The notes under the pieces: model-generated
What the model saw: the letters and a program-made list of their open reading frames with translations, nothing else
Database searches by the model: none
What the model was told of the DNA's origin: nothing
Virus record (IMG/VR): IMGVR_UViG_3300027857_000485
Coordinates: 1 to 62,156 of that record
Strand: one strand, 5' to 3'
Source: a virus
Taxonomy: Duplodnaviria > Caudoviricetes
Length of the DNA stretch: 62,156 bases
In this document: positions 1 through 62,156 of the stretch, piece after piece
How positions within the stretch are numbered: the first letter of the stretch is position 1
Layout: the number at the start of each line of letters is the position of its first letter
Made by a program: the position numbers and the translations under genes

Positions 1-1275
1 TTAGCTTTTCGGACCTTCCCGTTTTGGCAGATTTGCCACCGGATTGCCACCGGAAGGTTTTTCCGAGGCGCTTTCTACCGCGCCCGACAGCCACCCGTCC
101 ACCAGTTTCGCGGCGTCGGCCTGCATCGTCGGGATGAAGGCCGCATAGGTCTTGAGCGTGATGTTGATGTTCGAATGGCCCGCCCGTTCGCTGACCACCT
201 TGATATGCGTCCCGCCCATCAGCAGATGACTTATGTGGGTATGGCGCAGGCCGTGGAAGGTGATGCGGGTGAGGCCGGCAGCTGCGACCAGATCCTCGAA
301 CGCTTTAGTGAGCTTGTTGGGCTTGATCGGGCTGCCGTCCGCTTCGCAAATTACCAGATCGAGCGCGTCTTTTCCGAGGCCGTATTTCAGCCGCGTCTCG
401 GCCTGGCGCCGCTTCAGGTCGCGCAGCGCAGAAACCGTCGCGGACGGCAGATCGATCGCACGCCGGCTCTGCGCCGTCTTCGGCGCCTTAAAGGTGATAT
501 CGCGCGACCGCACTTCGCCCCCATCGACAATCTCGCACATCCGGACCTCATCCATCACCTGCTGCACCGTGAGCTTGGCCCCGTCGAGGTCGACGTCACG
601 CCAGCGCAGCCCAAGGATTTCGCCGCGGCGCATGCCGGTGGTGAGGCCAAGCAGCACCGGCTCATAGATCCATTTGATGACGCCCGTATTGTAGCCACGC
701 GCGACCACCAGCAGGACGGAGATCTCTTCCTTCAGCAGAATGGCGATCTCCCGATCCGGCACCTTTGGCGCCTTGACCGTCATCGCTGGATTGCGGGACA
801 GCACGTTGATGCTGACGGCGTGCTTCAGCGCCTGAGACAGCGTGCGATGGCAGTGCTTGACCGTCTGGGGCGCGAGCCCCTGGCCATCGCGCCGGCCGTC
901 CTTCTGCAGGTCGGCTTCCAGCTTCTCGATATGGATGGCTGCGAGCTTGGCGATCGGCAAAGACCCGATGCGCGGCTTGATATAGGTCTCGCAGATCTCA
1001 CGGTGCCGCCGGGCCGAGGAGGGCGCGAGGCGCCGCTCAATATCGCAGGTCAGCCAGTGCTCGAGATATTGCGAGACTGTCATCTTCGAAGGATCGGCAT
1101 AGACCCCATCGTCGATCTGGGCCAGCAGCCGGGTCAGTTCGCGGGAGGCTTCCTTCTTGGTGCCCTTGAAAGACTTGTATTTGGTGATTCGCTTGCCCGT
1201 AACGGGATCGGTGCGGAGGTCATACTTGATTTCCCAGGTGCCGGTGCCCCTGGGCCGAATGTGACCTCGGTCCAT
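1..1275 (-). CDS. int: Tyrosine recombinase/phage integrase
   Basis: TGMRRGEILGLRW, K, HGLRH, GH and TY catalytic motifs; N-terminal arm-binding-type region. Confidence 0.96.
   Translation of the reverse strand: MDRGHIRPRGTGTWEIKYDLRTDPVTGKRITKYKSFKGTKKEASRELTRLLAQIDDGVYADPSKMTVSQYLEHWLTCDIERRLAPSSARRHREICETYIKPRIGSLPIAKLAAIHIEKLEADLQKDGRRDGQGLAPQTVKHCHRTLSQALKHAVSINVLSRNPAMTVKAPKVPDREIAILLKEEISVLLVVARGYNTGVIKWIYEPVLLGLTTGMRRGEILGLRWRDVDLDGAKLTVQQVMDEVRMCEIVDGGEVRSRDITFKAPKTAQSRRAIDLPSATVSALRDLKRRQAETRLKYGLGKDALDLVICEADGSPIKPNKLTKAFEDLVAAAGLTRITFHGLRHTHISHLLMGGTHIKVVSERAGHSNINITLKTYAAFIPTMQADAAKLVDGWLSGAVESASEKPSGGNPVANLPKREGPKS
33..54. repeat. Tandem 11-bp direct repeat TTGCCACCGGA x2, putative integrase arm-type sites
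   Basis: Exact tandem copies at 33-43 and 44-54 in the 3' end of int, where arm sites commonly lie next to att. Confidence 0.55.
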
Positions 1276-1278
1276 GGC

Positions 1279-1494
1279 CTATTCCTTCGTCGGTGGCGAT
1301 TCGATGATGCGATCCATCAAGACTATTGGAACGCGCAGCAGCCTGCCAACCGGAATCGTCGGAAGAAGTTCGGGATTGGTCTTGGCCAACTCATAGGAGG
1401 CGTTGCGACCGAGGCCGTAATAGAGCTTGCCCGCCGTCGGCACGTCCATCGTCTTGCAGGCCATGGACATCTGTTCTTCTCTCTGGTGGGTCAT
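1279..1494 (-). CDS. Excisionase-like small DNA-binding protein
   Basis: Immediately upstream of int; GLGRNASYELAK...LPTIPVGRLLRVP resembles HTH_17/Xis. Confidence 0.75.
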   Translation of the reverse strand: MTHQREEQMSMACKTMDVPTAGKLYYGLGRNASYELAKTNPELLPTIPVGRLLRVPIVLMDRIIESPPTKE

Positions 1495-1907
1495 GCGGCC
1501 TCCTTGGCCTTCAGGGCCTCGATGCCGGCGATCAGCACGGCGATGGCCGGCGTCGCGCCGCGTTGGTGCAACTGCCGGACGGGGTCATTGATCCAGGCAT
1601 ATCCGGCGCCATCAGGGAGACGGCACACGCTGATGCTGGCGTCCGGCAGCAGCTCGGCGACCAGCGCCATGGCGGCGTCGATGCTGGACGTATAGCGCGG
1701 GTGACGTTCGGCTGCTTCCTTCGCCACAACCGCCCATTTTTCCGCACTCCATAAATCGACCACCGGCGGCTCAGACCCGCCATAGTCATCGCCGTAACCC
1801 CACGATATGCCTCGACGCCTCATCATGTGGTCGATGCGGATATCGCATTCCCTATCCGGTCCCGTCGCCGCCCGCAGCCGGGCCAGGATGTCGTCATGGC
1901 GGTTCAC
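1491..1907 (-). CDS. Phage protein (ABA-sandwich-like)
   Basis: YTSSIDAAMALV...ATPAIAVLIA motif typical of this phage family; ATGA-coupled. Confidence 0.55.
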   Translation of the reverse strand: MNRHDDILARLRAATGPDRECDIRIDHMMRRRGISWGYGDDYGGSEPPVVDLWSAEKWAVVAKEAAERHPRYTSSIDAAMALVAELLPDASISVCRLPDGAGYAWINDPVRQLHQRGATPAIAVLIAGIEALKAKEAA

Positions 1908-2134
1908 GACGGCCTCCCCGATTTTCCGGCCGGTGTCTTCGCCAGTTGGTGCGCCTGCAGCGAATCGCCATAAGCCAGGAGCACCTGCGCCATGGCGCCG
2001 AGCGCGCCCAGCTTCTCATCGATGGTCCCGCAGGGCGCGAGGAACTTGGTAATGCTGGTCAACGCACGGTCGCCGTGCTTGGCCATGAATGGCGCGACCT
2101 CGGGCGGCACGCGGATCTCGGTGATCGTCTTCAT
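1904..2134 (-). CDS. Hypothetical protein
   Basis: Translationally coupled on both sides. Confidence 0.6.
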   Translation of the reverse strand: MKTITEIRVPPEVAPFMAKHGDRALTSITKFLAPCGTIDEKLGALGAMAQVLLAYGDSLQAHQLAKTPAGKSGRPS

Positions 2135-2727
2135 GCCGCCACCTCGGCCGCCGGCATCCGATCGATGTTGACCTGGTGGACGGTAAAGGTCAGGGCGACC
2201 AGCTCAGGGTTTTTGTCCCAACTGCCGGCGCCGTGCAGATGGTCCCAGAGGGCGGCATAGGCATCCACCGCAGACTCGAAACCTTCCTCGGCGCACCCGT
2301 CATAGAAATAGCGGGTGGCGGTCACCTCGGTATGGACGCCGCCGGCGCAATGGGCACCGACGATCACCTCCTCCGAGGTGATGCCCTCGGCCATGGCGTC
2401 GGCTTCGCTGATGTCCTGCAGCCGCTCAAACCTGACCTCTGTCACCACCTGGGTCAGGCGGCTGGCGCGGCGCACCATATGGATGGCGGGCGTCCACTTA
2501 TGGAGGTCGGCCATACGCCGATAGCCCGCGGTGTCATAATCAGCTGCATAGCGAAAATCGCCGCCGCCGGCATCGATGGCCGGCATCGACGTCTCGCGCA
2601 CCCACAGACGATCGTCCGGCAGAGCCTTGGCCAGCGGTGACGACGCCAGCCGCCGGGTCTGCGTCTTGCGGCCGTCGAGCAGGGCGCGCACCATGGGCGC
2701 GCTGAAAATGACGGGGATATCAACCAT
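2131..2727 (-). CDS. ASCH/PUA-like phage protein
   Basis: PVIFSAPMVRALLDGRKTQTRR, LWVRET, RLQDISEADAMAEG and NPELVALTF motifs. Confidence 0.8.
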   Translation of the reverse strand: MVDIPVIFSAPMVRALLDGRKTQTRRLASSPLAKALPDDRLWVRETSMPAIDAGGGDFRYAADYDTAGYRRMADLHKWTPAIHMVRRASRLTQVVTEVRFERLQDISEADAMAEGITSEEVIVGAHCAGGVHTEVTATRYFYDGCAEEGFESAVDAYAALWDHLHGAGSWDKNPELVALTFTVHQVNIDRMPAAEVAA

Positions 2728-2998
2728 GGCATTTACCTTTCTGCCGCCGGCTGTCAGGGAACAGGGCGTTTATGAGTTTGAGGGAAGGGAGGGCGATCTC
2801 CGGGCTATGTTCCAGCTGCCTTTCCCGACGCTGGCGAGGATCGAAGCCACCGCTGCGTTTGCGACCCCGGACCATATCGATGCGGCCCTGCGGCGGCATT
2901 GGCCGCTGATCAAGAAAGCCGCAGAGCGCCGCTTCCGAGACAAGCCGATCCCCAACGGAACCTATGTCCTTGTTCCGGATGACTTTCCGAGCCCATGA
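2726..2998 (+). CDS. Small antisense-oriented protein (possibly DUF1488-like)
   Basis: 90-aa protein-like ORF MAFTFLPP...VLVPDDFPSP inside the leftward operon. Confidence 0.45.
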   Translation: MAFTFLPPAVREQGVYEFEGREGDLRAMFQLPFPTLARIEATAAFATPDHIDAALRRHWPLIKKAAERRFRDKPIPNGTYVLVPDDFPSP

Positions 2999-3015
2999 TG
3001 CGATGACATGACCGC

Positions 3016-4113
3016 TCACGGCGCGGTCTCCTCGCTGGCGGTGGTCTTCGGGGTCCAGTTGGGGCGCTCGGGATGAGGGCATGTGCGGCACGGCTTGGCC
3101 CACGCCTTCACTTCCCCGCATCCGCACGTCTCGCACGTCCTGGGCATTTCGGCCGGCGATGCGGGGTCGCCCAGGCTGACGATCCCCATGGCCGCAGCGA
3201 TAGCCTTCTGCCGCCACGCGTCGCCAACTGGCTCATGGCCAGACGGGTCATCCAGAAGGCAGGCCGCATGCCCGCTGATCTCATCCCAGGCACAATCAGG
3301 CTGATCTGGCCGTACGAATTCCCCGCAAACATCACATCGGCTATGCCATTCCTTGGCATCGGCGGATTTCAGAGCCGCCAGGCCCGGCATGATGATGTTG
3401 ACCCGTAGATCGGCAGCGCGGGAGCGATCGCCCTTGGCGACGGCGTCCTTATGCAGACCAACCGCGAACCACAGTCGGGCTGCCAGATCGCCGCGCCAGA
3501 AGGCGACCTCTTCGCGGAGATCAGTAAGCTCGACAGACTGAACTTGTGAGCTTTTCTCAATGGTTGCCGGCATCCCCAACGCTTCGCGCACCGCCTTCTC
3601 GACGGCGGTGCGAGCTTCGGCTTCCTGCTGATGAAATCCGAGCGTCATGAGGCCTAGATGCGCTTCCCAAGAGCACATGCCGGTCGGCGATACATAGCCG
3701 GCCAGAAGACGCCCAATCCGACACTCCCGATTATTCGGGCCGCCCCACCGCATCAGCTCCCCGATCCAGTCTCGGTTGCGCAGGCGCTCGATCTCCTCCA
3801 TCGCGCATTGGCGATGGTCCTGCTCGCATCTGGGGTAATGCGTCTGGCCGCGGTTGTTTTCGCGCCAGGACAAGCGGGCATTCAGCCGCTCGATTTCCGC
3901 CGCCTGGTCTTCGATAATCGGCCCGACCACAAATTCCAGCATCGCCCTAGCCTGCGCGCTGTCCAGCAGGTTGGTGCCGGTCGGCATACCGTACTTGGCC
4001 GCATATTCCCGGTCGAATTTGATGCCCGCGTCGGGCGCGAAGGTATCGGGCAGACGCCAGCCGAGGAACCGATTGACCGACTCGTCCAGGGCGCGCTTCA
4101 CCAAATCATCCAT
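3016..4113 (-). CDS. Mosaic hypothetical phage protein with Cys/His clusters
   Basis: ATG at 4113 overlapping the upstream gene end; NRFLGWRLPDTFAPDAGI N-terminal block, CxxC motifs. Confidence 0.65.
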   Translation of the reverse strand: MDDLVKRALDESVNRFLGWRLPDTFAPDAGIKFDREYAAKYGMPTGTNLLDSAQARAMLEFVVGPIIEDQAAEIERLNARLSWRENNRGQTHYPRCEQDHRQCAMEEIERLRNRDWIGELMRWGGPNNRECRIGRLLAGYVSPTGMCSWEAHLGLMTLGFHQQEAEARTAVEKAVREALGMPATIEKSSQVQSVELTDLREEVAFWRGDLAARLWFAVGLHKDAVAKGDRSRAADLRVNIIMPGLAALKSADAKEWHSRCDVCGEFVRPDQPDCAWDEISGHAACLLDDPSGHEPVGDAWRQKAIAAAMGIVSLGDPASPAEMPRTCETCGCGEVKAWAKPCRTCPHPERPNWTPKTTASEETAP

Positions 4114-4744
4114 GATGGCCTTCCTCTTGCAGAAGGGCGGCGGTGTCTCCAAGCGCGTCGATATCGCATAGGGGAAGGTTGAAATGAGCAAATGACTTCG
4201 CCGTTGGTCCGTGGATGAAGGTGTCGATATTGGGACGCCCATCAGCTATCGCGGCTTCAGCGGCGTGCAAGGCGGCTTGCTTTGACGGGTATTCGCCTTT
4301 GATCCTGATGCCGCGCAAGCCTTTCTTGGGCCGATTGTCCGTCACCGTTGCTGTCCAGTGTCCGCGCTTGATAATCTCGCGGAACTTGTCGCGCTCGGCC
4401 TCGGCTTTCTCAGCGCGCTGATTTGCCTGATGCTCAGCCTCTCGCGCTCCGTTCAATTCGATCTCAGTTTCCTGATACGCCTTCAGGCGCTCGTCCTCCG
4501 TGAGCTCCAACCAGTGCAGGCACATGGCCGGCTCACCGTCACCAGGACCGAAGTGTCCTTCGGCCTCCGCTTCATTGGAGGTCTCGAAACCGCAATGGAA
4601 ACATACCCACTTGGGGCGCTTCGCCATGGCGATCAGCGCCGGGGCAGCACTGACGATTTTGGAAAGCGTATCCAAGTCAAGGGTGGCCACATCCAGTAGT
4701 GCCTCGATCTCCGCGATCTGCTCGATGGTCAGGATGTCGGTCAT
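4106..4744 (-). CDS. Hypothetical protein (WVCFHCG...GHFG Zn-finger-like, coiled coil)
   Basis: ORF track, coupling. Confidence 0.65.
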   Translation of the reverse strand: MTDILTIEQIAEIEALLDVATLDLDTLSKIVSAAPALIAMAKRPKWVCFHCGFETSNEAEAEGHFGPGDGEPAMCLHWLELTEDERLKAYQETEIELNGAREAEHQANQRAEKAEAERDKFREIIKRGHWTATVTDNRPKKGLRGIRIKGEYPSKQAALHAAEAAIADGRPNIDTFIHGPTAKSFAHFNLPLCDIDALGDTAALLQEEGHHG

Positions 4745-5037
4745 GGCAAGAACCTCGCTTTCGAGCGCTTCGACGCTCGCGAATACCAGCGGATGGGATA
4801 GACGGCGGCGCCGGCCGGGATGTCAGCTGCCCTCAGGCGCTCGACAGAAAGCACCAGCCGGCCGGCATGAACCTTCGATTTCACGGGGCGGGCGGCGTGG
4901 ACCAAATAGGCGCGCGGCGATGGGCCGCGCACGCCCTGACCGCGCAGATAGTCGCCAGCAGACGGCGGTTCGCCAGTGCCCTCCCAGTCGTAGGTGATGC
5001 GGGCGAGATCGATCACCCGATCCTCCTCTTCGTCCAT
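4741..5037 (-). CDS. Hypothetical protein
   Basis: Within the coupled operon. Confidence 0.5.
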   Translation of the reverse strand: MDEEEDRVIDLARITYDWEGTGEPPSAGDYLRGQGVRGPSPRAYLVHAARPVKSKVHAGRLVLSVERLRAADIPAGAAVYPIRWYSRASKRSKARFLP

Positions 5038-5213
5038 TCGCGCCCGCTTTTCAGCAGGACATCGCGGGCCATCTGCCTGGCGGTCTCGCCGCCGATGGGC
5101 GAGCCGTTCGTCTCGCGACCGCGGGCGATCTTGTTGATGACCTCTTCATAGAGACGGAGCCGGGTTGCGTCGTCGGTGGCATCGGGCGATGCCAGGGCGG
5201 TGATATGGTTCAT
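5013..5213 (-). CDS. Hypothetical protein
   Basis: ATGA-coupled start at 5213 with GGAGG-like RBS. Confidence 0.55.
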   Translation of the reverse strand: MNHITALASPDATDDATRLRLYEEVINKIARGRETNGSPIGGETARQMARDVLLKSGREWTKRRIG

Positions 5214-5509
5214 GCCTCTTCCCCTTTCTCGAACGCGTCCAGCGCCGCCGCCGGCGACATCCCTTTGCGCCAGCAGTTCTCGCGAACCCACGCAATGTCG
5301 CTCGCAGGAAAACCGGCGGCGGCAATAGTCTCCAGCTCCATCAGCCAGCGGGTGAAGCCGCGATCCTGGCGCGGACGCGCTGGCGCCGGTTCCTGGTTGT
5401 GCCGCGCCTCAACGGCATTCAGCATCTCGGTCAACTCGGCCGGCTCGACGGTCACCGGCAGCCCGAACTGGACGGCGCCGCGCAGGCGGTGGATGCGATC
5501 GGGGGTCAT
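5210..5509 (-). CDS. Hypothetical protein
   Basis: ATGA-coupled. Confidence 0.6.
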   Translation of the reverse strand: MTPDRIHRLRGAVQFGLPVTVEPAELTEMLNAVEARHNQEPAPARPRQDRGFTRWLMELETIAAAGFPASDIAWVRENCWRKGMSPAAALDAFEKGEEA

Positions 5510-6423
5510 GGCCGCATCTCAGGAAAGCCGTTGTGCTCGACGCCGTCCAAGAGGCGCCCGGCACGCTTTTTACCGACGCGGGCCATGCCGTCCTCGTACA
5601 TTGTGGCATCCTCGCCGAACCATTTGACGTGGGCTCGGACGCCATCGAAGCGCCCGGCCGGGCCGCCATCGGCGGCATCAAAGGTGGGCTGACCTCTCTC
5701 GCCCTCGGATTCGTAGACGGGGATATGCTCTCCCCATTGCTTCAGCAAATAGGGAATGCCATGCGCGGCGCACCAGTCGCGGGCGACGCGGTGCCAATCG
5801 GGACGGGTTGGTCTCGCCTTGGGGCCGGATTCCCCGCCGCTGATCAGCCAGCACAGGAATTCCCAGCCGTTCCATTTCACCAGCCCGAGCGCAGGCTCAT
5901 AGCTGACGAAAGTCCGCCAGCCCAGGGCGGCGATTGCGCCCATGTGCGGACGTCGCTCATCGGCGCGCTCCTGATCCTCGACGGTGCTGCCGATGATGAC
6001 ATTCGGCAGCGGTTCCGAACCGGCGCGCTGGCGCGCTTCGAGATATGCGCGAAGCCTCTCGGGTCGCTTAGTTAGAACATAAAACTGGTGCCAGTGCGCT
6101 TCCGCCATCACGGCGAACAGCCGATCAAGGGTCTCGTCCGACACTTCCTTGTGCCCGACATCGCCCATGCTGGTCAGGAACCATCTGCGCGGCTTCTTCA
6201 CCGACAGCGGGCGCCTGATCTCCGGCTCCCAGACCGTGACCTTGCCGGTCCATTTTCCGAGTGCGCCTTCGCGCGTGGCTAGGCCGGCATATTTCTCGAC
6301 GCCCATAGCCTCAAGCCGCGCGGCCATCGTGGCGGCATAGCAGAAGGCGCAGGCCGGCGATACCGGATCGCAGCCGACAATCGGCGTCCAGGTTTCGTCG
6401 CACCATTCGATTTTCGTGCTCAT
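5506..6423 (-). CDS. DUF5131 / phage Gp37Gp68 family protein
   Basis: TKIEWCDETW.P..GC..VSPACAFCYA, LTKRPER, SYEPALG, GGESGPKARP and KKRAGRLLDG motifs. Confidence 0.9.
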   Translation of the reverse strand: MSTKIEWCDETWTPIVGCDPVSPACAFCYAATMAARLEAMGVEKYAGLATREGALGKWTGKVTVWEPEIRRPLSVKKPRRWFLTSMGDVGHKEVSDETLDRLFAVMAEAHWHQFYVLTKRPERLRAYLEARQRAGSEPLPNVIIGSTVEDQERADERRPHMGAIAALGWRTFVSYEPALGLVKWNGWEFLCWLISGGESGPKARPTRPDWHRVARDWCAAHGIPYLLKQWGEHIPVYESEGERGQPTFDAADGGPAGRFDGVRAHVKWFGEDATMYEDGMARVGKKRAGRLLDGVEHNGFPEMRP

Positions 6424-6815
6424 GCCGCCCTCCGTTTCGGGTTGCTCCGCGGCGCCCCGTCCGCGTCGAAAAATCCATCCCAGCCCCGGGCCTTGAGCTT
6501 TTCCTGGGCGCGGGCCTGCTCCTCGGCCGACACTTCCCCGCAGGGATTGCCGTCGAGGTCGTAGCGCGGGCCGCCCTGCGCCAGCGTGTAGGTGTATTTC
6601 GGCCCCTTGCAGTAGACCTGCACCGCGTCCATGATCCGGCGCACCGTCAGGAAGTTGCCGTCCTCGTCGATGACGCCGATCCGCACCAGGTCGTGCGCGA
6701 TGCCGCGCTTGAGCGGCTTCTTGCGCCGGCCGCCGCCGGTCTCGGAAAAGGCCTCGGGGAACTGCTTGGCCAGCAGATGCCGGTCGGCGCGGGCTTGGGT
6801 GCGGTGGAGGGTCAT
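6420..6815 (-). CDS. ProQ/FinO-family RNA chaperone
   Basis: FPEAF...KPLKRGI..DL...Y......RYDLDGNPCGEVSAEE signature; ATGA-coupled start. Confidence 0.88.
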   Translation of the reverse strand: MTLHRTQARADRHLLAKQFPEAFSETGGGRRKKPLKRGIAHDLVRIGVIDEDGNFLTVRRIMDAVQVYCKGPKYTYTLAQGGPRYDLDGNPCGEVSAEEQARAQEKLKARGWDGFFDADGAPRSNPKRRAA

Positions 6816-7390
6816 TCGCCTTTTCTCCATCGTTCGGTGATGGCCGAGGCCGGAATTATAGAAACGCGCACCTTGTCTTTCCGAATTGGCGCATCAGCAC
6901 CAATGAGGTGGTCGAACATCGGCTCCGACAGGCCGCAGGCGCAGCAGCCGTGCGTCGTGGTCAGGTGCCGGCGCCGCCCCTTCTTCAGAGGCAGGAAGGA
7001 CGTGATCGTGCGGGCGGTGAAATCGTGGGTGTGCTCGGGGCGGCTCGGCATCACCGCCGGCAGATTGCCGTTCCAGCCGGCCGCGCGGCGCTGCGCCTCC
7101 AGGCGCTCCAGATAGGCCCGCGCCGTGGTATCGAGCTCGACCTGGCGGCGCTGTTCAAGCCCGTAAAGAGCCGGTGACCAGAAGGTGTCGATCACGATGA
7201 TGTTGCCGCCGTCGTGGATCGCCTCGATGCGCAGGCCCTTGTCGCATTCGGTGCCGAAATCCTTCACCAGCCAGACGAGCGTCGGACCGAGGGCTTCTGC
7301 GCCGCCAGGCTGGCGCATCCGTTCGCGCAGCGCGCCCAGCAGGGTGACGCCAATGGCGGGGCGGTTCCAGAGTTCGCAGTCGCTCATCAC
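6812..7390 (-). CDS. Hypothetical protein
   Basis: Coupled ORF. Confidence 0.55.
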   Translation of the reverse strand: MMSDCELWNRPAIGVTLLGALRERMRQPGGAEALGPTLVWLVKDFGTECDKGLRIEAIHDGGNIIVIDTFWSPALYGLEQRRQVELDTTARAYLERLEAQRRAAGWNGNLPAVMPSRPEHTHDFTARTITSFLPLKKGRRRHLTTTHGCCACGLSEPMFDHLIGADAPIRKDKVRVSIIPASAITERWRKGE

Positions 7391-8268
7391 GCCCTCACCG
7401 AATAGCGGCTATAGGCGTTCAGGCGCCGCGTCGGAAGGTTCGGAGACCAGCCGTAGATCTCCGTCTCCAGATAGGTCATCTCGGCGGCATAGGCGTCGTC
7501 GCGCACGTCGATCCACCACGCCTTGTGGTCGGTGTCGGTGCCGTCCGACCAGCGATATCCGCGCGCCTTCAGCACGTCCTTTTTCTCGAACGGCGCGCCG
7601 GTCGCCCAGATGCGGATCGTCGACTGCCGGGCGCTCTGAAGCAGCTTGCCCAGCACCGTCTCGCTGCTCTCCAGCCGGTGGTTCAGCACCGCCAGAAGCG
7701 CGTAGCAATCCTCGACGGCGCGGTGACCGTCATGGAACAGGCCGATCTGCGCCAGCAGCTGGCCGAGCTTCTGACCATCGAAGCCCTCGGCCTTCCAGTC
7801 GATCTCGGTCAAGCTGCACGCCCAGGGCAGCGCGTCGAAGCCGCGCCATTGACGCTCGCAGAACTTGCGGTCGAAACCGGCGTTGTGGGCGATGACGATC
7901 TTGGCTTCGGAGATGAAGGTCGTGACATCGGCCTCGTCGATCGCGCAGCCGGCGACCATTTCCTCGGTGATGCCGGTGATCCGGGTGATTTCTTCGGAAA
8001 TCGGGAGCAAGGGCTGGCGGAAGGCGCTGAACACATATTCGGCGTCGAGGACATCGCCCGCCGGCGTGAAGCCGAATCGGATCATGCCGAGTTCGATCAC
8101 CTCGTCGCCCGCCGTATCGGTGCCGGTAGTCTCGACGTCGACGATGATGCCGGTCAGGCGATTGGTGCCGCTGACGACATTGAAGGTGGGATTGGGCTTG
8201 AGACGGCGCAGGATGCGATAGTCGCCGGTCGCCTCCAGCGCCTGGGCCATGGCTTCGAGGTCGGTCAT
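7387..8268 (-). CDS. DEDDh 3'-5' exonuclease (DnaQ/Pol III epsilon-like)
   Basis: VDVETTG, AHNAGFDRKF and HRAVEDC motifs. Confidence 0.92.
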   Translation of the reverse strand: MTDLEAMAQALEATGDYRILRRLKPNPTFNVVSGTNRLTGIIVDVETTGTDTAGDEVIELGMIRFGFTPAGDVLDAEYVFSAFRQPLLPISEEITRITGITEEMVAGCAIDEADVTTFISEAKIVIAHNAGFDRKFCERQWRGFDALPWACSLTEIDWKAEGFDGQKLGQLLAQIGLFHDGHRAVEDCYALLAVLNHRLESSETVLGKLLQSARQSTIRIWATGAPFEKKDVLKARGYRWSDGTDTDHKAWWIDVRDDAYAAEMTYLETEIYGWSPNLPTRRLNAYSRYSVRA

Positions 8269-8588
8269 TCCGTCCTCCCGGCGAGGCCGCAGTAGCCGCG
8301 CTGAATGGGCCGGGAGACACGGCGGTGCAGGCCCGGCGTCGGGGTCTCGATGACATCGACCGTTTCGGTCGGATGACAATCTCCCCAGCGCCACGCCATG
8401 CAGTTAGATCCAACGCATCGCGCCGACGGCGGAAGAGAGTCTTCATCTGCCCCATTGTTCTTGCTCGGGACATCTTCGTCGTAGCGATTGATGGCCGCCG
8501 CGCTGTTGGTGCCGCTTACGTCAAAAACGCGAGCTTGCGGGCACCATTTCGTTCGGGCCCCTTCTTCGGTCAGCAGCATCACCGTCAC
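8265..8588 (-). CDS. Cys-rich hypothetical phage protein
   Basis: TKWCPQAR...CVGSNCMAWRW...GYCGLAG family motif; GTGA-coupled. Confidence 0.7.
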   Translation of the reverse strand: MTVMLLTEEGARTKWCPQARVFDVSGTNSAAAINRYDEDVPSKNNGADEDSLPPSARCVGSNCMAWRWGDCHPTETVDVIETPTPGLHRRVSRPIQRGYCGLAGRTE

Positions 8589-10408
8589 TCCGCCGCCTGC
8601 TTGGCCTGCTGCGCCGTCTCGAACGCCGCCCGCGCCTCTGCCAGCGGCTGGGCCACGCCATTCGCGATCCAGACCGACGCACCCAGCTTGGCCGCCGCAA
8701 GGTCGGGAACGGTCTTGTTCGGCACCGAGGCGGTCATTGCCACCACGGCGCGGATGCCATCGGCAGCCAAGACCTTCAGCAGCCCGAACAGCCCATTCCG
8801 GCCGGCGGCGTCGAGCTTGTCGGCACGGTCGATCAGCACCACGTCGGAACCGTCGATCCGGGCGATGGCGGCCTGCAGGATGATCCGAGCGCGCATGACC
8901 TGCGCCTCGCTGCTGAACGGCTCGGCGGCGATCCGGCGCCCGAAGCGGATTTGCATGTCGGCGCCGATGCTGACGGCCGGCCAGCGCGCGGCTTCGCAAA
9001 GCGCTTTCAGACGCCCCTCGTTGAAGCTGTCCAGCACGTTCGCCAGCTTCTTCCGGCGCAGGCCTTCCGGCGCCAGAACGTCGATGATGTGCTGGTTGAG
9101 GACGATCTGGCGGTGAAGGCGCGCGGCTTCGACGGTCTTCTTGGCCGCATCGAGCGCGCGGGCATGGCGCTCGACGTCCTTGCGCCCGAGTTCGACCTGC
9201 GCCTCGGTCACATGCGGCACGCTGCCGGCGTCGTTTTTCTCCAGCTTCAGCGCCGCCTGCTTGGCCTCGGTCAGGGCGGCGAAGGCGTCCTGCTGGGCGT
9301 GATAGGCGTCCTCGAAGGTCTTCTTCGCCACCGCCTCGACCTCGGCGTGATCGTCGAAACGCTTGCGCGCCGCGGTGATGTCTTCCGGGCTGGGCGCATG
9401 GCTGACAGCGACGAGATTGCCGCCCTCCATCTGCACGGCGCCGGAGCAATGCGGGCACGTCATCGGCACGTCGATCAGACCGGGCCGCTTGGCCATCACA
9501 TCGTTATGCGCCTGGTTGGCGGCGTCGCAGGCCTTCTTCGCGGCGTCGAAGGCAGCCTGCAGCGCCGGAACCTGCTCGGCCTTGGCGCGGGTGCCGTCGA
9601 GGTCGACCTGGCCGATCGCGAAATTGCGGGCGGCGCCCTCGGCCACGCTGCTGACGTGCGCCAGTTGCTTGGTTAGATGCGCGACCGGATCGGCCTCGGG
9701 AACTTCCAGTTCCTCCAGCAGCTCGTGGCCCGGCGCCTTCCACTTCGCGCCCTTCTCGCTGCCGTACTGTTCGCCGGTGACTTGACGCCAAGCGCCCTTC
9801 AGTTCCTTGCCCTTGTCGGCGGCCCGCGAATGCGCGCCGTCGAAACCGTCGATCTCGACCGTCGGCCAGATGCCGGCGACGATGCGGTAGATGGCGGCGT
9901 CACGCTGGTCCTTCGGGTCGAGGGCCATCGGCACCATGGCGGCAGCCTCGTCCTCGGTGGCCGCGCCGCCGCCGGTGACGAAATTGGCATCGGTGTCGCG
10001 CAGGGCGCCAGCCAGGTCGGCAGGGCTCGGCGCGGCCTTCAGCAGGCGATCGAGTTCGCGGGCGCGCTCCTTCACGGGCAGGTCGAGGAGGCTGGTCAGG
10101 CCGGCGGCGGTCGGCGATGCCTTCGGCGGGGTGCCATCGGTGCGGCGCTCGGCTTCCGGCCAGCGGACGCCAGCCGAGCCCTGCGGGCCGGTCACCACCA
10201 CGCGGGCGGCGTCGGCGCCGTCGCGGACTAGCAGCGTCGAGTCCTTTTTGGCGACGCCCTCGGGCATGATTTCGCCGGTGAGGGCAGAGGCAAGCCCGCG
10301 AATGGTCGACGACTTGCCGGCCCCGTTCGGCCCGCTGAGCAGCAGGATCGGGTCGGCGGCGGCTTCCAGGCGATCGACGCCAAGGCAGTTTCTGACGGTG
10401 ATCTGCAT
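8585..10408 (-). CDS. Rad50/SbcC-like ABC ATPase
   Basis: Walker A GPNGAGKS, coiled coil with CPHC zinc hook, Walker B/D-loop-like VLIDRADKLD. Confidence 0.85.
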   Translation of the reverse strand: MQITVRNCLGVDRLEAAADPILLLSGPNGAGKSSTIRGLASALTGEIMPEGVAKKDSTLLVRDGADAARVVVTGPQGSAGVRWPEAERRTDGTPPKASPTAAGLTSLLDLPVKERARELDRLLKAAPSPADLAGALRDTDANFVTGGGAATEDEAAAMVPMALDPKDQRDAAIYRIVAGIWPTVEIDGFDGAHSRAADKGKELKGAWRQVTGEQYGSEKGAKWKAPGHELLEELEVPEADPVAHLTKQLAHVSSVAEGAARNFAIGQVDLDGTRAKAEQVPALQAAFDAAKKACDAANQAHNDVMAKRPGLIDVPMTCPHCSGAVQMEGGNLVAVSHAPSPEDITAARKRFDDHAEVEAVAKKTFEDAYHAQQDAFAALTEAKQAALKLEKNDAGSVPHVTEAQVELGRKDVERHARALDAAKKTVEAARLHRQIVLNQHIIDVLAPEGLRRKKLANVLDSFNEGRLKALCEAARWPAVSIGADMQIRFGRRIAAEPFSSEAQVMRARIILQAAIARIDGSDVVLIDRADKLDAAGRNGLFGLLKVLAADGIRAVVAMTASVPNKTVPDLAAAKLGASVWIANGVAQPLAEARAAFETAQQAKQAAE

Positions 10409-10414
10409 GATCGA

Positions 10415-11335
10415 TTACTCCGAGAAGAGGGTTTCGTCGGCGCCGCCCTGGCTGTCATCGCCATGGATCTCGCCGGTTTCGGGATCGTGCGGGGGCTGGG
10501 GCTGCGGGGCGGCCTGGGCCTGCTGCTTTTCGGCGGAAGCCTCGGATTTCCTCGGCTCGACCGATGCAGGGTCTTTTTTCGCCTCGACAGGCCTCATGGC
10601 CGCCTTGGCTTTCTCGGGGACGATCGGTTGCACACCCTCCACCGCATATGGCGCGCCGGGCTTGCCAGTGCCGACCAGGGTCAACGTGGCCGTGTCTTCG
10701 AGTTCTTCCATCGTCGGCATACCCATCAGGGTCTCCGGCGCATAGACTCGGCCCAGCCATGCGCCGGAGCGGTAGCGCAGCATCAGATCGGGGATGCTCT
10801 GCCATTTCTTGTTGCGGCTGTACCAACCCTCGGATTTGGCCATGGCTATATCGACATCGATGTCGCAGATATCGCCGGTGATCTTGTGCTTGGCGAACGC
10901 CCGGCACTTGCGGGTGTCGCTCTCGCCGGTCAATTGGAACTGGATGGGGCCGGTGAAAGGGCCGCGGCTATTGATCAGCGCGATAGCCATCTGGCCATAG
11001 AGGGCCGGCTTACCATCCGGGCTCATATAGGTGTTCTGCATGAACATGAACGGGTCGACCTCAAGGCGCATCGACATCTGAAGCAGAATGAAGCAGCCGG
11101 CCTCGTTCCCGGTCAGGTGCTTGGGAACGAGACCGGAATTCGCGAACGCGCGGGCAACGCGCCACAGCTGTTCGAATTTCGCGGTGTCGAGATAGTTGGA
11201 AAAGCTGCTGTCGTCATGGACGACCAGCCGCTGGCGCTGCTCGGCGACGGCGGGAAGTTGGGCCGTATCAGCCTGCGGCTGCTCAGCAACGCGCGGCTCT
11301 GCCAGGGTGGCAGCGGAAGAATTGGTCATGCTCAT
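10415..11335 (-). CDS. RecT-like single-strand annealing protein
   Basis: DPFMFMQNTY..GKP, AKSEGWY..N.KW..IPDLMLRYRS...YAPE.LMG motifs; next to an exonuclease. Confidence 0.75.
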   Translation of the reverse strand: MSMTNSSAATLAEPRVAEQPQADTAQLPAVAEQRQRLVVHDDSSFSNYLDTAKFEQLWRVARAFANSGLVPKHLTGNEAGCFILLQMSMRLEVDPFMFMQNTYMSPDGKPALYGQMAIALINSRGPFTGPIQFQLTGESDTRKCRAFAKHKITGDICDIDVDIAMAKSEGWYSRNKKWQSIPDLMLRYRSGAWLGRVYAPETLMGMPTMEELEDTATLTLVGTGKPGAPYAVEGVQPIVPEKAKAAMRPVEAKKDPASVEPRKSEASAEKQQAQAAPQPQPPHDPETGEIHGDDSQGGADETLFSE

Positions 11336-11339
11336 CTCC

Positions 11340-12164
11340 TCAGTTGGCCGCGCCCTTATGGACGCGACAGGCGGTGGTCCCCCATGCGGGACAATATTTA
11401 TCGCTGCACATTTGGCTGCCGGAGTTCGGGAGGAAGGCCAGTGGATCGCCGGTTTCCTTGAAGCGGGCAGCGTCGTCAGCCATTGCGTTCAGCGTTCGCA
11501 TGGCCAATTGCTCGGCGGCATAGATCGAATAGGGAGTCGTCGTCGGCTCGGGCTGCAGCTTCTTCATTCCGACACGAGGGACGTAATCCTCGACAATGCC
11601 GTTGACCTCGAATTCGGCGGTCCGACGAAGGAGCGAGTAGACGCCGTATTGCGCGAGGTTGACGCGCTGGCGCACGCCGCTCTTGGTGTCGTGCAAGATG
11701 TCGTTCTCCAAGAGATCGGCGGTTCCTGTGATCAGGACGCCCGGCCGCAGTTGCGCCTCCATCGGCTGCTCGACGGCCACCGGGCGCACTTTCGGAACGA
11801 TGTGGATGCGATAGCTCGCCACCATCTTGCGCGTTTGGGCTTGGGCGGCGTTGAGATCGCCTGTGGTGTCATCCCAGGTGACGCCTTCTTCGCCGATGCG
11901 CCGATCCATCTCCTCGAAAGCGCGCTGCTCGGCCTCGGTCTGGTTGCCGAGATCGTCGGCCTCCATCTTGCTGGTCAGCAAATAGGCTGCGCCGGCATGG
12001 AGGGATGACCCGACAATCGCGCCCGCCGACGACGACACGGCGCGCAGTTCGATACCGGCATCACGGAACATAGGACGCCAGATCTTCGCCGCGGTGCGCA
12101 GCGCGCAATCGGCATAGCTGGGCGTCGAGGATGCGCGGATGCGGATCTCGAATGGCGCGCTCAT
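11340..12164 (-). CDS. PD-(D/E)XK Cas4/RecB-like exonuclease
   Basis: RASS...DC, TGTADL..HDTKSG, Q...Y, C-terminal C..YC.....C cluster. Confidence 0.85.
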   Translation of the reverse strand: MSAPFEIRIRASSTPSYADCALRTAAKIWRPMFRDAGIELRAVSSSAGAIVGSSLHAGAAYLLTSKMEADDLGNQTEAEQRAFEEMDRRIGEEGVTWDDTTGDLNAAQAQTRKMVASYRIHIVPKVRPVAVEQPMEAQLRPGVLITGTADLLENDILHDTKSGVRQRVNLAQYGVYSLLRRTAEFEVNGIVEDYVPRVGMKKLQPEPTTTPYSIYAAEQLAMRTLNAMADDAARFKETGDPLAFLPNSGSQMCSDKYCPAWGTTACRVHKGAAN

Positions 12165-12373
12165 TTTTCTGCCCTTTCTGGGTTCGGAAGGGCGAGGCGG
12201 ATATAGCCGAACTCGGCGGCATGCTTGATTGAGGAATAGGTCATGTTCGCCAGCGTCTTCGGATTGGTGATCCGGCCAACGCGGTAGAACCATTGCCCCT
12301 GCTCAATCAGGGCGATGACGGCCTGGCTGGATCGTATCGCCGGGCCGGGGATGAATTTGGTCGGGCGGCTCAC
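12161..12373 (-). CDS. Hypothetical protein
   Basis: GTGA-coupled start. Confidence 0.5.
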   Translation of the reverse strand: MSRPTKFIPGPAIRSSQAVIALIEQGQWFYRVGRITNPKTLANMTYSSIKHAAEFGYIRLALPNPERAEK

Positions 12374-12501
12374 ATCCACCTCCGCGACTTAGCCAGCCGC
12401 TTGCGCAGACGACGCACGACGCGGCGCAGCAGGGGCCGCAGCAGGATGAAGTCGATCACCCAGGACGGAACGTTGATGGTGTGGGTGCGGGCGGCGGTCA
12501 T
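12370..12501 (-). CDS. Small basic hypothetical protein
   Basis: ATGA-coupled at the 5' end and GTGA-coupled at the 3' end. Confidence 0.45.
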   Translation of the reverse strand: MTAARTHTINVPSWVIDFILLRPLLRRVVRRLRKRLAKSRRWM

Positions 12502-12785
12502 GAACGTTCGTGGTCCTGATGTTCGGTATTGTCGAAACCGACCGCGGTGAATCCGACATATTCGCCGCGCCCATCGAATTGCGGAATGCCGCCGTATTCG
12601 CGCGCATAGTGCAGGTAGGTCACGCGATCGACGCCACTGCCGAGATAGTTGCGGAACTGTCCGGTGCGCTTCTCCTGCTTCTTCGCCTTGCAGGATTTGG
12701 AGCAGAATTTTGCCCAGCCGCGTTTGACGTCGGCGGTGCGTGCGCGGAACGAGACGCCGCAGCACTGGCATTTCCGGTCGGTCAT
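12498..12785 (-). CDS. Zn-finger phage protein
   Basis: CQCCG..F......KRGWAKFCSKSC motif. Confidence 0.7.
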   Translation of the reverse strand: MTDRKCQCCGVSFRARTADVKRGWAKFCSKSCKAKKQEKRTGQFRNYLGSGVDRVTYLHYAREYGGIPQFDGRGEYVGFTAVGFDNTEHQDHERS

Positions 12786-12793
12786 TGCCGCGC

Positions 12794-13093
12794 TCACGCC
12801 GCACCATCCGGCTCGCAGTCGCACGGAGCGATCACCGCACGCTGATCAAGATCCCCCAGCAGCATCTGCGCCAGCTTGGCGATCTCCTCATCCCCGGCAT
12901 ACAGCGCGAAAATCTCGACCACCTCGCGGGCCTTCGGGTTGCCCAGGCGGGCGCCGTGATAGGCCTTGCGCAGGTTTCCCAGCGCCAGATCGCGCGACGA
13001 CGGCAGCGGCACCGGATGGGCCGGGCGGATCGGGATGATGATGCCGCGGGCGGGCTCGGGCGGCCGGGGAAAGGGGAGGATGGTGGCGGTCAT
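12794..13093 (-). CDS. Hypothetical protein
   Basis: MTATILPFPRP start, ATGA-coupled. Confidence 0.6.
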   Translation of the reverse strand: MTATILPFPRPPEPARGIIIPIRPAHPVPLPSSRDLALGNLRKAYHGARLGNPKAREVVEIFALYAGDEEIAKLAQMLLGDLDQRAVIAPCDCEPDGAA

Positions 13094-13284
13094 TTGGTGT
13101 CGCTCCTCTCGGTCGTGGGAACGGCCCATTGACCATTCAGGCAGCGATAGCTGCACTCACCTTTGATCGGCTGACAGTTCTTGACCTCGACGCTGACCTC
13201 GCCATGGCTGACGAAGACGGTCACAGCGGTCGCGGTTGGGTAAGCCTCGCGCAGTGCATCGGCAATCTGCTCGATCGTCATCAC
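13090..13284 (-). CDS. Hypothetical protein
   Basis: Coupled ORF. Confidence 0.55.
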   Translation of the reverse strand: MMTIEQIADALREAYPTATAVTVFVSHGEVSVEVKNCQPIKGECSYRCLNGQWAVPTTERSDTK

Positions 13285-13511
13285 GCAGCACTCCGATGAA
13301 GCGGCAGATCCTCGACGCCGACCGGCTTGTCAGCCAGGGCCTGCAGCCGCTGGAACCGGCGGTATTCGTCGACCAGGGCGTCCATCTGCTCGAAATTCAG
13401 GAAAATGCCCTTGCCATGGCACGAGAGGCTGACGCCGCGATGGTCGAAGTCGGCTCGCGCCTTCTCTCCTGCGGTGTCCAGGACGGCGGACATTTCGATG
13501 GTGCGCGTCAT
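13281..13511 (-). CDS. Hypothetical protein
   Basis: Coupled ORF. Confidence 0.6.
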   Translation of the reverse strand: MTRTIEMSAVLDTAGEKARADFDHRGVSLSCHGKGIFLNFEQMDALVDEYRRFQRLQALADKPVGVEDLPLHRSAA

Positions 13512-13792
13512 TCGGCGGCGCTCCCATACATCTCGCGGTCAGAAGCGATCCGACCGCGTCGTGCCTCTTCCGTTGCTGCCACGACCTCGTCGCCGCGCGC
13601 AATCAGCAGCCAGCGCTCGATCTGGTCGGCCAGCGCGCCGGTCACGGTGACCTCGGGCATGCCCTTGACGGCATAGTCGGGGAGGAAGATTTCGATGATC
13701 TCGCCGGAGCTATCGATTTCGGCGTGGCCGTCGAGCTCGGCGAAGGTGTTGCTCGGCCAGCCGAGCGGGAAGCAGAACGCAAGTCGGGCCAT
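13508..13792 (-). CDS. Hypothetical protein, first gene of the PL operon
   Basis: RBS AGGGAG upstream; follows PL. Confidence 0.65.
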   Translation of the reverse strand: MARLAFCFPLGWPSNTFAELDGHAEIDSSGEIIEIFLPDYAVKGMPEVTVTGALADQIERWLLIARGDEVVAATEEARRGRIASDREMYGSAAE

Positions 13793-13808
13793 AATCTCTC
13801 TCCCTGTT

Positions 13809-13888
13809 GGCCCCGGCGCTTGAGAGGGGGTGGGGAAGCGCCGGGGCCGGTGGGTGTCTCAGCCGTAAGGGGGCGACGGCTGGTGACA
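13809..13888 (-). promoter_or_regulatory. Two consecutive hairpins in the PL leader
   Basis: 13-bp perfect stem GGCCCCGGCGCTT/AAGCGCCGGGGCC (13809-13848) and stem CAGCCGT/ACGGCTG extended by TGTC/GACA (13855-13888). Confidence 0.6.
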
Positions 13889-13893
13889 GAGAG

Positions 13894-13971
13894 ATGATCG
13901 TAAAACTTTACGATATAGTCAAGAGGTAAAACGTAAAAGTTTACGATACGAAGGTGTCAAAGTTTTGCGAT
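13894..13971 (-). promoter_or_regulatory. PL promoter with OL operators
   Basis: Minus-strand TTGACT-17bp-GATCAT; operators ATCGTAAAACTTTACGAT (13897-13914), AACGTAAAAGTTTACGAT (13930-13947) and degenerate GTGTCAAAGTTTTGCGAT (13954-13971). Confidence 0.85.
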
Positions 13972-14060
13972 GGCTCCGCGCCTGTGAGGTACATCACAGG
14001 ACTCGCGCAAATTCCCTGCTTTGGTCTCGCATTCGAAATTCTTATTAGACGGGGGAAGTC

Positions 14061-14420
14061 ATGAGGTTTCGGCTGATCATGGTCAGCGGGTGCGCGATGC
14101 TCTCCGCATGCGCCGGCGCCGGTTTGCTCGGCAATAAGCCTGAGGATGCCGGAGCGTTTCCCGCGTCATATGAAGAGGTAATTCGCGGGCGCCTCGCGAC
14201 GACCCTTAAAGATCCCTATTCGGCCCAGGTCGAAATAGGAAGGCCCAGCCTCGGGCAATGCCAGCGAGGCATCTATGGCACATTTCACGGCTGGGTGGTG
14301 CCGGTCACCGTCAATGCCAAGAATGGCTTCGGCGCATATACCGGCTACCAAACTACCTATGCCTGGTTCGCCGATGGCCTTCTCGTGAGGGAGTCTGGCA
14401 GCCCGACGCTTTGCCCCTGA
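14061..14420 (+). CDS. Lipoprotein, possible superinfection exclusion factor
   Basis: Lipobox LSAC; LKDPYSA...VNAKNGFGAYTG motif; located in the immunity region. Confidence 0.75.
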   Translation: MRFRLIMVSGCAMLSACAGAGLLGNKPEDAGAFPASYEEVIRGRLATTLKDPYSAQVEIGRPSLGQCQRGIYGTFHGWVVPVTVNAKNGFGAYTGYQTTYAWFADGLLVRESGSPTLCP

Positions 14421-14426
14421 GGCGCG

Positions 14427-14645
14427 TCAGTTCCGCGAATTTGGGGGCGCCCCCAGAATGGACGCGACCGATCGGCGGCGCTTCTCCTGGAGGGCGCTTT
14501 CCTGGCGCATGATGAAGCGGTCCAGGGCTTCGATATAACAGCCCAGGACGGTGAAGAGGATCGGGTCTTCTATTTTTAAGTTCTGATCCAGCAGCAATTC
14601 CGCAGCATCAGAGCGCATCCTCATAATCTTGGACGTGCTGGTCAT
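14427..14645 (-). CDS. Small hypothetical protein co-transcribed with the GNAT gene
   Basis: Starts just after the GNAT stop; helical 72-aa ORF. Confidence 0.55.
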   Translation of the reverse strand: MTSTSKIMRMRSDAAELLLDQNLKIEDPILFTVLGCYIEALDRFIMRQESALQEKRRRSVASILGAPPNSRN

Positions 14646-14648
14646 CGT

Positions 14649-15236
14649 TCAGGCGGCACTCCCTTCAGGATGGCGCACCAGGCCGAAGTCCCACTTGCCC
14701 TCTTGCTGAACGATCAGCTCCTCGACGGCAGGATCTCCGAAAGCCAAATTCGAGACGCTATTTTCGAGTGGGGGAAAGTGCGCGACCATCGGCCAAAGGC
14801 GCCCGCGCTCGAAATGAATGGCCGGCCCCGAACGTTCGGCCTGAATGCGCCGAGCCCACATCAGCCAGGTCTTCTCGAAGGCGCGGCCAACGATGGTCGT
14901 ATAGCCCTTCTCGCGGATGTGCTGCACGCTGAAGTCGCATAGATCCATGAAGATCTGATAGCTCGCCCTATAGCGCGCACGGATGCCGATTCGCTCCATG
15001 GCCGCGAAGTCCTTGAACCAGCGAATGCGAAGAATCCCGGCCGGGTCTCCGTTGACCAGCGCAAGCACATGCGTGCAGGTGAAATCGTTGGCTTGGAATT
15101 CATCGGCATAGGTCGCCGTCGAGGATTCGGCGCTTTCCGCCATGAACACCGCGGCCCTTACAGCGGTGACCATATGAAGGTCATTCTGGCTGGCTGCAAT
15201 GCGTACCTCAACGAGCGAATTAGGTCGGTCCTTCAT
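14649..15236 (-). CDS. GNAT-fold acyltransferase (LuxI/FeeM/ElaA-like pattern)
   Basis: VRAAVF..DEFQAND..THVLALVNGDPAGILRIRWF..MERIGIR motif series; RBS AGGAG. Confidence 0.8.
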   Translation of the reverse strand: MKDRPNSLVEVRIAASQNDLHMVTAVRAAVFMAESAESSTATYADEFQANDFTCTHVLALVNGDPAGILRIRWFKDFAAMERIGIRARYRASYQIFMDLCDFSVQHIREKGYTTIVGRAFEKTWLMWARRIQAERSGPAIHFERGRLWPMVAHFPPLENSVSNLAFGDPAVEELIVQQEGKWDFGLVRHPEGSAA

Positions 15237-15298
15237 GCTCCTGTTCCCTTTTTAGGAGAAAAAACATTTACAGGCTCGTCGGCCTGTGGTTGCATAAA

Positions 15299-15317
15299 AA
15301 GTCCAAATTTCGGACTT
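15299..15317. promoter_or_regulatory. Putative LysR box
   Basis: Palindrome AAGTCC-AAATTTC-GGACTT containing T-N11-A (T15302..A15314) in the AT-rich gap between the divergent GNAT and LysR genes. Confidence 0.65.
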
Positions 15318-15324
15318 ATCGGCA

Positions 15325-16257
15325 TTGGGAGTTACTGATATTCCTCGCAATTCGCTCAAGAACTGGGATGACATCCGCCTGCTCCTCGCGGTAGCAGAGT
15401 GCGGAGGCATTTCCGGCGCGGCCGACGAATTGCAGCTCAAGAAGGACACCGTGATGCGGCGTCTGGACGATCTGGAAGACCTGGTCGGTCGCCGGCTTTT
15501 CCGTCGCCTGCAGCGCCGTGGTTCGGTTCCGACGGCTGCGTGCGACCTCCTGCTCGAAAGAGCGCGGGCTGTGAGGGAGGCGATCGGCAGCTTTGACCAG
15601 TCCATGGCGGCAATTCGCGCGCTCGACCCCGTCGTCAGCGTCAGCGCGCCGCCCGGCGTCCTGCATTTCACGCTCGTTCCTGCGCTTTTGAAGTTGAGCA
15701 AAACGCTCCAGCCCTTCGACCTGGCGCCGAGCAGCTATCCGCTGCCCGCCATGACCTTCAGCACGGAAGGCGATGCGGATGTATCGGTGACGCTGACGTC
15801 GACCGGCGATATCCCTGGCCTCAAGGGCGACATCACCGTGCGCCGCGTCGGCACCATGCGGTTCGCTCCATTCGCGCCCAGGGCATCGGCCGGAGTGGCC
15901 AGGGTTCATAAATTTCGGGATCTGCGCGATCACGGCCTGTTTCAGCGGACCGACTATGCCACGGTGCCGAGCATGGCTGCCTGGAATGATCTGTGTCTGG
16001 ATAGCGCCAGCCGGGCAGAGTTCATCAACTCGGTCGATATGTATTCGGCATTCAAGCAGGGTGACAGCGTCAGCATCTTCCCCAGCTATTCGAGCATGTA
16101 TGACCCCGAGGCCGTGCGCCTCGAGCTGGACGACGAGCCGGAAATCAGTCTGTCGGTTTGGATGTCGTCGCGCCGAGATACCTTGAAGGAGCCGGCGATC
16201 CGGACCGTCTTCGATGCGGTAGCCGGTCTCTTTGCGACATCCCCTTGGTTTTCATAG
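15325..16257 (+). CDS. LysR-type transcriptional regulator with divergent effector domain
   Basis: NWDDIRLLLAVAECGGISGAADEL....TVMRRL..LE..VG.RLF.R HTH; about 310 aa; start codon uncertain. Confidence 0.88.
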   Translation: MGVTDIPRNSLKNWDDIRLLLAVAECGGISGAADELQLKKDTVMRRLDDLEDLVGRRLFRRLQRRGSVPTAACDLLLERARAVREAIGSFDQSMAAIRALDPVVSVSAPPGVLHFTLVPALLKLSKTLQPFDLAPSSYPLPAMTFSTEGDADVSVTLTSTGDIPGLKGDITVRRVGTMRFAPFAPRASAGVARVHKFRDLRDHGLFQRTDYATVPSMAAWNDLCLDSASRAEFINSVDMYSAFKQGDSVSIFPSYSSMYDPEAVRLELDDEPEISLSVWMSSRRDTLKEPAIRTVFDAVAGLFATSPWFS

Positions 16258-16274
16258 TCCAATGGGGTGGGATT

Positions 16275-16466
16275 GTGTCGCAAAAGCGTGATCTGCTGAT
16301 GATCGAAATAATACTGCGTATGCGTCAATTAGAGCCGAATCGCCGCGATGTTATAGAGCGGATGATATCCTCTATTGCAGAGCGCGCAGCGTCGCCGTCA
16401 GAACTTCCAGTTTCTGATCGGGCAACGTTTTCAGTAGGTCAAGCAGTCCTTTTTCCCGTTCCGTAA
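16275..16466 (+). CDS. Small ORF resembling the CI C-terminal repeat, candidate antirepressor
   Basis: GTG start with G-rich RBS shortly after the LysR stop; IEIILRMRQLEPNRRDVIERMI aligns without gaps to CI MEMLRLLNQLPDQKLQAISELV. Confidence 0.5.
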   Translation: MSQKRDLLMIEIILRMRQLEPNRRDVIERMISSIAERAASPSELPVSDRATFSVGQAVLFPVP

Positions 16467-16794
16467 GGAAGGGGCCATCCCCGACCAGCTCAGAAATGGC
16501 CTGCAGCTTCTGATCGGGCAGCTGGTTGAGCAATCTCAGCATCTCCATTTCCTTGTCAGAGAACATCTGCCCTTCGCCCAGGATCAGCGAAAGAGGCACA
16601 TTCTCAGCTGCGGCGAGCATATCCAGCTTGTCCAGCGTGATCGTCGAATCGGGATTGGTCAGGAAATTGCGAAGGGTGCCTTCGGACACGCCGGCGCGAC
16701 GCGACCACTCCGTTGCGCTAAAGCTCGGATCTTCAGCTTTGCGGCTATCGATATAGGCCCTCAGAGCGGCCTTCCTGTTTTGAACCATGCTCAT
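16372..16794 (-). CDS. cI: CI-like XRE repressor without an S24 peptidase domain
   Basis: HTH ATEWSRRAGVSEGTLRNFL; divergent from cro across operators; two C-terminal repeats containing LPDQKL. Confidence 0.85.
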   Translation of the reverse strand: MSMVQNRKAALRAYIDSRKAEDPSFSATEWSRRAGVSEGTLRNFLTNPDSTITLDKLDMLAAAENVPLSLILGEGQMFSDKEMEMLRLLNQLPDQKLQAISELVGDGPFLTEREKGLLDLLKTLPDQKLEVLTATLRALQ

Positions 16795-16887
16795 GTGACA
16801 AAAGTAAAATCCTGCGTAGATTTTTACGATAGTAAAGTTTTACGATCATATGCTTGACATAACCGTAAAACTTTACGACGATAGGGA
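16795..16887. promoter_or_regulatory. OR operators with PR and PRM
   Basis: TGCGTAGATTTTTACGAT (16813-16830), ATAGTAAAGTTTTACGAT (16829-16846) and ACCGTAAAACTTTACGAC (16862-16879) match OL; PR TTGACA-17bp-GACGAT; minus-strand TACTTT 6 nt before the cI ATG. Confidence 0.88.
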
Positions 16888-17112
16888 ATGCTTATCGTCG
16901 ATCTCTCCATAGAGCGCATCCGCGCATACCGCCGATATCTCGGCATGAACGTCTCGGAGTTCGCCCGCCATCTGGGCGTCTACGAGGCCCTGATCCGCCA
17001 CATGGACAAGCCGAACTGGAGCCCGACCGCCGACACGCTGCGGCGCCTAGAGCGGCCCATTCCTGACGACTTCATGCCGCCCGGCGTCAAGATCGAGAGG
17101 GAGGCCGCGTAA
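16888..17112 (+). CDS. cro: Cro-like HTH protein
   Basis: 74 aa; GMNVSEFARHLGV HTH, WSPTADTLRRLE; divergent from cI. Confidence 0.85.
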   Translation: MLIVDLSIERIRAYRRYLGMNVSEFARHLGVYEALIRHMDKPNWSPTADTLRRLERPIPDDFMPPGVKIEREAA

Positions 17113-17231
17113 TGCTGTCTCGCCCGCGCCTTTTGAAGCATATGTCCCCGAGTTCAATGAGCGCGGGGATCGCGGGCATCTTTTTTAACGAATGCCGCGA
17201 TCCCGCGGGGCTCTCGGCGAGGTGTCTGTGA
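17112..17231 (+). CDS. 39-aa ORF coupled at both ends, spanning a hairpin (17163-17206)
   Basis: TAATG and TGATG overlaps; below the length cutoff of the ORF track. Confidence 0.35.
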   Translation: MLSRPRLLKHMSPSSMSAGIAGIFFNECRDPAGLSARCL

Positions 17232-17875
17232 TGGCTGTGCCGACGATTCGCCGATACGGCACGAATACGTTGAGCGGCGAACGCGGAATCCACCTCCGCG
17301 CCGCTCGCAATGCCATCGCCCCTTCGGCTTTCACCGCCGGTCGCATTGCCTTTCTTCCGCGTCGCCATGTCGAACTCTCCGCATCGTTGATCCATGAGCG
17401 GAAAGCTACCCCGCAGAGCTCGGAACTGTCGTTCACCCTGGGAGGAACTTCGGTTCCTCTGACGGAGGCCGACATCGACGAAATCTTCCTGCCGGTGCTG
17501 CGCGAGCTGCCGGTGAAGGCGCTGGCCGCCATGACCGGCCTGTCCGAGCGCGCGATCGTGAAGCTGCGCAATCGGGACGGGCGCCCGAGCCTCGCCACCG
17601 CGCTCAACCTGGCGCTGGCCGACGCCGCCACCATGACGCGGCTCGAAAGCCGCCTTCGCGGGCGCAGCGCGCTTCTGAAGCAACAGATCGCGCAGACCGA
17701 TCTCGAAATTGCGCTGCTCCAAGCCAAGCGAAAGGAATTGCTCGATGCGTCGCGTCATGGCCGCCCGGATCAGCGGGGCACTCCTTTGGCTGAGCGTCAG
17801 GTTCAACCGGGCATCCGATCGGCTGAACGCCTGGGCGGACTGGTGGCTCGACTGGGGCGCGGAGTGACGAAATGA
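17231..17875 (+). CDS. CII-position HTH regulator with coiled coil
   Basis: VKALAAMTGLSERAIVKLRN HTH; position after cro. Confidence 0.6.
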   Translation: MAVPTIRRYGTNTLSGERGIHLRAARNAIAPSAFTAGRIAFLPRRHVELSASLIHERKATPQSSELSFTLGGTSVPLTEADIDEIFLPVLRELPVKALAAMTGLSERAIVKLRNRDGRPSLATALNLALADAATMTRLESRLRGRSALLKQQIAQTDLEIALLQAKRKELLDASRHGRPDQRGTPLAERQVQPGIRSAERLGGLVARLGRGVTK

Positions 17876-18339
17876 AGATCGGCGCCGCCCAGATCCGCGA
17901 GGCCCGCGGCCAGGACTTCATCCAGGCCGCCCATCTGATCTCCGACGCGCACCGCGCCGCCGGCACGCTCGATGAGCATTACGAGCCTTGGGCCGTCGAG
18001 GGCCGGCTGAGCGACCTGCGCATTGCCAAGGGCATCCTGCTGGTCGCCGACATCGAAGGCGGCATCGTCGCCTGCGGCGGCATCGTTCCCGCCAGCTTCG
18101 CGCGCCATACCTGGACACTCTGCCTGGGCGCGACCCGTCCCGATCTGCAGGGCCACGGCCTCGGCCACCAACTGGTGACACGCCGCCTCGACATCGCCGC
18201 CCGCGAAGGTGCTGGCATCGTGCTGGTCAGCAGCGTCAACCCGGCGCGCTGGGCGCGGTACGGCTTCAAGCAGCAGTTCGTCAACCCGGTGACTGGCGCG
18301 CATCTGATGGCGCTCCGGTTCGATAATGGGAGGCATTGA
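17872..18339 (+). CDS. GNAT family N-acetyltransferase
   Basis: Acetyl-CoA motif PDLQGHGLGHQL; WARYGF. Confidence 0.85.
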   Translation: MKIGAAQIREARGQDFIQAAHLISDAHRAAGTLDEHYEPWAVEGRLSDLRIAKGILLVADIEGGIVACGGIVPASFARHTWTLCLGATRPDLQGHGLGHQLVTRRLDIAAREGAGIVLVSSVNPARWARYGFKQQFVNPVTGAHLMALRFDNGRH

Positions 18340-18746
18340 TGACGGTCTCGACCCTTCCGCCCTTCGATAACAAGCCGGCCGTGGCCATTCGCATGCTGAT
18401 GGCCGATGCCATTCCGCAGCGCGCCGCCGACGGCAAGTTCGCCAAACGCAAACACCTGGAGCGCGATTGCCTGCACGAGATGATGCGCCGACAGATCGCC
18501 GCGCCCGCCGCCGAGCGCACCACCCCGGAACCGCAGAAACCCGCCGTCGCCCAGGCCGTGGAGCGTCGTTTCGTCACCGCCCCCAAGAAGCGCCGCAGCG
18601 TCGCCGCCGTCGGACGCGCCGCGTGCGTCATCGTCGGCGTTGCCAGCATCGTCGCGGGTCTTGCGATCGATGGCGCGGCATTCGGTGCCCTGGCCAGCCT
18701 GCCCGTGCCGAAGCTGCTGGCGACCGCGCTGGGGAGGGGGATCTGA
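18339..18746 (+). CDS. Hypothetical protein with C-terminal hydrophobic segment
   Basis: TGATG-coupled. Confidence 0.55.
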   Translation: MTVSTLPPFDNKPAVAIRMLMADAIPQRAADGKFAKRKHLERDCLHEMMRRQIAAPAAERTTPEPQKPAVAQAVERRFVTAPKKRRSVAAVGRAACVIVGVASIVAGLAIDGAAFGALASLPVPKLLATALGRGI

Positions 18747-19913
18747 TGAAGCTCGACCTCGACGAATTTTCCCTGACCGGCAATCCGCGCCTTCGTATCG
18801 CACTGCTGCAAGAACTCCTCGGCCACACCAGCGACACGCGCCTGGCGCTCGAAGTCGCTCGCGAGGCCGAAAGCTGGATCAACGGCAAGGTCGAGTCCGC
18901 CGCAGAAATGATCACGCCGAACCTGCTGATCGAGATCGTGCGCCCGCTGGTGGCGGAGCTGGTCTGCCAGCATCTGGGGGCGCTGGCCGACAAGGAAAGC
19001 GTATCGGCGTCCAAAGAGCCCATCGTCATATCGGTGATGGACGGCGCTGAAAGGGCGGGCGAAGCGGGTTCGATCGCAGGTATATCTGATACCGTTCATA
19101 CCCATGCAGCCGCGCCGCGTGACTGCGCGCGCGAGCCCCAGACACCCCCCCCCCGATTCCGAAGGTGCTTCGGCGCAACCGCATCTGTCGAAAGCCCCTC
19201 CCGGACCAGCGCCGGAAGCCGCCAATTTCCTGCGCCGCCACGACGCCACTATCAAGGATATGGCGAATTCGGGATCGACCTACGAGGCAATCGCCGATGC
19301 CACCGGCCTTTCTTCCGGTTATGTGCGGATGCGCGCCAAGGAGCTCGGCTGTTCGCTGCGCGCGTCAGGACCAGCCAAAGGGACCCTCTGCCGTCCCGAG
19401 CCAACGGCGGCGCCCCAACCCTCCGCCGATTCCAAGGAAGGTCTTTCGGGTTCGCACCTTCGCGCTTTGATCGAGCTGAAAAAGCTTGGCGGCGCCGTGT
19501 TCTCGGCCGCCGATCTCAAACGGATCATGCCGGGCTGCGATGCTGCGGCGAATGCGATTCTTTCCGCTCTGTGCCGGGCGAAACACATCGAGCGCGTCGA
19601 TTTCGGCCGCTACCAGATCCCGGGCGCCAAGGGCTTCGATGCCAAGTCGAGCGAGGCGCAGGACATGATTGAGCGCCATATCGCCAGCAAGGGCGTTTCG
19701 ACCCAGCCGGACTTCGGCGACAAGACCATCAACGAGCTCTATTCGGCGCTCATCATTCGCGGCCACAGTCTCTGCAAGACCGCCAACAAGAAGTTCTTCC
19801 TGGGCGACGGCTACAAGCAAATGAGCCGGGCCGACACGATTACCTGGATGCGCGAGATCATCGCCCGTGAGCGCCCCGTGAAGGAAATCGCCGGTGCGAG
19901 GGGAGCGGCCTGA
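18746..19913 (+). pseudogene. Multi-HTH protein split by a C10 homopolymer (19145-19154)
   Basis: 5' part (MKLDLDEF...) and 3' part (STYEAIADATGLSSGYV HTH, wHTH-like HIERVDFGRY) lie in different frames; C9 or C12 would give one 388/389-aa ORF coupled at both ends. Confidence 0.7.
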
Positions 19914-20110
19914 TGCCCGCCATCGATCCCGTCAGCGAAGTCTTCGTGATCGCCGCCGCCGTCATGGTGCTGCTTCTGGCCTTGGTCTGCGCCGGCATGG
20001 CCTTCACCGACTGGCTCACTCGCCGGCGGCATTACCGCGATGTCGAGCGCTGCATCATCGCGGCCCGCAAGGAAGCCGGCCAGATCGGGAGGCATGAATG
20101 CTTGTACTGA
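19913..20110 (+). CDS. Small membrane protein
   Basis: One TM helix; TGATG-coupled. Confidence 0.55.
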   Translation: MPAIDPVSEVFVIAAAVMVLLLALVCAGMAFTDWLTRRRHYRDVERCIIAARKEAGQIGRHECLY

Positions 20111-20340
20111 CATTCACCGCCTGCCTGCTGGCCAATTCCAGCGCCTGCCGCACCGTCGAGCTTCAGCCCGTCGCCATCTATGACCTCGGCTTCGGCAAGC
20201 AGATCGAGCGGCCCATGACCATGGCGCAGTGCCAAATGGGACAGGCGGAATTCCCGATCGCGCAATGGCTGGCCGACAACCCCGGTCATCAGCGCATCGG
20301 CGGATGGACCTGCGACAGCAGGCCGAAGAAGGAGATTTGA
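20098..20340 (+). CDS. Small Cys-containing, probably exported protein
   Basis: LVLTFTACLL..SAC, 4 Cys, W.C motif. Confidence 0.65.
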   Translation: MLVLTFTACLLANSSACRTVELQPVAIYDLGFGKQIERPMTMAQCQMGQAEFPIAQWLADNPGHQRIGGWTCDSRPKKEI

Positions 20341-20346
20341 CGAGAA

Positions 20347-20416
20347 GCGCCGAGCCCGTGCGGAAGCGGGCGAAAGCGCGGGGGTGCCGGCAGGTGTGAG
20401 AAGCGGCCGGCACCCC
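20347..20416 (+). ncRNA. Structured RNA element upstream of the tRNA pair
   Basis: GCGC/GCGC and GCCCG/CGGGC stems with a CGA/GAAA internal loop, then an 11-bp perfect stem GGGGTGCCGGC/GCCGGCACCCC. Confidence 0.4.
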
Positions 20417-20425
20417 TCCGAGAAA

Positions 20426-20501
20426 GGGCCGATAGCTCAGTTGGGAGAGCGCTCGCTTTGCAAGCCTGAGGTCGCCGGTTCGATCCCGGCTCGGTCCACC
20501 A
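20426..20501 (+). tRNA. tRNA-Ala(TGC) with imperfect anticodon stem
   Basis: Cloverleaf, G3:U70 Ala determinant, TTCGA T-loop, encoded CCA; anticodon stem CTCGC/GCCTG has 2 mismatches. Confidence 0.85.
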
Positions 20502-20506
20502 AGGTT

Positions 20507-20583
20507 CGGGATTTAGCGCAGCCAGGTAGCGCGCCGCATTTGGGATGCAGAGGTCGCCGGTTCGAATCCGGCAATCCAGACCA
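20507..20583 (+). tRNA. tRNA-Pro(TGG) with mismatches
   Basis: Cloverleaf, C1:G72, A73, encoded CCA; G2:A71 and C28:A42 mismatches. Confidence 0.85.
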
Positions 20584-20667
20584 CCATCACCCAGCCCCAG
20601 ATCCGGCCTGAAAACCGGACTGGGGCCTCGGCATCAGCAGACCAACCCCGCTTCGGAGGGCCACCCC

Positions 20668-21537
20668 ATGACCGACAATGTGCATGTTTTCAACGACGCC
20701 CAGCTGACCCCGGCGCAGAAGGCCTATTTCGCCGAACGCTACGCCATCGAATGCGAGATCGACGATCTCAAGGCCGAACACATCGCGCCGCTGAACGAGG
20801 ATCTGAAGGCCCTCAAGGGTAAGTTCAAGGCCGAGTCCGGCATCGACCTCAAGGTCAGCAACGCGCTGTACGCCCTCTACAAGCTGGACCGCAGCGCGTC
20901 GCGCCTGCTGGAGAAAGAGGACGAGGAGAAGCGCCGCGACGATCTGGAACGCTGCGCCGGCGCCCTGGCCAAGGGCATGCAGCTCGATTGGTTTTCGGAG
21001 GAGGCGTTCAAAGCGTCCAAGCGCCGCGCCGCAGAGCCCGATCCGATGTTGGAGGAAGAGCCCGGTCCCCAGATCGACGATGAGGGCGAGACCGGCCATT
21101 GCGACGACGAAGAGCGCGCGCCGGCCGGGCCTGCCGAATTGACCTTCGCCAGCGCTGAGCGGGAAGAAGGCGACCCCATGCTCGAAGATACCGCGCAGGC
21201 CTGGGAAGATGGCGCCGCGGCCGATCAGGGCAACGCGGAACACCTCGACCAGGGCGGTCACATCTTCGCCGAGGGCAAGGAAGCTGGGCGGGCCGGGATG
21301 CTTTCCGAGGACAACCCCTATGAAGCCAGCGAAGGCGGCGAGCTCTGGGAGCGCGGCCGGGCGATGGGCTTCAAGCAGTTCCTCGACGCCGAAGCCAAGG
21401 CGGTCGCCGATGACCATGAGGCCGAGGAGGGCGAGGGCGCCGAGGTCGTCAATCTGTTCGGTGATGACGACGGCGTCGAGATACCGGCTGGCGAGGCGCT
21501 TGGCGCCGAACGTCCGGCTTTCCCGGCCGCCATCTGA
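20668..21537 (+). CDS. GapR/DUF2312-like N-terminus, acidic linker and RMF-like motif
   Basis: YFAER..IE.EIDDL....EDLKALK..FKAESGIDLK pattern; FAEGKEAGRAG....NPY......WERG; RBS GGAGG. Confidence 0.55.
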   Translation: MTDNVHVFNDAQLTPAQKAYFAERYAIECEIDDLKAEHIAPLNEDLKALKGKFKAESGIDLKVSNALYALYKLDRSASRLLEKEDEEKRRDDLERCAGALAKGMQLDWFSEEAFKASKRRAAEPDPMLEEEPGPQIDDEGETGHCDDEERAPAGPAELTFASAEREEGDPMLEDTAQAWEDGAAADQGNAEHLDQGGHIFAEGKEAGRAGMLSEDNPYEASEGGELWERGRAMGFKQFLDAEAKAVADDHEAEEGEGAEVVNLFGDDDGVEIPAGEALGAERPAFPAAI

Positions 21538-21549
21538 GGCGTTCGGGTG

Positions 21550-21930
21550 ATGGGGGAGAGACGCGCGCAGCAGCACCGGTTCGTCATCCTGGGCGAACCG
21601 GCCTCGAAGGCGAACAGCCGCAAGCTGGTGCTGATCGGTGGAAAGCCGCGCTTCATCAAGAGCAAGAAGGCGCTGGATTGGCTGAAGCAAGCCGACAAGC
21701 AGGTAAGGCGCCTGCCGGTGCTTCTGTCCGGCCCGCTGGTGATCTATTGCCGGATTTTCTACGCCTCGCAGCGCCCCGACCTCGACCCGTCGCTGATCTT
21801 CGATTTCCTGCAGGAGCGCGTCTACGAAAACGACCGGCAGCTGCGCGAACAGCATCTCTACCACGCGATCGACCGGGAAAATCCCAGGACCGAGATCGTC
21901 ATCGAGGCTTTTGAACCATGTCTGATTTGA
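21550..21930 (+). CDS. rusA: RusA-like Holliday junction resolvase
   Basis: GEPASKANSR, RPDLD, D..Q.RVYENDRQ and DRENPRTEI motifs. Confidence 0.8.
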   Translation: MGERRAQQHRFVILGEPASKANSRKLVLIGGKPRFIKSKKALDWLKQADKQVRRLPVLLSGPLVIYCRIFYASQRPDLDPSLIFDFLQERVYENDRQLREQHLYHAIDRENPRTEIVIEAFEPCLI

Positions 21931-22661
21931 TCAAAGCAGTTGGCTCGGCAAAGAGCGATGTGCGGCGCGCCCTTGCTGTTTCTCGGCTGCTTAATAGCTC
22001 GGCCGCATGGCTGAGCATGGTGGTCTTTGACGGCGAGCCGCGCACCAAGGCCGCGGCATATCGAGAACATCATGCGCCTGAAGCTGCAGCACTCAAAAAG
22101 CGGCTGTCGCAATGTTTTCCTAAGCCTGTGCAGGGAAACATCGCCGTTGGCTGCATATTCTTTCGGTCGGACCATCACCGGGTCGACTCCGACAATATGA
22201 TGAAGCAGGTTCTCGATTCTGCGACGGGCATCTGCTGGAACGACGATTGCCAAGTCACCGCGCAGCTTGGGTTGGTCGAGTTTGATCCTGATCGGCCGCG
22301 CACGGTGATCCTGATCGGCCCGCATTCCAGCTCCATGAACCGCGGGATCAGGACCAAAAATTGCGCAGCATGCGGCGTGGAGTTCGTGCCGGCATATTTC
22401 AACCGTCGATATTGCTCCGACGAATGCTCCGGCACCCGTTACGGCAAGCTTCTCCAGACCGTCGCCTGCGCCTACTGCGGACAAGTGTTTCGCCGCAAGC
22501 GACAGGCGCAGCGACACTGTTCCTCGGCATGTCAGGTTGCGGCTCTTGCGACCAATAAGCGTGCCATGGCGAAGCCGTTGCCACGCTGCCAATCCTGCGG
22601 CGCCGAACTAAGCCGGCATGGTTATGCAAAATGCCGCGCCTGCTGGAGGGCCGGCAAATGA
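21918..22661 (+). CDS. Second RusA-like nuclease fused to tandem Zn-finger repeats
   Basis: RVDSDNMMKQVLD...WNDDCQV; C-terminal CxxC...YCSxxC repeats. Confidence 0.75.
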   Translation: MSDLIKAVGSAKSDVRRALAVSRLLNSSAAWLSMVVFDGEPRTKAAAYREHHAPEAAALKKRLSQCFPKPVQGNIAVGCIFFRSDHHRVDSDNMMKQVLDSATGICWNDDCQVTAQLGLVEFDPDRPRTVILIGPHSSSMNRGIRTKNCAACGVEFVPAYFNRRYCSDECSGTRYGKLLQTVACAYCGQVFRRKRQAQRHCSSACQVAALATNKRAMAKPLPRCQSCGAELSRHGYAKCRACWRAGK

Positions 22662-22783
22662 TCGTCTACACCGACGACGCCCTGATCATCGAACTTCGAG
22701 CCCGGAAGGTTTACGGCGAGACCCCGAAGACCATCGTCGAGGTCTGGCTGGAGGCCGAGCGGGCGAAGGCGAGGGCGGCATGA
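22658..22783 (+). CDS. 41-aa hypothetical protein
   Basis: ATGA overlaps at both ends (MIVYTDDALIIELRARK...). Confidence 0.5.
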   Translation: MIVYTDDALIIELRARKVYGETPKTIVEVWLEAERAKARAA

Positions 22784-23400
22784 ACGCGCTTCTATTCGAC
22801 AATCTGCCGAGGCTACATCGGCGCCTGACCGCTCCACCGCGTCGCCGTTCGCCCAGGCCGCGCGATGACGTCCATCCCTGGCCGCTTCAGCACGGCATCA
22901 ACGTCGTCCTGTTCGCCGGCATGGGCGGCGCGTGCCAGGGAATCGAGCGCACCGGCTCGCCCGTGCACGTCGCCGTCAATCACGACAGGATCGCCATCGC
23001 CGAAATGGAAGTACCGCCGCTCACGCCAGAGCAATGGGCCAAGGCCCGGCGCGTCGCTGAATTCCTGCGGTCGCACGGTGTGTGGAATGGCGGCGAGATC
23101 GTAACCGTCGGCCCCTACGTGATTATCGGTCTGCTGATGCGGATGCTGACCGGACGTGAGGCGGCAGCGGCTCATCAGCTGGATCTGCCGGCGACGATCC
23201 GGGTCTTCGAAAAACCGAAACGGGGCGCGACCCTGGTAGATCCGGATGCCGTGCCGGACGAGTTCGGCAGGGTCTGGATCGATCGGCCGCTGACCAAGAC
23301 GGAAACCTTCCGCCTGGTCGGCAACAGCGTGCCGCGCGAGATGTCCGAATTGCTGTGGCGCGCCAATGTGCCGCAGGCCTTCGCGGAGGCCGCTGAATGA
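22780..23400 (+). pseudogene. C5 cytosine methyltransferase with in-frame internal deletion
   Basis: Motif I LFAGMGG, AVNHD, motif IX MRML..RE and motif X VGNSVP present; catalytic PC (IV) and ENV (VI) absent; about 206 aa. Confidence 0.75.
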
Positions 23401-24854
23401 CCTCCGCCCTCCTCACCGAGCTCGACATCAACCCCGAGCGCATGGCCGAATCCTATGATGCCTTCCTCGCGCGCAAGCAGAACGTCGCGCCGTCGATCGG
23501 CTTCGATCCCGGCAATACCCTGCCGCCATTCCTAAAGCCCTTCCAGCGCGACATCGTGCGCTGGGCACTACGCCGCGGCCGCGCCGCCCTATTCGAGGGA
23601 ACCGGCCTCGGCAAGACTGTGCAGCAGCTGTCCTGGGCGCGCGCCGTTGCGCACGAAACCCAAGGTCGTGTTCTGGTGTTCGCGCCCCTCGGCGTGGCCC
23701 GGCAGACGGTTGAGGAAGAAGCGCCGAAATGGGGCTTCGATGGTGTGCGCTACGCCGAGAGCCAGAAGACCGCGGCCGGCGACATCGTCGTCACCAATTA
23801 CGAGCGCCTGGCCAGCTTCGACCCGTCCGACTTCGCCGGTGTCGTCCTCGACGAAAGCGGCATCATCAAGGACGCGTCGGGCAAGACCAGAATGGAAATC
23901 ACCGACGCCTGCCGGCAGACCTTCTACAAGCTGTGCGCCTCCGCTACCCCGGCGCCGAACGATTACACTGAGCTGGGAACGCATGCCGAATTCCTCGACG
24001 TGATGAGCGAGAAGGAAATGCTCGCCATGTATTTCGTCCATGAGGGATCGGTGCGCGCCGACCCCAACGGCGAAGAGTGGCGGCTGAAGCGTCACGCGGC
24101 CTCCGACTTCTGGCGCTGGGTGGCGTCCTGGGCGGTCGTGATCCAGAACCCGAACGACCTTGGCTATGACGAGCCGGGCTATCATCTGCCGCCGCTGCAT
24201 CTGCATCAGGTCACGGTAGCCACCGAAGCGCGCCCCCTGGCGGGGATGTTGTTCCCGGTGGCCGCGCAGACCCTGCAGGACCGGATCGCCGTGCGCCGCG
24301 ACACCGTGAAAGAGCGCGCCGAGGCGGCGGCGAGGATCATCGCCGAGAACGGCCCTGACGACGCTTGGGCGGTCTGGTGCAACCTCAATGACGAAGCCGA
24401 TGCGATCCGCGCCCTGGTGCCCGGCCTGGTCGAGGTGCGCGGCAGCGACAAGCCCGAGCTGAAGGCTGAGCGCCTGATCGGGTTCGCGCATGGCGAGCCG
24501 CGCATGATCCTGACCAAGCCGAAAATCGCCTCGCGCGGCATGAACTGGCAGCACTGCCGCAAGTTCGTCTGCGTCGGCCTCAATGACAGCTTCGAGCAGC
24601 TGTTCCAGCTGATCCGCCGCTTCTGGCGCTTCGGCCAGGAGCAGGACGTACACGGCTGGCTCATCGCTTCCGAACTGGAGGGCGCGGTCGTCGCCAACCT
24701 CAAGAAGAAGGAGGCGAAGTACGACGCCATGATGGCCGCGATGGTCGATCACATGAAAGACCTCTCAACCGCAGAAATTCGCGGCGGCCGGCAGACCGCC
24801 TCAACCTACGAACCCACTCAACCGATGGAGCTTCCCAGATGGATGGCGGCGTGA
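23397..24854 (+). CDS. SNF2-like helicase
   Basis: GTGLGKT, LDES, SATPAPND, GMNWQ and Q.IRRFWRFGQ motifs. Confidence 0.9.
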   Translation: MTSALLTELDINPERMAESYDAFLARKQNVAPSIGFDPGNTLPPFLKPFQRDIVRWALRRGRAALFEGTGLGKTVQQLSWARAVAHETQGRVLVFAPLGVARQTVEEEAPKWGFDGVRYAESQKTAAGDIVVTNYERLASFDPSDFAGVVLDESGIIKDASGKTRMEITDACRQTFYKLCASATPAPNDYTELGTHAEFLDVMSEKEMLAMYFVHEGSVRADPNGEEWRLKRHAASDFWRWVASWAVVIQNPNDLGYDEPGYHLPPLHLHQVTVATEARPLAGMLFPVAAQTLQDRIAVRRDTVKERAEAAARIIAENGPDDAWAVWCNLNDEADAIRALVPGLVEVRGSDKPELKAERLIGFAHGEPRMILTKPKIASRGMNWQHCRKFVCVGLNDSFEQLFQLIRRFWRFGQEQDVHGWLIASELEGAVVANLKKKEAKYDAMMAAMVDHMKDLSTAEIRGGRQTASTYEPTQPMELPRWMAA

Positions 24855-25831
24855 ATCAGCCCCTCGTGCTGGCCCAAGAGCATGGCGAAGACTGGACCAT
24901 CTGGAATGCCGATTGCGTCGACGTGGCGCGCGGCCTACCGGACAACTCTGTGCACTTCACGATCTATTCGCCGCCGTTCGAATCGCTCTACACCTTCAGC
25001 GACAACCCACGCGACATCTCCAATAACAAGAGCGCGGCCGTGTTCTGGGAGCATTACCGCTTCCTGATCAAGGAGATGGTACGCGCCACCGTGCCGGGCC
25101 GGCTGATCGCCACCCATTGCATGCAGCTCCCGACCAGCAAGACCCGTGATGGGTTCATCGGCATGCGCGATTTCCGCGGCGAGATCATCCGCGCCTTCCA
25201 GGCTGAAGGCATGCACTTCCACTCCGAGGTGATGATCCGCAAGGACCCTGTCTCGGCCATGCAGCGATCCAAGGCGATCGGCCTCTTGCACAAGCAGATC
25301 TGCAAGGACAGCGCCATGAGCCGGATGGCGGCGGCCGACTACATGGTCATGATGCGCAAGCCGGGCGACAACCCCGAACCCATCTCGGGGCCATTCGATG
25401 CCTATTACGGCGATGAGGCGCCCCCGGAAGGTCCTCTGCGCAACGAGAACAGCCAGGGTGTCGACATGCTGCGCCCAGGCGATCCCTGGTTCTCCGTGGC
25501 GGTCTGGCAGCGTTACGCCGAGTCCTGCTGGATGGACATCAACCAAAACGATGTTCTCTCGTTCCGCTGCGCCCGCGAGGAAGCCGACGAGCGGCATATT
25601 TCCCCGCTCCAACTCACGCCGATCCGCCGTTGCATCGACCTGTGGAGCAATCCCGGCGATGTCGTTTTTAGCCCGTTCGCGGGCATCGGGTCGGAGATCT
25701 ATTGCGCGGTCGAGATGGGCCGCAAGGCGATCGGCGTCGAGCTGAAGGAGAGCTATTTCCGCCAGGCCATCGCGAACCTGCGCAGCATCAAGAAGGCGCA
25801 GCAGTGCCTATTCGATGGCGCTGCCGAATGA
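24851..25831 (+). CDS. N4-cytosine/N6-adenine DNA methyltransferase (beta class)
   Basis: SPPF catalytic motif before SPFAGIGS SAM-binding motif; GTGA-coupled. Confidence 0.9.
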   Translation: MNQPLVLAQEHGEDWTIWNADCVDVARGLPDNSVHFTIYSPPFESLYTFSDNPRDISNNKSAAVFWEHYRFLIKEMVRATVPGRLIATHCMQLPTSKTRDGFIGMRDFRGEIIRAFQAEGMHFHSEVMIRKDPVSAMQRSKAIGLLHKQICKDSAMSRMAAADYMVMMRKPGDNPEPISGPFDAYYGDEAPPEGPLRNENSQGVDMLRPGDPWFSVAVWQRYAESCWMDINQNDVLSFRCAREEADERHISPLQLTPIRRCIDLWSNPGDVVFSPFAGIGSEIYCAVEMGRKAIGVELKESYFRQAIANLRSIKKAQQCLFDGAAE

Positions 25832-26007
25832 CCGAAGGCACCTTCCAATTCATCCCGCACCACCGCCGCGCCGAATACGAGGCGAAGGGATGGACCGTAT
25901 CCGACGACCTGTCCGACACGCACAACGGCCGGCATTCGGTGCTGATGAAGGCGCCGGATGCAGAGCCGGCGAGCGCCGGGATAGACCTGGAGGGCGGGGC
26001 GCGATGA
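25828..26007 (+). CDS. Hypothetical protein
   Basis: ATGA-coupled at both ends. Confidence 0.6.
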   Translation: MTEGTFQFIPHHRRAEYEAKGWTVSDDLSDTHNGRHSVLMKAPDAEPASAGIDLEGGAR

Positions 26008-27413
26008 CGGTTCAGCTTCGCCCCTACCAATCCCGCGCCGTCGCTGAAACCCTGGCCTATCTGCAGCGCGGCTGCCGCGGCGTTGCGGTAGAGAGCCCGG
26101 TCGGCAGTGGCAAAACCACGATGGGCATGTCCGTCGTCAAGACCCTGCTGGACGCCGGCAAGCGCGGCGCGTGGCTGGCGCACCGCGTGGAACTGTGCGA
26201 CCAGGCCAGCGAACGCGCCGCCCTGTATGGCATTCCGCACGGCCGCGTCATGCCCGGCCATGAAATCGGCCCCGAGCGGTTCCACATCTGCTCGGTCGAC
26301 ACCCTGGCCGCCCGGCTCGGCGGCATCTGCGATTGGCTGGAAAGCCTCGACTTCATCTTCATAGACGAGGCGCAGCACATCGTCGCCAGCGGCTGGAATG
26401 GCGTGGTATCGGCCGCGGTGCGGGCCCAACGCGTCGGCCTTTCCGCCACCTGGTTCCGGCTGGACGGCCGCGGCCTGGGTGAAGGCAACCATTTCGACCG
26501 TATCGTGCAGTGCCCCGGAAGCCGCGATTTGACCGCCATGGGCTACCTGGCGCCGGCGATCGTTTATTCGCCGCCGACCGATCTGGACATGCGCTCGGTG
26601 CCCAAGCTGGGCGGCGACTACAAGCTATCCGACATGGCGGCCGAGGTGCAGCGCGCCCAGCTGGCGGTGATTGGCCGGCGCTGGTATGCGCGCCATGCGC
26701 CGGGCCAGCCGGCGCTGGTTTTCTGCCCGACCGTGGAGATGGCGGAGGCTTCGGCTGCCGCCTACCGCGCCGCCGGCTGGAGCGCGCAATCCGTCGACGG
26801 CACCATGTCGGCCCGCGAGCGCGCCGCCGCCGTCAAGGGCCTCGCCAGCGGGCGCATCCAGATCCTGACGAGCGTGAGCTTGCTGGGCGAGGGGTTCGAC
26901 TGCCCCGAAATCGCGGTGGCGATCCTTGAGCGGCCGACCGAGTCGACCTCGCTATTCATCCAGCAGATCGGCCGGGCTCTCCGGCCTCACCCGGACAAGT
27001 CGCACGCCGTCATCCTCGACCTAGTCATGAACACGGCCCGGCATGGAATGTACGACGCGCCCAGGCCATGGACACTGGAAGGCGGCCTGAAGGGCCTCGA
27101 GCGCCAGGTCGCGCCGACCAGCCGCTGCGTCCGCTGCTGGCGCGTGCACGAGAAAGCCGACCACTGCCCCGGCTGCGGCTGCGGCTATCCCAAGGCCAAG
27201 AAGGGCGCGTTGGACACCGTCTGGCACCTGCCCAGCATCGCCGGCCGCCGGCCCGAGGTGGTCGCCGCCATGACGCTGCAGGACGCCGTCGAGATCGCGA
27301 CCTCGCGCCGGGATATGGAAGCCATCGCGGAACTGAAGGGCATCAACGACCGGGGATGGGTGGACAGGGCTATGCAGAGAACCGGCATCGCCGGAAGGCA
27401 GGCGGCGGAATGA
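26004..27413 (+). CDS. SF2 DEAD/DEAH-like helicase with C-terminal Zn ribbon
   Basis: LRPYQ, GSGKT, DEAQH, SAT, EGFDCP and QQIGRALR motifs. Confidence 0.9.
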   Translation: MTVQLRPYQSRAVAETLAYLQRGCRGVAVESPVGSGKTTMGMSVVKTLLDAGKRGAWLAHRVELCDQASERAALYGIPHGRVMPGHEIGPERFHICSVDTLAARLGGICDWLESLDFIFIDEAQHIVASGWNGVVSAAVRAQRVGLSATWFRLDGRGLGEGNHFDRIVQCPGSRDLTAMGYLAPAIVYSPPTDLDMRSVPKLGGDYKLSDMAAEVQRAQLAVIGRRWYARHAPGQPALVFCPTVEMAEASAAAYRAAGWSAQSVDGTMSARERAAAVKGLASGRIQILTSVSLLGEGFDCPEIAVAILERPTESTSLFIQQIGRALRPHPDKSHAVILDLVMNTARHGMYDAPRPWTLEGGLKGLERQVAPTSRCVRCWRVHEKADHCPGCGCGYPKAKKGALDTVWHLPSIAGRRPEVVAAMTLQDAVEIATSRRDMEAIAELKGINDRGWVDRAMQRTGIAGRQAAE

Positions 27414-27604
27414 ATTACGAATATCGGGATCGATATCCCGCGCCGCTGCAGCCACCGACATTGTCGGGTCATTACTTCCTCACGCGCTGCGACGGCTCTG
27501 GCAGGATTCGGGCGCGCGCGATTATCCGGCTGCGCGATTTCAGTGTCTGGGTCACCCACGCGGAATTGGCTGCGGCCGAGCGCAAGGGGTACGGACGGCC
27601 ATGA
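27410..27604 (+). CDS. Hypothetical protein
   Basis: ATGA-coupled at both ends. Confidence 0.55.
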   Translation: MNYEYRDRYPAPLQPPTLSGHYFLTRCDGSGRIRARAIIRLRDFSVWVTHAELAAAERKGYGRP

Positions 27605-29088
27605 ACGCGCTCACCGTCATGCACCCCGATAGCCCGGAAAGCCTGATCCCCGAGTTGCCCGTCGATTTTGAGGCTGAGCAAGCGCTGCTGGGCGCCGTCA
27701 TGATGAAGGCGAGCTTGGTTGAGATCGCCGCCGAGATCGTGCGGCCCGAACATTTCGCCCACGACGGCCACATCGCAATCTGGAGCGTCATCGCCGAGGC
27801 ATATGCCGAGAACAGGATCATCACGCCGCCGGGGATCAACGCCAGGCTCAAGGACGATCCGGCCTATATCGAGCTCGGTGGCGGCAAGTATCTGATGGAT
27901 CTCTGCGGTGCCGTCGTCTTGACGCTGCCAGGGTTCGTCGAGGAGCGCGCGCGCCGTGTCGCCGACATGTGGCTTCGCCGCCGCGCCATGATATCGCTTC
28001 AGGAAGCAGCCCAGATGCTGGCCAGCACCAGCGACGACATCACCGGCGCCGCGTTGCTTGAGGGGCTTGAGGTCGAGATCGCCAGCATCACAGGCGCTGT
28101 GACGGAAAAAGACCGGACCGAGCCCATCGCCGGCGCCGTCGAACTTGCTCTGGCGGCCATAGACGCCGCGTTTAAGGCCGACGGCAAATTGATCGGCGTC
28201 ACCACCGGCCTGGTTGATCTCGACGCGCGGCTCGGCGGACTGCATAACTCGGACCTCGTCATCCTCGCCGGCCGTCCCAGTATGGGAAAGACCGCCCTTG
28301 GCCTGACGATCGCAGAAGCTGCCGCGCGAAGCGGAAAACAGGTCGCGGTTTTCTCGCTCGAAATGAGCCGGGAGCAGCTTGCTCACCGGTCGATCTCCGC
28401 CGCATCGGGCATTGAGGGCGCGCGACTACGCCAGGGTACCGCATCGGGCGCTGACGTGGCCCGAGCCGTAGAAGCGGGCGCTGAGATCAAGGCGCTGCCC
28501 ATCCATATCGACGACACCGGCGGCCTGTCCGTTGCTCAGATCCGTACTCGGGCCCGGCGCGTTAAGCGCAAGCATGGCCTAAGCCTGATCGTTATCGACT
28601 ATCTGCAGCTGATGCGTGGACCTGGCACCGGCAGGGGCCTGGAGAACCGTGTGCAGGAGGTCTCGGAGATCACCCGCGGCCTCAAGGCTCTGGCAAAAGA
28701 ACTCGACGTGCCGATTCTGGCGCTGTCACAGCTATCCCGCAAGGTCGAGGACCGCGAGGACAAGCGGCCTCAGCTGGCCGATCTGCGCGAATCCGGTTCG
28801 ATCGAGCAGGACGCCGATGCCGTGCTGTTCATCTACCGGGAGCAATACTACCTGGAGCGCGCGGAGCCTAACCGCCGGGCCGACGAAAGCGACGACAAGT
28901 TCAATGCGCGCTACGCCTCCTGGGAGCGCCTTCTGGACGCATGCCGCAATACTGCCGAGGTGCTTATCGCCAAGAACAGGCACGGCAGCGCCGACAGCGT
29001 CAAAGCCCACTTCGATGGGCGCCTCACCAAATTCAGCAACCTGCACCAAGCGCCCAGCAGCGGCGCGGGAGATTGGCATGACCGGTAA
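27601..29088 (+). CDS. dnaB: Replicative DNA helicase
   Basis: EAEQALLG, AGRPSMGKT, IDYLQL, LSQLSR, DLRESGSIEQDAD and KNRHG motifs. Confidence 0.96.
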   Translation: MNALTVMHPDSPESLIPELPVDFEAEQALLGAVMMKASLVEIAAEIVRPEHFAHDGHIAIWSVIAEAYAENRIITPPGINARLKDDPAYIELGGGKYLMDLCGAVVLTLPGFVEERARRVADMWLRRRAMISLQEAAQMLASTSDDITGAALLEGLEVEIASITGAVTEKDRTEPIAGAVELALAAIDAAFKADGKLIGVTTGLVDLDARLGGLHNSDLVILAGRPSMGKTALGLTIAEAAARSGKQVAVFSLEMSREQLAHRSISAASGIEGARLRQGTASGADVARAVEAGAEIKALPIHIDDTGGLSVAQIRTRARRVKRKHGLSLIVIDYLQLMRGPGTGRGLENRVQEVSEITRGLKALAKELDVPILALSQLSRKVEDREDKRPQLADLRESGSIEQDADAVLFIYREQYYLERAEPNRRADESDDKFNARYASWERLLDACRNTAEVLIAKNRHGSADSVKAHFDGRLTKFSNLHQAPSSGAGDWHDR

Positions 29089-30052
29089 TCCATGGGCGAA
29101 ATTCTTCTGGAGCGACTGGGAGGCCGACAAGGAGCTCAGGATTTGCAGCCTGGCCGCGCAGGGCTTATGGATGCGCATGCTATGCATCTGCGCCGAAGCG
29201 GACCCCGTCGGTTTCCTCTTCGTGAGTGGTCGCCCCGTCTCCACCGACGCCCTCGCCAGTCTGGTCGGAAAGCCCTCGGATCAAATCGCCGAGTTGGTAA
29301 CCGAACTCGAAAATAACCGAGTTTTTTCGCGAGATCGGCACGGAAATATCTACTCCCGGCGCATGGTTAAGGAAGAAAAAGCGCGCAAAACGAACAAGAA
29401 AAATGGCTCAGTCGGCGGTTCAGTAAGTGCCCGAAATAAAAAGGGAATTTTCGCACCGCTCGGTGACGATGATGAGCGCGTTCCCGAGCGGCAAACAGAG
29501 CGCCCGGCAGAGCGAGCGCCTGAGCGGCCTCCCGAGCCCCATGGTAATAGCCAGAAGCCAGAAGCCAGAAGCCAGAAGCCAGAGGCTAGCTTAGAGCACG
29601 CCGAATTGCTGGAACTCGGAAATGCGATCCTCTCAGCGTTCGGCGTCGACCCGAAATCGTTCATGGGTCACTTCGGTCAGCTTCGAGACCTGAACGCTCA
29701 GGGCAACAGTCCCGAGACCATCTTGGCCGTCGCCCAGCGTCTCGCCAATCGACCCGGGTTCAGCCTGAGGGGAAATCCCATCGCCCTGCTGGTCAAAGCC
29801 TTCGCCGATGAACTGGCCAGGATGCGCACCGAGCAACGCCAAGCAGAGCCTATCGGTGACGCTGAGGCTGAGGATGAGCAATGGCGTCACCGCATGCGCC
29901 GCCACCAGGCCGGGAAGTGGTTCGACCATTGGGGGCCACAGCCCGGAGAGGCTGGATGCAGGGTTCCTCATCACGTGCTGGTCGAGATCGGGTTCGCGCC
30001 AGGCATCGGCGCCGTTAGCAACGAAACCGAGGAGGCCGACCATGTCGGATGA
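29078..30052 (+). CDS. Phage replication initiator (lambda O-analogue, YdaU-like N-terminus)
   Basis: PWAKFFWSDW..D..LR.CSLAAQGLWMRMLC; internal repeat region. Confidence 0.8.
   Translation: MTGNPWAKFFWSDWEADKELRICSLAAQGLWMRMLCICAEADPVGFLFVSGRPVSTDALASLVGKPSDQIAELVTELENNRVFSRDRHGNIYSRRMVKEEKARKTNKKNGSVGGSVSARNKKGIFAPLGDDDERVPERQTERPAERAPERPPEPHGNSQKPEARSQKPEASLEHAELLELGNAILSAFGVDPKSFMGHFGQLRDLNAQGNSPETILAVAQRLANRPGFSLRGNPIALLVKAFADELARMRTEQRQAEPIGDAEAEDEQWRHRMRRHQAGKWFDHWGPQPGEAGCRVPHHVLVEIGFAPGIGAVSNETEEADHVG
29474..29583 (+). repeat. Putative replication origin repeats
   Basis: GAGCG/GAGCC every 12 bp (29474, 29486, 29498, 29510, 29522, 29534) followed by AGCCAGA x5 (29549-29583); A-rich tract upstream. 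Confidence 0.7.
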
Positions 30053-30242
30053 AACCGTCACCATCCGCCTCGCCGCCGCCGAGGCCAGCGACATGGACCG
30101 CCGCGGCGAGCTGCGCACCTGGCTGGAACAGCAGGGCATGGACACGCGGCGCATGACCTGCGCTGCCCATGGCGCCGACCTGGTCTACGAAGGCGCGCCA
30201 GTCACAAAGGGTAACTCGGTGACAAAAGGTGACCGGCAATGA
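30042..30242 (+). CDS. Hypothetical protein
   Basis: RBS GGAGG; ATGA-coupled at the 3' end. Confidence 0.55.
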   Translation: MSDETVTIRLAAAEASDMDRRGELRTWLEQQGMDTRRMTCAAHGADLVYEGAPVTKGNSVTKGDRQ

Positions 30243-30460
30243 CCCGCGCCTCGACCATCGGCCGCACCGACGCTGCCAGGAAGGGCTGGGAGACGCGCAA
30301 GGCCAACGAAGCAAGCCGGGCCAGGAGGTTCGACGAGGTGCTGGCCGAGAACGTCCGCATCAAGCAGGCGACGCGCGACCTGCTGGCAGCGATCAAGACC
30401 GGCGTCGTGAACAGCTCAAGCCCGGTCTATCGGGCGGCGGAAGAGGCGATGCGGTCATGA
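30239..30460 (+). CDS. Hypothetical protein
   Basis: Coupled ORF. Confidence 0.6.
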   Translation: MTRASTIGRTDAARKGWETRKANEASRARRFDEVLAENVRIKQATRDLLAAIKTGVVNSSSPVYRAAEEAMRS

Positions 30461-30720
30461 GCGGCTACGAACAGACCAAGCTCCTGCGCCGAATCACCGC
30501 AGACGAGCGCGAAGCCCTCTTCGAACAGCAGGAGCGCGGCTTGGCGAAAGCGCGGGAAGACTTCGACCGCCCGAGCGATCCGGCCCTGCAGGCCAAAATC
30601 GAGGAGGCGGAGGCCCAGATTGAGCGGCTGAAGCGCCTCGAATATGAGACCGCCGATTTGCCGAACAACCGGCATGGGCGCCGCGCGGCTTCGGCCAGGA
30701 TAAGGAGGACGCAGCGATAA
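30457..30720 (+). CDS. Hypothetical coiled-coil protein
   Basis: ATGA-coupled. Confidence 0.6.
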   Translation: MSGYEQTKLLRRITADEREALFEQQERGLAKAREDFDRPSDPALQAKIEEAEAQIERLKRLEYETADLPNNRHGRRAASARIRRTQR

Positions 30721-30887
30721 AAGAGAAAATCCTGGCAGCGCTTCTGGCGCTCATCGTCTTGGCGGCCATGGGCATTCCGATTTGGCAATACGCGACGCTT
30801 GCCGGTCCTTGCCATGCGGCTGGCGGCGAACTCATGCGCGGCTGGACCAAGCCGGTCTGCGCAAAGGTGATCGAGGTGGGAAAATGA
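30717..30887 (+). CDS. 56-aa membrane/exported protein with an ATA start
   Basis: Strong SD TAAGGAGG; ATAA overlap with the upstream stop; hydrophobic N-terminus, 2 Cys; ATGA overlap downstream. Confidence 0.45.
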   Translation: MKEKILAALLALIVLAAMGIPIWQYATLAGPCHAAGGELMRGWTKPVCAKVIEVGK

Positions 30888-31156
30888 CGACCGCCGGATC
30901 GCCGCGCCGCGCCCTCAAGGCGCAAGCAAGAGGTATTGTCAAAAGTCTCAAGGCAGCAGCGAGAGGCGAGAAAATCGCCAACGATCCTGGCGGAAAGATA
31001 GCAGCCGCGCTGAAGCGCGACAGTTTCACCTTCGGCGTCGCTATGGACGACAAGGTCATCAGGATCGAGATGCCGTGGACGATGATCCGCGAGACCGATT
31101 CGGAGGCTTTGGCCGAATGGATGGTCGCCCAGATGCAGGAGGCGACATTCCAATGA
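30884..31156 (+). CDS. Hypothetical protein
   Basis: SD GAGG; MTTAGSPRR start. Confidence 0.6.
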   Translation: MTTAGSPRRALKAQARGIVKSLKAAARGEKIANDPGGKIAAALKRDSFTFGVAMDDKVIRIEMPWTMIRETDSEALAEWMVAQMQEATFQ

Positions 31157-31298
31157 AAAACCCCGGCCGCCGTTGGCGCGGCGCCGGGGTGTGCATCACC
31201 AGTCTCTGACAAGAAAGCCGCTAGCTCGTGCGGAAGTCCAATAGATACACCGGCACAAGCCCTTGTGGCAAGCGCCGGCCAGAGGCGGGAGATGTGGT

Positions 31299-32045
31299 AT
31301 GTCGGACAGGTGGTACGTGCTGGCGGTCGAGCCGCAATTCGACGCGATCGTGGCGAAGAAGCTGGCGCGGCCCGATCCGTTCTCCGGGCGGCCGGCGTTT
31401 CCGGTGCTCTGGCCTCACTTCAAGGTCTCTCGGGTCCGCAACCTGAAACTGGTCGAGGACATCGAACCGATGTTCCCCGGATACCTGTTTTTCCGCTCCG
31501 ATTGCCGCCGCGAGGCGCCGCAGCATTGGACGCTGATCAAGACCAAGGTAATGGGCGTCGCAGGCATTCTGCCGCTGCACTGCCAATATCCGTCGCCGGT
31601 GCCGGACAGCCTGATCGATCTGATCATGCGCTGCACCCAGGGCGGAGAGGCCAAGGTTTCCCGCGCGCAACTCGCCAAGGCCCTCGACGTCTATTTCCGA
31701 GAGGGCAAGCTGATCCTTGACGAATCGGTCGACGATCCTTTCGGCCAGGTCGATTTCATCCTCGACATCATCGACGGCCCTTTCGGTGGCCGGGCCGGCG
31801 TCTGCACCGCCGCCGACTACGAGACCGCGACGGTGCGGCTGAACGTCTTCGGCCGCGACACCGAGATCCGCATCGAGCAAGCGCATATAGGGCCTGAGAG
31901 GCGCAAGCAGGCCCAACATCTTGACAAGCCCAGTCGCAAAGGACATAGTCGGCGGAACCAAAAAGATCGCTCCAAGCTGACGACGAAGGCAGGCGAAGAA
32001 AACGCCGAGCCATTGTCGCGGCGTTTTCAGGAGGCAGTGCGATGA
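31299..32045 (+). CDS. NusG/RfaH-paralog late antiterminator
   Basis: WYVL, PMFPGYLF NGN motif and KOW IIDGPFGG..G; lies in the Q position before terminase. Confidence 0.88.
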   Translation: MSDRWYVLAVEPQFDAIVAKKLARPDPFSGRPAFPVLWPHFKVSRVRNLKLVEDIEPMFPGYLFFRSDCRREAPQHWTLIKTKVMGVAGILPLHCQYPSPVPDSLIDLIMRCTQGGEAKVSRAQLAKALDVYFREGKLILDESVDDPFGQVDFILDIIDGPFGGRAGVCTAADYETATVRLNVFGRDTEIRIEQAHIGPERRKQAQHLDKPSRKGHSRRNQKDRSKLTTKAGEENAEPLSRRFQEAVR

Positions 32046-32782
32046 CCCGCCGCCTCACCCCCCAGCACGAAACCTTCTGCGTCGAATACGCTTTCAACGG
32101 CGATGGCGCGCGCGCTGCCCGCTTCGTCGGCATCACAGAGAAGTGCGCGAGGAACCGCGCCTCGCTCTGGCTGAAATGGCCCGAGATCCAGGCCCGGATC
32201 GCCGAGCTGAAAGCCGAGCGGATCGAGCGGCTGCAGATCGACCAAGACGAGTTGGTTCGCCAGTGGGTCGAGATGGCGAACGTCGACATCAACGAGATCG
32301 TCGAGTATCGCCGCGTCAACTGCCGGTACTGCTGGGGCGTCGACCATGAATATCAGTGGACGCCAGCCGAGTTCCGCGCCGCCGAGCGCAAATACGACCG
32401 CTTGAGCGACAAGGTCAAGGAGCGCGAGCCGCCGCCTGCCGAGATCGGCGGCCTGGATTACGACATCACCCGCGCGCCCTGTCCCGACTGCCCGGAATGC
32501 CGCGGCGAGGGAATCGGCCGGCTGATCTTCAAGGACAGCCGCACGCTTTCCCCGGCCGCACGCCGCCTCTACGAGGGTATGCAGATCGGCAAGGACGGCC
32601 AGAAGGCGCTCCACGTGGACCGCGCCAAGCTGCACGAGATGATCGGCCGCGCCTTGGGCGCCTTCAAGGACAAGATCGAACTGACCGGCAAGGGCGGCGG
32701 CCCGGTCGCCACCGTGACCAGCGAGATGAGCGTCAAGGAGGCTGCGGATCTCTATGCTGCCTCCCTCAACCCTCAGAAATGA
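32042..32782 (+). CDS. terS: Terminase small subunit (with Zn-ribbon insertion)
   Basis: LTPQHETFCVEY..NG..ARAA; CRYCWG and CPECRGEG; IELTGKGGGPV. Confidence 0.9.
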   Translation: MTRRLTPQHETFCVEYAFNGDGARAARFVGITEKCARNRASLWLKWPEIQARIAELKAERIERLQIDQDELVRQWVEMANVDINEIVEYRRVNCRYCWGVDHEYQWTPAEFRAAERKYDRLSDKVKEREPPPAEIGGLDYDITRAPCPDCPECRGEGIGRLIFKDSRTLSPAARRLYEGMQIGKDGQKALHVDRAKLHEMIGRALGAFKDKIELTGKGGGPVATVTSEMSVKEAADLYAASLNPQK

Positions 32783-34421
32783 CGCCTGGCCGCCGGACTA
32801 TCACGCGGTCTTCGCCTGGCGCCTGGAGCAGCTGAACAGGTTCAGGGCTCAACCGATCCTGCTGCAGGGCGCCAAGGAGTTCTACCGGTCATCGGCCGGT
32901 GGCGCGCAGGCGTTCATCAATCACTGGGTCGACACCTACGATCCTCGCGTGGCCGGCAGCATCGACAAGCCGGCGCACATGCCGTTCGTGCTGTTTCTGC
33001 GCCAGGATGATCTGGTCGAGTTCCTGATCGGCTGCCTGCGCGACCAGGAAAGCGGACTGGTCGAGAAGTGCCGCGACATGGGCGCCACCTGGCTGTGCGC
33101 CGCCGTCTCGGTCTATCTCTGGCTATTCTGGCCCGGCGCCGCTGTCGGCTGGGGCAGCCGCAAGGGCCAGCTGGTCGACAAGATCGGCGACCCCGACAGC
33201 ATCTTCGAGAAGCTGCGCATCATCATCGGGCGCTTGCCGGTCGAATTTTTGCCGGCCGGATTCGGCGCCGACGAACACATGGCCTATATGCGGATCGTGA
33301 ACCCGGAGACGGGCGCCACGATCACCGGCGAGGCGGGCGACAATATCGGCCGCGGCGGCCGCAAGCTGATCTATTTCAAGGACGAGAGCGCGCACTACGC
33401 CCGCCCGGACAAGATCGAGGCGGCGCTGGCCGACAATACCCGCGTGCAGATCGACATCTCGTCGGTCAACGGTACCGGCAACGTCTTCCACCGCCGGCGC
33501 GAGGGTGGCGTCGATTGGGTGCGCGGCGCGCAGATGCCGCGGGGCAAGACGCGCGTGTTCGTCATGGACTGGCGCGATCATCCTGAGAAGACCCAGGCCT
33601 GGTACGACCAGCGCAAGGCGAAGGCCCGCGACGACGGCCTGCTGCATGTCTTCGCCCAGGAGGTCGACCGCAACTATGCGGCCAGCGTCGAGGGCGTGAT
33701 GATCCGGCATGAGTGGATTCTCGCCGCGGTCGACGCGGACAAGAAACTGCGCCTCACCGACACCGGGCTTTGGGGCGGCGCCCTCGACGTCGCCGACGAA
33801 GGGCCGGACGTCAATGCCCTGGCGCTGCGCAAGGGCATCTTCATCAAGTCGGTCTCCGAATGGGCGGCCCGCGATACAGCCGTCACCGCGCGCAATGCGG
33901 TCTCGGCCTGCACCGGCCTCGGACCCTTCGAGCTCCAATATGATTGCATCGGCATCGGCGCCGGCATCAAGGCGGAGACCAATCGGCTGGGCGACGAGAA
34001 GCTGCTGCCCGCCGGCCTGCGGCTGGTACCATGGAACGCCGGAGCGGGCGCCCAGAAGCCGAAAGAGCGAGTGATCGCCGGCGACAAGGACAGCCCGCTT
34101 AACGAGGACTTCTTCGAGAACCTGAAGGCCCAGGCCTGGTGGAACCTCGCGCGGCGCTTCGAGCGCACCTGGCGCGCCATCAACGAGCCCGGCTTTACCT
34201 GGCGGCCCGAGGATCTGATCGTCATTCCCAGCGAATTGCCGCTGCGGCTGAAGCTCGAAAAGGAGCTCAGCCAGCCCGTCGCCGGGAAAAGCGCGCGGCT
34301 GAAGCTGCTGATCAACAAGACCCCCGAGGGCACGAAGTCGCCCAACCTCGGTGACGCCGTCGCCATGGCCTTCTGGCCGGTGCAGCCGCCGACCGCCTCC
34401 TCGAAACAGCTTTCGATCTAG
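32754..34421 (+). CDS. terL: Terminase large subunit
   Basis: EKCRDMGATW Walker A-like, YFKDESA Walker B, LDVADEG nuclease and SPNLGDA motifs. Confidence 0.92.
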   Translation: MLPPSTLRNDAWPPDYHAVFAWRLEQLNRFRAQPILLQGAKEFYRSSAGGAQAFINHWVDTYDPRVAGSIDKPAHMPFVLFLRQDDLVEFLIGCLRDQESGLVEKCRDMGATWLCAAVSVYLWLFWPGAAVGWGSRKGQLVDKIGDPDSIFEKLRIIIGRLPVEFLPAGFGADEHMAYMRIVNPETGATITGEAGDNIGRGGRKLIYFKDESAHYARPDKIEAALADNTRVQIDISSVNGTGNVFHRRREGGVDWVRGAQMPRGKTRVFVMDWRDHPEKTQAWYDQRKAKARDDGLLHVFAQEVDRNYAASVEGVMIRHEWILAAVDADKKLRLTDTGLWGGALDVADEGPDVNALALRKGIFIKSVSEWAARDTAVTARNAVSACTGLGPFELQYDCIGIGAGIKAETNRLGDEKLLPAGLRLVPWNAGAGAQKPKERVIAGDKDSPLNEDFFENLKAQAWWNLARRFERTWRAINEPGFTWRPEDLIVIPSELPLRLKLEKELSQPVAGKSARLKLLINKTPEGTKSPNLGDAVAMAFWPVQPPTASSKQLSI

Positions 34422-34427
34422 GACCTC

Positions 34428-35957
34428 ATGGCCGCAACTCCGGACAATTCAGCCGTCGCCGCACAATCGGCCGCCGTCCAGAAGATGGCCGAGCCGTGGC
34501 CGATGATCCAGGCGCTGATCGACGGCACCGGAGCGATGCGCGCGGCCGGCAAGACCTTCCTGCCGCAGTTCCCCAAGGAAACCGAGGACGCCTATAAGAT
34601 CCGGCTCGGGCAGGCCGTTCTGTTCGCCGCCTTCAGCAACACCGTCGACGTGCTGGCGGCCAAGCCGATGTCGCGCGAGATGTCGATCAACGGCGTGCCG
34701 CCGCAGATCGAAGCGCTGTTCGACGACATCGATGGTCAGGACTCGACCCTGGCCAGCTTCACCATGCAGCGCCTGCGCGAAGCCCTGCAGTTCGGCATCG
34801 GCGGCATCCTGGTCGACGCGCCGCCGAACCCGGGAACGCGCACCGTGGCCGAGGAAAAGGCCGCCGGCATCCGCCCGTATTTCTGCGCCTATTCCGCGCC
34901 GTCGATCCTGGGGTGGCGCGTCGAGAAGGTGACGAGAAATCCGAATGCCACGGACGCCGACAAGGACCAGGACAAGATCGGTTTTAAGCTGACCCAGCTG
35001 CGCCTGCTGGAGAGCGTCACCGAGCCGGATGGCGACTTCGGCGAGAAGCAGGTCAAGCAGGTTCGCGTGCTGATGCCGGGCATCTGGCAGGTCTGGCGCA
35101 TGGTGCAGGACCCGACCAATGCCGGGCGGCAGGTCTGGGCCATCTTCGACCAGGGCGTCACGACGCTCACCTACATCCCGTTCTTCTTCTTCTACGGCTA
35201 CAAGCTGGGATTCGGCATCGGCAAGTCGCCGCTGCTCGACCTGGCCTATGCCAATGTCGAGCATTGGCAGTCCAGCAGCGACCAGCAGAATATCCTGCAC
35301 GTCGCCCGCGTGCCGATCCTGTTCGGCAAGGGCTTTCCCGAGGATGCGAATGTCGTCGTCGGCGCCAACAGCATCACGCTGGTGTCGAGCGCCGACGCCG
35401 ATATGAAGTTCGTCGAGCACACCGGCGCCGCGATCGACGCAGGCCGCCAGAGCATCGTCGACATCGAGGACCGCATGCGCCAGCTGGGCGCCGAACTGCT
35501 GATCCAGCAGACCCTGAACGTCACCGCGACCCAGACCATTTCCGAGGGCGAGGCGTCGAAGTCGAAGCTGCAGCAGATCGTCGAGGATTTCGAGGAGACG
35601 CTCGAAAAGGCGATCGACTGCCTGGGCGACTGGATGAAGCTGCCCTGCAATGCCGAGGTCAGCCTGTTCAAGGACTTCGGCGCGGCCAGCCTGTCCGATT
35701 CCTCGGCCGACACGCTGATGAAGGCCCAGGGCGCCGGCTACGTCTCGAAACAGACCGTGTTCGACGGCCTCAAGCGCCGCGACATCATCCCGGCCGGTCA
35801 GTCCTGGGACGACGAGAAGGCCAAGATCAAGGCCGAGAAGGCGGAAAACCCGCCGCCGCCTCCGCCGCCCGCGTCCGTTCCGCCTGGAGCCGTGCCACCG
35901 CCTGGCGCAGCCCCCACGCCCGCGCCGGCCCCGACGCCGCCCGCCGACGACGCCTGA
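34428..35957 (+). CDS. Portal protein (DUF4055 type)
   Basis: Follows terL; GTGAMRAAG..FLP, SPLLDLA..NVEHWQSSSD motifs; Pro-rich tail. Confidence 0.88.
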   Translation: MAATPDNSAVAAQSAAVQKMAEPWPMIQALIDGTGAMRAAGKTFLPQFPKETEDAYKIRLGQAVLFAAFSNTVDVLAAKPMSREMSINGVPPQIEALFDDIDGQDSTLASFTMQRLREALQFGIGGILVDAPPNPGTRTVAEEKAAGIRPYFCAYSAPSILGWRVEKVTRNPNATDADKDQDKIGFKLTQLRLLESVTEPDGDFGEKQVKQVRVLMPGIWQVWRMVQDPTNAGRQVWAIFDQGVTTLTYIPFFFFYGYKLGFGIGKSPLLDLAYANVEHWQSSSDQQNILHVARVPILFGKGFPEDANVVVGANSITLVSSADADMKFVEHTGAAIDAGRQSIVDIEDRMRQLGAELLIQQTLNVTATQTISEGEASKSKLQQIVEDFEETLEKAIDCLGDWMKLPCNAEVSLFKDFGAASLSDSSADTLMKAQGAGYVSKQTVFDGLKRRDIIPAGQSWDDEKAKIKAEKAENPPPPPPPASVPPGAVPPPGAAPTPAPAPTPPADDA

Positions 35958-36058
35958 CACCCGTTCATTTCGCCGCCACCGAGCGGCTTTTCCTGCCCTG
36001 ACGCGGACGCGAAGGGGTGCAACTGCCGGGATCGGCACAACAGAAGGGTCGGATGACC

Positions 36059-36835
36059 ATGCCCATGAAGCTGAAAATCGACGATCAGGGCCATGCCGTG
36101 ATCGAGAACGGAATGCCCGTCTACATCCACGACGACGGGCGCGAAAGCCCGTTCGACGCCAATGCGACCGTCGCCAAGATCACGCAACTCAACGCCGAAG
36201 CCAAGACGCATCGCGTCGCCAAGGAAGAGGCGCTGGAGCAGCTGAAAGTGTTCGAGGGCCTGGACCCGGCCGCCGCCCGTAAGGCGCTGGAGACCTTCCA
36301 GAATCTCGACAGCAAGCAGCTGATCGATGCCGGCGAAGTCCAACGGGTCAAGGACGAGGCCAAGACCGCCTTCCAGCAGCAACTCGAGCAGGTTGAGGCC
36401 AAGTACAAGCCGGTCGTGGAAGAGCGCGACGGCCTGGCGGACAAACTCACCGACATGACCATCGGCTATGCCTTCAGCGGCTCCAAATTCATCGCCGACA
36501 ACCTCGCTGTGCCCGCCCCGATGGTGCGCGCGACGTTCGGCAGCCACTTCAAGGTCGAGGATGGCCGTGTGGTCGGCTACGACGCCAACGGCCAGCGCAT
36601 CTTCAGCCGGCAAAACCCCGGCGAAATCGCCGACCTCGACGAAGCCCTGTCCACCATCGTCGCCTCGTATCCCTTCCGCGACCAGATCGTGAAGGGCTCC
36701 GGCGCCTCGGGCGGCGGCGCGGGTGGTTCCGGCGGCGCCGGCGGCGCCAAGACCGCCAATCGCCAGCAGTTCGAAGGCATGGACCCCAACGCCCAGCGCG
36801 CCTTCCTCAAGGACGGCGGCAAGGTCACCGACTAA
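36059..36835 (+). CDS. Capsid scaffolding protein (DUF6651 type)
   Basis: MKLKID.QG..V..NG.PVY, coiled coil, Gly-rich C-terminus; start 36059 or 36065. Confidence 0.8.
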   Translation: MPMKLKIDDQGHAVIENGMPVYIHDDGRESPFDANATVAKITQLNAEAKTHRVAKEEALEQLKVFEGLDPAAARKALETFQNLDSKQLIDAGEVQRVKDEAKTAFQQQLEQVEAKYKPVVEERDGLADKLTDMTIGYAFSGSKFIADNLAVPAPMVRATFGSHFKVEDGRVVGYDANGQRIFSRQNPGEIADLDEALSTIVASYPFRDQIVKGSGASGGGAGGSGGAGGAKTANRQQFEGMDPNAQRAFLKDGGKVTD

Positions 36836-36970
36836 CCCGCAAAACCCGAAAAGCTGCTGAGACGCCAGCCCAACCCCCTGCGTCTCATTGGCCTGTCTCC
36901 CTGGATGGGGAGGGGCGCTCGCGTCGGATGACGCACCGCGAAATCCCCTTTCCATTCCCTGGAGATCATC

Positions 36971-38101
36971 ATGGCCAATACTTTGACCAGCCTGGTGCCC
37001 GACCTGTTCGAGGCGCTGGACGTCGTTTCCCGCGAACTCGTGGGCTTCATCCCTTCCGTAACCCTGGACGCCAGCGCCGACCGCGCCGCGCTGAACCAGG
37101 TCGTGCGCAGCTTCGTCGCGCCGGCCGCCGCCGCCGAGGACATCTCGCCCGGCCAGCTGCCGCCCGATGACGGAGACCAGACGATCGGCAACAACCAGAT
37201 CGTCATCACCAAGGCGCGCACCGTGCCGTTCCGCTGGACCGGCGAGGAGCAGAAGGGCGTCAATTCCGGCCCGGGCTACAACAACATCCGGACCAACCAG
37301 ATCGCCCAGGCGTTCCGCACCCTGACCAACGAGATCGACAGCTTCGTCGGCGGTCTGGCGGTCAGCGCCTCGCGTGCCTACGGGACCGCCGGCACCACGC
37401 CGTTCGCCTCGGACCTGTCCGATCCCGCCAACATGCGCCAGATCCTGGCCGACAACGGCGCGCCGTTGTCCGACATGCAGCTGGTGATCAACACCACGGC
37501 CGGCACCAAGATGCGCAGCCTGGCGCAGCTGACCAAGGCCAACGAAGCCGGCACCACCGAGCTCCGCGCCCAGGGCACCCTGCTCCAGCTGGACGGCTTC
37601 AACATCCGTGAGTCGGCCGGCGTCAATACCGTCACCGCCGGCACTGGCGCCAACTACGTCACCAACGGCGCGCTGGCCAAGGGCGCCACCACCATCCCGG
37701 TCCAGACCGGCACCGGCACGATCCTCGCCGGCAACTTCATCACCTTCGCCGGCGACACCAACAAGTACCTGGTCACCACCGCCCTGACCGGCGGCAATGT
37801 GGTGATCGCCGCGCCCGGCCTGCGGACCGCCATCAACAGCGGCACCGCCGTCACCGTCGGCGGCAGCTTCACCGCCAATCTGGCCTTCGCCCGCGCCGCC
37901 CTGGTGCTGGCCACCCGCGCGCCGGCCCTGCCGGTAGAGGGCGATATGGCCGACGATCGGATGATGCTGACCGATCCGCGTTCCGGCCTGGCCTTCGAAG
38001 TGGCCATGTACAAGCAGTATCGCCGCGTCCGGTACGAAATTTCGATCGCCTATGGCGCGTCGAATATCAAGCCGGAGCATTCGGCGATCCTGCTGGGCTA
38101 A
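36971..38101 (+). CDS. Major capsid protein (P22 coat-like family)
   Basis: MANTLT.L.PDL..ALDVVSRELVGFIP; ends IKPEHSAILLG; RBS GGAG. Confidence 0.9.
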   Translation: MANTLTSLVPDLFEALDVVSRELVGFIPSVTLDASADRAALNQVVRSFVAPAAAAEDISPGQLPPDDGDQTIGNNQIVITKARTVPFRWTGEEQKGVNSGPGYNNIRTNQIAQAFRTLTNEIDSFVGGLAVSASRAYGTAGTTPFASDLSDPANMRQILADNGAPLSDMQLVINTTAGTKMRSLAQLTKANEAGTTELRAQGTLLQLDGFNIRESAGVNTVTAGTGANYVTNGALAKGATTIPVQTGTGTILAGNFITFAGDTNKYLVTTALTGGNVVIAAPGLRTAINSGTAVTVGGSFTANLAFARAALVLATRAPALPVEGDMADDRMMLTDPRSGLAFEVAMYKQYRRVRYEISIAYGASNIKPEHSAILLG

Positions 38102-38156
38102 CCCAGGCTGCGGGGCGCCCGACAGCCCCGCCGCCGAACAGAAGGAAACCCCGACA

Positions 38157-38567
38157 ATGTCCGACGAGACCAAGACCACCAAGAAGCAGGCGACGCTCAC
38201 CCTGGCCCCGAAGGCCGAGGAGGCTTCCGCGCCCGACAGCCGCGCCGCCGAACCGGTGCCCGCCAGCGGCGAACTGGCCCCCGATGCGCCCGCATCGGAA
38301 GCTCCGGCCCCGGCCGTATCCGCCGAGCAGGCCTTCGAAGGAACCGGCGTCGAGATGACTCCCGTCGACGGCGACACCGTGACGGATGATGGTTCTGACA
38401 ACGCCGCGCCGCCGATCGACGAGCAGCCGATCGAGCCCGAAGAGGAAATCGTCGAATTCGTGCAGATGGTGCGCGATCCCGACGCCTATTCCGAGCCCCA
38501 TACCGCGACGGTCCATCCGGCCGAGGTCGAGAATTATCGCCTGGGCGGCTGGGAGCCGGCCGAGTAA
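38157..38567 (+). CDS. Acidic head-associated protein
   Basis: RBS AAGGA; C-terminal TATVHPAEVENYRLGGW motif. Confidence 0.7.
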   Translation: MSDETKTTKKQATLTLAPKAEEASAPDSRAAEPVPASGELAPDAPASEAPAPAVSAEQAFEGTGVEMTPVDGDTVTDDGSDNAAPPIDEQPIEPEEEIVEFVQMVRDPDAYSEPHTATVHPAEVENYRLGGWEPAE

Positions 38568-38966
38568 ATGGCCCTTACCGATCAGCAGCTGGCTGACGTC
38601 CGGCGCTATGCCGGCTATCCGCAGGTCGGCGCCAACCATACGGTCGATGCCTCGCGCGACTTCTCGTATGGTTGGACGCTGCCCGGCGTGTGGGAGACGC
38701 TGGAAAGCATCCTCACCAACCTGCGGCCCGAGAACGAGACCACGCTGATCAATATCCACCTCGCCAATTTGGCTACGCTGGAACAGGCGATCTACGGCAC
38801 AACCGCCAACCAAGACACCGCCGTCGCTGGCATCTGGACCCGCAACCCGCAGGAACTCGCCGAGCGCAAATCTTTATACCGCTACGCCAGGCTGGAGCTG
38901 TGCTCGTTCCTCGGCGTGGCGCCTGGGCCTATGCTTCAGGGCGGCAACACCGTCACGCGCAGCTGA
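38568..38966 (+). CDS. Head-tail adaptor-like protein
   Basis: Position after the capsid genes; DVRRYAGYP motif. Confidence 0.65.
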   Translation: MALTDQQLADVRRYAGYPQVGANHTVDASRDFSYGWTLPGVWETLESILTNLRPENETTLINIHLANLATLEQAIYGTTANQDTAVAGIWTRNPQELAERKSLYRYARLELCSFLGVAPGPMLQGGNTVTRS

Positions 38967-38968
38967 TC

Positions 38969-39754
38969 ATGGTGCTCACCAGCGACCAGCGCGCGGCTAA
39001 GGCGGCAGCCGATAAGCGCCAGCGCCAGGTCGAGAAGGCGGTCGCTGCGGCGATGCTGTTCCTGCAGCCGCGTATGACGCTCATGCTCTATTGGATGCCC
39101 AGCACCTGGTCGGAATTCGCTGATCGGCTGGGACAAGCGCTCGATGCCGCGACCACGGCCGGCGACGAAGCGGCAAAGGCCGTCTATCTCGGCTTCGACA
39201 GCCTCGACCCCGCCACTGTCAACGCCCAGCGCGCTCAGCGCGACAAGATGGTGGCGGATCTGGTGGCGTCGACGAAAAAGGCCGTCAACCAGGTGGTGAC
39301 CTGGGCGCAATCGGCCGGCATTTCCGCCGAGGCGCGCGACGGCATCATGCAGGAACTGGCCGGGCTGAACGCCAACCAGATTTCGCCGATCCTGACGACG
39401 CTGGCCAGCATGGCGTCGACCGGATCGAGCGACGCGGCGCTGGTAACGGCGGCGCGGAAGAGCGCCAAGGGTGTAATCGAGGAGCGCTCGGCAATCATCG
39501 CATCGGATGCCCTATGGAGCGGCGCGCAGCTGGGTCAAGTGCTCGCCGGTGGCCAGATGAAGCGCCAGACCAATTACCGAGTCACCAAGACCTGGAACAC
39601 GGCCGGCGACGAACGGGTCTGCTCGATTTGCGGCCCGTTGGACGGCGTGAAGGTCGGCATTGATGAGTTTTTCCCTGGCGGCCTGCCTGCGCCCGCCGCG
39701 CATCCGAATTGCCGCTGTCACACAACGATCGACACCGAGGACCCCGACGCATGA
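38969..39754 (+). CDS. Minor head protein (Mu gpF/SPP1 gp7-like C-terminus)
   Basis: KTWNTAGDERVCSICGPLDG...PAAHPNCRC. Confidence 0.85.
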   Translation: MVLTSDQRAAKAAADKRQRQVEKAVAAAMLFLQPRMTLMLYWMPSTWSEFADRLGQALDAATTAGDEAAKAVYLGFDSLDPATVNAQRAQRDKMVADLVASTKKAVNQVVTWAQSAGISAEARDGIMQELAGLNANQISPILTTLASMASTGSSDAALVTAARKSAKGVIEERSAIIASDALWSGAQLGQVLAGGQMKRQTNYRVTKTWNTAGDERVCSICGPLDGVKVGIDEFFPGGLPAPAAHPNCRCHTTIDTEDPDA

Positions 39755-40311
39755 CCCTCTGCATGGCCTATACCGATGGCGAGACGACGTGGATTGGCGC
39801 TGATACCGTCTTGCAGAACGGCTTCGGTTGGCGCCATCCGGTCGTCATGCAGAAGTGGATTCCGCTGCATGGCTGGATGGTTGGCATCGCTGGGGCAGCG
39901 CTTGTGCGGTTTGCCATCGATGATGCGGCAAAGGTCATTTCCGGCGGCGAGGAGCCCATCGAGATCGTCGCGGCGATTTGGCAGGCGCATGTCGCGCGAG
40001 GCATGAAGCCCGTTATCAAAGAGGGTGAGTTTCCCGAGCACGATTCGGACCTCATTCTGGCGCGTCCAGGGCGCGTATTCCGCTGCAACAGCTTTGGCGA
40101 TGCCTGCGAAATATCCGTCGGCCGCTGGTGCTGCATCGGGCAAGGTGATGAGGTTGCCTATGGTGCGCTGGACGCCCTGACCGCCGTCAGCGTCGCGCCT
40201 CTGAACGCAATGAGAGTGACCATCGACATCGCGCACCGCTATTTTCCGTCCATCGACGGCTTTTGGGCTGCCGAATTGGGCGCGGAGCGGGCTCCGAAGG
40301 TCACTCACTGA
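39751..40311 (+). CDS. HslV/proteasome-beta-like Ntn hydrolase
   Basis: Thr1 after Met, GAD17, K34, GIAG, IGQG..AYGAL. Confidence 0.7.
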   Translation: MTLCMAYTDGETTWIGADTVLQNGFGWRHPVVMQKWIPLHGWMVGIAGAALVRFAIDDAAKVISGGEEPIEIVAAIWQAHVARGMKPVIKEGEFPEHDSDLILARPGRVFRCNSFGDACEISVGRWCCIGQGDEVAYGALDALTAVSVAPLNAMRVTIDIAHRYFPSIDGFWAAELGAERAPKVTH

Positions 40312-41252
40312 TGGACGGCACCCGCCTCCAATCGCTGGTCTACAAGGGGCTCGGCAAAGCGGCGGCGCATACCGGCTTGCCGTTCCAGGGCTATCGCCCG
40401 AACGGCGCGCTGAACCCGATCGACCCGGCCAATGCGACCGCGCAGCTGTCGGCCAGCTTCACCACCTCCTACGCTTATGGAAAGCCAAACACCTACGGGC
40501 AGGCAACATGGCAAGCGGTGTTGGACGGCAGCCAGGTCAATGTCGGCGACTATCTGGTCGGCGCGCCCGGGACGTTCTTCATCGCGGCCAAGCAGCCGCT
40601 GCTGCCGATCCTGGCGGTGGGGTGCAATCGGGTGGTGTCGATCACTCAGGGCGGAACAAACCCGGTCGCCGTCGGCTGGCCGGCCTCGATCCTGGTGGAA
40701 AGCACGCGCGGCAACGCCCCGCTTGAGGACATCGCGGGCAGCCCGTCGACGCCGCACTGGTGGATGTTGCTGCCCGCCGTGCCCGACCTGACCATGGAGG
40801 TCGCGGACCTCGTCACCGACGACCTCGGGCGCCAGTATTTCATGACGGCGGCCGAGCTGTCGGACCTGGGCTGGCGCTGCTCGATCCAGCAGACCACCCT
40901 CCTGTCGGACAGCGTCATCAAGCATTACCAGACGGTCATCCGCCTGATCGGCAAGCTGCTGACGTACCGCCAGATCACCACCGGCAGCGGGCCGAACCCG
41001 ACGCGCACCACCACCGACTATCCGGTGAAGGCGCTGATCAGCGGCTACGACGCTTCGATGATGGCGAACGGCGTGGTTAAGATCGCGGACCTGCGCGTCA
41101 TGCTGTCGCCGCTGTCCGAGGATGGCCGGGAGATCCCGCAACCGTCGCTGACCGATCAGATCATCATCGACGGCGTCGCGCGCTCGGTGATCGCCTGCAA
41201 GCCGGAATATGCCGGCACCGATATCGCGGTCTTCGACGTCCAAGCGCGATAA
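40311..41252 (+). CDS. Head-closure/tail-joining protein (apparently multi-domain)
   Basis: TGATG-coupled; position in the neck module. Confidence 0.65.
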   Translation: MDGTRLQSLVYKGLGKAAAHTGLPFQGYRPNGALNPIDPANATAQLSASFTTSYAYGKPNTYGQATWQAVLDGSQVNVGDYLVGAPGTFFIAAKQPLLPILAVGCNRVVSITQGGTNPVAVGWPASILVESTRGNAPLEDIAGSPSTPHWWMLLPAVPDLTMEVADLVTDDLGRQYFMTAAELSDLGWRCSIQQTTLLSDSVIKHYQTVIRLIGKLLTYRQITTGSGPNPTRTTTDYPVKALISGYDASMMANGVVKIADLRVMLSPLSEDGREIPQPSLTDQIIIDGVARSVIACKPEYAGTDIAVFDVQAR

Positions 41253-41290
41253 TCTGGCGGTTTTCCGGCGATTGGCGCATAATTCGCGCC

Positions 41291-41716
41291 ATGTCGACCA
41301 CCCAGCTATCCCGCCACGCCATTCGCGCCCTTGTCGAAGACCACGCCCGCCGGCAATTCGCCGCCGAAGGCGATGGAAGATGGCACGCAACGCAGAACGA
41401 CCTCAACGACGAGTTGGCGCAGCACCGGGCCGAGGTTGCTGAGCGGGCGGGGGAGATTGAGGCCGAGCGCTTCATGCGGATCTATGCCGAGGAAGTCCTG
41501 GCCTATGAGCGGGATTTTCACATGAGCCCGAGGAAGGGCGCCGTGAGAATGGGGGCAGGCTCTCGGGTCCAAGCGGACAAGTCCTATCACTGGGAACGGC
41601 CACATCCGCCGGCTGTCGTTTTCCCCGAAATCGAGGCGCCCAAACGCGAGAGCGCCGCGCCCGGCTGGATCTTCGTATTGATCGCCGTCTCGGGAGCCGC
41701 CGCGCTCCTGTTCTAG
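41291..41716 (+). CDS. Moron-like protein with C-terminal TM anchor
   Basis: CATAAT at 41278-41283, 7 nt before the ATG; no SD; hydrophobic C-terminus. Confidence 0.55.
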   Translation: MSTTQLSRHAIRALVEDHARRQFAAEGDGRWHATQNDLNDELAQHRAEVAERAGEIEAERFMRIYAEEVLAYERDFHMSPRKGAVRMGAGSRVQADKSYHWERPHPPAVVFPEIEAPKRESAAPGWIFVLIAVSGAAALLF

Positions 41717-41723
41717 GAGCGCC

Positions 41724-42212
41724 ATGGGCGTCACCGTCACAACCGCCGAAGAATTCGAGGCCGCCTGCCATGACTGGATGGAAAAGGTCGTCAAGCCGGC
41801 CGTCGTCGCAGCGCAGCTCGAGGTCGCCCGCGCCGCCGCCGAGGCGATCGTCACCGCCAAGGCGACCTGGAACGACAAGCAGCCGAATGATTACTGGTCC
41901 GGCCAGTTCCGCGCCTCGGTAACCGTGGCCGTCGGCGCACCCGATGACACAGCAGCACCCGACAATCCCGGCCCCTGGCCGATCCACCCCAATCCCTACC
42001 CGCCTGCCGATGTCGACGGAATGGTCGATTCCCTGGCCAGCATCCAAGCGTTCCAGATAGTCTACATCGCCGACGCGGTGCCCTATGCCGAGGATGTCGA
42101 AAGCCATGTCGAGCCCTTCGGCCTGGCCGCGGCGATGATCCAGTCGGCTTTCGCGCCCGGCTATTCCTGGCAGTTCCTGGCCGACCAGAGCATGGCGGCG
42201 ATCCCCTTCTGA
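41724..42212 (+). CDS. Tail completion protein (HK97 gp10-like)
   Basis: SGQFRAS, VYIADAVPYA..VE motifs; RBS AGGAG. Confidence 0.65.
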   Translation: MGVTVTTAEEFEAACHDWMEKVVKPAVVAAQLEVARAAAEAIVTAKATWNDKQPNDYWSGQFRASVTVAVGAPDDTAAPDNPGPWPIHPNPYPPADVDGMVDSLASIQAFQIVYIADAVPYAEDVESHVEPFGLAAAMIQSAFAPGYSWQFLADQSMAAIPF

Positions 42213-42225
42213 TCGGTGCCTTTTC

Positions 42226-42699
42226 ATGACCAACGCGATCCCCGCCGAGGATATCGACGCCTCAATCATCGCCATGTGGCAAGCGGCATGGACGGCCACG
42301 CCGACGGCATGGGAAAACGTCGCCTTCGACCCGCATAATCTGAACGCAGCAGATATCGGCGCCGGCTTTCAGAATGGCGGCCCTTGGGTCGAATTGCGCG
42401 TCATCCAGCAGCCCGGGCTGGGCCAGATCTCGACCGCCAACAACGGCACGCGCCGCTGGCGCATTCCGGGCCAGGTGATCATCACCGCAGCGGTGCAGGC
42501 AGGCCAAGGTAAGGCAGCGCTTTCGCAGCTGCTCGACGAGGCAGCGCAGGTCTTTCGCGGCCACGCCCTCGATACCAGCGGCGCCGGCCACCTGCTGTTC
42601 TTCAATTCCTATGCGACGCCGGCCGCCAATAGTCCTAAAGACGCATCCTGGTACACCGCCGCCGCGGTCATCCGCTTCTGGTACGACTACGACGCCTGA
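42226..42699 (+). CDS. Tail terminator-like protein
   Basis: AWENVAF, G.G.....D....F, W Y...V..RF pattern; before the tail tube gene. Confidence 0.65.
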   Translation: MTNAIPAEDIDASIIAMWQAAWTATPTAWENVAFDPHNLNAADIGAGFQNGGPWVELRVIQQPGLGQISTANNGTRRWRIPGQVIITAAVQAGQGKAALSQLLDEAAQVFRGHALDTSGAGHLLFFNSYATPAANSPKDASWYTAAAVIRFWYDYDA

Positions 42700-42812
42700 T
42701 CCAGGCCTCAGACCAATCCCCCAGCAATTGCCGCGCCCTTCGGCTCGGCCTTACCCAGCGTCTCCCGACGGACGCTCCCGCCTTGCCGTAAGCGCATCAA
42801 GGAGCCGAGAAA

Positions 42813-44249
42813 ATGTCCTTCAGCAACACTTCGCAGACCCAATTCCGCTACGCCGTCGAGGCGACGCAGAACCAGATCCCCGCGGTCGCGTTCCAGAATA
42901 TCACCGCCAAGAGTGGCGCGCTGGAAGCCAATCAGACCTTCACCGTGAGCCAGGGCATCCGCACCGATCGCACCGTGCAGGACAATATCCTGACCGACCG
43001 CAAGCCGGGCGGAACGCTGGTCTATGAATTCGCCTATGGGGTCGCAGATCCGATCCTGGCGGCGACCCTTCAGGACGCGGCGACCTGGAACCAGACGACC
43101 AATTTCTCGAATGTGGCCGTTACCGCCGGCACCCCGAACGTCTTCACCGTGCCCTCGGGCGGCGCGGCGGTTCTGGCCAATATGCTGCTCTATGCCTCGG
43201 GCTTCACCAACTCGGGCAATGACGGTGTGTTCAAGGCCTCGTCCTCGACAGGGACCACCATCACCACCGCAACGGCGCCCAGCACGGCGGAAACCGCCGG
43301 CGCGGGCAAGACGCTGAAGGTGATCGGCTACGAGGGCGCTTCCGGCGACATCACCGCGACCTCGACCGGCCTGGCCAGCACCACGCTCGATTTCACCACG
43401 CTGGGCCTGTCGGTCGGGTTGGTGGTCAAGGTCGGCGGTTCGCAGGCGGCCAATCAGTTCGCCACCGCGGCCAATAACGACTATGTCCGCATCACTGGCA
43501 TCGCCGCACACGCGCTGACCTGCGACAACCTGCCCACCGGCTGGACCACCGACGCGGGCGCGGGAAAAGCCATCCGCCTGCTGTGGGGAGACACCATCGC
43601 CAATGGCGTGACGCGCAACAGCTTCACCGTCGAGGAAGACCACCCAGACATCAGCTTCACCCGCGAATTCACCGGGCATTATCCGGACCAGTTCCAGCTG
43701 AAGATGACGCCCGGCCAGATCCTCGAGGCGACCACGACCTGGAAGGGCATGAGCGTTTCCACCGGCACCGCGACCGCCAGCACCGGCACGCCTATCGCGG
43801 CGCCGAACAACAGCATCATGAACGCGGTGACCAGCGTGGTCCGCATCAACGAGGCCGGCGTCGCGTCCGGCAAGATGAGCGACGCCACCCTGATGATCAA
43901 GAACAACCTGGGCGACGTTATGGCGCTGGGCGTGCTGGGCGATGCGGACGTCCGCGACGGCCAATTCAATGCCACCCTGCAGTTCGGCATCTATATGTCC
44001 GCGACCCAGGGCCAGAGCATCTATTCGAAGTTCCTGGCCGGTACGCAGTCCAGCCTATGGTTCGTCCTGAAGGACGCCGCCGGGAATGCCTACGCGGTCG
44101 ATATGCCGGCGGGCCGGTTCACCGATGCCAAGACCCCCGTCTCAGGCATCAACCAGGACTACAAGCTGACCGGCACTTTCACCACCCAGTACGACAGCGT
44201 TTCCGGCAAGCAGATGCGCATCAACCGCATCGCCTCCTACGGCGCGTGA
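42813..44249 (+). CDS. Major tail tube protein with inserted beta domain
   Basis: RYAVE.T, SFTVE, NNL motifs; Thr-rich; precedes the chaperone gene. Confidence 0.82.
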   Translation: MSFSNTSQTQFRYAVEATQNQIPAVAFQNITAKSGALEANQTFTVSQGIRTDRTVQDNILTDRKPGGTLVYEFAYGVADPILAATLQDAATWNQTTNFSNVAVTAGTPNVFTVPSGGAAVLANMLLYASGFTNSGNDGVFKASSSTGTTITTATAPSTAETAGAGKTLKVIGYEGASGDITATSTGLASTTLDFTTLGLSVGLVVKVGGSQAANQFATAANNDYVRITGIAAHALTCDNLPTGWTTDAGAGKAIRLLWGDTIANGVTRNSFTVEEDHPDISFTREFTGHYPDQFQLKMTPGQILEATTTWKGMSVSTGTATASTGTPIAAPNNSIMNAVTSVVRINEAGVASGKMSDATLMIKNNLGDVMALGVLGDADVRDGQFNATLQFGIYMSATQGQSIYSKFLAGTQSSLWFVLKDAAGNAYAVDMPAGRFTDAKTPVSGINQDYKLTGTFTTQYDSVSGKQMRINRIASYGA

Positions 44250-44365
44250 CCCGGGCGAAAGCTCGGTAGGGCTTCGGCCCGAGCGGCGGCCGGCGCGTCG
44301 GGCGCCGGCCGCCCGTTTCTTCCGCCCCGACAATTTCCGACTCCCCGACAAAGGAACCCCGACAA

Positions 44366-44833
44366 ATGGCTTTGAACCTCAAGAAGAAATTCGCCCTTAA
44401 CGTCGATGCGACGGTGAGCGGCGCCAAGATGGACCTGGGCGACGGCGCCTATTTCCTGGTCGCCCGCTGGGGCAACAAGAAGCATGCTGCGCTGCTGGAG
44501 CAGCTGCGCGAGCCCTACCGCGACAAGATCGAGCTGGGCGTGAAGCTCACCGACGAAGAATCCGAGGGCCTGATGGTCAAGGGCATCGCCGGCGGCGTGC
44601 TGGTCGGCTGGGGCGGCATCACCGGCCTGGTCGATCCCAATGACGAGACCGAGGTGGCCTATTCGCCCGCGCTGGCCGAGGCCATGCTGCTGGACAAGGA
44701 ATTCGAGGATCTGCGCGGCCGCGTCGTGACGTTCTCCATGAACGCCGCCAATTATCGCAAGGCCGCGACCAAGGCCACGGAAAAAAACTCGTCGGCCTCG
44801 TCGAATGGCAAGAAGAATACGGCGAGGACATAG
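44366..44833 (+). CDS. Tail assembly chaperone (gpG-like)
   Basis: Between tail tube and tape measure; LVGWGG...YSP..A motifs. Confidence 0.8.
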   Translation: MALNLKKKFALNVDATVSGAKMDLGDGAYFLVARWGNKKHAALLEQLREPYRDKIELGVKLTDEESEGLMVKGIAGGVLVGWGGITGLVDPNDETEVAYSPALAEAMLLDKEFEDLRGRVVTFSMNAANYRKAATKATEKNSSASSNGKKNTART

Positions 44834-45123
44834 AGCTTTTCCGCAAATGGCTGGTGGATGACCCCCTCGACAAGGGAAATCCCATTCTTCACCGGCCCAA
44901 GCCGACGCCCGGCGTCGAGAAATATTACCGGGCGTTTCAAGAACTCTCCACGGATCGGCCGCCATCCTTCAGCGGCATATCCCCGATCCCTTGGTCATCC
45001 ATCGACCGCTATGCGCGGCGGCACGGCATCGAAGATGAGGATTTCGACGTCCTCGTCCGGATGATCCGCGCCGCCGATGCCGCCCTCATGAAAATCCTCA
45101 GAGCCCGCTCGCCGGAGAAGTGA
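44366..45123 (+). CDS. Tail assembly chaperone gpGT-like product via -1 ribosomal frameshift
   Basis: Slippery A AAA AAC at 44782-44788; the -1 frame is open to 45123 (LVEWQEEYG...AFQELSTDR...IPWSSIDRYA). Confidence 0.8.
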
Positions 45124-48100
45124 TGTCCGATATCGTCCTCAGTCTTGGAATTGATGCAGGAGACGCCGCCACCGGTGCGGATGCCTTCATGCAGCAATAT
45201 GCCCGGCTGAAGGCAGCTATCTCGGACGTCACGAGCGCCCGCGCAGCATCGCAGCAGGCAGTGACGCAGGAAGCCGCGGCGACGACCACGGCAGCCGGCG
45301 CATTCGAGCAGGAAGCGCAGAAGCGCATCCAGCTGAACGAGATGATCAAGAATATGGTCATCGTGCGCGGCCAGGAGCAGGCGGCGATCGATGCGGCGAT
45401 CTCCCGCACTGGCGCGCTCAACCAGGTTGGTGACGCGGCGGTCGGCATCAATCAGCGCTTCGCCGCGAGCGTGGCGCAGCTGAATGCGGAACTGACGGGC
45501 GGCGCATCTGCCGCTTCTTCGCACGCCGACGCCACCACCCGCATGGGCTCGGCCTCGACGAATGCCGCCGCGGCTCAGCAAGGATTGTCCGTCGGCACGG
45601 CCGGCGTCACCCGCGAAATCATCGTGCTGGGCCGCGAGATCGCCAGCGGCGACTTTTCGCGCATTCCCGGTTCGCTGCTGGTCCTGACCAATCGCATGGG
45701 CGGCCTGAACCTCGGCACGCTTGGCGCTGTCGCCGCTTTCGGCGCTTTGGCCGCGGCAATGGCCTATCCGGTTATCCACGCCGCCAACATGGACCAAGAA
45801 CTGCGCAGCCTGAACGCGCAGCTGCAAATCACCGGCAACACCGCCCAGGTGACAGCCCAGCAGATCATGGCCATGGCCAACGCCATCAGCCCGAGCACGA
45901 GCGCGTCGCGGCTGGACATCATGGGGGCCGCCGGCAAGATCGCCAGCGATAACGTCATCGCTCCCAATCTCGGCGTCGACCAGCTGCAGAAGCTGACCGA
46001 TGCTGCGGTGAGCTTTGCCCAGGTCACCGGCCAGCAGGTCGCGCCCGCGACCAAGACGCTGACCGATGCGCTCGACGGCGGCGTGACATCGCTCGCCAAG
46101 CTGAATGAGCAATTTCCGATCTTCACCACCGCAGAGCTTCAGAACCTGCAGGCGATGGGTCAGCACGGTCAGCAGGCCGAAGCGCTGGCGATCGAAATCC
46201 AGAAGATCGACGACTATTTCCATAATGCCGCTCAGAACGGCATGTCTCAGACCACGAAAGCCCTCAATGAGCTCGGCGCGGCCTGGACCCATCTTATGGA
46301 TGAGATGGCCCAAAGCGGGTCCGTCCAGGGTGCGTTGAAGAGCTTCACATCGCTGGCCAATATCCTAGCATCGCTGGGCGGCAGCACCAGCGCGGCTTCC
46401 GCGCTGGATCAGTCACAGATGGCTTCGCTTCAGACGAAGATTCAGACCGCGATGGGGCAGGCAGGCCAAGGCGGCGTGACGGGCTTTGTCGGCGGCCAGA
46501 TGCTGGATAGCCTTGTGCAGCAGGAGATCAGTCTCCAGGCGCAAATGGGCGCCAGATCTGCGCCGGCCGGGATTTCTGACTTGGCTGGGCTGATGCCGTC
46601 CTTTTCGGTTGCCGGTGGCACCACATCGTCAGGGCCGGCATCTGGCGGCGACCCGCGCGCTGCGGAACACCTGGCTAATCAGCAGATCGTCGATGATGCG
46701 ACGCTCGTCGCCGCTGCCTATCAGAAAACCGGCGTCGCGCAGCAGCTTGCCATCGCCCAGGCCCGCGACTTCGCTGGTGCGCAGGACACGGTCAGCCAGC
46801 AGGAGCAGTCCCAGGCCAAATTCTTGGCCGACAGCATCGTCATCATGGCGCAGCATACCGCCGCGATTGAGGCGTCGAATCGTGCCGTCCAGCAGCAGGT
46901 CGACGACGCCTCCGCGTTGGCCGAAGCCTGGAATAAGAGCACTCAGGCCGGCGTCCTGGCCGAAGCCGCCCAGAAGGCGCTGAACGTGGCGCGGCAGAAC
47001 GACCCGACAGCTGCGACCGCGAGCAAGAAGCAGGTCGATGACCAGCTGTCGATCGCTTATGACGACCTCAACGCGAAGGCCGGGCAGCAACTGCAAATTC
47101 TGCAGGCGCAGCGCGACGCATCGCAAGCTCTGGTCGATGTGGCCGGGAATTCGGAACTGACGACTTATACCCAGATCACCGAGCAGGTCCTGGCGCAGTA
47201 TGCCAATCAGCTGGCGATTGCCGAGGTAGAGCAGGAGAGGACCGGTGACGGAACTGACCTCGCCCAGGTGCAGGACCAGATCACCCAGAGCATTCAGGCT
47301 CAATGGGATATCCATCAGAATGGTCTCGCTGTCGCGCTGAAGAACGAACTGGCTCTGAGCCAGGATCAGCTGACCGCCGCTCAGGCTGATCTGGAGGCGG
47401 GCAGCAAGAAGCTCGCGACCAGCAAGGAAGAGCAGGCCGTCCAGGCCGAGATCGTCAAGCTGAAGCAGCAGGGCCTCGATATCAATTCGGATGATGCGCA
47501 GAAGATCCTCGCCAATGTTCGCGCCACCCAGCAGATCAAGGACGAGCAGCAGGCGATCACCGATCAATATCGCCAGCAGCAGGAAGAGGTGAAGAAGCTG
47601 GCCGACGGCATTACCCGCGATATGTCGGCCGGCCTGGTCCAAGTGTTTCAGTCCGGCGGTTCCGGCTGGGACAAGATGATCAAGAGTTGGCACACGTCGG
47701 TCGATACTTTCATCGCAAACATCATTTCGCAGTTCGCCGAGACGCAGATCGTGCTGCCCATCATCGAATCGGCCACGGGCATCAGCGCGAGCAGCACCGG
47801 TACGCAAGGCACGGGCGGCGTGCTCAGCTCGCTGTTCTCCACCGCGAGCACCGGATCGAGTGTCTCCGGCTTGCTTGGTGGCCCGACGATAGGCTCTTCC
47901 CTCGGCATCACTGGTAATGGCGGATTTCTTGCCGGCGCAAGCGCCTATCTCTTCGGAGGCGCGGGAGCCACCGCCGGCGGTTCGACAGTCGGCGCCGGGA
48001 CTATCGGCACCCTCGCACTGTCTGATGGTACCGTTGTCCCGATCGTTTCTCAGGGCGCTGAGATCGGAGCGGTTTCGGGCGGAGAATCGGCGGGCTTGCT

Positions 48101-50489
48101 CGGTTCGGGCGGCGCGAGCATTGCTGCCATCCCCGGCATCGGCTGGATGATCGCCGGCACCGCCGCGAGCACCTATATCGGCGCTGAGTTCGGGCAGGCG
48201 AACAAAAGCAGCAGCCCGATCGAGAGGTACCTGGAAGGCGACGCGATCGGCGGAGAAGTGTCGGGGCTATCGGCGCTATTCCCGTATCTTTTCACGGGAC
48301 ACCCGACCGTCGGCCCTGACAGCGACGCCTATTCCTCGTTCGCGAATGGGCAGCTTAGCGTTGCTGGCTCGGCCTCGGACAATGGCGGGAGCGTAAGCGA
48401 CGCGACCAAGCTGCTGAACGACTCCATTTCGTCCTTGAACTCGACGACGGCAGCGCTCGGCCTGACCATCAATGGCCTCGGCAATATCGAGGTCGGGACC
48501 TTCAAGGGCCAGTATTACGTCAAGCAGCCTGGCGTCGGCGGTGGCCCGGGTGTGGGCGACTATTCTTCCTATGCGACGGAAGACGAGGCCGTAATCGCCT
48601 ATCTCAAAGAGGCGCTCACCAGCGGCTCCGTGACGGGCCTGAACGCGAACGGCCAATCGGCCCTGAAGAACAGCACCGCAACGGATGCGGCGACTTTCGA
48701 GGCCGATCTCCAATTCGGCCAGGATTTCGATGCGGCGATCAACGCCATGAAATCCGGCGTAACCGATTATACCCAAGCCGCCGAGACGGCGGCCGAGACA
48801 ACGGCCAGCCAGCTGACGACGTCCGTCGAAAACTTCAACGCGAAGGCGAAGGAGCTTGGCCTCGATACGCAGGCTGCGGCGGATGCCACGAAATCGGCCG
48901 TCGAGAGCTTCCTCGGGCTGACGACGTCGCAGCCCGTCAGCCAGCTTGAGCAGAACGTCGAAACCCTCTACGGAAAGCTCGAAGGCGTCTCCGGTCTTCT
49001 GTCTGAGGTGGGGATCAGCCAGGCCGACGCGACAGAGAAGGTCAAGGAACAGGTTGAGCAGATGCTGGGCATCACCCAGGCGGCTCCAGCCATGGGCACC
49101 TTCGCCACCGAAATGGCGAGCATCAAGCAGACCTTCAGTGATCTGGCGCCGATCGCCGATAAGCTGGGCATCTCCGCCCAGGACATGGCGACCGGGCTTT
49201 CGAATGCCGAACAGCAGATTACCCAGGCCGCGAACGACAACATCCAGTCTCAGCTCGACCAGCTGACGGGCGGAATCGGCACGAGCCTTCAGAGTCTCGT
49301 GACGACGTTTCAATCCACCTTCGCCGATATCCAGGCGGTGGGCGGAAACCTGGCGAATGCCCAAGAACTGATGGCGCTCGACATCGCCAATCTCTACAAG
49401 CCGGAAGTTCAGGCGGCCATCCAGGGCGTCACGACGGCCTACAACAATCAGATTACCGTCGAGCAGAACCTGGCGAGTCAGTCTCTGAAGACGTCGCAGG
49501 ACCTCGCGACGTTCCTGGCGAGCATGGGCGCCGGCAGCTTGTCCGATGGCGACCCGCTGTCTCAGCTCCAGGCCGCAAAAGCCGCCTTCGACCAGGCCGT
49601 GCAGCAGTCCTCTTCGTCAGACCCGACGGTGGCTGCGAACGCCCAGGGACAGCTGACCAGCCTTGCGCAGCAATACCTGACCGCCAGCAAGTCCTACAAC
49701 GCTTCCGGTTCCGGGTATGTCTCGGACTATGACTATGTCCAGCAGCAGCTGCAGGAGGTCGAGAAGTCGACCGCGGATCAGGCTTCGACGGCCACGCAAC
49801 AGGTCACGCTGCTTCAGCAGCAGCTCGACGCCGCCACGGGCACCCAGACCAACACGCTGACCATCGCCCAGGCTGTGGAGAACCTGAACACGCTGATGGC
49901 GCAGGTGAACGCGACGATCGCGAGCAGCATTGCCTCGGCTGGCGGTGGGTCATATTCCGGCGTGGTGACGCCGAACGGAACGTCCTCGACGGGCGTTTCC
50001 TACGGCGTGACGCCGCCGCCTCAGCCCAATATGGCGGCGGCCATCAACGCGATCGGCCAGGACTATACGAGCCTGCTTGGCCGCACCGGGACGCAGTCGG
50101 ACTTTGCCTATTACCTCAACGAGGTGCAGAACGGCGTCAGCCTCGACCAGATCGCGACGCAGTTCATGAACTCGCCGGAATATCTGGCCAAGCACAGCCA
50201 TGCGAATGGCGGTCTTGCCTCGGGCTGGTCGAAAGTCGGCGAGCGCGGCGAGGAATGGATGTATGTGCCGCCGTCGAGCGGTGCGATGGTCTACCCCCAC
50301 GGCACCGGGGGGCCCTCCAATGACAATGGCACCACGGCGGTAGTGCAGACTCTGCGCGCCGAGATGGCGAGCCTTCGTCAGGTGGTGGCGCAGGTCGGCC
50401 AGCAGCATGCCGAACTGCTCCGTGTCGCCAATGGCTATGCCGCGACCCAGGCCCACGCCGCCGATCGCGCTGCGTCCAGGCCGCGCTGA
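45123..50489 (+). CDS. Tape measure protein
   Basis: About 1790 aa, Ala/Gln-rich helical, lambda-H-like N-terminal block, HANGG...VGERGEE near the C-terminus. Confidence 0.92.
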   Translation: MSDIVLSLGIDAGDAATGADAFMQQYARLKAAISDVTSARAASQQAVTQEAAATTTAAGAFEQEAQKRIQLNEMIKNMVIVRGQEQAAIDAAISRTGALNQVGDAAVGINQRFAASVAQLNAELTGGASAASSHADATTRMGSASTNAAAAQQGLSVGTAGVTREIIVLGREIASGDFSRIPGSLLVLTNRMGGLNLGTLGAVAAFGALAAAMAYPVIHAANMDQELRSLNAQLQITGNTAQVTAQQIMAMANAISPSTSASRLDIMGAAGKIASDNVIAPNLGVDQLQKLTDAAVSFAQVTGQQVAPATKTLTDALDGGVTSLAKLNEQFPIFTTAELQNLQAMGQHGQQAEALAIEIQKIDDYFHNAAQNGMSQTTKALNELGAAWTHLMDEMAQSGSVQGALKSFTSLANILASLGGSTSAASALDQSQMASLQTKIQTAMGQAGQGGVTGFVGGQMLDSLVQQEISLQAQMGARSAPAGISDLAGLMPSFSVAGGTTSSGPASGGDPRAAEHLANQQIVDDATLVAAAYQKTGVAQQLAIAQARDFAGAQDTVSQQEQSQAKFLADSIVIMAQHTAAIEASNRAVQQQVDDASALAEAWNKSTQAGVLAEAAQKALNVARQNDPTAATASKKQVDDQLSIAYDDLNAKAGQQLQILQAQRDASQALVDVAGNSELTTYTQITEQVLAQYANQLAIAEVEQERTGDGTDLAQVQDQITQSIQAQWDIHQNGLAVALKNELALSQDQLTAAQADLEAGSKKLATSKEEQAVQAEIVKLKQQGLDINSDDAQKILANVRATQQIKDEQQAITDQYRQQQEEVKKLADGITRDMSAGLVQVFQSGGSGWDKMIKSWHTSVDTFIANIISQFAETQIVLPIIESATGISASSTGTQGTGGVLSSLFSTASTGSSVSGLLGGPTIGSSLGITGNGGFLAGASAYLFGGAGATAGGSTVGAGTIGTLALSDGTVVPIVSQGAEIGAVSGGESAGLLGSGGASIAAIPGIGWMIAGTAASTYIGAEFGQANKSSSPIERYLEGDAIGGEVSGLSALFPYLFTGHPTVGPDSDAYSSFANGQLSVAGSASDNGGSVSDATKLLNDSISSLNSTTAALGLTINGLGNIEVGTFKGQYYVKQPGVGGGPGVGDYSSYATEDEAVIAYLKEALTSGSVTGLNANGQSALKNSTATDAATFEADLQFGQDFDAAINAMKSGVTDYTQAAETAAETTASQLTTSVENFNAKAKELGLDTQAAADATKSAVESFLGLTTSQPVSQLEQNVETLYGKLEGVSGLLSEVGISQADATEKVKEQVEQMLGITQAAPAMGTFATEMASIKQTFSDLAPIADKLGISAQDMATGLSNAEQQITQAANDNIQSQLDQLTGGIGTSLQSLVTTFQSTFADIQAVGGNLANAQELMALDIANLYKPEVQAAIQGVTTAYNNQITVEQNLASQSLKTSQDLATFLASMGAGSLSDGDPLSQLQAAKAAFDQAVQQSSSSDPTVAANAQGQLTSLAQQYLTASKSYNASGSGYVSDYDYVQQQLQEVEKSTADQASTATQQVTLLQQQLDAATGTQTNTLTIAQAVENLNTLMAQVNATIASSIASAGGGSYSGVVTPNGTSSTGVSYGVTPPPQPNMAAAINAIGQDYTSLLGRTGTQSDFAYYLNEVQNGVSLDQIATQFMNSPEYLAKHSHANGGLASGWSKVGERGEEWMYVPPSSGAMVYPHGTGGPSNDNGTTAVVQTLRAEMASLRQVVAQVGQQHAELLRVANGYAATQAHAADRAASRPR

Positions 50490-52177
50490 TGTCGTCGCAG
50501 ACCTTCTACCTGGTCGAGATCGATTGCATCGATCCTAACAGCCTCCAGTTGACCACGCTGCGGTTTTCGACGGCGCAGGACTTCATGACGGGTCCGCACG
50601 ATGTGCCGCCCAACACGCCATATCGCGCGCTCATCAACAGCGTCGGCAATTTCGAGCGGCATTGCTGGCAGCGTGATACGACGCGAGGTCTGAGCGATAT
50701 CGGCTTCGGCAAGACCGTCATCGACAACAGCGATCATTCGCTCGATCCCTATAAGCTGTTCGGCTTCGACGGTCAGGGGTTCCGGATATATAAGGGCGCG
50801 CTGAACACCAGCACATTCCCGCCGTCCTATCCGTCCTATCCGACCGGCTTCATGCTGATGTTCGCCGGCACGATGCAGGCTGCGAGCTTCACCTACACCA
50901 CGCTCGAAATTCTCGTCCGCGACCGCCTGGCCGAGATTTATGCGCTGCCGATCCAGGCTGTGACCTATGGCGGTACGAACGTGCTACCGGCGGGCTTCGA
51001 CGGTGTCGCCGCGGACCTTCAGGGCAAGTTCAAGCCGATCCTGCTGGGCGCGGCCTTCAACATGCCGGTGCCGTGCGTCAACACATCGAAGCTGACGTAT
51101 CAGATCACCGATCGCACCAATATCACTATCGGCGCGGTGACCATCAACGCGGTCTATGACAAGGGCGTCGTGCTCACCCGCGGCACGAGCTTCGCCACCG
51201 TGGCGCTGCTGCAGGCTTCAACGCCGACTGCCGGAACCTACAATTACTGCGACGATCCTACTTTCGGCGCCTTCATCCAATTGGGCTCGCAGCCGGCTGG
51301 GCAGCTGACGGTCGATGCCCAGGAAGGAACGACGGCCAGTAACACCATCGCGCAGATCGTCACCCGCATCCTGACGGGCCCAGGCGGTCAGCCGTCGAGC
51401 CAGATCACCGGTTCTGCGGCGCTCGACAGCCTGATCTCCGCGCAGACTGGGCGCTGGATCGACACCGGCGGGGCCGCTATCGGCGACATCGTTGATGAGT
51501 TTCTCCAGGGCGGGAACAGCTTCCTGACGACGACCCGGGCCGGACAATGGCTATTCGGTCGGCTGTCCGCCCCAAGTGGCCCCACGGTGCTCACGATCAC
51601 CGCAGCCGACGTGAAAGACCCGACCAGCGGCATCACCATCGTTCAATCCAACGACCTCGGAACCGATGCGCCGACGGTCAATGGCAACACGCCCAGCGTC
51701 TCGGTGCCGCTATGGCAGGTGATCATGAATTACCAGCTGAACAACCAGGTTCAGTCTGCCACCGACATCGCGGGGTCCGCGACCCTGACCCGCGTTGGCT
51801 TTGTGCTTCAGCAATACCGGCAGGCCGCCGCCAGCAATGCCGCCGTGCTCAAGGTTCATGCGCTGGCTGCCCTGGCGACCTTCACCAGCCTGTTCGTCGC
51901 TCTGGCCGACGCCCTTGCCGAGGCGCAGCGGCAGCTGGCCCTGCGCAGCGTCTTCCGCGAAGTGGTCGAGGTGCTGGTCGATCCGGCCTTCGCCGCGCCG
52001 GTGGAGCTGGGCTCGACGGTGGCGCTGAACATCGCGCGCTTCGACTGGCAGACGGTGCAGAACATCGGCGGCAACCAGACACAGACAGTCGGCAAGAACT
52101 TTGTCTGCATCGGCATGGTCGAAAACTTCGGTGATTATGCGACCGCCGGCCAAACCACTCTCGTCCTCTGGGGATAA
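50489..52177 (+). CDS. Tail tip/hub protein
   Basis: TGATG-coupled to the tape measure gene; KPILLG..FNMP, VYDKG motifs; ends LWG. Confidence 0.75.
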   Translation: MSSQTFYLVEIDCIDPNSLQLTTLRFSTAQDFMTGPHDVPPNTPYRALINSVGNFERHCWQRDTTRGLSDIGFGKTVIDNSDHSLDPYKLFGFDGQGFRIYKGALNTSTFPPSYPSYPTGFMLMFAGTMQAASFTYTTLEILVRDRLAEIYALPIQAVTYGGTNVLPAGFDGVAADLQGKFKPILLGAAFNMPVPCVNTSKLTYQITDRTNITIGAVTINAVYDKGVVLTRGTSFATVALLQASTPTAGTYNYCDDPTFGAFIQLGSQPAGQLTVDAQEGTTASNTIAQIVTRILTGPGGQPSSQITGSAALDSLISAQTGRWIDTGGAAIGDIVDEFLQGGNSFLTTTRAGQWLFGRLSAPSGPTVLTITAADVKDPTSGITIVQSNDLGTDAPTVNGNTPSVSVPLWQVIMNYQLNNQVQSATDIAGSATLTRVGFVLQQYRQAAASNAAVLKVHALAALATFTSLFVALADALAEAQRQLALRSVFREVVEVLVDPAFAAPVELGSTVALNIARFDWQTVQNIGGNQTQTVGKNFVCIGMVENFGDYATAGQTTLVLWG

Positions 52178-52181
52178 TCAA

Positions 52182-52646
52182 ATGATGAAGAAGGCATTTC
52201 TGGCCGCATGCCTGGCGGCGGCGCTCGTGCTTGGGCAAATGGCCGAAGCGACCTCGCTCTGCAGCGTCGCCGTGACCACGGCGCAGACCGGCGTCGCGCA
52301 GACCGCCGTCAGCGGATTCGGCACGCCGAGCAGCATCACCATCCAGGGTCGTTTCACCTACGTCGCCTCGTCAGCGACCTCGGCGGATGTCTATGTGCAA
52401 TCGACGGTCGACGGCACGAACTGGATCGACATCGCCGATTTCCATTGGACGACCGCGTCTCTTTCGCAGGTCGTCAATGTGACGAACGCGGCCCTGACGA
52501 CCCCGACCACCATCTCGGACGGAGGCTTGGCCAGCAATACCATCTTGCAGGGCGTGCTCGGGGCGCAATATCGCTGCAAGGTGACCAGCGTCGGCACCTA
52601 TGGCGCCGGCACGGTCATCGCGGTCGACGTCTACGCCCGGTACTGA
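52182..52646 (+). CDS. Beta-rich tail-module protein with a signal peptide
   Basis: MMKKAFLAACLAAALVLGQMAEA|; DVYVQSTVDGTNWIDIA motif. Confidence 0.7.
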   Translation: MMKKAFLAACLAAALVLGQMAEATSLCSVAVTTAQTGVAQTAVSGFGTPSSITIQGRFTYVASSATSADVYVQSTVDGTNWIDIADFHWTTASLSQVVNVTNAALTTPTTISDGGLASNTILQGVLGAQYRCKVTSVGTYGAGTVIAVDVYARY

Positions 52647-52651
52647 CCGGC

Positions 52652-53533
52652 ATGGCGCCGAACCCCAATATCCTCATCGGATTCCCAAACCTCAGCGATG
52701 TCGATTTCTGGACGCCGAACTTCGTTCCGGGGGTTGGCAATTGGATGCCGGGCGCCCCGCTGACGAACCTGCAAATCCCTGAACTGGCCTTCAAGGCTCG
52801 CTCGGTCAATTGCACGCAAGATGCGTCGCAGTTCTTGATCGACCTGACGACGCAGCAATCCATCCTGGCCGTGGCGATTCCGCGCCACAATCTGACCCTC
52901 AATGCCACGTTGACGGTCAAGCTTTATACCGACGCTGCCCTGACGCAGTTGGTGGCGCAGGCGACGGCCGCAGTCGCCACCACCTATGCCTGGGGCGCGC
53001 TGCCTTACGGCAGCTCATCCTGGTTTGACGGTAAGATCACCGCCGAAGCTGCTCGATTTTCCCCGCAGCCCGCCTATGTGATCTTCGATACGCCGCAGAT
53101 CGCCCGATATGTGCTCGTGCAGATCAATGATACAGCCAATCCGGCGAATTTCATCGAGCTCAATCGCTTGGTGATCTGTCCAGGCTATCAGCCGACGCTC
53201 AACATCGTTTATGGCACCCAATTCGGGGTTACCGATCCGTCGGTTCTGACGCGCACCCTCGGAGGGAAGCGCTGCATTGATCCGCGGCCTAAATATCGAA
53301 CCATCGTCGCAAGCATCGACTATCTGCCCCAAAACGAGGCGTTCGCCAATATCTTCGACATGATGCTGAGGCTGGGCATTTCCCAGCAGTGCTTCGTATC
53401 CGCGATGCCCGCGGACAGCGTCAACGCCGCTCGCGTCAGCTTCCTCGCCGCAATGTCCCAACTCGACCCCCTCACGGCCGCTGCTTTTGGCGTTTCCGGT
53501 GTCGGGCTCCATTTCGAAGAGATCGTAGCATGA
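52652..53533 (+). CDS. Distal tail/baseplate-like protein
   Basis: PLTNLQ, HNLT..A, ARYVLVQIND..NP..FIELNRL motifs. Confidence 0.7.
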   Translation: MAPNPNILIGFPNLSDVDFWTPNFVPGVGNWMPGAPLTNLQIPELAFKARSVNCTQDASQFLIDLTTQQSILAVAIPRHNLTLNATLTVKLYTDAALTQLVAQATAAVATTYAWGALPYGSSSWFDGKITAEAARFSPQPAYVIFDTPQIARYVLVQINDTANPANFIELNRLVICPGYQPTLNIVYGTQFGVTDPSVLTRTLGGKRCIDPRPKYRTIVASIDYLPQNEAFANIFDMMLRLGISQQCFVSAMPADSVNAARVSFLAAMSQLDPLTAAAFGVSGVGLHFEEIVA

Positions 53534-55029
53534 AGCAATTCATCCGCTCCGCCGCCCTCGCGCTCGCCGCCATTCTGGCGCTGGTGTCGGGGGGCGCCAA
53601 GGCCAGCACAAGCTATACCTGCAACGGCAATACTTATGTGATGCCGGACCAGTTCAACGGCTACGGCTATGTGACGGCGTGGCCGGCTCAGATGAACGAC
53701 TGCAACACGCAGCTGCTTTCCTATCTGAATTCCGCCCTGGCGGCCCAGAACGCCGCGCAAGCTGCGGCCGCTGCTTCGGCCACTTCCGCCTCGACCCAGG
53801 GCATGAGCACGACGAGCCTGACGATCGGTCTCGGCACGCAGTCTCCGACGATCCAGGCCAGCAAGAATTTCACGCCCGGAATGCCGGTGCGGATTGCCGA
53901 TCAGGCTGCGCCGACCGCCAATTATATGGACGGCGTCGTCAGCGCCTATAATTCGTCGACCGGCGCGATGACGGTCACGGTTACCTCTGTGTCTGGATCG
54001 GGCACCAAGACCGCCTGGAACGTCTTCTTGGTCGGCCAGCGCGGGCCGCCCTCGACGACGATGCCGCGCTCGGATCATACCGGCGCCTATAGCATTGCCG
54101 TGGGTGACGGGACATCGCTGATCAGGGCGACCAGCGGAACCTGGGCGATGACGCTCCCGGCGCCTTCGAGCGCTGGCGCGGGCTGGTGGGCGATCGTCCA
54201 GAACACCGGCACCGGCACCGTCACGCTAACGGCCTCGACCGGCACGGTGGACGGCCTCGCGTCGTATCCGATGTATCCGAACGAGTCGAGATTGGTTCAA
54301 ACCGACGGCTCGACCTTCGTTTCGGTGATCCTCTCGCCGTTCGATATGATCGTGACGTCTTCGGTCACGTTCATCGTGCCGCCCGGGTACAACAATTTCG
54401 ACGGGATACTTACCAGCGGGGGCGCCGGCGGCATCTCGGGTACGGGGGGCTCGAATTCGTATGGAGGTTCCTCAGGCGGTGGTGCGGCGCCGTTCGAATT
54501 GTCGTCTGCCGCTCTCGGCGGTCCTGGCGCGTCGGTCACCATCACCATCGCCGCGCAGGCATCCGCGGGAAATAACGGGAACGGTTCCTCCTTTGGTTCC
54601 ATCTTCAGCGTCACAGGCGGATCTGTTGGGCTTTCCAATGTGTCCGGCGGTTCCACCGGATTGGCCGGCGGCGGCATACAGGATGTTGTCGATAGCGCCT
54701 GCCTTTATCGCTCCACAACAGGCATTAGTCCGGGTGGTACCGGCCCCCGCTGCCTGTACGCTGGCGGATATGGTGGCTCGACATCGACAAACGCTACTTC
54801 TGGGCTTTCAGGTTCTCCCTCTGTCTATGGTGGCGGCGGTTCGGGCGGCGTAGGTACATCGTCCGTCGGCGCGTCGGCGGGAAGCCTTTTTGGAGGCGCT
54901 GCCGGCGCAAGTGTCCTATCGGGTACGGCGGCAGACGGGACGGCGCCAGCCGGGGCGGGGGGTGCCTCTGGCAATGGCACCGGCGGCCATGGCGCCCGCG
55001 GACAACTCAGCATTCATGGAGCGATCTGA
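53530..55029 (+). CDS. Glycine-rich tail fibre protein with an N-terminal signal peptide
   Basis: ATGA-coupled start MKQFIRSAALALAAILALVSGGAKA|; STTSLTIG...YMDGVVSAYNSSTG fibre domain; Gly-rich C-terminus. Confidence 0.75.
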   Translation: MKQFIRSAALALAAILALVSGGAKASTSYTCNGNTYVMPDQFNGYGYVTAWPAQMNDCNTQLLSYLNSALAAQNAAQAAAAASATSASTQGMSTTSLTIGLGTQSPTIQASKNFTPGMPVRIADQAAPTANYMDGVVSAYNSSTGAMTVTVTSVSGSGTKTAWNVFLVGQRGPPSTTMPRSDHTGAYSIAVGDGTSLIRATSGTWAMTLPAPSSAGAGWWAIVQNTGTGTVTLTASTGTVDGLASYPMYPNESRLVQTDGSTFVSVILSPFDMIVTSSVTFIVPPGYNNFDGILTSGGAGGISGTGGSNSYGGSSGGGAAPFELSSAALGGPGASVTITIAAQASAGNNGNGSSFGSIFSVTGGSVGLSNVSGGSTGLAGGGIQDVVDSACLYRSTTGISPGGTGPRCLYAGGYGGSTSTNATSGLSGSPSVYGGGGSGGVGTSSVGASAGSLFGGAAGASVLSGTAADGTAPAGAGGASGNGTGGHGARGQLSIHGAI

Positions 55030-55030
55030 T

Positions 55031-55618
55031 ATGCGAGCACTTCTTCTCGCGGCCCTCCTATGGCTTGCATCCGAGGCGGCCGGCGCTGCCAGTTATGCCC
55101 TGATCGATCAGACGCAGGGCGTCGTCGTCAACATCATCGAGTGGGACGGCGTCGCGCCGATCCTCCCGCCTGCTGGGCAGTCGATCATGCAGGCGCCCGA
55201 CGGTGTCGGCATCGGCTGGTTTTATGGTAATGGCCATTTCTCGCCGCCGGCTGCACCGCTGCCTGATCCCGCTGTCCAGATGCAAGCGCTGCTGGTCGCT
55301 GGCTTGACGGTCCAGTGCGCGGCCGGCGCGACGGTATGCACCTCCGCGATCGAGGGAACCTACTCGGTCGATGAAAACTCCGAGCTGCACATCAATAATG
55401 TCTATTCGTCGATCAAGGGCGGTGATGGACTGCCTGGCGGTGGCCAGACCTTCTATTTCAAGGACATTCATGGCATTGGTCATCCGTTCACCGCCGAGCA
55501 GTTCCTTGAATTTGCGCCCGCTGCCCGAGACTTTTACTACGGGGCCAGCGTTGCCGAAGGGCTTTTGCAGGCCGGGCAAACCGCGTCCTGGCCGGCGACA
55601 GCCGTACAGCTTCCCTGA
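55031..55618 (+). CDS. Tail-fibre-associated protein (DUF4376-like) with a signal peptide
   Basis: MRALLLAALLWLASEAAGA|; YALI...VVNIIEWDG; FKD....FTAEQF. Confidence 0.65.
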   Translation: MRALLLAALLWLASEAAGAASYALIDQTQGVVVNIIEWDGVAPILPPAGQSIMQAPDGVGIGWFYGNGHFSPPAAPLPDPAVQMQALLVAGLTVQCAAGATVCTSAIEGTYSVDENSELHINNVYSSIKGGDGLPGGGQTFYFKDIHGIGHPFTAEQFLEFAPAARDFYYGASVAEGLLQAGQTASWPATAVQLP

Positions 55619-55693
55619 CCCACCACCATGCCTTCCTCAACATCGTCGCCCGACTGCGGCGCGCGAGCCCATAGAAACGAAAGAAACGATCAA

Positions 55694-56026
55694 ATGGACA
55701 ACCCGCAGCAATATGTCGACGAGGCGACATTTAAATGGACAGTGGGTGGCGTCGTCGCCCTGTGCTTCGGAGCGATGGGGGTGATCTGGAAGAGACTTAA
55801 CGGGCTGGAGGAGAAGGGAGGGCAACGCGACGATGCGAACGTCAAGGCGGCGAAGGAAGCCGACGACACCCTTTGGGAGGCCCACAACGTCCAGGTCCGC
55901 GATTTCCAGTCCTTCAAGGATGACACGCTCAAGACGCTCCGCGACGTTCCGACACGCGCCGATCTAGACGCGATGGAAAAGCGCCTCATGGAAGCGATCC
56001 GCCATCAGGCGGCGCGCACAGCATGA
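55694..56026 (+). CDS. Single-TM coiled-coil lysis-cassette protein (holin/antiholin-like)
   Basis: N-terminal TM; precedes the endolysin gene. Confidence 0.55.
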   Translation: MDNPQQYVDEATFKWTVGGVVALCFGAMGVIWKRLNGLEEKGGQRDDANVKAAKEADDTLWEAHNVQVRDFQSFKDDTLKTLRDVPTRADLDAMEKRLMEAIRHQAARTA

Positions 56027-56511
56027 CCGGCATCAACCCGGGCCAGCTGCTGACCTTCGTCACCCGGCCCGCGCTCGAGATCATCGGCCTCGGCGGCATG
56101 GCGGCCGAGCAGATCATGACCGGCATCTCGCTGCAGGAGTCGAACAGCGGCTATTACCTGCATCAGCTCGGCAACGGACCGGCGATCGGTCTAGATGAGG
56201 TCGAGCGGGCGACACATGACGACCTCTGGACCAATTTTCTGCCATGCCATCCGGACCTGAAGGCCAAACTGTCCACCCTGCTGATCGAAGGGCTGCCGAA
56301 GGCCGACCAGATGGCTGGCAACCTCTATTACGCGACGGCCATGGCGCGGCTGGTGCTGTACCGGCGCCCCGAGCCGCTGCCGGCGGCCGGAGACCTCGCC
56401 GGGCAGGCGGCCTTCTATAAGCAGTTCTACAACACCGCCGGTGGCGCCGCCTCCGTCGACCAGTACATCGCCAACTGGAACGCGGCCAAGGCCTCCAGCC
56501 TCTGGGCCTGA
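56023..56511 (+). CDS. Endolysin (lysozyme-like fold)
   Basis: QES..YLHQL.NGPA.G...E.ATHDD, NL.YATAMAR..Y, YKQFYNT..G motifs. Confidence 0.8.
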   Translation: MTGINPGQLLTFVTRPALEIIGLGGMAAEQIMTGISLQESNSGYYLHQLGNGPAIGLDEVERATHDDLWTNFLPCHPDLKAKLSTLLIEGLPKADQMAGNLYYATAMARLVLYRRPEPLPAAGDLAGQAAFYKQFYNTAGGAASVDQYIANWNAAKASSLWA

Positions 56512-56579
56512 TCCGGACCTGACCGGCGCACAGGCGCCAATTCCATTACATCCCCGAACACCAACCAACGGAGGCCGTC

Positions 56580-56900
56580 ATGGTCGCGAAGTGGCTGCAA
56601 CAGCGCTGGTCCGAGCGGACCACGCATATCGGTATCGCCATCATCATCCTGGTGATCGCGCTCGTCATCGACGGGACGCTGCCGGACTGGCACCGCGCCG
56701 TGCTGCCGGTCGCCATCAGCCTGATCCTCATCCTGGTGCCCGACACGCTGGCGAGCATCGCGCAGTTCGCGCCGCTCATTCCTGGCGGCCAGGCCATCGC
56801 CGCGCTGGCGAACGCCGCCGCCCAGGCATCCGAAGCGCCGAACCTCAACCCCGATCCCGCCGCCTCTGCGGCACCTCAGCCGGCCCAGGAGGGCCAATGA
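56580..56900 (+). CDS. Holin-like membrane protein
   Basis: Two TM segments; RBS GGAGG. Confidence 0.6.
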   Translation: MVAKWLQQRWSERTTHIGIAIIILVIALVIDGTLPDWHRAVLPVAISLILILVPDTLASIAQFAPLIPGGQAIAALANAAAQASEAPNLNPDPAASAAPQPAQEGQ

Positions 56901-57271
56901 TCATGCGCAATCCCACCAACATCTTTTTCGTCGGCCTGCTGGCCGCTTCCATCTTCGCGCTGTCGGCCTGCTCGACCCAGCAGACGCAGACCGCGCTCAC
57001 CGTTGCCTGCACCGCCGACCAGCTGGCGCCCTCGATCGTGAAGGCCGGCACCGCCATCGCCCTCATCTCGGACCCGGCCGCCGTGCAGGACGTGACCGCC
57101 GCCAACGCCGCCGATGCTGCCGTGCATCCGGTGGTTCAGGCCGCCTGCGCCGCCGCGCTGCCGGGCTCTGTCCCGGTGGCCGGGACCGTCAATACGGTCT
57201 CCGTGCCGGTGGCGCCGCCCGTCAGCCAGACCACGGCGGTGATCTTGCCGGTGTCGGCGCCCCCGAAGTGA
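56897..57271 (+). CDS. Lipoprotein (spanin-like position)
   Basis: Lipobox LSAC; ATGA-coupled. Confidence 0.6.
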   Translation: MIMRNPTNIFFVGLLAASIFALSACSTQQTQTALTVACTADQLAPSIVKAGTAIALISDPAAVQDVTAANAADAAVHPVVQAACAAALPGSVPVAGTVNTVSVPVAPPVSQTTAVILPVSAPPK

Positions 57272-57453
57272 TCCGCGTCATCCCGCTGGCCGCGCTCCTG
57301 CTGCTGGCGGGATGCGGCCAAATCGGCGCCCAGATCGCCGTTGCCGGGCTGTCCTATGTGGCCTCGGTCAACAATCTGGGCGCCGAGACGCTGAAGTTCA
57401 TTGACGACAAGGACACCAAGGCCTGCCGGACCGCTCCAGCCCCGGCGCCGTGA
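57268..57453 (+). CDS. Small lipoprotein (o-spanin-like)
   Basis: Lipobox LAGC; Pro-rich end. Confidence 0.6.
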   Translation: MIRVIPLAALLLLAGCGQIGAQIAVAGLSYVASVNNLGAETLKFIDDKDTKACRTAPAPAP

Positions 57454-58385
57454 CCAACCCCATTTCTGTGAGGCAACCAATGCCCAAGCGCGTTTTGTCC
57501 GTCGATGGCGGCGGCAGCTATGGCCTTCTTCCCGCCCTCTGGCTGGCCGAAATCGAGAAGCGCACCGGCAAGCGCTGCGCCGATCTGTTCGATCTGATCG
57601 CCGGCACCAGCACCGGCGGGATCATCGCAAGCGGCCTATCCATCGGCTTGGCCGCCGCCAGCCTGGCGCTGCTCTACCACGACCACGGGTCCGAGATCTT
57701 CCGCGCGTCGCTCTGGAACAAGGCGAGGGGCCTGGACGGTCTCTCGGGTCCGAAATACAGCGCCGCGACCCTGGAGCGCTATCTGGCGCAGGCGCTGGGC
57801 GACAAGACACTGTCCGATGCCCAGACGCATCTGCTGGTGCCGACGACCCGGTGCGACAAGGAGGGTGGCCCGTTCTGGTTCAAGAGTTGGGAAGGTCCGA
57901 ACTTCCTGCTCCGCGACGTCGCCCGCGCCACCAGCGCCGCGCCGGTCTATTTCCCGCCGGCGGTAATCTCGCCGGTCGACGGCGAGCCCATGGTCTGTGT
58001 CGATGGCGGCATCCATGCGAACAGCCCTGAGGACTTCGCTGCTCTGCAGGCCTCCAAGCTCTGGCCCGGCGAGGAGATCATCGTCGTCTCGCTCGGCACC
58101 GGCTATGAGCCCGTCGATGTCGAGGCCAAGGCGGATTGGGGCGCTGCCGATTGGGTGATGGGCGGTCTGCTCGACCTGGTGATGATCTGCTCCGAAATCA
58201 ACGCGGCCACGCGCGGGCAGATGATCGACTATCGTCGCGCCCGGCTGGACGTCGAGATCGGCGGGAACATGGACGATGCCAGCGCCGCCAACATCTCGGC
58301 CATGACCAAGGCGGCGCAGAAGGTGATTGCCGGGGCGGATTTCGCCGCGATGTTGGACCTGCTGGCGGACAAGGTGTCGGCATGA
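57450..58385 (+). CDS. Patatin-like phospholipase
   Basis: DGGG oxyanion, GTSTG nucleophile, ATSAAP.YF and DGG motifs; start 57450 or 57480. Confidence 0.92.
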   Translation: MTNPISVRQPMPKRVLSVDGGGSYGLLPALWLAEIEKRTGKRCADLFDLIAGTSTGGIIASGLSIGLAAASLALLYHDHGSEIFRASLWNKARGLDGLSGPKYSAATLERYLAQALGDKTLSDAQTHLLVPTTRCDKEGGPFWFKSWEGPNFLLRDVARATSAAPVYFPPAVISPVDGEPMVCVDGGIHANSPEDFAALQASKLWPGEEIIVVSLGTGYEPVDVEAKADWGAADWVMGGLLDLVMICSEINAATRGQMIDYRRARLDVEIGGNMDDASAANISAMTKAAQKVIAGADFAAMLDLLADKVSA

Positions 58386-58834
58386 CCGATTACATCTGCA
58401 CATGGTGGGATCGCACCGAGAGAATGACGCCGTTCATCGACGGCATCAGCAGTCCCATTTTCAGGAATCGCGACACGGGAGAAGAGAGGTCGAGCCAAGA
58501 GCTTCCGATCGGCGCGCTTTACGTCATTGATCGGTCTTTTGGCGGAAAAAGCGCGCCTCGCGGGCGGGATGAATATCCGAAATGTGGCGCCGATGGTCTG
58601 GCCATAGCCTGCAAGCTACCGAGCGGCCATCACTGGTATATCGACGGAACCGCATCCAACTGCACGAAGCGCGAGGATGCGGCGCATCGCTGCTGGATTC
58701 GTCATGGCACGGTCGGAGATCTGCTGACCGTCGACAAGGCGGGCAACACCTGCGATGCGGGCGGAGGCTCGATAATCGACGGCGCCGGCGGCTGGCACGG
58801 ATTTTTGCGCGCCGGCAAGCTGGTGGAGTGCTGA
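58382..58834 (+). CDS. Cys/His-rich protein (DUF6527-like C-terminus)
   Basis: W.IDG.ASNC...HRCW..HG...SI....WHGFLRAG motif. Confidence 0.55.
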   Translation: MTDYICTWWDRTERMTPFIDGISSPIFRNRDTGEERSSQELPIGALYVIDRSFGGKSAPRGRDEYPKCGADGLAIACKLPSGHHWYIDGTASNCTKREDAAHRCWIRHGTVGDLLTVDKAGNTCDAGGGSIIDGAGGWHGFLRAGKLVEC

Positions 58835-58836
58835 CC

Positions 58837-59217
58837 ATGCGCCCCGTCAAGCAGGATCGCCTGTTCTCGCCGGAGGGGATCGGCAATGGCAATTGCCTCG
58901 CCGCCTGCATGGCTTCGCTCCTAGAAATCCCGCTATGGATGGTCCCGCCCTTCGATCAGATGTTCGGCCGGCGTGATTGGTATGGCCGACAAGATGAGTG
59001 GCTGGAGCGCATGTTCCAGCTCGAATTCTGCCGCGAGGACGGGCACCCGGTCGACAAGCTGCCTGAGTTCTATATCGCCGTCGGCCGCAGCAGCCGCGGA
59101 GTCCTGCACGCGGTCATTTATTCCAGCGGCGCCCTGGTGCACGATCCGCACCCGTCGAACGAGGGCATCATCTCGGTGGAGAGCGTCGAATGGCTGGAGC
59201 CGATCAAGAAGGCCTGA
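58837..59217 (+). CDS. Papain-fold (C39-like) peptidase-like protein
   Basis: Q...GNCLAAC.AS, HAVI and VHDP (Cys-His-Asp order). Confidence 0.65.
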   Translation: MRPVKQDRLFSPEGIGNGNCLAACMASLLEIPLWMVPPFDQMFGRRDWYGRQDEWLERMFQLEFCREDGHPVDKLPEFYIAVGRSSRGVLHAVIYSSGALVHDPHPSNEGIISVESVEWLEPIKKA

Positions 59218-59219
59218 TC

Positions 59220-59423
59220 ATGCCGTTCGCGTGGCTCCGCTTTCAGCAGACCCTGGCGCTCGCCGCCTTCGTCGCCGGCTGCACCGTCGCCGAAATGCAG
59301 CTGCGCCTGATCGGTGCCGCCATCAGCCCGGCCGCGTCGATCCGCGCGCCCCGAATCCGCCTTGTTTCCAACCTGCATGGGATTGAGATAGATCCCGATT
59401 TCGTGAAGGATGCCAAGTCATGA
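59220..59423 (+). CDS. Small hypothetical protein
   Basis: Fills the gap; ATGA-coupled at the 3' end. Confidence 0.4.
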   Translation: MPFAWLRFQQTLALAAFVAGCTVAEMQLRLIGAAISPAASIRAPRIRLVSNLHGIEIDPDFVKDAKS

Positions 59424-59755
59424 AGACCATCCGCATTTTCTGCGCGCTGCTGCTCGGCGGCGCGCTGGGGTATGTTGCCCACGCCGACGACTATCATCAT
59501 CCGCCGACCGAGGGAGAGGTATCCGCCATCTGCTACGGCGGCGCTTTTACGAAAGCTGACCGGGAAACGGTCATGCCGCCGCCGCTGTCGTCACTCTCGG
59601 AGAAGAGCCGCTCCATCTGCGATTTCTATAAGGCGGCTGCCGAGGAGAAGGGTCGCCAGAAAGATGAGCGGCGCCGTCAGGAAGCTGACCGCGCGCTGGC
59701 GAAATCGATCGCGGCTTACAACCAAGCGCTTCTCGAATCGGAGGGGCCGAAATGA
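59420..59755 (+). CDS. Secreted hypothetical protein
   Basis: Signal peptide ending VAHA; 2 Cys in the mature part. Confidence 0.65.
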   Translation: MKTIRIFCALLLGGALGYVAHADDYHHPPTEGEVSAICYGGAFTKADRETVMPPPLSSLSEKSRSICDFYKAAAEEKGRQKDERRRQEADRALAKSIAAYNQALLESEGPK

Positions 59756-60222
59756 AGATCCTCACCTTCATTGCCGCGGCGCTGCTGGCCGGCGTCGCCC
59801 ATGCCGGCGATCTGCCCGATCCGACGCTCACGCCGGGCGCCACCAATCCCGAGCTGACGGCGGAAAAGCTGTGCGCCGCCGGCTTTACCACTAAGGACTA
59901 CCGCGCCACCACGCAGGCGACCAAGAACGCGGTCTATCGGGAATATGGAATGGCCGGCCCGAACCAGGGCTATTGCGTCGGCGACGGTGGTTGCGAGATC
60001 GACCACTTGATCAGCCTGGAAATCGGGGGCGCCGACGTGAAGGAGAACCTTTGGCCGCAGCCGTACTTCACCCAACCCTGGAACGCGCATCTCAAGGACA
60101 AGCTGGAGAACACCCTGCACCGGCTGGTGTGCGCCGGAACCCTGACGCTCGACCAGGCGCAGACCGCGATCCGGACCAACTGGATCGAGGCCTATAAGCA
60201 GTATGTCGGATCTCCGCCCTGA
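59752..60222 (+). CDS. Secreted HNH-type nuclease-like protein
   Basis: Signal peptide ending VAHA; LPDP.LTPGA, EIDHLISLEIGG....NLWPQ, KD.LEN.LH..VC. Confidence 0.8.
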   Translation: MKILTFIAAALLAGVAHAGDLPDPTLTPGATNPELTAEKLCAAGFTTKDYRATTQATKNAVYREYGMAGPNQGYCVGDGGCEIDHLISLEIGGADVKENLWPQPYFTQPWNAHLKDKLENTLHRLVCAGTLTLDQAQTAIRTNWIEAYKQYVGSPP

Positions 60223-60256
60223 TGTGGTAGGGTGACCCCGACAACTGAGGCAAGAT

Positions 60257-60288
60257 AGCCCTCGACCTTAGCTGGTCGGGGGCTTTTT
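60257..60288 (+). terminator. Rho-independent terminator ending the late operon
   Basis: AGCCCTCGACC/GGTCGGGGGCT stem followed by a T run. Confidence 0.8.
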
Positions 60289-60304
60289 GCGTTTCTGGGA
60301 TTGC

Positions 60305-60532
60305 CTATGCCTTGGGCGGAACTTCACCCCTAGCCCATTCATCGTTTGGAAATGTCATCGATCCGTCGGGGTGGAAGGCGTAAATCTGCGCGATTTCTTT
60401 GATCATCGCATGCTCGCCGCCGCAATGGCTGCAATAGACCACTGCGCCATAGGCGACCGCTGGATCGACATCCATATCTGCGCCGGTCTTTGGGCAGTCG
60501 AATTCGACGACATATTCGACGGCGTCAGCCAT
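60305..60532 (-). CDS. Small Zn-ribbon protein
   Basis: RBS AAGGAGG; CP.TG...CSHCG.EH. Confidence 0.65.
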   Translation of the reverse strand: MADAVEYVVEFDCPKTGADMDVDPAVAYGAVVYCSHCGGEHAMIKEIAQIYAFHPDGSMTFPNDEWARGEVPPKA

Positions 60533-60548
60533 GGCGCAGAGGCCTCCT

Positions 60549-60728
60549 TTAAGCGTCAGCGCCTTCAGAGACATAGCTCTGATGGCAATGAGGGCAGGTA
60601 TAGCGCATGTCGCCATACACCTCGTTGATCTCCACGCCGGTGGCATCAGGATGGTTCCAATCCCATTGCCAGCCGCCGCCGGGCGCTGGATTTTTCTCGG
60701 TGCAGATCGGGAAAACCGGATCGCTCAA
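60549..60728 (-). CDS. Small Zn-ribbon protein
   Basis: TTG start with AAGGGGG; C...HPDA...CPHC. Confidence 0.5.
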   Translation of the reverse strand: MSDPVFPICTEKNPAPGGGWQWDWNHPDATGVEINEVYGDMRYTCPHCHQSYVSEGADA

Positions 60729-60744
60729 TTGGGCCCCCTTCGGG

Positions 60745-61095
60745 TTATTCAGAACGCGCCACACGGGCGCGGAAAGAGCGGGGCAGAAGTCCGACGCTGC
60801 GGGTGCGACCATCCTGCGCATTCCAGAACTGCCGCGCCTTGCTGATGGCCTGAGCGGCGCTCTTGGCGAATTCGACCGTTTCGGTATCCTCGCCGCCCTG
60901 GGTCATCGTGACCACATAATCGCGATACTCGCGCTTGGCGACCATCTTGGCTGGCTTCGCCGGGGCGGTGCGCAGGCCCAGGGCGATCTCCACTTCTTCA
61001 AGGCTGCCAATCGTCTCAGGCTTATCGTAGCCATGGGCGAAGGCATAAAACTTGCCGCTGTTCAGGGTGCCGATGCGCGGATCAAGATGGTTCAT
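60745..61095 (-). CDS. Hypothetical protein
   Basis: RBS AAGGAGG. Confidence 0.65.
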   Translation of the reverse strand: MNHLDPRIGTLNSGKFYAFAHGYDKPETIGSLEEVEIALGLRTAPAKPAKMVAKREYRDYVVTMTQGGEDTETVEFAKSAAQAISKARQFWNAQDGRTRSVGLLPRSFRARVARSE

Positions 61096-61170
61096 CGGTG
61101 CCTCCTTTGGTCTGCGGCACGCTGGCCGCTTCAATTCCACGACCACAACGCTAATCCATAATTTCTGGAA

Positions 61171-61189
61171 CGTCAATTTAAATTTGACG
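61171..61189. promoter_or_regulatory. Palindrome with back-to-back TTGACG -35 boxes between divergent genes
   Basis: CGTCAA-TTTAAAT-TTGACG in an AT-rich gap. Confidence 0.55.
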
Positions 61190-61248
61190 ATTTAGGTTGA
61201 TTGAGTTTGGCAATTGTGCGATATGTTAATTCCCATATCGTTCAGCGC

Positions 61249-61452
61249 ATGAAGGATCTGATGCAGGAAATCCAGGCCATCGAGCAGCGCGCGGCACGCC
61301 TCAAGCTGCCGATGTCGTTCATTTGCTACTGGGCTGGCGTTCCGCAGGCGACATGGAGCCGGTGGAAGAAGGGGCTTTTCGGGCCGACCAAGAAGAATTG
61401 GGACGCCATCACCGATGCCGTCGCGGATCTTGAGCGCCGGCTGAAGCGGTGA
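61249..61452 (+). CDS. Small XRE/Cro-like HTH protein
   Basis: ICYWAGVPQATWSRWKKG..GP. Confidence 0.75.
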   Translation: MKDLMQEIQAIEQRAARLKLPMSFICYWAGVPQATWSRWKKGLFGPTKKNWDAITDAVADLERRLKR

Positions 61453-61517
61453 CGCTTTCGCCGGGCAGTAGAAACGCCGTATCATAGCCATATCAAAATG
61501 TCGGGGCTTAACGGCAC

Positions 61518-62156
61518 ATGGAAAAGAGCTTTGTTGGCTGGTTCACCGTCACGCGGCACGGTTCTGATCGCGCCCGATGGCTGGAGATGCTGGGAAAAGC
61601 TGGCGTCGAGGTCCGCGACGAGGATTCGCCGGTTTGGAGTGACATAGCGCCACGCAAGCCGAGAAACGACAGCGTGACTTTTGATCAGTTCCCGATGCTG
61701 CCGAGGGCGATAGCTGGGCTCCGGGTTCTGAAGGCGACGGGTTTCGAGCCGGTGCTGGTGGTGCCGAACTTCGCCCACTTCGCCGCACCGGATATCTGGC
61801 GCGAGGTGTGGCGGCGGATCGAGGATATCGGAGCGGGCTTTGTCCTGTGCGCCGAGACCGTGACCGAGGTTCGAGATATGGACGCCGGCCTGGTGCTGAT
61901 GAAAGCGCGGCGCGGTCGGACGATGAGCGAAAAGAAGGCGGCGGCGCGGCTAGCGACCGGGCGACCGACGATCAGGATGGCGCCGGGCAAGAAGGCCGAA
62001 CGACGATGCGCTGTGGCTGGCGAGGCATTGGGAAAGACCGATACTGGTTACCGGGCTGCATCGGTGGCGCTGTTTACGGCAATTTGGCCGGCTGCACGTG
62101 CCGGGATGATGTTGATGAGCGGGACGTGCGAATTGACCGACTTGAGCGTGAAGTGA
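61518..62156 (+). CDS. Degenerate serine-recombinase (resolvase)-fold protein
   Basis: Resolvase-like order of elements (GWFTVT in place of GYARVS, L.KAGV, LVV, GRP) without the catalytic residues. Confidence 0.35.
   Translation: MEKSFVGWFTVTRHGSDRARWLEMLGKAGVEVRDEDSPVWSDIAPRKPRNDSVTFDQFPMLPRAIAGLRVLKATGFEPVLVVPNFAHFAAPDIWREVWRRIEDIGAGFVLCAETVTEVRDMDAGLVLMKARRGRTMSEKKAAARLATGRPTIRMAPGKKAERRCAVAGEALGKTDTGYRAASVALFTAIWPAARAGMMLMSGTCELTDLSVK

Follow-up and report, generated by a model that had tools for sequence, protein, structure and literature searches.

Predicted Sec-type leaders on the sole tail fibre and a putative fibre helper of an alphaproteobacterial siphovirus prophage, and a possible periplasmic route of fibre maturation

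The window analyzed, that is, the whole stretch of 62,156 nucleotides forming the IMG/VR record IMGVR_UViG_3300027857_000485, is the prophage of a temperate siphovirus from a soil-type alphaproteobacterium. The genes for integrase, replication, terminase, portal, scaffold, capsid, connector, tube, chaperones, tape measure, tip and lysis functions are all open frames, and CheckV estimated the completeness of this single uncultured provirus at 78%. The same DNA was recovered from one MAG, and the fibre gene described below (protein C) was present in 1 of 101 related genomes. The tail-tip and lysis region, with the end of the late operon, carries the following features.

50489..52177, + strand: tail-tip protein of 562 aa, the next gene after the tape measure (phrog_8917, E 1.3e-74)
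52182..52250, + strand: leader of protein A, 23 codons, predicted cut between AEA and T (sequence and rule)
52251..52646, + strand: mature protein A, a jelly-roll beta-sandwich of 131 aa (AlphaFold2 model, mean pLDDT 97.2)
52652..53533, + strand: protein B, conserved tail-tip protein of 293 aa without leader (phrog_8610, E 2.1e-37)
53530..53604, + strand: leader of protein C, 25 codons, predicted cut between AKA and S (sequence and rule)
53605..53760, + strand: N-terminal anchor of C, residues 26-77 (52% identical to the N-terminal end of the leaderless fibre that L003/L088 encode at the equivalent place)
54394..55029, + strand: distal Gly-rich domain of C, residues about 289-499 (Foldseek; sub-threshold PF21722)
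55031..55087, + strand: leader of protein D, 19 codons, predicted cut between AGA and A (sequence and rule)
55088..55618, + strand: mature protein D, N-domain plus DUF4376-like domain (phrog_14370, E 3.7e-6)
55628..57453, + strand: lysis cassette directly 3' of D, with a membrane protein, endolysin-like and holin-like proteins and two lipoproteins (from translations)
60257..60284, + strand: strong terminator-like hairpin at the end of the late operon (11-pair stem plus T-run)

The intergenic gaps from the 562-aa gene through D are 4, 5, -4 and 1 nt. A scan for promoter-like sites found none between the 562-aa gene and D, the sole one on the + strand lying inside D (55371-55399), and the 2 sites found compare with a mean of 2.1 in shuffled sequences. 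The order tape measure, 562-aa protein, A, B, C is the same in the related loci L003-L006, L088, L102, L107 and L113; A occupies the same place in 12 of 12 syntenic relatives, and the B gene lies directly 5' of the fibre gene in all of them. It was considered whether A, C and D could be morons or lysogenic-conversion genes, and this was rejected because they have no promoter of their own, the gaps are tight and A is present in all 12 syntenic relatives. Relatives of the 562-aa protein, such as gp38 of Caulobacter phage Sansa and gp72 of EBPR siphovirus 2, are likewise placed after the tape measure, and this leaderless protein is probably the cytoplasmic core of the tail tip. Look-alikes of B in the Atlas are uncharacterized phage proteins, a minority of them with F5/8 type C domains, and B is a candidate docking partner of fibre C. 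The functions within the lysis cassette are putative: positions 56023-56511 match phrog_3108, transmembrane stretches occur at 56580, and lipoboxes at 56897 and 57268.

The first-pass annotation had placed Sec signal peptides at the starts of A, C and D, and the n/h/c layout and AxA site of all three were recovered with a crude in-house rule (n-, h- and c-regions plus small residues at -3/-1), whose calls are predictions; all three were of the SPase-I type. Protein A starts at ATG 52182 (a second ATG lies at 52185), 4 nt past the stop of the 562-aa gene, and its N-terminus reads MMKKAFLAACLAAALVLGQMAEA before the predicted cut and TSLC after it, with KK, an h-region at residues 5-17 and AEA. 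C starts at ATG 53530, which overlaps the stop codon of the 293-aa gene as ATGA, and its N-terminus is MKQFIRSAALALAAILALVSGGAKA followed by STSY, with K and R, an h-region at 8-23 and AKA. D starts at ATG 55031, 1 nt past the C stop and with GGAG 10 nt 5', and reads MRALLLAALLWLASEAAGA and then ASYA, with R, an h-region at 3-13 and AGA. The three starts described earlier are thus confirmed in the sequence; the ATGA is present for C only, GGAG precedes D, and the Shine-Dalgarno matches ahead of A and C are weak. By the same rule no leader was found in the tube, chaperone, tape measure, 562-aa and 293-aa proteins. The n-regions of A, C and D contain no RR of the Tat twin-arginine kind, and the lipobox rule was negative for the three proteins and positive for 56897 and 57268. 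The motif LAAC at residues 7-10 of A was rejected as a lipobox, being too near the N-terminus and not conserved (W in P0086).

As a chance control, stop-to-stop frames of at least 60 codons were searched, and 17 of 1910 candidate starts, in 13 of 579 frames, were signal-peptide-like. Of these 13 frames, three belong to A, C and D, six plausibly encode further membrane or exported proteins and four are apparently spurious. In-frame alternative starts exist at codon 19 of C (GTG) and at codon 20 of A (ATG), and these could yield cytoplasmic forms. The leaders might also serve no export at all, translation starting downstream of them or the uncleaved N-termini remaining cytoplasmic or membrane-associated, with conventional assembly. 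These internal starts, the weak Shine-Dalgarno before A and C and the calling of leaders by a crude rule instead of a trained predictor agree with such a situation, which is nevertheless very improbable. Codons 2-45 of D contain no ATG, GTG or TTG, so a leaderless D cannot be made, and the other leader-bearing relatives do not share the internal starts of A. Moreover, the complete n/h/c arrangement, small residues at -3/-1 included, is present in A, C and D alike and recurs directly 5' of the conserved mature N-terminus in about 17 of 150 A-family representatives. The GC3 of the leaders of A, C and D is 0.74, 0.92 and 0.58, which for A and C resembles that of coding sequence.

Whether the leaders are lineage-specific had been proposed as a matter for alignment with homologues, and on such comparison of sequences they are lineage-specific add-ons, leaderless relatives beginning at the predicted cut or no more than a few residues from it. 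For A, 4 of 14 close homologues start with MT.LC, the Met taking the place of the -1 Ala one residue ahead of the cut, and 65 of 80 viral loci are leaderless and start at the conserved motif. Residue 26 of C aligns with residue 2 of the leaderless L003 fibre. Fibres are leaderless in five of the six syntenic phages with a readable fibre start, the leader of C being unique in the clade, and only 2 of 84 other relatives of C bear one. The leaderless relatives of D, L084 (MARYALVD) and L085 (MRYAVVKD), start one or two residues from its cut, and the viral relatives of its N-domain are all leaderless (3/3).

Protein C has 499 aa and its model (pLDDT 88.4) displays an N-anchor, stalk and tip layout. 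The anchor, modelled as a hairpin followed by a long helix, contains the motif T.NG..Y...G[YF]GY, common to C, P0002, P0015, P0029, P0033, L005, L107 and L102, and its retention under the leader argues that docking is still selected for. The distal domain, probably the receptor-binding tip, matched by Foldseek the Bxb1 tail tip (9d93 Qa/Qb, E 2e-6 to 3e-6) and the Pam3 fibre (7ypx_A, E 5.7e-6), with TM by target of 0.41-0.49. PF21722 (Gly_rich_2), on record for many of the 84 relatives, scored 16.6 bits in C, below its cut-off of 24.3. The anchor, the middle and the tip are each common to different leaderless fibres, and no second fibre-like gene was found in the complete morphogenesis set. 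Given its anchor, mosaic build and virion-fibre tip fold, the earlier identification of C as a tail fibre was upheld: C is a mosaic tail fibre, encoded by the sole fibre gene of a siphovirus prophage that is complete in other respects.

Protein D had been described as fibre-associated and DUF4376-like, a description that stands as a sub-threshold match, since PF14301 (DUF4376) scored 21.2 bits against a cut-off of 25; its relative P0101 has PF14301 on record. The Atlas look-alikes of D include DUF4376 clusters (TM 0.62/0.66) and a Caudo_TAP tail-fibre-assembly cluster (TM 0.50/0.68). D thus resembles tail-fibre assembly (Tfa) proteins of the Caudo_TAP/DUF4376 kind in its cluster likeness, its sub-threshold DUF4376 match and the position of its gene directly after the fibre gene, and it may act as a chaperone of C. 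It differs from them in its Sec-type leader and in missing the curated Pfam cut-off. Leaders on both the fibre and its helper are what a chaperone-client pair would require.

The mature parts of A, C and D contain 2, 4 and 2 cysteines, as previously counted. At the four positions of C, cysteine was found in 0 of 74 aligned relatives. Three other columns are family-conserved, with cysteine in 42 of 66, 53 of 68 and 44 of 71 leaderless members, and the three leader-bearing fibres lack it at all three (3/3). These three fibres group together on the tip-domain tree with a support of 72, and the cysteine pattern accordingly represents one evolutionary event and not three; their N-terminal parts appear unrelated when compared by eye. 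The earlier reading of the paired cysteines is supported in part: those of C are lineage-specific, but the pair of A is also present in the leaderless relative L089.

Protein A is a member of a large phage family without name: 1158 representative relatives were collected at E<=1e-3, and no Pfam, PHROG or NCBIfam family matched. A family of this size (1158 representative clusters) deserves a name of its own. Its members lie in differing virion modules, most genes just after the major capsid gene (e.g., L007, L010, L013, L014, L016 and L020), and the leader was gained or lost at least three times. In the head modules of other phages the A-family leaders are solitary, with 3 other signal-peptide-like ORFs in 168.8 kb. 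In the sister phages L003, L102 and L107, A has a leader and the fibre is leaderless; these phages would then export A and keep the fibre cytoplasmic, which argues that there is no coordinated periplasmic module. The leader of A is independent of that of the fibre, and the view of A, C and D as one coordinated tail-module set was not supported.

Structural comparison of A with VIA-align, for which a background Z of 7-8 is stated, gave a best Z barely above it: the N-domain of PBSX XepA (6I56) ranked first (Z 9.0, rmsd 2.9 over 102 residues), followed by the BPP-1 cement protein (3J4U chain H, Z 8.8) and a Carin1 capsid chain (Z 8.0). Jelly-roll cement proteins as a group match A in a middling way, KHP40 and Pam1 at Z 7.3 and 7.1; their capsid-adjacent gene position fits many relatives of A, whereas the A of the window bears a leader and is encoded among the tail-tip genes. 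The xepA gene lies between the tail fibre and lysis genes, and the introduction of PMC6834076 states that XepA is exported in phage development and absent from particles. It differs from A in that it forms a two-domain pentamer and comes from a defective phage of Gram-positives, and identity is 11%.

The likeness to XepA bears on the possibility that A, C and D are exported late and act outside the virion, as receptor-masking decoys, which would prevent progeny or superinfecting phage from adhering to the dying cell and its debris, or as envelope-binding lysis or egress helpers, while the particle adsorbs via the 562-aa and 293-aa tip proteins. Such a role would agree with the solitary A-family leaders in head modules, with the sister phages, and with the location of D and A at both sides of the fibre and directly 5' of the lysis cassette. 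Laboratory lambda illustrates that siphoviruses can infect without side fibres, which are dispensable in some of them, and the sole fibre gene does not by itself force incorporation of C into the virion. However, C keeps its tail-docking anchor, with 52% identity to a leaderless virion-type fibre, the particle would have no second, leaderless fibre, and a decoy does not obviously need a co-exported assembly protein. In addition, leader-bearing proteins are annotated as structural by MS/MS in Cellulophaga phage phi18:3. On balance, a role outside the virion is the leading alternative, serious but doubtful; if the exported fibre were a decoy, it would represent a new form of receptor masking, made from the phage's own adhesin.

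The restricted distribution of C (1 of 101 related genomes, one MAG, a single known instance) and the 78% completeness could also reflect a domesticated or decaying prophage giving no infectious particles, in which the host co-opted fibre and helper as a secreted adhesin via added leaders. Signal-peptide-bearing adhesins similar to phage fibres are described in Bdellovibrio (PMC10769870). Nonetheless, the genes from integrase through lysis are all open, the three genes are still translationally coupled in the late operon without a promoter of their own, and the anchor domain is kept, so that domestication is improbable.

The explanation we prefer, to which we give a probability of about 40%, is that C and D are exported and mature in the periplasm, and that C docks on the tail at lysis. 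Both would be made late, from one operon with the tail and lysis genes, and would pass unfolded through SecYEG, with signal peptidase I cutting after AKA and AGA. In the periplasm D would aid the trimerization of C, and the two lineage-specific cysteine pairs of C would be oxidized, while heads and fibreless tails are built in the cytoplasm as usual. Once the inner membrane has been breached by the holin and the cell lyses, the periplasmic fibres would reach the tail tips, and C would dock by its conserved N-terminal anchor, probably onto the 293-aa or the 562-aa tip protein. A would be exported independently, either to decorate the particle at a late stage or to serve as a helper outside the virion. 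Periplasmic maturation is favoured by leaders in excess of chance (3 of the 13 signal-peptide-like frames), by tight gene coupling in a late operon with no promoter in between, by seven DsbA-family matches in the host MAG and by the precedent of gp085-gp087 of phi18:3. Against it counts that all this comes from one prophage, which may not be viable, with C in 1 of 101 related genomes.

In textbook accounts tailed-phage assembly is wholly cytoplasmic. We tentatively propose, at somewhat less than even odds, an assembly in two compartments, with head and tail in the cytoplasm and the fibre and its co-exported helper in the periplasm, joined at holin opening. The Gly-rich tip clade would then be export-adapted, with free cysteines purged and paired ones gained, and always with a Sec leader whatever the anchor. 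If true, assembly would gain a final step tied to lysis, and the ability of phages to use disulfide-stabilized receptor binders would be explained. Engineering of such host-range proteins would call for export or oxidizing conditions and their own co-exported helper, and annotation pipelines that call phage proteins with signal peptides non-structural would be affected.

Exported phage proteins encoded beside tail or fibre genes are known from morons such as Lom and Bor of lambda, Llp of T5 and Cor. They are lipoproteins or proteins of the outer membrane, have no relation to parts of the virion and are usually transcribed from a promoter of their own, whereas in the window the predicted exported proteins are a fibre and its helper, within the late operon. 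Our search of the literature on export signals on a phage tail fibre and its helper found no paper. A virion precedent is the cultured tailed Cellulophaga phage phi18:3 (NC_021794.1), whose consecutive proteins gp085, gp086 and gp087 all have leader-like N-termini and are recorded as structural/tail "based on experimental MS/MS proteomics analysis"; it differs in being a podovirus of Bacteroidota whose proteins are unrelated in sequence to A, C or D, and use or cleavage of the leaders is absent from the record. The Bdellovibrio MAT fibres are trimeric adhesins resembling phage tail fibres, all with a signal peptide (PMC10769870), and the Bd2133 tip matches A at Z 7.8 (VIA-align); they differ as adhesins of a cellular predator, outside a phage virion operon. 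Finally, the fibres of Pam3 (7YFW/7YPX), Bxb1 (gp33/gp29, 9D93) and Salmonella phage S16 (gp38) come from solved virions, and their tips are classed as glycine-rich PPII helical bundles (PMC13243192). Among the Foldseek hits of the distal domain of C, chains of the Bxb1 tail tip and the fibre of Pam3 rank best (E 2e-6 to 5e-5, 17-24% identity), but these fibres are not described with signal peptides, whereas C combines this type of tip with a 25-residue Sec-type leader and four cysteines.

The analysis was wholly computational and had as its sample one provirus record of 62,156 bases, uncultured and with a CheckV completeness of 78%. Its gene content is as follows.

Features of the prophage
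4-1275, minus strand: integrase, followed by early and replication genes and then by a full siphovirus late operon
Among the late genes: small and large terminase, portal, scaffold, major head protein, head closure and tail terminator
42813-44249, plus strand: tail tube, 478 aa
After the tube: two tail chaperones and a 1789-aa tape measure
3' of the tape measure, in order: 562-aa tail-tip protein (phrog_8917), A (154 aa), B (293 aa, phrog_8610), C (499 aa) and D (195 aa)
55628-57453: lysis cassette, directly after the D region, followed by a patatin-like gene and a few small ones
60257-60284: strong terminator-like hairpin at the end of the late operon

Some of these genes have features of their own. 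The Phage_tube_2 match spans only residues 251-444 of the tube, which has a large extra N-terminal part. The patatin-like phospholipase (57450-58385, plus strand; PF01734, E 9e-24; phrog_25573) comes directly after the lysis genes in the late operon and may have an accessory role in lysis or membrane attack. In the early/lysogeny region, a lipoprotein (14061-14420, plus strand; lipobox LSAC; phrog_2320) is a candidate for superinfection exclusion or conversion, and a LysR-type regulator and a GNAT acetyltransferase are encoded at 15325-16257 and 17872-18339 (plus strand).

The first-pass annotation had proposed that A, C and D carry Sec signal peptides and paired cysteines. Re-reading of the sequence gave the same three starts and N-termini: A begins 4 nt past the upstream stop, C in an ATGA overlap, and D 1 nt past the stop of C with GGAG upstream. 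The mature parts do contain 2 (A), 4 (C) and 2 (D) cysteines. Leaders were called with our own rule, which is not a trained predictor and considers the charge of the n-region, a hydrophobic stretch free of charged residues, and whether positions -3 and -1 are small. A, C and D were all classified as signal-peptidase-I type, while the tube, the chaperones, the tape measure, the 562-aa protein and B were negative. As a chance control, the rule fired on 17 of 1910 candidate start codons, in 13 of the 579 frames of the window: A, C, D, six likely envelope proteins (the lipoprotein at 14061, a holin-like protein, two further lipoproteins and the small proteins at 59420 and 59752) and four seemingly spurious ones. 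The two small proteins (59420-59755, 111 aa, and 59752-60222, 156 aa; plus strand) have the Sec-type leaders MKTIRIFCALLLGGALGYVAHA and MKILTFIAAALLAGVAHA, respectively, are the final late-operon products ahead of the terminator at 60257, and matched no Pfam, PHROG or NCBIfam family. Tat and lipoprotein signals on A, C and D were rejected, the n-regions having no RR and the lipobox rule being negative. Dual initiation is possible for A and C and impossible for D, and it is not conserved. Since codons 2-45 of D contain no ATG, GTG or TTG, this protein cannot be made leaderless. That the three leaders simply go unused is very improbable.

Alignment of homologues indicated that the leaders are lineage-specific add-ons, as leaderless relatives of the three proteins start at or near the predicted cuts. 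Among 14 close homologues of A, five have a leader; four others start with 'MT.LCSV...', one residue before the predicted cut of A and with Met replacing the -1 Ala, and the other five are leaderless too. For C, the leaderless fibre encoded at the corresponding place in two syntenic phages (L003 and L088) aligns from its residue 2 onward to C residue 26, with 52% identity over 52 residues. Concerning D, its only full-length relative, P0101, is also leader-bearing, and the three viral relatives of its N-domain are leaderless; two of these three begin with 'MARYALVD' and 'MRYAVVKD', at most 1-2 residues from the D cut (AGA↓ASYALID).

In a wider set of 80 viral loci, retained out of 144 relatives, 15 have a leader on A, a count read by eye from the listing, our own rule giving false positives on the conserved 'LL..ITTA' motif at which the other 65 start.

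Viral loci with a leader-bearing A relative
L003 (long n-region), L004, L007, L010, L014, L015, L016, L026
L041, L042, L053, L057, L062, L064, L079

The A family, seen here in mature A (window 52251-52646) and at loci L003-L153, is very large, with 1158 representative clusters at E<=1e-3 and 594 at 1e-10; among the best 150 of the 1158, reading by eye found leaders in 17 and a stricter automatic criterion in 12. A tree of 130 members has 15 leader-bearing rows, which call for 8 changes, and well-supported branches force at least 3 of these. No Pfam, PHROG or NCBIfam model matches this family, whose members are also found fused into longer proteins of 234-547 aa. The closest syntenic phages, L003 (7824-8405) and L088 (2505-3140), have in common an unusually long basic segment, reaching about 45 residues from a putative start, ahead of the hydrophobic core of A and an AQA cut.

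The first-pass annotation had also treated the three leader-bearing proteins as one coordinated tail-module set, and this did not hold. The order 562-aa protein-A-B is confined to 12 related phages, and 5 of these 12 (the window, the L003 type, L004, L102 and L107) have a leader on A, whereas the fibre leader is present in only one, the window, of the six with a readable fibre start. A genome-wide 'export syndrome' was likewise rejected, since phages with leader-bearing A show 3 other signal-peptide-like ORFs in 168.8 kb versus 16 in 750.4 kb. Because the A and fibre leaders vary separately and there is no excess of such ORFs near A, the A leader is independent of the fibre leader: C and D pair up, and A is separate. 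Elsewhere, the A gene follows that of the major capsid protein and precedes the head-tail adaptor (L007, L010, L013, L014, L016 and L020) or occupies further virion-module positions (L019 and L049).

The structural model of A (pLDDT 97.2) is that of a jelly-roll protein. Its best matches were the N-domain of PBSX XepA (Z 9.0), the jelly-roll capsid cement proteins of BPP-1 (Z 8.8) and Carin1 (Z 8.0) and, lower, a Bdellovibrio fibre tip (Z 7.8) and CBM-type sugar-binding modules, all with Z values close to the stated background of the tool. XepA is reported as exported during phage development and absent from particles (PMC6834076). It is possible, and this is the main rival explanation, that A, C and D are exported and kept out of the particle, acting as decoys or egress helpers. 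Concerning the cysteines of A, both are kept in 5/5 full-length leader-bearing members, and in four closely related leaderless members Val occupies the second site; covariation of leader and cysteine pair is nevertheless not exclusive, as the leaderless locus L089 has both.

C is a tail fibre of mosaic composition: its anchor (residues 26-77) is common to the L003 fibre, its middle (93-172) to the L005 fibre and its glycine-rich tip to 84 homologues. Its model (mean pLDDT 88.4) predicts a hairpin at the N-terminus, a helix of 37 residues, beta domains and a glycine-rich domain, and the best Foldseek matches were virion tail-tip chains of mycobacteriophage Bxb1 and the fibre of cyanophage Pam3. 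The Bxb1 and Pam3 domains are grouped with S16 gp38 as glycine-rich PPII bundles in a 2026 study (PMC13243192). No C paralogue or other fibre-like gene was found within the 62,156 bases, and no relative of C turned up in searches of viral and metagenome contigs. In tblastn against 50,697 GenBank phage records, A, B and C gave no match, and the sole matches to D were weak ones, in 8 Pseudomonas phage fibre genes.

Like C, two of the 84 other homologues, P0003 (Paraburkholderia) and P0012, have a leader. None of the 74 aligned relatives has Cys at positions 31, 58, 391 or 408 of C, the last being Ser in 49. The fibre family has three conserved Cys columns of its own, occupied in 42/66, 53/68 and 44/71 leaderless members, and C, P0003 and P0012 lack Cys at all three. 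These three leader-bearing fibres form one group on the tip-domain tree (one change, support 72), so the loss represents one event and not three, and for the same reason a Fisher test of conserved-Cys loss (3/3 versus 12/72, p 0.007) was discounted. Their N-terminal parts seem, by eye, unrelated, and the pattern suggests a tip lineage that is always accompanied by a leader. A short insert in C, CLYRSTTGISPGGTGPRCLY (window 54700-54756, C residues 391-409), is bordered by its two distal cysteines. It opens and closes with an identical CLY triplet, is missing from nearly all relatives and falls in a low-confidence stretch of the model (mature residues 370-377).

D resembles fibre-assembly proteins. 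Its DUF4376 match is sub-threshold, and its Atlas look-alikes are DUF4376 clusters and one tail-fibre-assembly (Caudo_TAP) cluster, matches that serve as leads and not as membership. The 103-aa ORF 3' of the L003 fibre is unrelated to D (E 0.17).

DNA identical to the window is located on a contig of an alphaproteobacterial MAG, so the host is diderm, and the genome of this MAG contains 7 DsbA-family (PF01323) matches. That the element is a domesticated prophage is improbable. A promoter scan identified no promoter-like site between the 562-aa gene and D, and within the late operon the genes follow one another in tight coupling; consequently, A, C and D would be produced at the same time as the tail and lysis proteins and not in the lysogen. 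The endolysin-like protein has no export signal by our own rule, which makes it probable that lysis relies on a hole-forming holin. Large holin lesions would admit particles to the periplasm. The reading that we prefer, with a probability of roughly 0.4, is that C and D are exported, mature in the periplasm with D assisting, and that the fibres dock on tails after holin action. C and D would cross the membrane by Sec and lose their leaders by cleavage, with folding and oxidation taking place in the periplasm, and tails without fibres would be assembled in the cytoplasm; once the holin opened the membrane, the fibres would dock through the retained anchor.

The usual view, as expressed in a preprint, is that the P22 tailspike lacks a signal peptide since it does not have to be exported. 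In the literature searched we found no publication that reports Sec leaders on the fibres of tailed phages; a study of RcGTA ran SignalP, the outcome of which may be in its supplements. In the cultured Cellulophaga phage phi18:3, gp085-087 bear a structural annotation that the record bases on MS/MS, and all three have leader-like N-termini. They offer one precedent for structural-annotated proteins with leader-like N-termini, as is predicted for C.
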